The notes below the pieces were generated by a model. That model made no database searches. It saw only the letters and a list, made by a program, of their open reading frames with translations, and was not told the origin of the DNA. Below, in pieces: positions 1 through 32,000 of a DNA stretch of 32,000 bases. Positions within the stretch are counted from its first letter, which is position 1, and every line of letters starts with the position of its first letter. Source of the stretch: Mycolicibacterium smegmatis. GTDB taxonomy: Bacteria; Actinomycetota; Actinomycetes; Mycobacteriales; Mycobacteriaceae. The translations under genes were made by a program, and so were the position numbers. The stretch is from positions 2,610,001-2,642,000 of the forward strand of contig NZ_LN831039.1 in assembly GCF_001457595.1 (NCBI RefSeq), given 5' to 3'.

Positions 1-1218
1 TACCGCGGCGCAGGGCGGCCCGAGGCGACCTTCGCCCTTGAGCGCAGCCTCGACGCGGCGGCCCGTGAACTGGGGCTGAGCGGTGTCGAGATACGCAGGC
101 GCAATCTGCTCACGTCCGACGACCTGCCCTACCCACGCCCGATCCCGTACCGCGACGGTGTGCCCATCGAGTACGACGGCGGCGACTACCGCGCCTGTCT
201 CGAGTCGGTCCTCGAGGCGTTGCCCCGCGACGAGATCGCACGTTGTGCCGCAGAGCATCCGCAGTACCGCATCGGCTACGGGCTGTCGTCGTACCTGGAG
301 GCCACCGGACGCGGCCCACACGAGACGGCGCGGATCCGGTTGTCGCCCGACGGCCGCTTCGAGGTGACCGCGGGTGCCGCATCGGCCGGGCAGGGTCACG
401 AGACGGTGTTCGCCCAGGTCGCCGCCGAGGCTCTCGCGGTACCGATGGAACAGGTGATCTACACCCCTGGTGACACCGAGTGGCTCCCCGAGGGCGTGGG
501 CACGTTCGCGAGTCGTTCGGCCGTCCTGGCAGGCTCCGCCGTGCACAGGGCCGCACGGGAACTCGTCGGCTCGGCGATCGACCGGGTCGCGCGCCTCATC
601 GGCGCCGATCCCGACGACGTGCAGTATCGCGACGGCTGCTTTTCCGTCGGTGGGAGACCCGCACTCGACTGGGCGGATCTTGTCCGTGCGGCAGGCGTCG
701 GTGGCGCCCTGGAAACCGGGGGAATGCTCGATGTCAGTGCCGTGCACCGGGTTTCGACGGTGACCTGGACCATGGGAGTGCACGCCGCGATCGTCGGGGT
801 GCACCGGCGCACCGGCATCGTGAAGGTGCTGCGCTACGCGGTGTCCCACGAGGGCGGGCGCGAGATCAATCCGCAGATCGTGGAGGGCCAGATCATCGGT
901 GGTGTGGCACAGGGCATCGGCGGAACCCTGTTCGAACGGTGGGCCTACTCCGAAGCCGGGCAGCCACAATCCACGACGTTCGCCGCGTACCACCTGCCGC
1001 TGACCACCGACGTGCCGCGGGTGCGCGTGCGCCATCTGCACGTCGACACACCGGCCAATCCCCTCGGTGTGCGTGGGGTGGGGGAGAGCGGCACGATCGC
1101 GGTCTACGCCGCGGTGGCGTCGGCCGTCGACGACGCTCTCGACGGTCGTGTGCACATCGACACCACGCCCATCGCGACCGGCGACCTGTGCCGCGTACTC
1201 GCAAGGACCGCGTCATGA
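1..1218 (+). CDS. Molybdopterin-dependent hydroxylase large subunit (CoxL / xanthine dehydrogenase family), C-terminal part; 5' end lies outside the window
   Basis: Frame 1 is open from base 1 (YRGAGRPEATFALERSLDAAARELGLS...) and runs into track ORF 160..1218. It carries C-terminal family motifs, including the active-site Glu loop GVRGVGESGTIAVYAAVASAVDDAL. The stop TGA 1216-1218 overlaps the next start (ATGA). Confidence 0.85.
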   Translation, partial: YRGAGRPEATFALERSLDAAARELGLSGVEIRRRNLLTSDDLPYPRPIPYRDGVPIEYDGGDYRACLESVLEALPRDEIARCAAEHPQYRIGYGLSSYLEATGRGPHETARIRLSPDGRFEVTAGAASAGQGHETVFAQVAAEALAVPMEQVIYTPGDTEWLPEGVGTFASRSAVLAGSAVHRAARELVGSAIDRVARLIGADPDDVQYRDGCFSVGGRPALDWADLVRAAGVGGALETGGMLDVSAVHRVSTVTWTMGVHAAIVGVHRRTGIVKVLRYAVSHEGGREINPQIVEGQIIGGVAQGIGGTLFERWAYSEAGQPQSTTFAAYHLPLTTDVPRVRVRHLHVDTPANPLGVRGVGESGTIAVYAAVASAVDDALDGRVHIDTTPIATGDLCRVLARTAS

Positions 1219-2096
1219 AACCCGCACCGTTCCAATACCTTCGGCCCGCCACTGTCGCGGAAGCGCTTGAGCAGCTCGCGTCGTACCCCGACGCGAAGGT
1301 GATGGCAGGCGGGCAGTCGCTGATGGCGTTGATGAACCTCCGCCTGGCACGGCCCGGGGTGATCGTCGACATCGGCCGCCTCGACGAACTCCGGCGCATC
1401 TTCGACGACACCGAGGACCTGATCCTCGGCGCGCTGGTCACCCACCGCACCGTCGAGACGGATCCGCTGATCGCGGCGCGGGCCCCGCTGCTCGCCGACG
1501 CGGCCCGCTACATCGGTCACGTCGGTATCCGCAACCGCGGCACGATCGGCGGCTCGGTGGCCCACGCGGATCCCGCGGCCGAGATGCCGTTGTCCACCCT
1601 GGTTCTCGACGCGACGTTCCATGTGGAGTCGGCGACCCGGGGCCGGCGTCAGGTGCGCGCCGAGGACATGTTCGTCTCCTACTTCACGAGTGCGCTGGAA
1701 CCCGACGAGCTGATCACGTGGGTGTCGATACCAGCCGCCCGGTACGGGCAGGGCTGGGGGTTCGTCGAATACGCGCACCAGCACGGTGATTACGGTCTTG
1801 CCGGCGCGGGCGCAGTGCTGGGCCTCGACGCCGACGGCAGGATCTGCGAACTGCGGTGTGCCGTGCTCAGCGCAGCCGACCGGCCACTGCTGTTCGTGGG
1901 CGACGACGCAGTGGGGGAGCGCCCGTCGGCGCGGCTGTGGGAAACGCTGGCAAGCCGGTGGGCCCGGTCCACCGACCCGTCATCCGATGATCCCGACTAC
2001 TCGCGGCAACTGTGTGAGACGGCGCTGTTCGAGGCGCTGACCGAGGCGACCCGCCGTGTCGGGGAGAGGCAGGAGCGAGTGGATGCATACCGTTGA
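1215..2096 (+). CDS. Mo-hydroxylase FAD-binding medium subunit (CoxM/XdhB-like)
   Basis: An in-frame ATG at 1215 lies inside track ORF 480..2096 and overlaps the upstream stop as ATGA. MKPAPFQYLRPATVAEALEQL...KVMAGGQSLMALMN is the flavoprotein-subunit signature. The 480..1214 part of the track ORF overlaps the large subunit out of frame and is Arg-rich nonsense. Confidence 0.85.
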   Translation: MKPAPFQYLRPATVAEALEQLASYPDAKVMAGGQSLMALMNLRLARPGVIVDIGRLDELRRIFDDTEDLILGALVTHRTVETDPLIAARAPLLADAARYIGHVGIRNRGTIGGSVAHADPAAEMPLSTLVLDATFHVESATRGRRQVRAEDMFVSYFTSALEPDELITWVSIPAARYGQGWGFVEYAHQHGDYGLAGAGAVLGLDADGRICELRCAVLSAADRPLLFVGDDAVGERPSARLWETLASRWARSTDPSSDDPDYSRQLCETALFEALTEATRRVGERQERVDAYR

Positions 2097-2589
2097 GATG
2101 TCCGGTGCAACGTCCGGTCAGGGTGTCGAGGTCTCGGTCATCGTCAACGGCAGGCTGGTCGAGCGCACGGTCCCGGCGCGGCTCACCCTCGCCGACTTCC
2201 TGCGCGACGAATTACAGCTCACCGGAACGCATCTCGGCTGTGAACACGGTGTGTGCGGCGCATGTTCGGTTTTCGTCGACGGGCGCGGTGTGCGCGCCTG
2301 CCTGATGCTCGCGGTGCAGGCCGACGGCACGCGGGTGACCACCGTCGAGGGTCTCGACGAGTTCGAGGAGACCCAGCGGCTGCGTCAGGCCTTCTCCGCA
2401 CGCGGTGGGCTGCAGTGCGGTTTCTGCACGCCGGGGTTCCTGGTGTCCGCGGTCGAATTGCTGCGCGACCCCGACACCGAGAAGCCGCTGACCGAGGACA
2501 GCGTCCGGGAAGCCCTGTCGGGCAACATCTGCCGGTGCACGGGTTACCAGGGCATCGTGCAGGCCGTACTCGACGCCGCCGACGGGTGA
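2083..2589 (+). CDS. Mo-hydroxylase [2Fe-2S] small subunit (CoxS-like)
   Basis: Two iron-sulfur cysteine clusters are present: CEHGVCGACSV...C and CGFCTPG...CRCTGY. ATG 2083 is preceded by AGGAG at 2070-2074. Alternative starts are 2056 and 2098. The gene overlaps the stop of the medium subunit at 2094-2096. Confidence 0.85.
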   Translation: MHTVEMSGATSGQGVEVSVIVNGRLVERTVPARLTLADFLRDELQLTGTHLGCEHGVCGACSVFVDGRGVRACLMLAVQADGTRVTTVEGLDEFEETQRLRQAFSARGGLQCGFCTPGFLVSAVELLRDPDTEKPLTEDSVREALSGNICRCTGYQGIVQAVLDAADG

Positions 2590-2651
2590 CCTGACCGTCT
2601 CTGGTCCACGTTCCACATACATACAGACATCCCGACTACCCAGGAGGTTAC

Positions 2652-3872
2652 GTGCCGACACTGCTCGTGGAGGACATCGGACTCCTGCTGCACGGTGACG
2701 CGGCCATCGAACCGGTCCGCGACACCACGCTGCTGATCGAAGACGGTCGCATCGCCGGGATCGGGGTCGACCACCCGAACCCCGATCAGGTCCTGTCCGC
2801 GGGCGGGCTGACCGTGATGCCAGGGCTCGTCGACGGCCACGTGCACCCCACCTTCGGGGAATGGACGCCCGCGCAGAACTCGATCGGATGGATCGGCAAC
2901 TATCTGCAGGGCGGCACCACGTCGATGGTGTCGGCAGGCGAACTGCACATCCCCGGACTGGATTTTTCGAACCTGACCCCCGAGCTGGTGCTCAGCATCG
3001 CGATCACCTCGCGACACACCACGGGCAGGTCACGGCCGTCCGGTGTCAAGGTCGAGGCGGGCACGGTGCTGCTGGTGCCGGGGATGACCGAGGAACACTT
3101 CGACCGCGCGCACCGTGAGGGCATCAAACACCTCAAGTTCATCTTCTACGACTGGAACCGCCTGGGTGACGGCGAGGCCCAGCGGTATGTCGAATGGGCC
3201 CACCAACGCGGCATGACCGTGAAGATGCACTCCGGCGGGGTGTCACGGTCCGGTGCGAGCCGGGTGGCCGGACGCGACGTGGCCGTCGCCGTGCAACCCG
3301 ACATCATCGGCCACATCTCCGGCGGCCCCATCCCGGCACCCGACGACGACATCGTGGGCATCATCGCGGACCTGCCCTCGGCGAGTGTCGAAGTGTGCAG
3401 TTCGATGAACTACCGGGCGACCAAGCTCGTGGTCGACGAACTGTCGGCACGCGGCGAGTTGCACCGCCTGACGTTGGGCACCGACACACCGGGCGGCACA
3501 GGCGTCATCCCGCGCGGGATGCTGCGCAACGTGTGCTTCCTGGCCTCGGTCTGCGGTGTCGATCCGCTGACCGCTGTCGCCGCCGCCACCGGGCAGACCG
3601 CCAAGGCGCACGGCCTGTACACGGGCGTGCTGGTCGAGGGGGCACCCGCTGATCTGGTCGTCCTCGGTCCGATCACGGGGTCGACGGCAGGCGACGCGCT
3701 CGAATCGTTCGCGTTGGGCGACCTGCCGGGCATCGCGGCCGTACTCGTCGACGGGGTGCCACTGGTCAAGACGCGCAGCCAGCAGACGCCACCCCCGAGT
3801 CGCTCGGTGCACTGGCACGGTGATCTGCGCCTGCCGGCCGCGGCGGCGGCACGCAGCGCGGGATGCTGCTGA
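2652..3872 (+). CDS. Amidohydrolase-superfamily metallohydrolase, enamidase-like (cyclic amide/enamide ring opening suspected)
   Basis: GTG 2652 is preceded by AGGAGG at 2642-2647. It has the GLVDGHVHP metal-binding HxH motif, followed by VKMHSGG, IGHISGGP, GTDTPGGTGVIP and LVDGVPLVKTR. The whole-length pattern matches my recollection of enamidase-type amidohydrolases, so this is a family-level call only. Confidence 0.7.
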   Translation: MPTLLVEDIGLLLHGDAAIEPVRDTTLLIEDGRIAGIGVDHPNPDQVLSAGGLTVMPGLVDGHVHPTFGEWTPAQNSIGWIGNYLQGGTTSMVSAGELHIPGLDFSNLTPELVLSIAITSRHTTGRSRPSGVKVEAGTVLLVPGMTEEHFDRAHREGIKHLKFIFYDWNRLGDGEAQRYVEWAHQRGMTVKMHSGGVSRSGASRVAGRDVAVAVQPDIIGHISGGPIPAPDDDIVGIIADLPSASVEVCSSMNYRATKLVVDELSARGELHRLTLGTDTPGGTGVIPRGMLRNVCFLASVCGVDPLTAVAAATGQTAKAHGLYTGVLVEGAPADLVVLGPITGSTAGDALESFALGDLPGIAAVLVDGVPLVKTRSQQTPPPSRSVHWHGDLRLPAAAAARSAGCC

Positions 3873-3907
3873 TCCCCGCCGGAAACCGACACACACAGGA
3901 GTACACG

Positions 3908-5107
3908 ATGACCAACAGCGCTGTCGCACAACCTCGTTCGCAGCGCCGTGGCGCCGACGACCTGATCGGGATCAACGCCGTGCTCAGCGCCGAGGAGCGC
4001 GAGATCCGCGACACCGTGCGCAGCGTCGTCCAGCGCAGGATCAAGCCGCACATCGCGTCCTGGTACGAGGACGGTGAGCTGCCCGCGCGCGAACTGGCCG
4101 TCGAACTGGGCGAGCTCGGCCTCTTGGGCATGCACCTGAAGGGCTACGGGTGCGCCGGGATGTCCGCGGTCGCATACGGATTGGCGTGCCTTGAGCTCGA
4201 AGCGGGCGACTCGGGGATCCGTTCGCTGGTGAGCGTCCAGGGATCGTTGGCGATGTACGCGATCCACGCCTTCGGCAGCGACGAGCAGAAGGACCAGTGG
4301 TTGCCCGACATGGCGAGCGGTCACCGCATCGGGTGCTTCGGCCTCACCGAACCCGACCACGGTTCCGACCCTGCGGGTATGCGCACCAGGGCCACCCGCT
4401 CAGGTGACGACTGGATCCTCACCGGGACCAAGATGTGGATCACCAACGGGTCGGTGGCCGACGTCGCGGTCGTCTGGGCGCGTACCGACGAGGGGATCCG
4501 CGGATTCGTCGTCCCCACCGACACCCCGGGATTCACCGCGAACACCATCAAATCCAAGATGTCGCTGCGCGCCTCGGTGACCAGCGAGCTCGTTCTCGAC
4601 GGGGTGCGGCTCCCCGACAGCGCCAGGTTGCCCGGGGCGACGAGCCTGGGTGCGCCGCTGCGGTGTCTCAACGAGGCGCGGTTCGGGATCGTCTTCGGTG
4701 CGCTCGGCGCGGCACGCGACTGCCTGGAGACGGCGCTGGCCTACGCCTGCTCACGCGAACAGTTCGACCGCCCCATCGGCGGGTTCCAGCTCACTCAGCA
4801 GAAGCTCGCCGACATGACGCTGGAGTACGGCAAGGGATTCCTGCTGGCGCTGCACCTCGGCCGGCAGAAAGACGCCGGTGAGCTGGCCCCCGAGCAGGTC
4901 AGCCTCGGCAAGCTCAACAACGTGCGCGAAGCCATCGAGATCGCCCGCACCGCCCGCACGGTGCTCGGCGCCAGCGGCATCACCGGGGAGTATCCCGTGA
5001 TGCGGCACGCCAACAACCTCGAATCGGTGTTGACCTACGAAGGCACCAGCGAGATGCATACGCTGATCATCGGGCAGGCACTCACCGGCGTCGGCGCCTT
5101 CCGCTGA
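3908..5107 (+). CDS. gcdH: Glutaryl-CoA dehydrogenase
   Basis: ATG 3908 is preceded by CAGGAG. The protein is collinear with GCDH-type acyl-CoA dehydrogenases: GCFGLTEPDHGSDPAGMRTRA, GTKMWITNGSVADVAVVWAR, IRGF, SLRASVTSELVLDGVRLP, LNEARFGI, FQLTQQKLADM, and C-terminal TYEGTSEMHTLIIGQALTG. The track ORF start at 3863 is an upstream extension. Confidence 0.85.
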   Translation: MTNSAVAQPRSQRRGADDLIGINAVLSAEEREIRDTVRSVVQRRIKPHIASWYEDGELPARELAVELGELGLLGMHLKGYGCAGMSAVAYGLACLELEAGDSGIRSLVSVQGSLAMYAIHAFGSDEQKDQWLPDMASGHRIGCFGLTEPDHGSDPAGMRTRATRSGDDWILTGTKMWITNGSVADVAVVWARTDEGIRGFVVPTDTPGFTANTIKSKMSLRASVTSELVLDGVRLPDSARLPGATSLGAPLRCLNEARFGIVFGALGAARDCLETALAYACSREQFDRPIGGFQLTQQKLADMTLEYGKGFLLALHLGRQKDAGELAPEQVSLGKLNNVREAIEIARTARTVLGASGITGEYPVMRHANNLESVLTYEGTSEMHTLIIGQALTGVGAFR

Positions 5108-5145
5108 TCCCGGCACCGTCTGCCCGCCACGACGTCAGGAGGCAC

Positions 5146-7305
5146 ATGGCCGGCCCTCGGAAAGAGGCTCTCGACGACCACTTCACCACGGTCGTCTCGC
5201 AACTGTCGGCGCCTGCGGTTCGCCAGGCGTGGCCCGACACTGCGCTGAGCACCGACATGGCGCTGACACTGTTCGACGCCCAGCTGGCCAGCCGCCACCT
5301 GGACCTCGCGGCCAGGTGGCTGCGGGCACAGGGCAAGGGTTTCTACACCATCGGCTCGTCGGGGCACGAGGGCAACGCCGCGGTCGCCGCGGCCCTGCGG
5401 CTCACCGACCCGGCCCTGCTGCACTACCGCTCGGGCGGGTTCTACGCCGCGAGGGCCGCGCAGGCGTGCGGCACCGACCCGATCCGCGACGTGCTGCTCG
5501 GCGTCCTGGCGGCCACGTCCGAGCCGATCTCGGGTGGCCGGCACAAGGTGTTCGGCCGGCACGATCTCAACGTCATCCCGCAGACCTCGACCATCGCCTC
5601 GCATCTGCCCCGCGCGGTGGGGGTGGCGTTCGCGATCGCGCGTGCCCGCAAGCTCGGCGTGCCGTGTGCGTGGCCCGACGACGCGGTGACGGTGTGCAGT
5701 TTCGGCGACGCCTCGGCGAACCACTCGACAGCCGTCGGCGCGATCAACGCCGCACTGCATGCCGCCTACCAGGGCCTGCCCATGCCGCTGTTGTTCGTGT
5801 GTGAGGACAACGGCATCGGCATCAGCACCAGGACCCCGCGCGGCTGGATCGCCAACGCCTACGGCAACCGACCCGGCCTGCAGTACTTCGCCGCCGACGG
5901 CAGCGACCTGTCCTCGGCGTACGACACCGCGCAGGCCGCGGCGGACTGGGTGCGCAGACACCGCAAACCGGCGTTCCTGCATCTGAGCACCGTCCGGCTG
6001 ATGGGCCACGCCGGCTCCGATTACGAGCCGTCCTACCGTAGGCCCGAGGAGATCGTCGCCGACTTCGACCGCGACCCGGTGCTCAACACCGCGAAAATGC
6101 TTGTCGCACACGGAATTCTGTCACCCGATCAGGCGCTGCAGCGCTATGAGGACAAGCGGGCGGAGGTCATCGACTGCGCGCGTGAACTGAGCGCCGCGCC
6201 GCAACTCGGCAGCGCCGAGGCCGTGCTGGAACCGCTGCGCGAGGCCCTCGACGAGGCGAAAGAGGTGTCGGTCGCTCCGGCCGCGGGCGACACCCCACTC
6301 ACGCTCGCGCTGGCCGTCAACCGGGCGTTGCACGACGTGCTCGCCGAGTATCCCGAGGCCCTGGTGTTCGGTGAGGACGTCGCACGCAAGGGCGGGGTGT
6401 ACGGGGTGACCCGAGGGTTGCAGGCCGCGGCGGGCCCGGCCCGCGTGTTCGACACCCTGCTCGACGAGCAGACCATCCTGGGTCTGGCGCTCGGCGCGGG
6501 CGTGTCCGGTCTGCTGCCCATCCCCGAGATCCAGTACCTCGCCTACCTGCACAATGCGGCCGACCAGATCCGGGGTGAGGGGGCCACGCTTCAGTTCTTC
6601 TCCAACCGCCAGTACCGCAACCCCATGGTCGTGCGGATCGCGGGCTACGGCTATCAGAAGGGTTTCGGCGGGCATTTCCACAACGACAACTCGATCGCCG
6701 CGATCCGCGACATCCCCGGTGTGGTGATCGCGTCCCCGGCGCGTCCCGACGATGCGGCGGCGATGCTGCACACGTGTGTGGCCGCGGCGAAAACCGCTGG
6801 GGCGCTGTGCGTCTACCTCGAGCCGATCGCGCTGTACCACACCAAGGACCTCCACGAGGACGGCGATCAGGGCTGGTTGGCGCCGTATCCGGGGCAGCCG
6901 GTGCCCATCGGGCGCGCCCGCACCTACGGCGACGGGAACGACCTGACGATCCTCACGTTCGGCAACGGTCTGTGGATGAGCCTGCGGGTGGCCCGGCGAC
7001 TCGAACAGCGCGACATCGCCGTGCGGGTCGTGGACCTGCGATGGCTCGCGCCGCTGCCGGTGGACGACATGGCACGCGAGGCCGCCGCGACGGGGCGTGT
7101 CCTCATCGTCGACGAGACCCGGCAGACCGGTGGTGTCGGCGAGGGCGTGCTGGCCGAACTGCTCGCGCGCGGATACACGGGCCGTGTGGAGCGGGTGGCC
7201 AGCGCCGACAGCTTCATCCCGCTCGGCGACGCCGCGTTGCAGGTGCTGCTGTCCGAGGACACCATCGAGGCGGCGGCGGTGAAACTCCTCACCGAGGGAT
7301 CTTGA
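5146..7305 (+). CDS. TPP-dependent 2-oxoacid dehydrogenase E1 component, alpha and beta subunits fused in one 719-aa chain
   Basis: ATG 5146 is preceded by AGGAGG. The N-terminal half has an E1-alpha TPP motif (FGDASANHS...LLFVCEDNGIGIS). The C-terminal half is E1-beta-like (LTLALAVNRALHDVL...LVFGEDVARKGGVYGVTRGL...RVFDTLLDEQTILG...EIQYLAYL). Confidence 0.8.
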   Translation: MAGPRKEALDDHFTTVVSQLSAPAVRQAWPDTALSTDMALTLFDAQLASRHLDLAARWLRAQGKGFYTIGSSGHEGNAAVAAALRLTDPALLHYRSGGFYAARAAQACGTDPIRDVLLGVLAATSEPISGGRHKVFGRHDLNVIPQTSTIASHLPRAVGVAFAIARARKLGVPCAWPDDAVTVCSFGDASANHSTAVGAINAALHAAYQGLPMPLLFVCEDNGIGISTRTPRGWIANAYGNRPGLQYFAADGSDLSSAYDTAQAAADWVRRHRKPAFLHLSTVRLMGHAGSDYEPSYRRPEEIVADFDRDPVLNTAKMLVAHGILSPDQALQRYEDKRAEVIDCARELSAAPQLGSAEAVLEPLREALDEAKEVSVAPAAGDTPLTLALAVNRALHDVLAEYPEALVFGEDVARKGGVYGVTRGLQAAAGPARVFDTLLDEQTILGLALGAGVSGLLPIPEIQYLAYLHNAADQIRGEGATLQFFSNRQYRNPMVVRIAGYGYQKGFGGHFHNDNSIAAIRDIPGVVIASPARPDDAAAMLHTCVAAAKTAGALCVYLEPIALYHTKDLHEDGDQGWLAPYPGQPVPIGRARTYGDGNDLTILTFGNGLWMSLRVARRLEQRDIAVRVVDLRWLAPLPVDDMAREAAATGRVLIVDETRQTGGVGEGVLAELLARGYTGRVERVASADSFIPLGDAALQVLLSEDTIEAAAVKLLTEGS

Positions 7306-7317
7306 TAGCTTGGCCGG

Positions 7318-8553
7318 ATGGCCGAACCGGTAGCACACACGCCCGATCCGACGCGCCCGTTGGCCGGCGTGCGGATCATCGAGATTTCCAGCTTCGTGGC
7401 CGTGCCGCTGGCCGGTATGACGCTCGCGCAGCTCGGCGCCGAGGTGGTCCGCGTCGACCCGATCGGCGGGGCCGCCGACTACCACCGCTGGCCGGTCACG
7501 GACGGCGGCGACAGCATCTACTGGGCCGGTCTGAACAAGGGCAAACGGTCGGTGGCCGCCGACATGCGCTCGCCCGAAGGGCAGCAGGTGGTGCAGAGGC
7601 TCATCGCCGAGAGCGGTGTGCTGATCACCAATGCCGCTGGGCGACAATGGCATTCCTACGAGGAACTCGCGGCGCTGCGGTCCGATCTGATCCACGTCGA
7701 GGTGTCCGGCCGCGCCGACGGCGGCACCGGGGTCGATTACACCGTCAACGCGGCGCTCGGATTCCCGCTCGTCACAGGGCCTGCGGAGGTTTCCACACCG
7801 GTCAACCACGTGCTGCCGGCCTGGGACGTGAGCTGCGGGCTGTACGTGGCGCTCGCGGTGACCGCGGCCCTGCGCCACCGCGACGCCACCGGTGAGGGCG
7901 CCCGCATCAGCGTCCCGCTGGAGAACGTCGCCCTTGCCACGACGGGCAACCTGGGGTTCCTCACCGAGGTGATGATCAACGGTACGTCCCGGGAACGCCT
8001 GGGCAACAGCCTGTTCGGCACGTACGGCCAGAACTTCACCAGCAGTGACGGGGTCTTCTTCATGCTCGTCGCGCTCACGGGGCGGCACTTCCGTGACCTC
8101 ACCGAGGTCACCGGCACCACCAAAGCCGTTGCGGCGCTGGGCGAGGCACTGGGCGCCGATTTCACCGACGAGGGGCAGCGCTACACCCACCGCGACGCGC
8201 TGACCGGTCTGTTCACCCTGTGGTTCAGCGAGCACACCGCCGACGAGATCACCGAGGCGCTTTCGGGCACCTCGGTGTTGTGGGAGCGTTACCGCACCTT
8301 CGCCGAGACGGCAGGCGACCGCCGCGTCACCGACAACCCGCTGTTCACCCCGCTCGACCAGCCGCGGATCGGCCGGTATCTCGCACCGGGCCTGCCGGTG
8401 TCGATCGGCGGGGTGTACCCGGCCGCGGTCGCCGCGCCTGCGCTGGGCGACGACACCGCCGCGGTGCTCGCCGAACACCTCGGACTCAGCGCCGAGAAGA
8501 TCGCCGAGCTCACCGAATCCGGCATCGTCGCAACCGGTTCCGCGCAGAAGTGA
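7318..8553 (+). CDS. Family III CoA-transferase (CaiB/BaiF type)
   Basis: The N-terminus RPLAGVRIIEISSFVAVPLAGMTLAQLGAEVVRVDP...YWAGLNKGKRSV is the canonical family III opening. The gene lies 12 nt after the E1 stop, and its own stop overlaps the next start (GTGA). Confidence 0.85.
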   Translation: MAEPVAHTPDPTRPLAGVRIIEISSFVAVPLAGMTLAQLGAEVVRVDPIGGAADYHRWPVTDGGDSIYWAGLNKGKRSVAADMRSPEGQQVVQRLIAESGVLITNAAGRQWHSYEELAALRSDLIHVEVSGRADGGTGVDYTVNAALGFPLVTGPAEVSTPVNHVLPAWDVSCGLYVALAVTAALRHRDATGEGARISVPLENVALATTGNLGFLTEVMINGTSRERLGNSLFGTYGQNFTSSDGVFFMLVALTGRHFRDLTEVTGTTKAVAALGEALGADFTDEGQRYTHRDALTGLFTLWFSEHTADEITEALSGTSVLWERYRTFAETAGDRRVTDNPLFTPLDQPRIGRYLAPGLPVSIGGVYPAAVAAPALGDDTAAVLAEHLGLSAEKIAELTESGIVATGSAQK

Positions 8554-9359
8554 GCGAACTGCCACGGCTGCTCGACCTCGACGAGCACGACGACGAGGAC
8601 ACCTGGACCGGGCCTGCGAGCGGGCCAGACGGCAAACGCGCATTCGGTGGGCTGCGCGCGGCGCAGAGCCTGGCCGCCGCGGCTCGCACCGTGGGCGACG
8701 ACCGCGCGCCGACCAACATGCACATGCAGTTCCTGCGCGGCGGCGACGCCGGCGAGCCCGCCCGCTACCGCGTGCACCGCGTCTACGACGGACGCACCGC
8801 GTCGGCGCGTCGCGTCGACGCCCACGAGCACGGCCGGTTGCTCACCACGGCCACGGTGTCGTTCGCGACGCCGCTGCCCGGGCCGGAGCACGGCCGCCGC
8901 ACGAGCGTGCCGCACGATCCCGAGGCGTTGCCGCGCACGGGCCCGCCGGGGCCCGCGCCGTCGCTGCCGCTCGACGAGTTCGACATCCGCATCGCCGACG
9001 ACACGGCCGGCGGTGGATTCACGCGGCGGTTCTGGTGGCGGGTCACCACGGCGCTGCCCGACGATGCACTGCTGCACACCATGGTGGCGCTGTACATCAC
9101 CGATCTGTACGGAATCGATCCCGCGCTCGGGGTGCACGGCCTGACGATGCGTTCACGCAGCCACCGCAGCGGCACGACCGATTCGTCGATGTGGTTCCAC
9201 CGGCGGGTGCGCGCCGACGAGTGGAACCTGCTTGAGCAGACGTCACCGGCCGCGGCCCGTGGCCGCGGCATCATCACCTCGAGTCTCGTGCAGCTCGACG
9301 GCAGCGTCGTCGCCACGCTCGTGCAGGAGGGTTTGATGGCCGAGCGGACGACGGACTGA
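8550..9359 (+). CDS. Acyl-CoA thioesterase II (TesB-like, double hot-dog)
   Basis: GTG 8550 overlaps the CoA-transferase stop. TesB-like blocks are present: GGLRAAQSLAAAARTV, MHMQFLRGGD, YRVHRVYDGRTASARRV, ALYITDLY, SMWFHRRVRADEWNLLEQTSPAAARGRG. The 8220..8549 part of the track ORF is an out-of-frame overlap with the CoA-transferase. Confidence 0.75.
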   Translation: MSELPRLLDLDEHDDEDTWTGPASGPDGKRAFGGLRAAQSLAAAARTVGDDRAPTNMHMQFLRGGDAGEPARYRVHRVYDGRTASARRVDAHEHGRLLTTATVSFATPLPGPEHGRRTSVPHDPEALPRTGPPGPAPSLPLDEFDIRIADDTAGGGFTRRFWWRVTTALPDDALLHTMVALYITDLYGIDPALGVHGLTMRSRSHRSGTTDSSMWFHRRVRADEWNLLEQTSPAAARGRGIITSSLVQLDGSVVATLVQEGLMAERTTD

Positions 9360-11822
9360 GCGCCGCGACCACCACGTGCGCGCGGCCGTGACGGCATACG
9401 TCACGGCCACCCCGACGACCAGTGACGCCAGCACCCCGAGGATGCGGTGGTCGCCGAACAGCGGATAGATCTGGTAATGCGTCAGATACGTGTACAGCGA
9501 TGCCTCGGCCAGCACGCCGAGCACCGCGGCCACCGGTGCGGGGCACCGCAGCGCCGGAACCCAGATCAACAACGCGAACCCGGCCAGCACCATGAGTTCC
9601 CGTTGGCTGTCGCCGAAGTAGCCGTACACCCCGATGGCCAGCACCGCGGTGACCGCCACCCGCTGCCACGTGTGGGTGGCCTTCGCGGCGGCCCACCCGG
9701 CGGCGAAGAACCAGAACGCCAACACCGTGAAGCACGCCTGATCGTGCAGGTCGAACGAGATCAGGTTGTAGCGCAAGGCAAGTCCGGCCGCCAGGAACGC
9801 CGCCGCGAACGCGAACGGCTGTCTGCGCTCCAAACGGTCGGCGGCAGGCAGCCAGCACACGGCGGCCAGTGCCACCAGGATCCACACCAGCACCTCGACG
9901 AACCACAGGCGCCCGGCGGTCATGCTGTCGGGCGGTCCCAGAAACTTGTTGGCCAGAAACAGGTTGGTGACGTGGTAGTGGTCGGTGATCAGCAGCGCGA
10001 TCGCGACCCACACGATCGACGGCACCGCGACACCCGCGATGGTCCGGCGCAGATGCCGCGACCGCTGTTCACGTGGCAGCGGTGTCAGGCAGAACCGCCC
10101 GAAGTTGTAACCCGCCACGGCGAGCAGCACGTGCGCGCCGCCCCACAGTTCGAACAGCTCGGCGTGCGAGCCCACGATCAGCACGATCGCGACTGCCCGC
10201 AGCGCGACGCTGGTCTCCACGGTGGCGCCCCAGCGCCGCCGCGGCGCCGCGCGGCGTTCCAGTTCGGACAGCGGCAGCCGGTGCCATTCGGCGGGCAGTT
10301 GCCCGAGGGCCCGTTCCAGACGCACCGACATCGCCACGTACGACAGCGAGTTGCCGCCGAGGTCGATGAAGCTGGCGTCGGGGTCGATGGAAGCCGGGTC
10401 GAGTTGCAGAACCTCGCCGAACAGCGTCCGCAGGTCGGTCACCTCGCCGGCCGGGACCTCGGTGGTGGTCCGGTCGCTGGCGAGTGCCCGCACCGCGGGA
10501 TAGTCGGGCTTGCCCGAGTGCAGCCGTGGCAGTTCGTCGACGACGGTTGTGCGTACGCCCGAGGCCGGGATACGTGCCGCGGCCGCCACCAGCCGCGTGA
10601 CCTCGGCGGCGGACGCCGGTGCGAGCGCGGCCACGGCGACACCGTCGTCGTCGCCGGTGCACAGGGCGGTGATGTTCTGTTCGGCCAGGCCCGATTCGAG
10701 ACGCTGCAGGTCGATGCGCAACCCGAACAGCTTCACGAACCGGCTGCTGCGGCCCACGATCTCGAACAGGCCGTCGGCGCCGCGGCGCGCGATGTCACCC
10801 GTGCGCAGCGCGTCCAGGGTCGCGCCGAGCGCGAGATCGTCGGGACCGTGCGCGTAGCCGAGCATCACGTTGGGCCCGCGGTAGACCAGTTCCCCGGTGC
10901 CCTCGGGCCAGCCGTCGAGCTGTTCGATGTCGAACCGGCCGCCGGGGATCGGTGTGCCGATGGCCTCGGGGCGGGTCAGCGCCAGCTCGGCGGGCAGGTA
11001 CGCCATGCGGGCGGTGGCCTCGGTGGCGCCGTACATCACCACCAGCTGCCAGCCCTGGCGTTGGCCCAGCTCCGCGAACCGCCGCACGCGCTCGGGCGCC
11101 ATCCGGCCGCCTGCCTGCGTGATGTAGCGCAGATGCGGCAGCGACATGTCGTCGAAGCCGATGCGGTCCAGGAGTTCGAACGTGTGCGGCACGCCTGCGA
11201 AGCTCGTGCCGCGGTGCTCGGTGAACAGCTCCCAGAACGCGTCGTCGAGCACCGAATCCTCGGTGAGGATCAGTGCCGCACCCCGCAGGAGGTGGCTGTT
11301 GAGCACCGAGAGCCCGTAACAGTACGACAGCGGCAGAGTCGTTGCCGCCCGGTCGGTTTCGCGGATGCCGAGATACTCGGCTATCGCGGCGGCGTTGCTG
11401 CGCAGGTTTGTGTGTGACAGCCGCACGAGCTTGGGCGAGCCGGTGCTGCCCGACGTGGACATCAGAAGAGCCAGGTCGTCGTGCAGCCGGTGGGCGGGTC
11501 GGTCGTGACGGTGGCGGATCCCGTCGGCGTCGATCACGGTGTCGGGGGAGTAGGTCTGCGTGATCGCGGTGTGGTCACCACCAGGTGCGACCGGCAGCGC
11601 CACGTGGCCGCCGGCCAGCGCGGCGAGGTAGTGCACGACGGTCGCGATGTCGTTGCTGGTCTCCAGAAGCACCAGACGGCGCCCGGTGCCCAGCCGTGCC
11701 GAAGCGTCGGCCACCTGATCGGCGAGTTCGCGGTAGGTCACGTGCCGTTCGGCTGTGATCAGCGCGGTCCGGTCCCCGTGGGCACGCAGCGCGTCGAGCA
11801 GCGCAGATGAAGCCGCGTGCAT
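9243..11822 (-). CDS. Tri-domain fusion: adenylate-forming (ANL) enzyme + phosphopantetheine carrier domain + polytopic acyltransferase-3 (AT3) membrane domain
   Basis: Adenylation motifs are LMSTSGSTGSPKLV, VMYGATEAT, LRTGDIA, GRSSRFVKLFGLRIDL and LHSGKPDY. The carrier motif is FIDLGGNSLSY, with the Ser codon at 10347-10349. This is followed by multiple hydrophobic helices that open with the AT3-type signature LRAVAIVLIVGSH (His codon 10164-10166). I prefer ATG 11822 as the start; the track ORF begins at TTG 11849. Confidence 0.8.
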   Translation of the reverse strand: MHAASSALLDALRAHGDRTALITAERHVTYRELADQVADASARLGTGRRLVLLETSNDIATVVHYLAALAGGHVALPVAPGGDHTAITQTYSPDTVIDADGIRHRHDRPAHRLHDDLALLMSTSGSTGSPKLVRLSHTNLRSNAAAIAEYLGIRETDRAATTLPLSYCYGLSVLNSHLLRGAALILTEDSVLDDAFWELFTEHRGTSFAGVPHTFELLDRIGFDDMSLPHLRYITQAGGRMAPERVRRFAELGQRQGWQLVVMYGATEATARMAYLPAELALTRPEAIGTPIPGGRFDIEQLDGWPEGTGELVYRGPNVMLGYAHGPDDLALGATLDALRTGDIARRGADGLFEIVGRSSRFVKLFGLRIDLQRLESGLAEQNITALCTGDDDGVAVAALAPASAAEVTRLVAAAARIPASGVRTTVVDELPRLHSGKPDYPAVRALASDRTTTEVPAGEVTDLRTLFGEVLQLDPASIDPDASFIDLGGNSLSYVAMSVRLERALGQLPAEWHRLPLSELERRAAPRRRWGATVETSVALRAVAIVLIVGSHAELFELWGGAHVLLAVAGYNFGRFCLTPLPREQRSRHLRRTIAGVAVPSIVWVAIALLITDHYHVTNLFLANKFLGPPDSMTAGRLWFVEVLVWILVALAAVCWLPAADRLERRQPFAFAAAFLAAGLALRYNLISFDLHDQACFTVLAFWFFAAGWAAAKATHTWQRVAVTAVLAIGVYGYFGDSQRELMVLAGFALLIWVPALRCPAPVAAVLGVLAEASLYTYLTHYQIYPLFGDHRILGVLASLVVGVAVTYAVTAARTWWSRRSVRRPLGHQTLLHERGDDAAVELHETRGDDAAATGRGR

Positions 11823-11911
11823 CGGGTCGTGGGGTCCTTTCGCAGGCAAACGGTCTCTAGACCATACCGGCGCTCGCGCGTCGGTGAGCCGCGCCGTTGT
11901 CAGACCGGATG

Positions 11912-14305
11912 TCAGCTCCCGGTGCCAGTGATCCCAGAGACCCCAGTGACCCCGGCCACCCCGGTGCCCTCACTGACATCGAGCGCGGCGCGCACGATGC
12001 TGTCGGTGTCCAGGCCGTGGTAGCGGTACACCTCCTCGAGTGAGCCCACCTGGCCGAACCGTGACACCCCGAGGTTGGTCGCCCGCACCCGCTGGATGTT
12101 CGCCAGGAACGCCAGGGTGTGTGGATGTCCGTCCAGCACGGTCACCAGCGGCAGCGCCCGGTCGGCGGGGAACAGCTGATCGAGGATCCAGGTGTCGGCG
12201 CCGGTGTTCGCAGCGTCGTGACCCTGGCGGGCCTGCCACGCATCGAACAGCAGCCCGGGACTCGTCACGCAGACCACGTCGGCGGGCACGCCCTGCTCGG
12301 TGAGCCGGTCCGCGGCCGCGAGCGCCTCGGGCAGCACCGCGCCCATCGCGGCGATCGTGACGCGCGCGCCTGGGGCGCGGCGCAGCGGGTAGCCGCCCGC
12401 CACCACCTGGCGGCGGCGGCGCTCGCGCGCCGCGGGGTCGGTCGGCACCGCGGCCAGGGACTGATCGACGGGCCGCGTCGAGAGCCGCAGATACGCCGAC
12501 GTGCCGCCGGGGCGGCCCAGCCGGCCCATGCTCGCCAGCAGCGTCCACTCGACGTCGATGGCGAACGCGGGTTCGTAGCTTATGCAGCCGGGTTGTTCGA
12601 TGCCGATCGACGGCGTCTTGATCGACTGGTGCGCGCCGCCCTCGGCGGCCAGCGTGACTCCAGACGGGGTGCCCACGAGGATCGACTGCCCACCGGCGTA
12701 GATGCCGAACGACCACGGCTCCAGCGCGCGTTCGACGAACGGGTCGTACAGCACGCCGATCGGGAAAACTGGCTGGCCCCAACGGCTCCAGGTCGCGCCG
12801 AGCTCACCGAGCAGACCCACCAGGTTGGTCTCGGCGATACCGAGTTCCACGTGCCTGCCGCTGGGGCGTTCGTCCCAGTGCATGATGGTCTCGGCGTCGT
12901 CGGCGAACCAGTTGCGGCGTTCGGTGGCAGACCACACGCCCACCTTGTTCACCCAGCCGCCCAGGTTCGTCGTCGAACTGACGTCCGGGCTCACCGTCAC
13001 CACACGTGCCGCGGCGTCGGGCGCCTCGCGGGACAGGTCCAGCAGCACGCGGCCCAGCGCGGCCTGCGTGGTGGCGGTGCCCTTGGGCGTGCGCCCGATG
13101 TCGCCGGGCACCGCGGGCGGATCGATGGCGGTGATGTCGTCGCGGCTGAGCCGTTGCGCGGCCGCGACGCACAATCGCCCGGCGTCGCTGTCCTGGGCGA
13201 ACCGCTGCCACGGCGCGTTCGGGTCCATACCCAGACGTGTTGCCAGCGCGTCGAACTCGTCGTGCGACAGCAGCGCCGAGTGGTTCTGCGGATGGCCTTC
13301 GGTGGGCAGGCCGTGGCCCTTGACCGTGTAGGCGATGATCACCGTCGGACGGGTGTCGTCGATCTCGCGGTACGCCTGCGTGAGCGTCGCGAGGTCATGG
13401 CCGCCGAGGTTGCGGATCGCGGCGGTGAGCGTCTGGTCGTCGAGATCGGCGATCAGGGAAGCGATCTCGCCGCTGCGCGGGCCGTCACCGGGCAGGCGGG
13501 TGCGGATGTCGCCCGCGGTGCACCGCAGCAGCCGCTGGTACTCGGGATTCGGCATGTCCAGGATGCGTGACCGCAACGCGTCGCCACCCGGCCGGGCGAA
13601 CAGCGACTCCAGCAGCCGCCCGAACTTCACCGTGATCACCTGCCAGCCCGCGGCGTCGAACATCTTCTCCAGACGCCGCGCCGCGATGTTGGGCACCACA
13701 CGGTCCAGGGACTGCCGGTTGAGGTCGACGATCCAGACCACCTCGCCCAACTCGGCGATACCGGGATCCAGGATGGCCTCCCACACCGCGCCCTCGTCGA
13801 GTTCGGCGTCGCCCACCAGCGAGTACTGCCTGCCCGCGCCCGTCGGCCCGTAGTGCGCGTCGACGAACCGCCGCGCCACCGCGCCCCAGATCGGGGCCGT
13901 CGCACCGATACCCACCGATCCGGTGGAGTAGTCGACGGGATCAGGGTCCTTCGACCGGCTCGGATAGGACTGCAGGCCGCCGAACTGCCGCAGCGTCGTC
14001 AGGTACTTCTCGTCGAGCCTGCCCAGCAGGTAGTTCAGGCTGTGCAGCACGGGGGAGGCGTGCGGTTTCACCGAGACCCGGTCACCCGAGCGGAGCTGCT
14101 CGAACCACAGCGCCGTCATGATGGTCACCATCGACGCGCTCGACGCCTGATGGCCGCCGACCTTGAGACCTGAGGTGTTGGGGCGGACCCGGTTGGCGTG
14201 ATGGATCATCGCGGTCGACAACCACAGGACGCGCTGTTCGATCTGTTGCAGCGTGTCCAGTCGTGCGGTGTCGACATCGAGGGTGTGTGCAGCGGTGAGA
14301 GACAT
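11912..14305 (-). CDS. AceE-type (homodimeric) pyruvate/2-oxoacid dehydrogenase E1 paralogue, N-terminally short, with a Gly/Thr/Val-rich C-terminal tail
   Basis: ATG 14305 gives MSLTAAHTLDV... The sequence carries AceE-like blocks: LKVGGHQASSASMVTIMTALWF, HASPVLHSLNYLLGRL, LQSYPS, DYSTGSVGIG, VGDAELDEGAVWEA, and a transketolase-like C-terminal half. The track ORF start at 14398 adds 31 unlikely codons. Confidence 0.8.
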   Translation of the reverse strand: MSLTAAHTLDVDTARLDTLQQIEQRVLWLSTAMIHHANRVRPNTSGLKVGGHQASSASMVTIMTALWFEQLRSGDRVSVKPHASPVLHSLNYLLGRLDEKYLTTLRQFGGLQSYPSRSKDPDPVDYSTGSVGIGATAPIWGAVARRFVDAHYGPTGAGRQYSLVGDAELDEGAVWEAILDPGIAELGEVVWIVDLNRQSLDRVVPNIAARRLEKMFDAAGWQVITVKFGRLLESLFARPGGDALRSRILDMPNPEYQRLLRCTAGDIRTRLPGDGPRSGEIASLIADLDDQTLTAAIRNLGGHDLATLTQAYREIDDTRPTVIIAYTVKGHGLPTEGHPQNHSALLSHDEFDALATRLGMDPNAPWQRFAQDSDAGRLCVAAAQRLSRDDITAIDPPAVPGDIGRTPKGTATTQAALGRVLLDLSREAPDAAARVVTVSPDVSSTTNLGGWVNKVGVWSATERRNWFADDAETIMHWDERPSGRHVELGIAETNLVGLLGELGATWSRWGQPVFPIGVLYDPFVERALEPWSFGIYAGGQSILVGTPSGVTLAAEGGAHQSIKTPSIGIEQPGCISYEPAFAIDVEWTLLASMGRLGRPGGTSAYLRLSTRPVDQSLAAVPTDPAARERRRRQVVAGGYPLRRAPGARVTIAAMGAVLPEALAAADRLTEQGVPADVVCVTSPGLLFDAWQARQGHDAANTGADTWILDQLFPADRALPLVTVLDGHPHTLAFLANIQRVRATNLGVSRFGQVGSLEEVYRYHGLDTDSIVRAALDVSEGTGVAGVTGVSGITGTGS

Positions 14306-14439
14306 GGGTCCTGCCTGAGCGACGGTGAGCAGAAAGCTCATTCCAGTCGAGCACTGACCGCCACTCACGGCAACAACGAGTTGGTTCGGCGGGCACAATG
14401 CTCATCAGTGCGCAATTCGACCCTGAGGGAGTGAGCGTT

Positions 14440-14916
14440 ATGCGCAAGACCGATGCCCGCATCGACGACATCGACGCACGGATCCTGCGCGCCCTTTCGG
14501 CCGATCCGCGCGCCACCGTCGTCGGCCTCGCGGAGGCCACCGGCCTGGCGCGCAACACCGTGCACGCGCGGTTGGCCAGGCTGGAGACCGAGGGTGCGCT
14601 GCGGTCGTTCGAGCGGCGCATCGACCCGGCGGCCCTCGGCTTCCCGCTGACCGGCTACATCATGGTCGTGGTCACCCAGCGGAAACTGGCAGGCATCGCC
14701 GAGGCGCTGGCCGAGGTCCCCGAGGTTCTCGAGGTGCACGGGCTCAGCGGCGTCACCGACCTGCTGGTCCACATCGTCGCCCGCGACACCGACGATCTCT
14801 ACCGGGTCGCCGGGCGGATCCTCGACATCGACGGCGTCGAGAAGACCACCACGAGCCTGGTGATGCGCAGCCTGGTCGATTACCGCGTCGGACCGCTGCT
14901 GAACGGACGCGGATGA
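14440..14916 (+). CDS. Lrp/AsnC family transcriptional regulator
   Basis: ATG 14440 is preceded by GAGGGAG. The N-terminal HTH is IDDIDARILRALSADPRATVVGLAEATGLARNTVHARLARLE, followed by a RAM/AsnC_trans_reg domain (GYIMVVV...VLEVHGLSGVTDLLVHIVARD). It is divergent from the AceE-like gene. Confidence 0.9.
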   Translation: MRKTDARIDDIDARILRALSADPRATVVGLAEATGLARNTVHARLARLETEGALRSFERRIDPAALGFPLTGYIMVVVTQRKLAGIAEALAEVPEVLEVHGLSGVTDLLVHIVARDTDDLYRVAGRILDIDGVEKTTTSLVMRSLVDYRVGPLLNGRG

Positions 14917-15028
14917 GGGCGGCGGGCGTCGTCGAACCCTGAAGTCGGCCGCGCTCGCAACGGTTGGGGTATCTGCGACGTTCATACCTTCTGGGAGCAG
15001 GCGCGAAGCGACGTGAGGGGGACGCGTA

Positions 15029-16437
15029 GTGACCTCAGCAGGACAGGTGGGTGTGGCCTCGGAGGTGTTGGACCGGCTACCGGTCACCAGATGGCACTGG
15101 AGACTGGTGTTCCTGGTCGGCATCGGGACCTTCTTCGACCTCTACGAGGTGTTCCTCGGCGGTGTGCTCGCACCGGTGATGGCAGCCCAGTACGAGCTGG
15201 GCGATCTGGGGAAGGCGATGGTGATCGCCGCCGGTTTCGCGGGGATGTTCGTGGGGGCGAACATCCTGTCGGTGGCGGCCGACCGGTTCGGGCGACGCCG
15301 CGTGTTCATCCTCAACATGGTGCTCTACGCCGTGTTCTCGCTGGCCTCGGCGTTCGCGCCGGATCCCGAGATCTTCGTGATCCTGCGATTCCTGTCCGGA
15401 ATCGGCCTGGGTGCGGAGTTGTGCTCGTCGACTCCTACCTCGCGGAGATGCTGCCGGCACGGGCGCGAGGACGAATGACGGCATGGGCGTACACGATCGG
15501 ATTCCTCGGGGTGCCCATCGCCGCGCTGCTCGGTGGTCGATTCGTCGCCCGCCACGAGATCCTCGGCATCGACGGTTGGCGGTGGTTGCTGATCCTGGGC
15601 GGCCTCGCCGCGGTGTTCGTGCTCGCGGTCCGCTCGATGCTCCCCGAGTCACCACGCTGGCTGGAGATCCGCGGACGCCACGCCGAGGCGCGCGTGGTGG
15701 TCGAATCCATCGTCGAGGCGGTGGGGGCCGACGTAGGACCGCTCGACGTCATACCGGACGGGCGCGGCGGTGCGAGCCGTCACGGTGAAGACGAGGTGCG
15801 GCGCGTCACCGACGTTCTGCGGATCGCGTTCCGCGACTATCGATCCCGCAGCGTCATGCTGATCATCTTCCAGGTGCTGCAGACCGTGGCGTACTTCGGG
15901 TTCGGCACGCTGGCTCCACTCGTGCTGGTGCACAAAGGGTTTCATGTCACCGAGTCGCTGGCCTACTCGGCGCTGAGCTTCGCGGGTTATCCGCTGGGGT
16001 CCCTCGTGTCGGTGCCCCTGGTGGAACGCTTCGAGCGCAAACACCTGATCATCGCCTCGGCGTTGGCGATCGCGGTGTTCGGTGTGGTTTTCGCCGCGGC
16101 GTCGAGTGTCGCGGTGATCGTGGCCGCCGGTTTCCTGCTCACCGCGGTCTCCAACGTGTTCTGCAACGCCTTCCACATCTATCAGGCCGAGATCTTCCCG
16201 ACGGCGATCCGCAGCACCGCCAGCGGGGCCGCGTACTCGCTGTCGCGTGCGGCCTCAGCCGTGTTGCCCTTCATCGCCGTTCCGCTTCTCACGGCGTTCG
16301 GGCCGGTGGTGGTGTTCGCCGGGTCCGCGGTGCTGATCGTGCTGCTGTGTGTCGACGTGGCCGTGCTCGGCCCGCGCAGTACGGGGCTGGATCTGGAGAC
16401 CGTGCAGCAGCCCGTAGGCGTGGCGCCTTACCGCTAG
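15029..16437 (+). pseudogene. MFS transporter (sugar-porter/metabolite:H+ symporter-like) interrupted by a 1-nt frameshift near 15419-15421
   Basis: About 130 codons from GTG 15029 (LDRLPVTRWHWRLVFLVGIGTFFDLYE, DRFGRRRVF, RFLSGIGLGAEL) run into stops. The natural continuation (VLVDSYLAEMLPARARGR... through the remaining TM segments to the stop at 16437) is in the frame of track ORF 15013..16437. At the junction gag-tt|gtg-ctc one base is missing relative to an intact GAEL-VLVDSY reading. Confidence 0.75.
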
Positions 16438-16557
16438 CCGGTACAGGCCGGTAGTGACAGCACCCTCACAGGTTGGGGGTCTGCGGCGATGTGCGCACCT
16501 TCGGTTCTTCGAAAGGCTTATGCCCACCGAATGAGCCTTGACCAGTGAGGATGCGCC

Positions 16558-17337
16558 ATGAACAACGACCATGCCACCACCCGCCCGTCGATTGTGCGCA
16601 CAGCCTTCGTGGGGGTGACGCTGGCGGCACTCGGCCTCGTGATGGGCGTGGTGGGCCTGCAGGCCGCGGGCACCGCGTCGGCCGCCCCGTCGTCACCGTG
16701 CGCAGATGTCGAGGTGGTCTTCGCGCGCGGCACGTTCGAGGCGCCCGGGGTGGGCGACACCGGCCAGGCGTTCGTCAACGCGCTGGGCGCGCAACTTCCC
16801 GGCAAGAACATCGCGGTGTACGCCGTGAACTACCCGGCGTCCCTTGACTTCAACGACGCCGCCCTGGGAGTGGCCGACGCCGCGCGGGAGGTTCAGGCGG
16901 TGGCTGCCGGTTGCCCGGACACCCAGATCGTGCTCGGCGGGTATTCGCAGGGGGCCGCGGTGGCCGGCTACACCACGAGCGGTGCCGTGCCCGCGGGGTA
17001 CGCGTTGCCCGCGGGCATCACGGGCCCCATGCCGCCCGCCATCGCCCCGCATGTCGCGGCGGTGGTGCTGTTCGGCACCCCGTCCCCGTTCTTCCTCGGG
17101 CTGGTGGACCATTCGGCACCCCCGCTGGTGATCGGGCCGGCCTATGCCGCCAAGACCTTGCAGCTGTGCAACACCGGTGACCCGGTCTGCTATCCGGGCG
17201 GGCTGGACCGGGCGGCCCACAGTGCCTACAAGAGCAACGGAATGGCCGACCAGGCAGCGCAATTCGTCGTCGATCACCTCGGGGCCACGTCGACGGCCAC
17301 ACCGGCCCAGGTGGTGTCGGCCACCACCCATCCCTGA
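16558..17337 (+). CDS. Secreted cutinase-family serine esterase
   Basis: ATG is preceded by GAGGA. There is an N-terminal signal-like hydrophobic segment ending ASAAP, then CADVEVVFARGTFE, the catalytic GYSQGA motif, and the C-terminal CNTGDPVC...H block typical of mycobacterial cutinases. Confidence 0.9.
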   Translation: MNNDHATTRPSIVRTAFVGVTLAALGLVMGVVGLQAAGTASAAPSSPCADVEVVFARGTFEAPGVGDTGQAFVNALGAQLPGKNIAVYAVNYPASLDFNDAALGVADAAREVQAVAAGCPDTQIVLGGYSQGAAVAGYTTSGAVPAGYALPAGITGPMPPAIAPHVAAVVLFGTPSPFFLGLVDHSAPPLVIGPAYAAKTLQLCNTGDPVCYPGGLDRAAHSAYKSNGMADQAAQFVVDHLGATSTATPAQVVSATTHP

Positions 17338-17350
17338 CCGCCCACCGCTC

Positions 17351-17389
17351 CCCGCGGCAGGCCCGGCGAACATCCGGGGCTGCCGCGGG
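17351..17389. terminator. Bidirectional intrinsic-terminator hairpin between the convergent cutinase and aldo/keto reductase genes
   Basis: A perfect 10-bp stem (cccgcggcag at 17351-17360, ctgccgcggg at 17380-17389) is extended by 5 more bp after one G-G mismatch. The loop is cgaacat. A short T run follows at 17396-17399. Confidence 0.55.
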
Positions 17390-17398
17390 TCGGCATTT

Positions 17399-18253
17399 TC
17401 AGAACGTGGCGTCTGCGGGCAGTTCGATGTCGGCGACGGCGATGTTCTCCTCGAGATGCGCCACCGAGGACGTGCCGGGGATCAGCAGGATGTTGGGCGC
17501 CAGGCTCAGGGTCGCCGCGAGCGCGATCTGCGCAGGCGTGTAACCGAGTTCGCCCGCCAGCTTCTTCACCGTCGGGTTGCCGAGCACCGGGTTGTCGGGC
17601 ACGAATGCCGATCCCAGCGGGAAGAACGGCACGAACGCGATACCGCGTTCGGTACACAGGTCCAGGACGGGCTGCGACGTGCGGTCGGCGATGTTGTAGG
17701 CGTTCTGCACGCACACGATGTCGGTGCGCTGCAACGCGATCTCCAGATGCTCGCAGACGATGTTGCTCAGCCCGATACCGCCGATCAGGCCTTCGTCGCG
17801 CGCGGCGATCATCGCGTCGAGTTGCCGCTCGAACAGTTCGCGATTGACCGCGCGGCCGTCGGGGTCGTCGAACACGCGCAGGTTCACCGCGGCCAACTGG
17901 TCCACTTTCAGTGTGTGCAGGTTGGTCTCGATGTCCTTGCGCAGCTGTTCGGGTTCCTGTGCGGGCAACCAGTTGGCCTGATCGTCACGCGTGCCACCGA
18001 CCTTGCTCACGATGGCCAGATTCTCGGGGTAGGGGTGAAGGGCCTCGTAGATCAGTTCGTTGGCGACGTCGGGCCCGTAGAACTGCGCGGTGTCGATGTG
18101 GTCCACGCCGAGTTCGATCGCGCGCCGCAACACGGCGATCGCCTGGTCGTGGTCGCGCGGTGGCCCGAACACATGGGGGCCCGGCAACTGCATGGCGCCG
18201 AACCCGACGCGATGGACGGTGAAAGATCCGAGGGCGAACGTCGACGCACCCAT
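17399..18253 (-). CDS. Aldo/keto reductase family oxidoreductase
   Basis: ATG 18253 is preceded by AAGGAG. AKR motifs are present: VGFGAMQL, AIELGVDHIDTAQFYG, IVSKVG, GLSN, QNAYN. Confidence 0.9.
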   Translation of the reverse strand: MGASTFALGSFTVHRVGFGAMQLPGPHVFGPPRDHDQAIAVLRRAIELGVDHIDTAQFYGPDVANELIYEALHPYPENLAIVSKVGGTRDDQANWLPAQEPEQLRKDIETNLHTLKVDQLAAVNLRVFDDPDGRAVNRELFERQLDAMIAARDEGLIGGIGLSNIVCEHLEIALQRTDIVCVQNAYNIADRTSQPVLDLCTERGIAFVPFFPLGSAFVPDNPVLGNPTVKKLAGELGYTPAQIALAATLSLAPNILLIPGTSSVAHLEENIAVADIELPADATF

Positions 18254-18288
18254 GTCAACTCCTTTGGTGTCAAACTATATCGCCTCGA

Positions 18289-18318
18289 ACAATATGAGAG
18301 CGAACAAAAGGCTGTCAA
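18289..18318 (-). promoter_or_regulatory. Candidate sigma-A-type promoter for the aldo/keto reductase gene (minus strand -35 TTGACA, 18-nt spacer, -10 TATTGT)
   Basis: The minus strand reads gTTGACAgccttttgttcgctctcaTATTGTtcgagg... about 35 nt upstream of ATG 18253, in an AT-rich spacer between the MarR stop and the AKR start. This is sequence resemblance only. Confidence 0.35.
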
Positions 18319-18338
18319 CGGGTGTGGCCCGAGATGGT

Positions 18339-18770
18339 CTAGATGAGGCTGTCGGCGAGCTTCGACAGCAGCTTGGTCAGAGTGTCCTGTTCTTCGGTCG
18401 ACAGGCTGGCGAACATGCCGTGGGCGGCCTCGGCGTAATCGGTCAGCCAGCGCTTGGCCTGGGCGCTGCCCTGTGCGGTGGTGGTCAGGCGGATAGCGCG
18501 GCGATCATCCGGATCAGGGGCGCGTTCCACGAGGCCTTCGCGTACCAGGGCTTCGACGAGGCTGGATGCCGTGCCCTGCGTGACGCCGACGGCCCGCGCG
18601 AGATCGGCGAGTCGGACCGGCTGCAGGCGCTGCACCTCGGCCAGCAGTTTGGACCGGGGAGTCGACACGCCGTGCTCGCCGAGCTGCTCGTCGAAGGTGC
18701 GCACCACGCATTTGGCGGCGCGGCCGAAGGCGTCGGCAAGCGCCGCTGCGCGTCGCTGATCGGCGTTCAC
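18339..18770 (-). CDS. MarR family transcriptional regulator
   Basis: GTG 18770 is preceded by AAAGGGAG. The winged-HTH core is LLAEVQRLQPVRLADLARAVGVTQGTASSLVEALVREGLVERAPDPDDRRAIRLTTT. Confidence 0.85.
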   Translation of the reverse strand: MNADQRRAAALADAFGRAAKCVVRTFDEQLGEHGVSTPRSKLLAEVQRLQPVRLADLARAVGVTQGTASSLVEALVREGLVERAPDPDDRRAIRLTTTAQGSAQAKRWLTDYAEAAHGMFASLSTEEQDTLTKLLSKLADSLI

Positions 18771-18842
18771 CGAGCACTCCCTTTCGCAAAGTGGATCTCA
18801 GGGTACCAACGAGCGGGAGGCCGGAATCGACAGCCGGTGCGT

Positions 18843-19910
18843 TCACAGCGCGGTGTTGAGCCGTTTCCAGACCTCACCGTAGGCGGCGAGCTCGCTGAAC
18901 CCACCGTCGACCGCCAAATCGATCCCGGTGATGAAACTGGCCTCGTCGCTGGCCAGAAACAGTGCCGCGGAAGCCATTTCGGAAGGCTGTGCGGCGCGGC
19001 CGAGCGGAGTCAGGCTCCTCAGCTCGGCGAACACCCGGCTGCCCGCGTCCACCATCGGCGTCTCGACGACACCGGGGTGCATCGCGTTCACCCTGATGCC
19101 CGATGAGGCCAGTTCCATGGCGGCGGCCTTGGTGAGCCCGCGCACTGCCCATTTGGAGGCCGAGTACGCGGCGACAGGATGGCCCATGATCCCCGCCGTT
19201 GAGCCGATGTTGATGATGCTGCCGTTGCCGGAGCGCTTCATCAGAGGCGCGCACGCCTGCATCCCCAACATCTGTCCTTTGGTGTTGACCGCGACAATCC
19301 GATCCCATTCTTCGGATGTCGTGTCGGTGAGCTGATGGCGGACGTTGATACCGGCGTTGTTGATCAGCACATCCAGTCGTCCGGCGCCGGCATCGATGTG
19401 GGCGACGGTCCGACTCCACTGTTCGGCATCGGTGACGTCGAGGAATCTGAAATCCGCCTGTAGCCCGGATCCGCGGAGTTCGGCCGCCAGTTTCTCGCCT
19501 TCTTCCTCCAGGACGTCGCAGATGTAGACATGGGCACCGTGCTGCGCGAAAAGCCTGGCCTCGGCTTCACCTTGACCGCGCGCACCGCCGGTGATCAGTG
19601 CGACCTTGCCGGCCAGCCGTCCCTGTCCTGAGCGCCCGCGGGACGCCTCGGAAACGCCGGCCGCCCTCGGCTCGAGCGCGAGCGTTTCCACCCGTTGGAT
19701 CCCGGGTGCGTCGGTGGCGGGGCGTGCGCCGGATTCGTCGGTGTGACACACGATCTCGACGACGATTGTCGGATCCGACGGTGACGCCGAGATGCCCAGT
19801 GTCTCCGTCCCGCGGTCTTGGCGTCGGTCGTGCGACGCCGACGTCTGCAGGAAGTGCGCGGCGGTCTCCGGTGACCGGAAGTGGTAGCGCAGTAACTCGT
19901 AGGTCGGCAT
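18843..19910 (-). CDS. Short-chain dehydrogenase/reductase (classical SDR) with an ~100-aa N-terminal extension
   Basis: The SDR core is GKVALITGGARGQG, NNAGI, and S...YSASKWAV (Tyr/Lys dyad). ATG 19910 has an AGGA 8 nt upstream and lies 25 nt after the FAH stop. The extension keeps a G/C-rich third codon position, so it looks translated. Confidence 0.8.
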   Translation of the reverse strand: MPTYELLRYHFRSPETAAHFLQTSASHDRRQDRGTETLGISASPSDPTIVVEIVCHTDESGARPATDAPGIQRVETLALEPRAAGVSEASRGRSGQGRLAGKVALITGGARGQGEAEARLFAQHGAHVYICDVLEEEGEKLAAELRGSGLQADFRFLDVTDAEQWSRTVAHIDAGAGRLDVLINNAGINVRHQLTDTTSEEWDRIVAVNTKGQMLGMQACAPLMKRSGNGSIINIGSTAGIMGHPVAAYSASKWAVRGLTKAAAMELASSGIRVNAMHPGVVETPMVDAGSRVFAELRSLTPLGRAAQPSEMASAALFLASDEASFITGIDLAVDGGFSELAAYGEVWKRLNTAL

Positions 19911-19935
19911 GGGAGTGTCCTATTCCGAACGAAGA

Positions 19936-20793
19936 TCAGTTATGTGCGGGGCGGCGCTGCGAAGCCACGATGGTGTTGCGCAGAACCCCGAGTTTCTCCA
20001 CCTCCACCTCGACGTGGTCGCCCGGGTGGAGCAGCCAGGCTGGGGTGCGGGCGTAACCGACGCCCGACGGAGTGCCCGTGGCCAACAGATCACCGGGCCG
20101 CAGTGTGAGTGTGCGGGATATGTGCGCCAGCGTCTCTCCGACCGTATAGACCATCTCGTCGGTCGAGGCGTCCTGCACGGTTGTGCCGTTGACGCGGGTG
20201 CGGACGCGCAGACCGTCGCGGAGGTCCCCCACGTCGTGGGCCGGCACGAGGGGCCCGAGTGGTCCCGAGCGGTCCGCGTTCTTCCCGAGGATCCACTGTG
20301 AGGTGATCTTCTGGGCGCGGCGAGCCGTGACGTCGTTGAACGTCGAGTATCCGACCACCGCGTCGAGCGCCTCATCGGCTGTCGCACAGGAGAGTTCGCG
20401 GCCCACCCAGGCCACCACCTCGCCCTCCCAGTCGAGCCCTTCTTCGTCGGTGGGAACAGGGATCTGGGCGCCGTCGACGGTGAGCGTGGACGGCCACCGG
20501 GCGAACAGTGTCGGGAACTCGGGCAGCGGCTCGGCCCCGTAACTGCCCTCGGCCACATGTTTGAGGTAGTTGAGGCCGATGCAGATCACCTTTGCGCCGG
20601 GCAGGACCGGTGGCACCAGGGTCACCTCGTCGCGTGGCAGCACTGCTCCTGCGGGCTCCTCGGCGAGGTGAGCCGTTGGATCGCACCAGAACTCGTCAAG
20701 GCCGGCGAGAACCCGGACCGCGTCGCCGGTATCCGTCAGGGCGGCGACCTCGACGCGATCCGATCCGGTCCGCCTGATTCCGACGACGCGCAT
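19936..20793 (-). CDS. Fumarylacetoacetate hydrolase (FAH) family hydrolase/decarboxylase/isomerase
   Basis: FAH-fold blocks are present: KVICIGLNYLKHVAE, DWEGEVVAWVG, GYSTFNDVTARRAQ, GKNADRSGPLGP, and LRPGDLLATGTPSGVG. AGGAAGGA lies 7 nt upstream of ATG 20793. The track start ATG 20799 abuts the SD sequence and is less likely. Confidence 0.85.
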   Translation of the reverse strand: MRVVGIRRTGSDRVEVAALTDTGDAVRVLAGLDEFWCDPTAHLAEEPAGAVLPRDEVTLVPPVLPGAKVICIGLNYLKHVAEGSYGAEPLPEFPTLFARWPSTLTVDGAQIPVPTDEEGLDWEGEVVAWVGRELSCATADEALDAVVGYSTFNDVTARRAQKITSQWILGKNADRSGPLGPLVPAHDVGDLRDGLRVRTRVNGTTVQDASTDEMVYTVGETLAHISRTLTLRPGDLLATGTPSGVGYARTPAWLLHPGDHVEVEVEKLGVLRNTIVASQRRPAHN

Positions 20794-20830
20794 GCGCATT
20801 CCTTCCTAAACCGGGTGAAAACCCTCTAAC

Positions 20831-20840
20831 CCTTCGAAGG
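20831..20840. promoter_or_regulatory. Perfect 10-bp palindrome CCTTCGAAGG in the FAH / GntR divergent intergenic region (operator candidate)
   Basis: ccttcgaagg equals its own reverse complement. It is flanked by aaaacc...ggtttt, and it is the only intergenic DNA between the two divergent transcription units. Confidence 0.3.
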
Positions 20841-20861
20841 TTTTTGTGATTGAATGCGACT

Positions 20862-21602
20862 ATGCCGGACAAACCACCCGAGAAGCAAGCGGCTGCGTCC
20901 CCTCGCCGCCGTGGGGTCAAGGCCATGCCACCGGATCTCGGTCCGCGCACGCGGGCCGAACAGCTCGCGGCGGTCATCGATGCCCGCATCCGCGACGGTG
21001 AATTTCGGCCCGGCGAGTCGATCGGCACGCTGGAGTCGTTGCGGGCGGAGACGAAATTCGCGTATTCGACGGTCAGCGAGGCGGTGCGCCTGCTGCGTGA
21101 TCGCGGGATCATCGAGATCCGGCCGGGTCGCGGCGGCGGACTGTTCGTCGCCGACGCGGGACCGGTGGTGCGGATGCGTCGCACCCTGCTCAGGGTGTCC
21201 GACCACCCCGAGACGGTGGCCGACGCCGTCGAGTTGCGGGACCACCTCGAGATCCTGATCGCCACGTCGGCGGCACGCCATCGCACCACCCGTGACGTCG
21301 CCGACCTTCGTGCCTTGCTCGACGCCATGGAGCAGGCCGACACCTGGGAGGACTTCGTCCGCGAGAACTGGGTGCTACACGAGCGGATCGCCCAGATCTG
21401 CCCGAACGAGATGGCGCGGGCGGTCTACGTGGGGACTCTCGGCCACCTGCGCTCCACCTCGTCGTCGTCCCCCGACGACCACACTTCCGACGAGTACCGA
21501 CAGCAACGCGTGCACGTCCACCGCGAACTCGTCGACGCCATCGAATCCGGAGACGAGAACGCCGTGCGAGACGTGGTCACCCGCCACAACGCCCCCGTGT
21601 GA
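20862..21602 (+). CDS. GntR family transcriptional regulator (FadR/FCD subfamily)
   Basis: The wHTH is LESLRAETKFAYSTVSEAVRLLRDRGIIEIRPGRGGGLFV, followed by an all-helical FCD-like C-terminal domain. I prefer ATG 20862; in-frame alternatives are TTG 20850 and a later ATG. Confidence 0.85.
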   Translation: MPDKPPEKQAAASPRRRGVKAMPPDLGPRTRAEQLAAVIDARIRDGEFRPGESIGTLESLRAETKFAYSTVSEAVRLLRDRGIIEIRPGRGGGLFVADAGPVVRMRRTLLRVSDHPETVADAVELRDHLEILIATSAARHRTTRDVADLRALLDAMEQADTWEDFVRENWVLHERIAQICPNEMARAVYVGTLGHLRSTSSSSPDDHTSDEYRQQRVHVHRELVDAIESGDENAVRDVVTRHNAPV

Positions 21603-21612
21603 GAGGTTCGCC

Positions 21613-22857
21613 ATGACCAGCAATTTTCGTGAGTATCTCTTCGCCCCCGACCATCCCCGGCTGGCCGAACTGCGAGAGCTCGATGCCTACGCCTATCGGA
21701 CGGTGGCACGCCGGCCGGGGACGTTCACCGGCGATCTGGTCGCCGGATGGACCCCCTTGTACAAGAACGAGTTTCGCGGTGTCACCGAGGACGGCACGCT
21801 GCGTGAGGACGTGCACTGCCTTGAACCGGCACGGGCGGGAGAAGCGGCACCGGTTCCGGAGATGGTGGCTGCGGCCGCGGACCTGCTGGCCGGCCTCGAC
21901 GACGAGAGCCGAGAGCGGATCCGGTATCGCGTCGACGCCCCGGAATGGCAGACCTGGGCCAACCCGGAGTTCATGCAGTTCGACACCGGGATACGCCTGG
22001 AGTTCCAATCCGAGGACGTCCGACGCAAGGCCCTGCGATTGATGGCGTCGTCGCTGAGCCCGCAGGGTTACGAGCTGGCGCGCAACATGATGCTGATCAA
22101 CGGATTCCTCGGCGAGGTCGTCGGTTTGCCAGGCATTCTCAACGAATTCAGTTACAACATGGCGATCTACGGCACACCTCATGAAACCAGACCGTGGGGA
22201 TGGCAGGTGTTCGGTCATCACCTGGCCGTGAACTGCTTCGTGGTCGACGGCCGGATGGTCATCAGCCCGCTGTTCCTGGGTGCCGAGCCGAACGAGATCG
22301 ACGAAGGGGAGCACGCCGGGGTCACCTCGTTCGGGACCCGCATCGAGTTGGGGCTGGCGCTGATGGCCGAGCTGACGCCCGAACAGCGCTGCGCAGCAAC
22401 CGTGTACGAGCAGATGGTCGATCCCGCGATGCCGCCGGGACGTGTACACCCGGGTGACGAACGTCATCTCGCCGGCGCGTTCCAGGACAATCGGCAGATC
22501 CCGTTCGAGGGTGTACGCGTGGCCGACCTGTCCTGCCGGGCACAAGAACTCGTTCTCGAAATCGTCGAACAGTTCGTCGCGCTGTTGCCGGACGGACCTC
22601 GCGCCGCACGTATGCGCGAAGTGCGGAAAATGCTCTCGCAGACCTGGTTCAGCTGGATCGGCGGGCACCGCCCCGGCGACGTCTTCTATTACCGCGTCCA
22701 ATCACCGGTGATCATCGCCGAACTCGATCACCACTGTGGGGTGTTCCTCGACTACGACACCCCCAAGCCCTTCCACATCCACACGGTTGTCCGTACCCCG
22801 CACGGCAACGACTACGGGCGCGCATACTTACGGCAATGGGAGCAGGGGCACCGATGA
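21613..22857 (+). CDS. DUF3500 family protein (function unknown, His-rich conserved blocks)
   Basis: ATG 21613 lies 10 nt after the GntR stop. Conserved-looking blocks are WGWQVFGHHLAVNCF, ELDHHCGVF and HIHTVVRTPHGNDYG, which I associate with DUF3500. The 21292..21612 part of the track ORF overlaps the GntR gene out of frame. Confidence 0.65.
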   Translation: MTSNFREYLFAPDHPRLAELRELDAYAYRTVARRPGTFTGDLVAGWTPLYKNEFRGVTEDGTLREDVHCLEPARAGEAAPVPEMVAAAADLLAGLDDESRERIRYRVDAPEWQTWANPEFMQFDTGIRLEFQSEDVRRKALRLMASSLSPQGYELARNMMLINGFLGEVVGLPGILNEFSYNMAIYGTPHETRPWGWQVFGHHLAVNCFVVDGRMVISPLFLGAEPNEIDEGEHAGVTSFGTRIELGLALMAELTPEQRCAATVYEQMVDPAMPPGRVHPGDERHLAGAFQDNRQIPFEGVRVADLSCRAQELVLEIVEQFVALLPDGPRAARMREVRKMLSQTWFSWIGGHRPGDVFYYRVQSPVIIAELDHHCGVFLDYDTPKPFHIHTVVRTPHGNDYGRAYLRQWEQGHR

Positions 22858-23273
22858 GCGTCAGCACCTCGAGGACGGTGAGCGGCGAGGTGGCTCGCCA
22901 TCATGTGGCCAACCTGCTCTACACCTACGTCGACATCGCCGACCGCAAGGACATCGACGCGGCCGTGGGTCTTCTGGGGAATGCGCGTGTCCGGTTCCCG
23001 GACAACGGTTTCGAGACCATCGACGATGCCCGGCCGTTCTTCACCCGCTTGTGGGCATCGTCCACCGCGCACCGGCACGATGTCGGCAACCTCCGCGTGG
23101 AACCCGGTGCGGGTTCGTACTGGCGTGCATACGCCCACTACACGCGTTGGTTGTTCACGCCGGGTCCGGTGCTGCACACGCTCGGCGAGTACGCGCTCGA
23201 CATCGATGCGCGAACGTGGTCGATAACAGCCCTGACGGTGACCAGAACGTGGATGAGGGCCGAAAGTGGCTGA
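22854..23273 (+). CDS. SnoaL/NTF2-like fold protein
   Basis: ATG 22854 overlaps the DUF3500 stop (ATGA). The opening VARHHVANLLYTYVDIADRKDIDAAVGLLGNARVRF is typical of SnoaL_4-type NTF2-like proteins, and the size is about 140 aa. Confidence 0.6.
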   Translation: MSVSTSRTVSGEVARHHVANLLYTYVDIADRKDIDAAVGLLGNARVRFPDNGFETIDDARPFFTRLWASSTAHRHDVGNLRVEPGAGSYWRAYAHYTRWLFTPGPVLHTLGEYALDIDARTWSITALTVTRTWMRAESG

Positions 23274-23988
23274 CATAGGCCGGTCCACGCTGGTGCTGGA
23301 CGCGCTCGCCGAAGCGTCGAAGCCACTTACGCTGAGTGAGCTCGCCACTCGCACGGGACTGCCTCGCTCCACGGTGCATCGCATCGTGCAGTCTCTTGAG
23401 CGCAGTCTGTACCTGGTGCGGGGAGTCGACCGCCACGGTTACTCTCTGGGCCCGGGCCTGCTCAAGTTCGGGATGAACGCGCATCTGCGCCTGCTGGCCG
23501 GCAACCGCCCCCTGCTGGCCCGTCTTGTGCGTGAGGTGGGCGAGAACGTCGAACTGGCCATATTCAGCGGGCGCGAAGTGGTGGTGGTCGACCAACTCGC
23601 GTCGGTGAACCGACTGCACGGCGTCACCAAGGTCGGGAAGAGCTTCTCGCTGCACGCCAGTTGTATCGGCCTGGCGCTCTTGGCCCATCTGCCCGACGAT
23701 CAGGTGGCAGGGCTTCTCTCGCCACCGCTGCAGCGGTTCACCGAACACACCGTCACGGACCTGCCCGCCATCATGGGCAGGCTCGACGAGGTGCGACGTA
23801 CCCAGATCGCCGTGGACACCGAGGAGCACGACGTGGGGATCTGCGCGGTCGCCACCGCCTTCCCAGGGCCTACCGGCGCTCTGCAGGCGGTGGCGGTCGT
23901 CATGCCCACCGCGCGATTCCGGGCAAAGCGTGAGCGGGCCGTCGAGAGCCTCCAACGGATCAACCCGCTGCTCGCGCACCGCAACTGA
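23266..23988 (+). CDS. IclR family transcriptional regulator
   Basis: GTG 23266 overlaps the end of the SnoaL-like gene. The HTH is LDALAEASKPLTLSELATRTGLPRSTVHRIVQSLE, followed by an IclR effector domain (SLHASCIGLALLAHL, TEHTVTD, EEHDVGICAVATAF). Confidence 0.9.
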   Translation: MADIGRSTLVLDALAEASKPLTLSELATRTGLPRSTVHRIVQSLERSLYLVRGVDRHGYSLGPGLLKFGMNAHLRLLAGNRPLLARLVREVGENVELAIFSGREVVVVDQLASVNRLHGVTKVGKSFSLHASCIGLALLAHLPDDQVAGLLSPPLQRFTEHTVTDLPAIMGRLDEVRRTQIAVDTEEHDVGICAVATAFPGPTGALQAVAVVMPTARFRAKRERAVESLQRINPLLAHRN

Positions 23989-23997
23989 GCGCGGCGG

Positions 23998-24027
23998 ACG
24001 TCACCACGGCGCACGTCACCACGGCGC
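23998..24027. repeat. Perfect tandem duplication of a 15-bp unit (acgtcaccacggcgc x2) spanning the 3' end of the hydrolase-like gene
   Basis: Copy 1 is 23998-24012 and copy 2 is 24013-24027, and they are identical. Copy 2 contains the stop and the last four codons (APW-stop on the minus strand) of the 24016..24705 gene. Copy 1 repeats them in the 27-nt spacer to the IclR stop. Confidence 0.9.
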
Positions 24028-24705
24028 AACCGGCGGAATCTTGTCCCTGTTCTCGGCGACGTACAGTCCGCCGAGGATGCGCGACAGAAACGTGAATTCG
24101 TTGTAGGCGTGCAGCAACAGGTTGCGAGCCAGCTCATCTGGGACTTCGGCTGCGACCTCGGAGGGGGTCAGACCCATTGCAGGCAGATCCGTGCCGAGGT
24201 GGAAGTGGCTGCGCAAGGCGAACCCCCATGGAGTGTCCCGCCCGACGTGCAGCAGGCGACCGCCCAAGATCTTGCCGGATGTGTCTCGCGGCGGGTGATG
24301 GCCGGTTCCCACCCGGCCGAGGACCGATCCGCTGACGTCACCACGATCCACCGCAGTGCGGTACCTCTCGGCGTCGAACACGTCGTCGGCACCGTGGAAC
24401 TGGGTGACGAGTTCGGCGGCGGGGGCGTCGGCGAACCGTTCGACGACGATGTGTTCGCTGCCCACGTGGGTATCCGGCGACAGGTCGCCGGCCCAGTGGC
24501 TGGAGACGTGGTCGATCGGGTGCCACCAGATGTACTTCTGGGTATCGCAGCGCCAGCGGAACCACCACTCGAACATCGCGGTCTTGCAGTCGTGCATGTC
24601 GGTGCGGGCCGCGATGTGCAGGGTCCCGTCATCGAGGCGCCGATACCCGGTCTCCATCGGTAGCGGCAGGGGATCGAGAAGCTCGTTCCAGTCGATCGTG
24701 GTCAT
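24016..24705 (-). CDS. DAPG/phloretin hydrolase-like protein (PhlG-type C-C bond hydrolase family, tentative)
   Basis: ATG 24705 (MTTIDWNELL...) lies 35 nt after the hydroxylase stop. Trp/His-rich blocks are FEWWFRWRCDTQKYIWWHPIDHV and GSEHIVVE, plus a C-terminal LLHAYNEF (H-x3-E). These resemble what I recall of the zinc-dependent PhlG/phloretin hydrolase family. The upstream 24706..25383 part of the track ORF is an out-of-frame overlap. Confidence 0.5.
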   Translation of the reverse strand: MTTIDWNELLDPLPLPMETGYRRLDDGTLHIAARTDMHDCKTAMFEWWFRWRCDTQKYIWWHPIDHVSSHWAGDLSPDTHVGSEHIVVERFADAPAAELVTQFHGADDVFDAERYRTAVDRGDVSGSVLGRVGTGHHPPRDTSGKILGGRLLHVGRDTPWGFALRSHFHLGTDLPAMGLTPSEVAAEVPDELARNLLLHAYNEFTFLSRILGGLYVAENRDKIPPVAPW

Positions 24706-24740
24706 GGTGTTGTCGGCGTTCCCTTCTGAATTGTTCACTG

Positions 24741-26318
24741 TCACCGCGACACCGGGTGTGCGGACACCACGGATTGTCCGGACACGCTGGTGAGCAGGCC
24801 GGTGATCAGGTCGTGAGTCCGGTCGGCCGGTCCGGCGCCGTAGACATGGAAGTCCGGGCGGATCACGACGGTGTCGGCGCCGAGTTCGTCGAGCCATGCG
24901 CGGTAGGTGCCGTCGACATCGTCGGCGACGACGATGCCTGCACTCGGCGTGCCCGCCAGCGCGACCGACGCCATCCCGAGATCTGCCAGGCCGGAACGCA
25001 CATCGGGCGAGATCTCGGCCAGCGTCGCCGCGGTCCGTGTGATGACGGCGCCCGGCCCGCCCAGCGCATCGTCGAACAGAGTGGGTTCGGCCGAACCCAT
25101 CCGGATCCGCCCCTGCCTGGCGAGCGTGCCACCCGCTTCGCCGACGTGCAGGCCCGCACCCAGGCCGGGGCGCGGCGGCGCGGGAGGCGCCATCCCGGCC
25201 CGCCAGTCGGCAATCATGCGTTCGTCGCGCGCGGCCGCCTCGTGCTCGTCGGTGATGCAGATGACCTGCCCCAGCGAGGTGGAGAACTTCACGAAAGCCA
25301 CAGCGTGGTGCAGGCGTTCGCTGCCGTAGGTGTCCAGTAGTCCGGCGTCGGCGCGCCCACGCAGGACCGCATCGAGCTTCCACGACAGGTTCATCGCGTC
25401 ACGCATGCCGGCACCGAGGCCCTGGCCTGCGAACGGCGGCATCAGATGGGCTGCGTCACCGGCGACCAGCACGCGCCCGTCACGCCATCGATCGGCCCAG
25501 CATGCCTTGAAGGTGTACACCGCGTGGCGCTCCAGTCGAGCATTGCCGGGGCCCACTCCGAACGGCGCGAGCAACTCCCACGCCTTTGCGTCCGTGTTGA
25601 GTTCCTCGCGGCTCTCGTGGGGGAGACGCATGAACTCCCACCGCCGTCGGCCGGGTCCCCCAGGAACCATCGTCGCCGGGCGCCGGTGATCACAGCTCTG
25701 CACCGCGATGTGCGGAAAGTTCAGTTCGTGCGACGGTTTCACATCGACCACCAACCAATCGAAGTAGTAACCGTCGTTGTGCCAGCCCAAGCCGGCCCAC
25801 TCGCGGACCTTGCTGTTGGCGCCGTCGGCGCCGATGACCCACTCGGCGTCGATCGTCATCTCGGCACCGGTCGAGGCCGACCGGATCGCCACAGTCGCGC
25901 GATCCTCGCACTGCCTCAGCGCGGTCGCCTCCCATCCGCGGATGACGCGAACGTTGTCCACGCCTGCGACGTGTGCTTCCAGTGCATCCTCGAGCGCCGG
26001 CTGGTTGAAGAAATATGTGTTGTACCAACCCGATTCGCCTCGACCGCTCCAGTCGACGTCCAGCAGGGTGTCGTTATCGCCGTTGCGCCACCGGTACATG
26101 TCGTCGTAGGGCTCGGTGATGTGCGGGATCTTGTCCGGGCTCAGGCCGACCGACTGGAGGATCCGTGCGACGTCCGAACAGTGGGTCACCGCGCGCGGCA
26201 ACGGATAGCTGGCCTCGTTGCGGTCGACGACGATGACCGAATGGCCGCGGCGGCCCAGCTGAACAGCGAGGAGCTTTCCCACCGGGCCGAAGCCGACGAT
26301 CACGACTTCTGTGGTCAT
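24741..26318 (-). CDS. FAD-dependent aromatic-ring hydroxylase (MhpA / PheA-TfdB-like class A flavoprotein monooxygenase)
   Basis: The dinucleotide fold is VVIVGFGPVGKLLAVQLGRRGHSVIVVD. GADGANSKV, LVAGDAAHLMPPFAGQGLGAGMRDAMNLSWKL and a C-terminal thioredoxin-like extension are also present. I prefer ATG 26318 as the start; the alternative is TTG 26348. Confidence 0.85.
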   Translation of the reverse strand: MTTEVVIVGFGPVGKLLAVQLGRRGHSVIVVDRNEASYPLPRAVTHCSDVARILQSVGLSPDKIPHITEPYDDMYRWRNGDNDTLLDVDWSGRGESGWYNTYFFNQPALEDALEAHVAGVDNVRVIRGWEATALRQCEDRATVAIRSASTGAEMTIDAEWVIGADGANSKVREWAGLGWHNDGYYFDWLVVDVKPSHELNFPHIAVQSCDHRRPATMVPGGPGRRRWEFMRLPHESREELNTDAKAWELLAPFGVGPGNARLERHAVYTFKACWADRWRDGRVLVAGDAAHLMPPFAGQGLGAGMRDAMNLSWKLDAVLRGRADAGLLDTYGSERLHHAVAFVKFSTSLGQVICITDEHEAAARDERMIADWRAGMAPPAPPRPGLGAGLHVGEAGGTLARQGRIRMGSAEPTLFDDALGGPGAVITRTAATLAEISPDVRSGLADLGMASVALAGTPSAGIVVADDVDGTYRAWLDELGADTVVIRPDFHVYGAGPADRTHDLITGLLTSVSGQSVVSAHPVSR

Positions 26319-26543
26319 CTGGTGTGCGGAGGCACGGCTGGTGTTCAAGGCGATCCATTCTCACGAGCAGGCAGGGTGGCTGCGCTCAGGATGGGTGCCG
26401 GTCACGCTGTGTGTCAGTCGTGACGTCCCGTATTTCGGGACACTGAACGCAGCCCGGCCGGGCCGGCTGGGGAATTGACGCGCGTCGAACCCGTTGCAGG
26501 CGGGAACGTATGTCGTAGTCGTCTTGCCGATCACCCCGAACCG

Positions 26544-26563
26544 TGACAATCTTCAGATTGTCA
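26544..26563. promoter_or_regulatory. Inverted repeat TGACAATC-ttca-GATTGTCA (operator candidate) in the hydroxylase / MFS divergent intergenic region
   Basis: The 8-bp arms are perfectly complementary (26544-26551 and 26556-26563). The right arm runs into GATTGTCAACAAAA, which matches the 14-bp palindrome at 29414-29427 at 11 of 14 positions. Confidence 0.4.
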
Positions 26564-26656
26564 ACAAAACTACGACCTGGTCGGATGATCTCATCGCGAC
26601 CCGATCGCACGTATGCGGTCAGTCCGTTCAGTGTCGATGCACGACGAGGAGGGCCC

Positions 26657-28063
26657 GTGGGCTCCAGAAACGGCTCCGAGAACGGCTCCGAACACACCTC
26701 ACCACCCGCCGTCGGCGATCAACCCCCCGCAGTCGTACGGAAGGCGGTGGCCGCATCGGCCATCGGCAATGCGACCGAGTGGTTCGACTACGGCATCTAC
26801 GCCTACGGCGTCACGTACATCTCCGCGGCGATCTTCCCGGGCGATGCCGGGACCGCCACGCTGCTCGCGCTCATGACATTCGCGGTCTCGTTCCTGGTCC
26901 GGCCTCTCGGCGGTTTCGTGTGGGGACCGCTCGGTGACCGCCTGGGCCGCAAGCGCGTCCTGGCCATCACGATCCTGATGATGGCAGGCGCGACGCTGTG
27001 TGTCGGACTGGTCCCGACGTACGCGTCGATCGGGATCTGGGCGCCCATCACCCTGGTGGTGCTGCGGATGATCCAGGGCTTCTCCACCGGCGGTGAATAC
27101 GGCGGCGCGGCAACCTTCATGGCGGAGTACGCACCCACCCGCAAGCGCGGATTCCTCGGCAGCTTCCTCGAATTCGGCACTCTGGCCGGATTCTCGCTGG
27201 GCGCGCTTCTCATGCTCGGGTGCTCACTGGTGCTGGGCGAGAACGACATGCAGGCCTGGGGCTGGCGCCTGCCGTTCCTGGTCGCCGCCCCGCTCGGGCT
27301 GGTCGGGATCTATCTGCGGACCCGCCTGGAGGACACCCCGGTTTTCCGGGAGCTTGCGGAGAAGGGCGGCACGGAGGAGCAGGCCACCAAGGCTTTCCGC
27401 GATCTGATCGTGGAGTACTGGCGGCCGATCCTGCGGTTGGCCGGCCTGGTGGTCGCGCTGAACGTCGTGAACTACACGCTGCTCAGCTACATGCCGACCT
27501 ACCTGGAGAACGAGATCGGCCTGTCGACCGACTCGTCGCTGGTGGTTCCCATCATCGGCATGCTGACCATGATGGTGTTCCTGCCGTTCGCGGGCAGGCT
27601 GTCGGATCGCGTCGGACGCAAACCGCTGTGGTGGTTCTCGCTCGCCGGCCTCTTCGTCGCGGGCCTGCCGATGTTCATGCTGATGGGCACCGGTATGGCG
27701 GGTGCGGTGATCGGCTTCGCCGTGCTGGGCCTGCTCTATGTGCCTCAGCTGGCGACGATCTCGGCCACCTTCCCGGCGATGTTCCCCACCCACGTGCGGT
27801 ACGCCGGTTTCGCGATCGCGTACAACGTCTCGACGTCGCTGTTCGGCGGAACCGCGCCCGCGGTCAACGAATGGCTCATCGGCAGGACGGGGGACGGTCT
27901 CATTCCCGCCTACTACATGATGGCGGCCTGCGTGGTCGGCGCCATCGCCTTGATCTCGGTTCCCGAGACCAGTCGGTGCCCGATCAACGGCACGCACATC
28001 CCCGGCACCGCAGAGGCGCCGCGGGCACTGTCCTACCACGCCCGCCCGACAGCGCCCGCCTGA
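26657..28063 (+). CDS. MFS transporter, metabolite:H+ symporter (MHS) family (KgtP/ProP/ShiA-like)
   Basis: MHS hallmark blocks are IGNATEWFDYGIYAY, RPLGGFVWGPLGDRLGRKRVL, RMIQGFSTGGEYGGAATFMAEYAP and KRGFLGSFLEFG. GTG 26657 is preceded by GAGGAGGG. In-frame alternatives are ATG 26585 and GTG 26543, the latter being the track start. Confidence 0.8.
   Translation: MGSRNGSENGSEHTSPPAVGDQPPAVVRKAVAASAIGNATEWFDYGIYAYGVTYISAAIFPGDAGTATLLALMTFAVSFLVRPLGGFVWGPLGDRLGRKRVLAITILMMAGATLCVGLVPTYASIGIWAPITLVVLRMIQGFSTGGEYGGAATFMAEYAPTRKRGFLGSFLEFGTLAGFSLGALLMLGCSLVLGENDMQAWGWRLPFLVAAPLGLVGIYLRTRLEDTPVFRELAEKGGTEEQATKAFRDLIVEYWRPILRLAGLVVALNVVNYTLLSYMPTYLENEIGLSTDSSLVVPIIGMLTMMVFLPFAGRLSDRVGRKPLWWFSLAGLFVAGLPMFMLMGTGMAGAVIGFAVLGLLYVPQLATISATFPAMFPTHVRYAGFAIAYNVSTSLFGGTAPAVNEWLIGRTGDGLIPAYYMMAACVVGAIALISVPETSRCPINGTHIPGTAEAPRALSYHARPTAPA
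26660..26695 (+). repeat. Three imperfect tandem copies of a 12-bp unit (ggctccRRRaac) encoding GSRN-GSEN-GSEH at the transporter N-terminus
   Basis: The copies are ggctccagaaac, ggctccgagaac and ggctccgaacac, read directly from 26660-26695. They are in frame with the transporter ORF. Confidence 0.7.
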
Positions 28064-28066
28064 CCA

Positions 28067-28111
28067 CATGAGTTGGCCCTCGGCGTGAAAACCGCCGAGG
28101 GTCAACTCATG
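28067..28111. terminator. Bidirectional terminator hairpin between the convergent MFS transporter and aminotransferase genes
   Basis: The 19-nt arms are catgagttggccctcggcg (28067-28085) and cgccgagggtcaactcatg (28093-28111). They are complementary except for one position, which is a G-U pair in one RNA orientation. The loop is 7 nt, tgaaaac. The hairpin starts 3 nt after the transporter stop and ends 11 nt before the aminotransferase stop. Confidence 0.6.
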
Positions 28112-28122
28112 TCGCGAACCGG

Positions 28123-29376
28123 TCAGGACACGACGGCGCTCACGGCGTCGGCCCAGATGCCCGCGGCCTCTTCCACCTCATCGGCGGAGACGACGAGCGC
28201 GGGGATGAAGCGCACCACCTGACCCCACGCGCCGCACGTCAGCAGCAGCAACCCGCGGCGGGCCGCCTCCTGCTGCACCGCGGCCGCGGTGGTGCCGTCG
28301 GGTTTGCCGTCGGCGTCGCGGAATTCGTTGCCGATCATCAACCCGAGTCCGCGGACGTCGGTGATCTGCTCGTGCTTGTCGGCGACCGTCTGCAGAGCCT
28401 GCTTGAGCTGTGCGCCGCGCTCCGCGGCATTGGCGACGAGGTTCTCGTCCGCGATCACGTCGAGGGTCGCGATCGCGGCCGCGCAGGCCACCGCGTTGGC
28501 CCCGTAGGTGCCGCCCTGCGACCCCGGCCACGCCTTGGCCATCAACTCCGACGACGCGGCGATCCCGGACAGCGGGAAGCCCGACGCCAGGCCTTTGGCC
28601 GTCACCAGGATGTCCGGTTTGGCGTCGAAATGCTCGCCGCCCCAGAACTTTCCCGTGCGGCCGTATCCGGTCTGCACCTCGTCGAGCACCAACAGGATGC
28701 CGTGCGCATCGGCGCGTTCCCGCAGTCCGGCGAGGAAACGCTCGTTGGCCGGAACATAACCGCCCTCGCCCAGCACGGGTTCGACGAAGAACGCGGCGGT
28801 GTCGGCCGGCGCGCTCACCGTCTGCAGCACGTAATCGAGTTGCGAGAGTGCGAAATCGGTGGTCTGTTCGACGGGCCAACCGAAGTGGGTGGGATCGGGG
28901 AACGGCGATACGTGCACGCCGGCCATCAGTGGGCTGAACCCCGACCGGAATTTGGTGCCGGAGGTGGTCATCGACGCCGCGGCCACGGTCCTGCCGTGAA
29001 AGCCGCCGTGGAAGACGATGACGTTGGGACGGCCGGTGGCCTGCCTGCTGAGCCGCAGCGCGGCCTCGATGGCCTCGCTGCCGGAGTTGGCGAAGAACAT
29101 CCGGTCCAGCCCGGCCGGGAGCACCTCACCGAGCCGCTCCACCAGGGTGAGCAGTGGCCGGTGCATGACCGTGGTGTACTGCCCGTGGATGAGCGTCCCC
29201 ACCTGTCGCTGCGCGGCCTCGACGACCCGGGGATGGCAGTGTCCGGTGCTCGTCACACCGATACCCGCGGTGAAATCGAGGTATCGGCGGTCCTGTTCGT
29301 CGTAGAGCAGGACGCCCTCGCCGCGGGCGGCGATCACGCCGGTTGCCTGCTTGAGGGCCTGCGAAAGTTCGGTCAC
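28123..29376 (-). CDS. Class III PLP-dependent aminotransferase (GabT/DavT-like omega-aminotransferase)
   Basis: GTG 29376 is preceded by AAGGGGA. Class III blocks are FANSGSEAIEAALRL, FHGGFHGRT, FFVEPVLGEGG, LVLDEVQTGYGRTGK and the PLP-lysine block DILVTAKGLASGFP. The track start at 29466 adds 30 unlikely codons. Confidence 0.85.
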   Translation of the reverse strand: MTELSQALKQATGVIAARGEGVLLYDEQDRRYLDFTAGIGVTSTGHCHPRVVEAAQRQVGTLIHGQYTTVMHRPLLTLVERLGEVLPAGLDRMFFANSGSEAIEAALRLSRQATGRPNVIVFHGGFHGRTVAAASMTTSGTKFRSGFSPLMAGVHVSPFPDPTHFGWPVEQTTDFALSQLDYVLQTVSAPADTAAFFVEPVLGEGGYVPANERFLAGLRERADAHGILLVLDEVQTGYGRTGKFWGGEHFDAKPDILVTAKGLASGFPLSGIAASSELMAKAWPGSQGGTYGANAVACAAAIATLDVIADENLVANAAERGAQLKQALQTVADKHEQITDVRGLGLMIGNEFRDADGKPDGTTAAAVQQEAARRGLLLLTCGAWGQVVRFIPALVVSADEVEEAAGIWADAVSAVVS

Positions 29377-29413
29377 TGTGTCCCCTTGCGTGTTGTGTCG
29401 ATGGGTATTGATA

Positions 29414-29427
29414 GATTGTCGACAATC
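29414..29427. promoter_or_regulatory. Perfect 14-bp palindrome GATTGTCGACAATC in the aminotransferase / semialdehyde dehydrogenase divergent intergenic region (GntR-type GT-N-AC operator candidate)
   Basis: gattgtcgacaatc equals its own reverse complement. It sits centrally in the 88-bp AT-enriched spacer 29377-29464 and shares the GATTGTC/GACAATC half-site with the inverted repeat at 26544-26563. Confidence 0.45.
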
Positions 29428-29464
29428 AGCGTATCGATCGGCGCGTGCCGGTGGAAGGGGTCTC

Positions 29465-30925
29465 ATGACGGAGCACGAGAACCGCGTGGTGAGCGGCGTT
29501 CAGAAGCGGCTCTTCATCGACGGCAAGTGGGTGGACGCGACAGATGGCGCCACATTCGACGTCCTCGATCCGGCGACCGGCGAGGTGTTGTGCGCGGTCG
29601 CCGACGCCTCGCCGCAGGACGGCCGTGCGGCACTCGACGCCGCCGTCGCCGCGCAACCGGAGTTCGCCGCTCTTCCGCCGCGTGAACGCGCCGACATGCT
29701 CACCGGGGCGTTCGAACTGCTGCACGAGCGCATCGACGACCTGGCGCTGCTGATGACGCTCGAGATGGGCAAGCCCCTCGCCGAGGCGCGCGGTGAGATC
29801 ACCTACGCCGCAGAGTTCTTCCGGCACTTCGCCGCCGAGGCGGTCCGTATCGACGGCGGCTACCAGACCGCGCCCGCGGGCGGGTCGCGCTTCTTGATCG
29901 CGCGGCAGCCGGTGGGGCCGTGCCTGCTCATCACGCCGTGGAACTTCCCCATGGCGATGGGCACCCGCAAGCTGGGGCCCGCCATCGCGGCCGGGTGCAC
30001 GAGCGTCATCAAACCCGCCCACCAGACCCCGCTGTCGATGCTGGCGCTCATGGACATCCTCTCGGAGGTCGGCGTGCCCGCCGGCGCCGTCAACTGTGTC
30101 ACCGCCATGGACGCCGGCGGCGTGATGGAACCTCTCGTCAGGTCCGGTCTGGCGCGCAAGCTCTCGTTCACCGGGTCCACCAAGGTGGGGCGCATGCTGC
30201 TGGAGCAGTGCGCCGAGAAGATCCTGCGCACCTCTCTGGAACTCGGCGGCAACGCACCGCTGATCGTGTTCGAGGACGCCGATCTCGACGAGGCCGTCGA
30301 GGGCGCGATCCTCGCCAAGATGCGCAACATGGGGGAGGCCTGCACGGCCGCCAACCGGCTGTTCGTGCACTCGTCGGTGATCGACGAGTTCGGCAGGCGC
30401 CTCGCCGAGCGCATGGCGGAGATGCCCGTCGGGCGCGGTACCGAGGACGGTGTGCGGGTGGGGCCGCTGATCGACGAGGCCGCACTGCAGAAGGTCACGT
30501 CGCTGGTCGACGACGCGGTCAAGCGTGGCGCCACCGTGCTGACCGGTGGCTCGGCGCCGTCGGGTCCCGGGTTCTTCTATCCGCCGACGGTGCTCAGCGG
30601 TGTGCCGCGCGACGCGGAGATGGTGGGCCAGGAGATCTTCGGGCCGGTCGCGCCGCTGACGCCGTTCGATACCGAGGAAGAGGCCGTGGCCGCCGCCAAC
30701 GACACCGAATACGGGCTCGTCTCTTACGTTTTCACCAATGACCTGCGTCGCGCGCTGCGCGTCGCGGAGGCACTCGAAACCGGCATGGTCGGGCTCAACC
30801 AGGGCATCGTCTCCAACCCCGCGGCGCCGTTCGGCGGCATCAAGGAATCCGGCCTCGGACGGGAAGGCGGCGCGGTCGGTATCGACGAGTTCCTGGAGAC
30901 CAAGTACGTCGGTATCAAGATGTGA
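29465..30925 (+). CDS. gabD: NAD(P)+-dependent succinate-/glutarate-semialdehyde dehydrogenase
   Basis: ATG 29465 gives MTEHENR... SSADH-type ALDH blocks are QPVGPCLLITPWNFPMAMGTRKLGPAIAAGCTSVIKPA, FTGSTKVG, LELGGNAP (catalytic Glu), RNMGEACTAANRLFV (catalytic Cys) and EEIFGPV-like QEIFGPVAP. Confidence 0.8.
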   Translation: MTEHENRVVSGVQKRLFIDGKWVDATDGATFDVLDPATGEVLCAVADASPQDGRAALDAAVAAQPEFAALPPRERADMLTGAFELLHERIDDLALLMTLEMGKPLAEARGEITYAAEFFRHFAAEAVRIDGGYQTAPAGGSRFLIARQPVGPCLLITPWNFPMAMGTRKLGPAIAAGCTSVIKPAHQTPLSMLALMDILSEVGVPAGAVNCVTAMDAGGVMEPLVRSGLARKLSFTGSTKVGRMLLEQCAEKILRTSLELGGNAPLIVFEDADLDEAVEGAILAKMRNMGEACTAANRLFVHSSVIDEFGRRLAERMAEMPVGRGTEDGVRVGPLIDEAALQKVTSLVDDAVKRGATVLTGGSAPSGPGFFYPPTVLSGVPRDAEMVGQEIFGPVAPLTPFDTEEEAVAAANDTEYGLVSYVFTNDLRRALRVAEALETGMVGLNQGIVSNPAAPFGGIKESGLGREGGAVGIDEFLETKYVGIKM

Positions 30926-30940
30926 GGTGGGGCGGCGGCG

Positions 30941-31663
30941 TCACCCCTTGCCGCCGCCATCACTGTTGCCCTTGCGCTTGCCCTTTCCCTTGCCACTGCC
31001 GTCGCCGTTGCCGTTGCCATCCGGCGGGATCAGCCGGTTGAGCGCGTCGTCCATGTGGGCGATCAGCAGTTCGTCGGTGAGCTCGCGGTCACCGGCCTTG
31101 ATCGCGGCGGCGATGGCGCGGTGCTCCTCGCTGCGGAAGTCCGAGACCGAGTAGGACTCGTCGAGTGCGTGGATGCACATCTGGGTCTCGGTGATGAACG
31201 TCTGGTGCATGCGGCTGAGGCGCGGGCTGTCGGACAGTTCCACCAGGCGGATGTGGAATCTGATGTCCACCTCGCTGTTCTCGGCCGGGGTACGCGCCTT
31301 CGTCATCTGCTCGACGATCTCCAGCAGCGCGTCGCCCGCCGCGACGTGGTCACCGCGCAGGATCTTGGCGGCCGCCGCGCGCTCGATGGCCTCGCGGGCC
31401 AGGTACATGTCGCACACCTCGTCGGGCGTCATCTCGATGACGAACAGGCCGCGGTGACGGATCGACACCAGCAGCCCCTCCTGCGTGAGCCGCTGCATGC
31501 CCTCACGCAGCGGTCCGCGGCTCACGCCGAGTTTCTGTGCCAGTGCGGCCTCACTGAGCTGTTGGCCAGGCTTGAACTCGCGGGCACCGATCGCCTGCCG
31601 CAGCTTGTCGGCGATCAGGCTCGGCGTCGACTGCTGCTCGAGCGGCTCGAGATAGCTCGTCAT
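30941..31663 (-). CDS. GntR family transcriptional regulator (FadR/FCD subfamily) with a 28-aa Gly/Asn/Lys/Asp-rich C-terminal tail
   Basis: The wHTH is LSEAALAQKLGVSRGPLREGMQRLTQEGLLVSIRHRGLFV, followed by an FCD-type helical domain. The tail is PPDGNGNGDGSGKGKGKRKGNSDGGGKG. The start ATG 31663 overlaps the stop of the upstream gene (ATGA on the minus strand). Confidence 0.85.
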   Translation of the reverse strand: MTSYLEPLEQQSTPSLIADKLRQAIGAREFKPGQQLSEAALAQKLGVSRGPLREGMQRLTQEGLLVSIRHRGLFVIEMTPDEVCDMYLAREAIERAAAAKILRGDHVAAGDALLEIVEQMTKARTPAENSEVDIRFHIRLVELSDSPRLSRMHQTFITETQMCIHALDESYSVSDFRSEEHRAIAAAIKAGDRELTDELLIAHMDDALNRLIPPDGNGNGDGSGKGKGKRKGNSDGGGKG

Positions 31664-32000
31664 TGCCGGCCCCCTTCGAACAGGGTGCCCAATCCGGGCA
31701 GGACAGGCACCGGCCCCAGCAGTTCCATGCCCTTCCAGATCGTCACCTGGTTGGCGGTGAGAACGGGCTTGCCGACCGCGGTCTCCAGATCCTCGATGAT
31801 CGCCAGGGTGTGCATCGCGGTGTCGGGGACCAGCACCGCATCGGCCTCAGGGTGGTCCGCGGCCTTGACCATCGCGATCACGTCGTCGCGCTCCAGTGTG
31901 CCGACCTCGGCGGCCGTGATGATCCCGTGGCTGCCCATGGTCACCACCTCGATGCCGCCCGCCCGCAGGAATTCGACGAAGTGCTGCGCGACGTCCTCGG
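31660..32000 (-). CDS. Asp/Glu racemase superfamily protein (maleate isomerase / arylmalonate decarboxylase-like), C-terminal part; 5' end outside the window
   Basis: The minus-strand frame is open from the window edge (...EDVAQHFVEFLRAGGIEVVTMGSHGIITAAEV...DAVLVPDTAMHTLAIIEDLETAVGKPVLTANQVTIWKGMELLG). This pattern resembles the second half of maleate cis-trans isomerase-type proteins as I remember them. Confidence 0.55.
   Translation of the reverse strand, partial: EDVAQHFVEFLRAGGIEVVTMGSHGIITAAEVGTLERDDVIAMVKAADHPEADAVLVPDTAMHTLAIIEDLETAVGKPVLTANQVTIWKGMELLGPVPVLPGLGTLFEGGRQ

Follow-up and report, generated by a model that had tools for sequence, protein, structure and literature searches.

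How might a single polypeptide activate an acid, carry it on a phosphopantetheine arm and hand it to a membrane acyltransferase, and what would such an enzyme be for? This question is raised by a minus-strand gene of Mycolicibacterium smegmatis (contig NZ_LN831039.1, assembly GCF_001457595.1) in a 32,000-nucleotide stretch of DNA (positions 2,610,001 to 2,642,000), hereafter the window, in whose coordinates all features are given. An initial annotation described one uninterrupted open reading frame (ORF) at 9243..11849 (-) with adenylation (A), carrier (PCP, or T) and acyltransferase-3 (AT3) modules. ORF analysis and Pfam profiles confirm this arrangement: the AMP-binding, PP-binding and Acyl_transf_3 domains all score above their curated cut-offs (3/3), and every motif and codon coordinate reported earlier is exact. 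The ORF has coding-type composition (GC3 0.87) and spans 868 aa when counted from TTG 11849, its first TTG, with the stop codon at 9243-9245. The true start is probably ATG 11822 (859 aa) rather than TTG 11849 because an AAAGGA ribosome-binding site precedes this ATG, which is kept in the closest relative (locus L085), and because the resulting length equals that of P0001, an 859-aa protein that is 98% identical to the window protein. A sequencing or frameshift artefact is excluded by more than 100 close full-length homologues that share all three domains and by 81 of 83 independent genomic loci in which one ORF of 834-1078 aa encodes the fusion. The C-terminal tail (aa 831-868; 9246..9359 (-)) is non-conserved and of low confidence, and overlaps the 3' end of a convergent thioesterase gene by 117 nt; the same convergent overlap is seen in loci L001, L002 and L084-L087.

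The N-terminal module (about aa 10-465; 10455..11822 (-)) is an ANL adenylation domain according to its Pfam AMP-binding match (E 3.3e-47), its NCBIfam and PDB relatives, and family conservation. On the minus strand it carries the A3 P-loop LMSTSGSTGSPKLV (11424-11465), YGATE (11019-11033), the TGD motif LRTGDIA (10788-10808), GRSSRFVKLFGLRIDL with its GRxxRFVK core (10707-10754) and HSGKPDY (10500-10520), with the A10 Lys447 codon at 10509-10511. In PDB and NCBIfam it is closest to NRPS A domains, oxalate/malonate-CoA ligases and stand-alone A domains that load carriers. In the A4 region, PLSYCYGLS (11307-11333 (-)), the sequence YCYGLSV is invariant across the family where DltA and NRPS A domains have FDxS, and both LgrA alignments lack an Asp at the FDxS position. 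The earlier claim that the alpha-amino-binding Asp is missing is thus borne out. Because that Asp is replaced within an invariant motif, the substrate is, judging from sequence, probably not an alpha-amino acid.

These features bear on the description of the protein as Dlt-like. DltABCD follows the same chemical order, from adenylation through a phosphopantetheine (Ppant) carrier to a polytopic transferase acting across the membrane. It consists of separate proteins, with DltB an MBOAT and DltA binding an alpha-amino acid through Asp, whereas the window protein is one polypeptide with an AT3 domain instead of an MBOAT, without the amino-acid Asp and without DltD/DltX partners. A true functional analogue would place an amino acid such as D-Ala on a teichoic-acid-like or other anionic envelope polymer and so tune surface charge. 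The shared DltA/DltC/DltB logic is compatible with this role, DltA is among the PDB relatives of the A domain (7r27, E 2e-17), and in peptidoglycan O-acetylation AT3 and MBOAT enzymes have converged on identical jobs. Against it, the A domain has YCYGLSV rather than FDxS and matches DltA more weakly than it matches NRPS A domains and oxalate-CoA ligases, and no DltD/DltX-type gene is conserved near the target or family loci. A less negative surface would also be the opposite of help for cation capture in iron starvation. Amino-acid transfer of this kind is therefore quite improbable. The Dlt comparison stands for the logic of the machine and fails for membership, and the membrane step is an analogue, not a homologue.

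The carrier domain (about aa 470-535; 10245..10442 (-)) is defined by its Pfam PP-binding match (E 3.6e-10, aa 473-517), by conservation and by helices at 473-481, 501-515 and 527-533 in the AF2 model. Its Ppant attachment motif, FIDLGGNSLSY, which includes LGGNSLSY, lies at 10338-10370 (-), with the Ser501 codon at 10347-10349. A short basic linker, PRRRWGATVE (aa 536-545; 10215..10244 (-)), joins the carrier domain to the first transmembrane helix (TM1), and the distance from Ser501 to Arg551 varies little within the family (median 51 residues, IQR 50-54). Lys and Arg residues are concentrated in the even-numbered loops of the AT3 domain; the carrier domain is therefore cytoplasmic and directly N-terminal to AT3 TM1, a topology upheld by hydropathy and positive-inside counts.

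The membrane domain (aa 546-830; 9360..10214 (-)) has 10 transmembrane helices with N-in/C-in topology. Its Acyl_transf_3 match (E 8.8e-10, aa 550-820) spans profile positions 7-324 of 326 and scores 38.6 bits against a cut-off of 31; other family members score 24-42 bits, some of them below that cut-off. The AT3 assignment rests on a borderline Pfam score, and the subfamily is very divergent, with scores near threshold. The AT3-type signature LRAVAIVLIVGSH (10164-10202 (-)) holds Arg551 (codon 10197-10199) and His562 (codon 10164-10166), which form R-X10-H in TM1. They are accompanied by the GGAH motif with His573 (codon 10131-10133 (-)), RxxR (R593-R596) before TM3, WFVE with Glu652, and AVAGYNF in TM2 as the counterpart of the FFxxSG-like motif. 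Characterised enzymes of the AT3 (PF01757/TmAT) superfamily, such as OafA/OafB, OatA, Oac, SucT and TmaT, share the 10-helix polytopic domain, R-X10-H, RxxR and the TM2 motif at the same places, as well as N-in topology and donor entry from the cytoplasm. In these enzymes R/K-X10-H and RxxR are essential donor-binding motifs, and acyl-CoA enters the pore via its phosphopantetheine segment (PMC9558356, PMC9833829). An AF2 model of the AT3 domain alone is good (pLDDT 82, pTM 0.80, 10 helices); the full-length model also has 10 TM helices but a pTM of 0.50, which leaves inter-domain geometry undefined. Foldseek matched no solved structure, its only structural match being a single unnamed viral model (TM-score 0.58), and hhalign gave no significant alignment to phage Sf6 Oac. 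Borderline profile scores and the lack of a significant match to solved structures could be taken to mean that the region is a mere anchor or a degenerate AT3 relic devoid of transferase activity. This is highly improbable: R-X10-H is retained in 255/255 aligned sequences of about 40-100% identity, GGAH is invariant and Glu652 is present in 136/141 distant members, and such invariance argues for catalysis, not mere anchoring.

The fusion is widespread in one phylum. Matches to the carrier and AT3 part at E<=1e-30 comprise at least 402 protein clusters (50% identity), and most full-length matches among the best 150 of these 402 are the same fusion. Relatives occur in at least 593 species genomes, and all 80 of the 80 genomes examined belong to Actinomycetota. 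Among 141 distant members (<60% identical to the window protein), Ser501, Lys447, Arg551 and His562 are each present in 141/141 and His573 in 140/141, with the P-loop, TGD and GRxxxxK residues at or near invariance; the Arg-to-His spacing in TM1 is 11 throughout the 255 aligned sequences. Searches can reach only about 1600 clusters (50% identity) from the AT3 subfamily, which occurs almost exclusively in fused form among the sequences found, and short matches to it start inside an A domain or sit on truncated contigs. The searchable literature yielded no characterised A-PCP-AT3 fusion, in agreement with the initial annotation.

We favour, with a probability of roughly 0.55, a single-polypeptide, self-loading membrane acyltransferase of the NRPS-like A-T-X class (X = AT3), with an iron-related role in the family and a diverged copy in the window. 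The cytoplasmic ANL domain would adenylate a free carboxylic acid, in keeping with its domain identity, and the acyl group would be loaded as a thioester onto the Ppant arm at Ser501, the residue marked by the attachment motif and presumably modified by a phosphopantetheinyl transferase. Positioned by its tether about 50 residues ahead of Arg551, at the cytoplasmic entrance to the 10-helix pore, the carrier may then insert its arm where free AT3 enzymes take the chemically identical pantetheine arm of acyl-CoA. The thioester would thereby reach the His562/GGAH His573 region for transfer, in cis, to an acceptor within the membrane or past it. Co-conservation of the three catalytic modules in about 250 sequences fits the earlier proposal of a carrier-fed, CoA-independent AT3 enzyme, and the mechanism itself is inferred. 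Known AT3 fusions carry a C-terminal SGNH domain or an alanine racemase, whereas the window protein has an N-terminal A-T didomain and no extracytoplasmic partner domain, and its donor is presumably carrier-bound rather than acyl-CoA. Every AT3 enzyme tested in vitro does use acyl-CoA, and Arg551 is the invariant counterpart of OafB R14, a residue that binds the 3'-phosphate of CoA in models; this invariance may reflect continued binding of acyl-CoA. In that case the A-T didomain would supply the acceptor, with a hydroxy or amino acid on the carrier being acylated by the AT3 domain, or would serve an unrelated partner in trans with the fusion only localising it to the membrane. Such an arrangement is unlikely: seen from the cytoplasm, the catalytic His of the AT3 fold sits far inside the pore or past it, a CoA donor and a tethered acceptor arriving from the same face are hard to accommodate, the subfamily is essentially only fused with constrained Ser-to-TM1 spacing, and no condensation or thioesterase partner is conserved near family loci.

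The strongest functional clue to the self-loading acyltransferase is invisible from the window alone. In 57/80 loci an IdeR/DmdR1 iron box (<=5 mismatches) is present, its positions peaking 28 nt ahead of the start codon; within 60 nt upstream of the start such boxes are about 650 times as dense as in the remainder of 1.19 Mb. Genes for an FbpA/SfuA-type Fe3+ ABC importer, a substrate-binding protein (SBP) and a fused permease, adjoin the fusion gene in 57/85 loci, including 33/33 Streptomyces loci, and the SBP aligns at E 1e-129 with ferric-binding proteins of solved structure (YfuA/SfuA/FbpA). In Streptomyces-type loci the importer genes are transcribed divergently from the fusion gene; those of M. 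boenickei and Mycobacterium sp. MMS18-G62 share an operon with it, stop and start codons overlapping by 4 nt, and there the iron box lies upstream of the SBP gene. Four loci (L019, L049, L057, L075) have an iron box and no adjacent ABC genes. The gene is thus predicted to be IdeR/DmdR1-repressed and is coupled genomically to the importer in most Actinomycetota; at the family level the enzyme's most likely role is therefore in acquiring iron when iron is scarce.

Known systems offer partial parallels. Aas and LplT-Aas (PRK08633/PRK06814), which the window A domain matches in NCBIfam at E 1e-28 to 1e-30, also fuse an ANL domain to a membrane-associated, carrier-fed acyltransferase, sometimes with an MFS transporter (LplT-Aas); there the acyltransferase is PlsC-type, the ACP is separate, the domains come in the opposite order, and long-chain fatty acids and lysophospholipids serve as substrates. 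Mycobactin lipidation by FadD33(MbtM)-MbtL-MbtK is an IdeR-regulated pathway from adenylation through a carrier to an acyltransferase for mycobacterial iron acquisition. Its three proteins are separate and soluble, MbtK is a GNAT and the acceptor is a siderophore lysine; the likeness to the window family lies in module order and iron regulation, and the difference in its lack of a membrane pore. AimS of Acinetobacter baumannii is an AT3 enzyme whose expression responds to metal starvation, as is predicted for the window family: it is induced by Fe/Zn starvation and needs its TM1 His and RxxR (preprint PMC13345540). It differs in being a stand-alone protein of a Gram-negative bacterium, in having no A-T didomain and in leaving cellular metal content unaffected.

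Pls/PosA-type homopolymer synthetases join A, T and an integral-membrane catalytic domain in one polypeptide and share the A-T-X class with the window protein (PMC10522769). They suggest that the carrier-bound acyl group might be off-loaded onto a small acceptor (water, an alcohol, an amine or another monomer) rather than an envelope polymer, giving a small molecule or oligomer that is secreted or stays associated with the membrane, such as an iron chelator working with the Fe3+ importer. Release at the membrane is known for epsilon-poly-lysine and delta-poly-ornithine synthetases (PMC10522769), some AT3 enzymes (Asm19, CmmA) acylate small molecules rather than glycans, the iron-box/FbpABC context fits chelator production, and no envelope-glycan genes are conserved near family loci. 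This reading is nevertheless rather unlikely. The Pls C-terminal domain, of about 730 aa, combines six helices with three soluble regions of beta-helix type and polymerises cationic amino acids (PMC10522769), whereas the window protein has a 290-aa, 10-helix AT3 domain and an A domain without the amino-acid Asp. FbpA/SfuA-type SBPs take bare Fe3+ rather than siderophores, and no monomer-biosynthesis genes are conserved near family loci. For the self-loading acyltransferase, envelope-glycan acylation, as originally suggested, is reduced to one possible acceptor among others. Family loci conserve neither a gene for making a special acid nor a partner outside the cytoplasm, for instance of SGNH type, and the neighbourhood thus narrows down neither substrate nor acceptor of the favoured enzyme.

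The window copy differs from its relatives in setting. No iron box with <=6 mismatches and no ABC importer genes occur in the 32-kb window, so this copy has lost both, and its link to iron is inferred from relatives only. Its catalytic apparatus is intact, and an AsnC-type regulator and an E1-like gene stand in place of the iron box and ABC genes; regulation appears to have diverged, and perhaps the role too. The E1-like gene (11912..14398 (-)), AceE-type, ThDP-dependent in kind and divergent in sequence, lies directly upstream on the same strand, ends 89 nt before ATG 11822 and is probably co-transcribed with the A-PCP-AT3 gene. It is absent at L001, L002, L083, L084, L086 and L087; since only the window and its closest relative (L085, same arrangement) have it, it is not a family-wide partner. 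An Lrp/AsnC-family gene in divergent orientation (14398..14916 (+)), which L002 and L085 have as well, may encode the regulator of this lineage's E1-like/A-PCP-AT3 unit. The convergent TesB-like acyl-CoA thioesterase II gene (8550..9359 (+)) is the last of a CoA-transferase/E1/acyl-CoA dehydrogenase cluster and shares synteny with the target in most mycobacterial loci examined.

The minus-strand ORF at 9243–11849 of the window is 868 aa long when counted from its first TTG codon, which is the origin of the residue numbers used here, and has a coding-type composition with a GC3 of 0.87. It encodes an adenylation (A) domain, a phosphopantetheine (Ppant) carrier domain and an acyltransferase-3 (AT3) membrane domain in that order, each scoring above its curated Pfam cut-off: 161.6 bits against 29.9 for AMP-binding (E = 3.3e-47), 40.4 against 20.8 for PP-binding at aa 473–517 (E = 3.6e-10), and 38.6 against 31 for Acyl_transf_3 at aa 550–820 (E = 8.8e-10), where the match spans profile positions 7–324 of 326. 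By these sequence tests, the protein is a member of the ANL (PF00501), PP-binding (PF00550) and AT3 (PF01757) families. The initial annotation had proposed this order of modules, and all of its motif and codon coordinates are exact, including those of the carrier serine (Ser501, 10347–10349) and the membrane-domain histidine (His562, 10164–10166). Translation probably starts at ATG 11822, which gives 859 aa, rather than at TTG 11849. This ATG is preceded by an AAAGGA ribosome-binding site and is conserved in the locus of the closest relative (L085); P0001, a homologue 98% identical to the window protein, has the predicted length of 859 aa. A small inverted repeat, GGTCT-N2-AGACC, lies just upstream of the start region at about 11853–11864 and is also conserved in L085.

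The fusion holds across the family. A single ORF of 834–1078 aa is encoded in 81 of 83 loci and the one-ORF form recurs in hundreds of clusters, which rules out a frameshift or assembly artefact. Candidates for a split version, with the A gene apart and the carrier and AT3 domains together, were rejected; these short matches mostly begin inside the A domain or sit on contigs of ~1.4 kb and are, therefore, fragments. This AT3 subfamily seems to occur essentially always as a fusion.

More than 100 full-length homologues with the same domains (64–98% identity) were found in a word-indexed search, and the close homologues among the matches listed are all from Mycolicibacterium or Mycobacterium. 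An exhaustive HMMER search of 1.84 billion cluster representatives, with the carrier and AT3 part (aa 470–835) as query, matched 1599 clusters at E ≤ 1e-3 and 402 at E ≤ 1e-30. Full-length hits among the best 150 of these 402 clusters are mostly 810–950 aa long with the match at ~470–830, which is the same fusion as in the window. When one genome per species was scanned, at least 593 species encoded a relative; the best 80 of these loci are all from Actinomycetota and include Streptomyces, Micromonospora, Salinispora, Actinoplanes, Actinomadura, Couchioplanes, Jiangellales, Nocardioidaceae, Antrihabitans and Mycobacterium. The only names given to close homologues are “AMP-binding protein”, “AMP-dependent synthetase” and “NRPS”, and the source names of diverse members are only “AMP-binding protein”. 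The AT3 domain scores 24–42 bits across diverse members against the Pfam cut-off of 31, with some below it, and the AT3 call is missing in about one-third of the listed close homologues. Such near-threshold scores and missing AT3 annotations probably explain why the architecture went unnoticed. Among unusually long members, an extra domain occurs only in P0153, a metagenomic protein of 1121 aa with a PhoD-like phosphatase domain C-terminal to AT3; this single case might point to an acceptor that contains phosphodiesters (teichoic-acid-like), or gene calling might have joined two genes.

Catalytic residues are conserved jointly in all three modules. In the A domain (~aa 10–465), the ANL core motifs are the A3 P-loop STSGSTGSPK (aa 131–140), A5 YGATE (aa 273–277), A7 TGD (aa 350–352), A8 GRSSRFVK (aa 366–373) and the A10 catalytic Lys447. 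Across 141 members with <60% identity to the window protein, they are at or near invariance, with the consensus forms STSGSTGSPK, YG(Q/A)TEA, TGD, GRxxRFxK and Lys447. Where amino-acid-activating A domains have FDxS (motif A4), the family has an invariant (H/S)YCYGLSV. The absence of the Asp that binds an alpha-amino group, as originally noted for the window protein, is borne out by two alignments with LgrA, in which the position of Asp235 is occupied by Cys177 or Gly179 and never by Asp. The closest solved relatives are NRPS A domains (LgrA, 1e-31) and oxalate-CoA ligases (2e-24), followed by carrier-loading stand-alone A domains of VinN type (5e-24), MenE and DltA (2e-17); the best NCBIfam model, the exosortase-A-associated acyl-CoA ligase TIGR03098, matches far under its cut-off. 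The A domain thus represents a distinct ANL subfamily, whose substrate is more likely to be a carboxylic acid without an alpha-amino group.

These features bear on the comparison with the Dlt system that was made at the outset. DltA recognises D-Ala and is a mid-ranking PDB match (2e-17) to the A domain of the window protein, which lacks the alpha-amino Asp. DltB is an MBOAT protein, whereas the membrane domain considered here matches Acyl_transf_3 and has no MBOAT match in Pfam, and the DltD and DltX partners are absent from the window and from 85 loci. With no MBOAT, no DltA-type pocket and no DltD or DltX, the protein lies outside the Dlt system, and true Dlt-like aminoacylation by it is very unlikely.

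The carrier domain (~aa 470–535) has the motif LGGNSLSY, in which Ser501 is the predicted Ppant attachment site; LGGDSLSY is the form in most of the family. Ser501 is conserved in 141/141 distant members and opens a helix (501–515) in the AF2 model. A short, basic linker leads from the carrier domain to TM1, and the distance between Ser501 and Arg551 is kept within narrow limits (median 51, interquartile range 50–54). The membrane domain (aa 546–830) has ten helices by hydropathy; an AF2 model of the membrane domain alone also has 10 long helices, with a pLDDT of 82 and a pTM of 0.80. Lys and Arg are concentrated in the even-numbered loops and at the two ends of the membrane domain, which indicates an N-in/C-in topology. 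The carrier domain is thus cytoplasmic and adjoins TM1.

An R/K-X10-H motif in TMH1 is essential for AT3 enzymes (PMC9558356), and the residues and spacing of its counterpart, R551-X10-H562, are invariant in 255/255 sequences. RxxR at TMH3, the second essential motif in the AT3 literature, corresponds to R593-E-Q-R596 at the start of helix 593–621; R593 is present in 110 and R596 in 126 of the 141 distant members, so that these arginines are kept in 78–89% of them. GGAH (His573), R585, W649 and S784 are also invariant, and Glu652 is conserved in 136/141 distant members. Fold evidence for AT3 beyond Pfam is weak. Foldseek matched no solved structure, and one 637-aa viral model matched with a TM-score of 0.58; hhalign against phage Sf6 Oac was not significant, with a single aligned stretch that superimposes R-X10-H and the TM2 “SG(Y)”. 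A membrane region that is an inert anchor or a degenerate AT3 relic could be set beside such results, but with an R-X10-H motif that is invariant throughout the family this explanation is highly improbable.

The protein falls within the “NRPS-like A-T-X” class, and its X is new. It is not a Pls-family member, as the membrane domains differ. Pls has a C-terminal domain of ~730 aa, in which six TM helices form three pairs with three ~180-aa soluble regions between them, whereas the C-terminal domain in this family has ~290 aa, ten helices and no soluble inserts. Under a Pls-like logic, in which an A-T-X protein would release a small secreted product, the membrane domain would serve product release; the domain organisation differs from that of Pls, and this reading is rather unlikely. 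The accepted AT3 donor is acyl-CoA (PMC9558356, PMC9833829, PMC12423673). The only AT3 fusions named in reviews and fold papers are those with SGNH and racemase domains, and these papers argue for acyl-CoA over ACP as donor. On that footing, the AT3 domain could take an acyl-CoA donor and acylate a carrier-tethered acceptor, or the A-T unit could serve a trans-acting partner. With the carrier domain set beside TM1 at constrained spacing, and with a subfamily that seems essentially always fused, either version is unlikely. The protein is also a new type of AT3 fusion; the fusion points to a carrier-bound donor, which would presumably be new in kind as well. Neither the A-PCP-AT3 architecture nor its iron link is described in the openly searchable literature (subscription-only papers lay outside the search), where no characterised example was found, in agreement with the initial annotation.

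The family is associated with iron import both in genomic context and in regulation. Neighbouring genes were called and clustered in 80 non-redundant loci, and the conserved partner is an ABC importer whose lipoprotein is of the SBP_bac_6 type, whose double permease is fused and whose ATPase has a TOBE/FbpC-like domain. Divergent from the family gene, the substrate-binding protein (SBP) gene occupies position −1 and the permease gene −2, which is the arrangement of Streptomyces-type loci, and tblastn places the two inside the fetched flanks in 57 of 85 loci, including 33/33 from Streptomyces. In M. boenickei (L084) and Mycobacterium sp. MMS18-G62 (L087), the three importer genes lie directly upstream on the same strand, and the ATPase stop codon overlaps the family-gene start by 4 nt; the same junction occurs on a truncated MAG contig (L003). 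Linked importers span, for example, 2367–6004 in L084, 3364–7004 in L087 and 2615–6261 in L010. That the importer occurs in two distinct arrangements speaks for a functional link and against inherited synteny. Its SBP matches the solved ferric-ion binders YfuA, SfuA, HitA and FbpA with E values down to 1e-129. The mycobacterial SBP is strikingly close to enterobacterial YfuA/SfuA (E = 1e-129), which may reflect horizontal transfer. In L087, a haemophore-type (MHB, PF16525) gene at 2591–2995 adjoins the fbpA-like gene divergently and is a second iron/haem-acquisition gene at that locus.

Intergenic regions common to the family gene and the importer were scanned for the 19-bp actinobacterial iron box TTAGGTTAGGCTAACCTAA. 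Forty of 45 shared regions match TTAGGTTAGGCTAACCTAA with ≤5 mismatches, compared with typically 9–11 in random windows of equal length. A predicted iron box lies within −400 to +150 of the family-gene start in 57/80 loci, with a sharp peak for boxes that begin 28 nt upstream of it; such boxes lie directly upstream of family genes in loci from L005 to L082 (e.g., L010 6262–6533), and in Streptomyces another box lies close to the SBP gene. Boxes with ≤4 mismatches number 23 in 4.7 kb of “−60 to 0” sequence, 30 in “−250 to −61” and 9 in the remaining 1.19 Mb, which is an enrichment of about 650-fold near the family start. In the L084 and L087 operons, 4-mismatch boxes are predicted ~20–48 nt upstream of the SBP gene, at 2329–2347 and 3316–3334, respectively. 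A proximal box also occurs without adjacent ABC genes in Salinispora (L019), Marmoricola (L049) and two Jiangellaceae loci (L057 and L075). The iron boxes and the FbpA-type importer lead to the prediction that the family is repressed by IdeR/DmdR1 and is coupled to Fe3+ import of the siderophore-independent kind. No gene of this family appears in the S. coelicolor DmdR1 regulon table. AimS, a stand-alone Acinetobacter AT3 protein induced by Fe/Zn starvation, is a loose precedent (2026 preprint, PMC13345540).

The carrier-fed mechanism that was originally suggested is consistent with all of the computed evidence and stands as an unproven inference. The A domain would load a carboxylic acid onto the Ppant arm of Ser501; this arm could then enter the AT3 pore where acyl-CoA would insert its pantetheine arm, which is chemically identical, and the TM1 His and the GGAH His region would catalyse transfer to an acceptor within the membrane or beyond it. 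Around family loci, genes for making a special acid are not conserved, which suggests that the acid is a common metabolite, and the need for ATP-dependent activation suggests an acid that lacks a CoA pool. The family could be the first AT3/TmAT acyltransferase that makes its own carrier-bound donor rather than using acyl-CoA and, in Actinomycetota, the missing outward-facing partner of siderophore-independent FbpABC-type Fe3+ uptake, in which a metal-binding acyl group under IdeR/DmdR1 control (e.g., a small di- or hydroxy-carboxylate without a CoA pool) is installed or released at the surface and hands Fe3+ to the lipoprotein FbpA. As a joint claim, this reading has a probability of roughly one in five.

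AT3 proteins are the main route by which acyl groups cross the membrane in bacteria. Through a large conserved family that carries adenylation and carrier domains of its own, AT3 chemistry would reach acids without a CoA thioester pool, and the family would be a natural and genetically compact model in which to study the entry of a pantetheine arm into the AT3 pore. The iron connection adds new information and makes the family experimentally tractable; predicted IdeR/DmdR1 control and linkage with FbpA/SfuA-type importers point to an unrecognised iron-acquisition component, a candidate that occurs in Streptomyces, Micromonospora, Salinispora and many fast-growing mycobacteria.

The window has no FbpA-type ABC importer genes, and no iron box with ≤6 mismatches occurs anywhere in its 32 kb. 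Upstream of the fusion gene and on the same strand lies an AceE-type E1-like gene (11912–14398, minus strand), a homodimeric-type ThDP E1 paralogue that is divergent in sequence (214 bits against the NCBIfam aceE cut-off of 860); ahead of it stands an Lrp/AsnC regulator gene in divergent orientation (14398–14916, plus strand). Only in this lineage does an E1-like gene sit between the AsnC regulator and the A-PCP-AT3 gene. The 90% identical relative in L085 has the same arrangement, M. goodii (L002) has the AsnC gene and no E1 gene, and other mycobacteria have DUF1206, a sulfatase or nothing at this position. The E1-like gene was rejected as a substrate supplier for the family; it is found only in the window and L085 and is missing in six other mycobacterial loci and all non-mycobacterial loci. 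All invariant family residues are present in the window copy. We read the window arrangement as a lineage-specific replacement of an ancestral fbpABC/iron-box 5′ flank, with the predicted enzyme itself intact.

On the other side, a TesB-like thioesterase gene lies convergent and downstream in most mycobacterial loci examined, with a family III CoA-transferase gene next to it. In the window, the fusion and thioesterase genes overlap tail-to-tail by 117 nt (9243–9359), and an overlap of ~115–130 nt recurs in most mycobacterial loci examined; the protein tail that it encodes lacks conservation and is modelled with low confidence. The thioesterase and the CoA-transferase were rejected as functional partners, for which nothing beyond mycobacterial synteny speaks; they are part of a convergent catabolic cluster. 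A catabolic-looking set of genes at 1–8553 on the plus strand, convergent to the fusion gene, comprises a molybdopterin-binding subunit that is truncated by the start of the window, a [2Fe-2S] subunit, an amidohydrolase and an acyl-CoA dehydrogenase, together with an 807-aa E1 dehydrogenase (fused alpha/beta) and the family III CoA-transferase, which most resembles 2-methylfumaryl-CoA isomerase (402 bits, below the cut-off of 725). Upstream of the AsnC regulator lie genes for an MFS transporter (15013–16437, plus strand), a cutinase (16558–17337, plus strand) and an aldo/keto reductase (17399–18253, minus strand); this set is unlinked to the family in other loci and also flanks the M. goodii orthologue.
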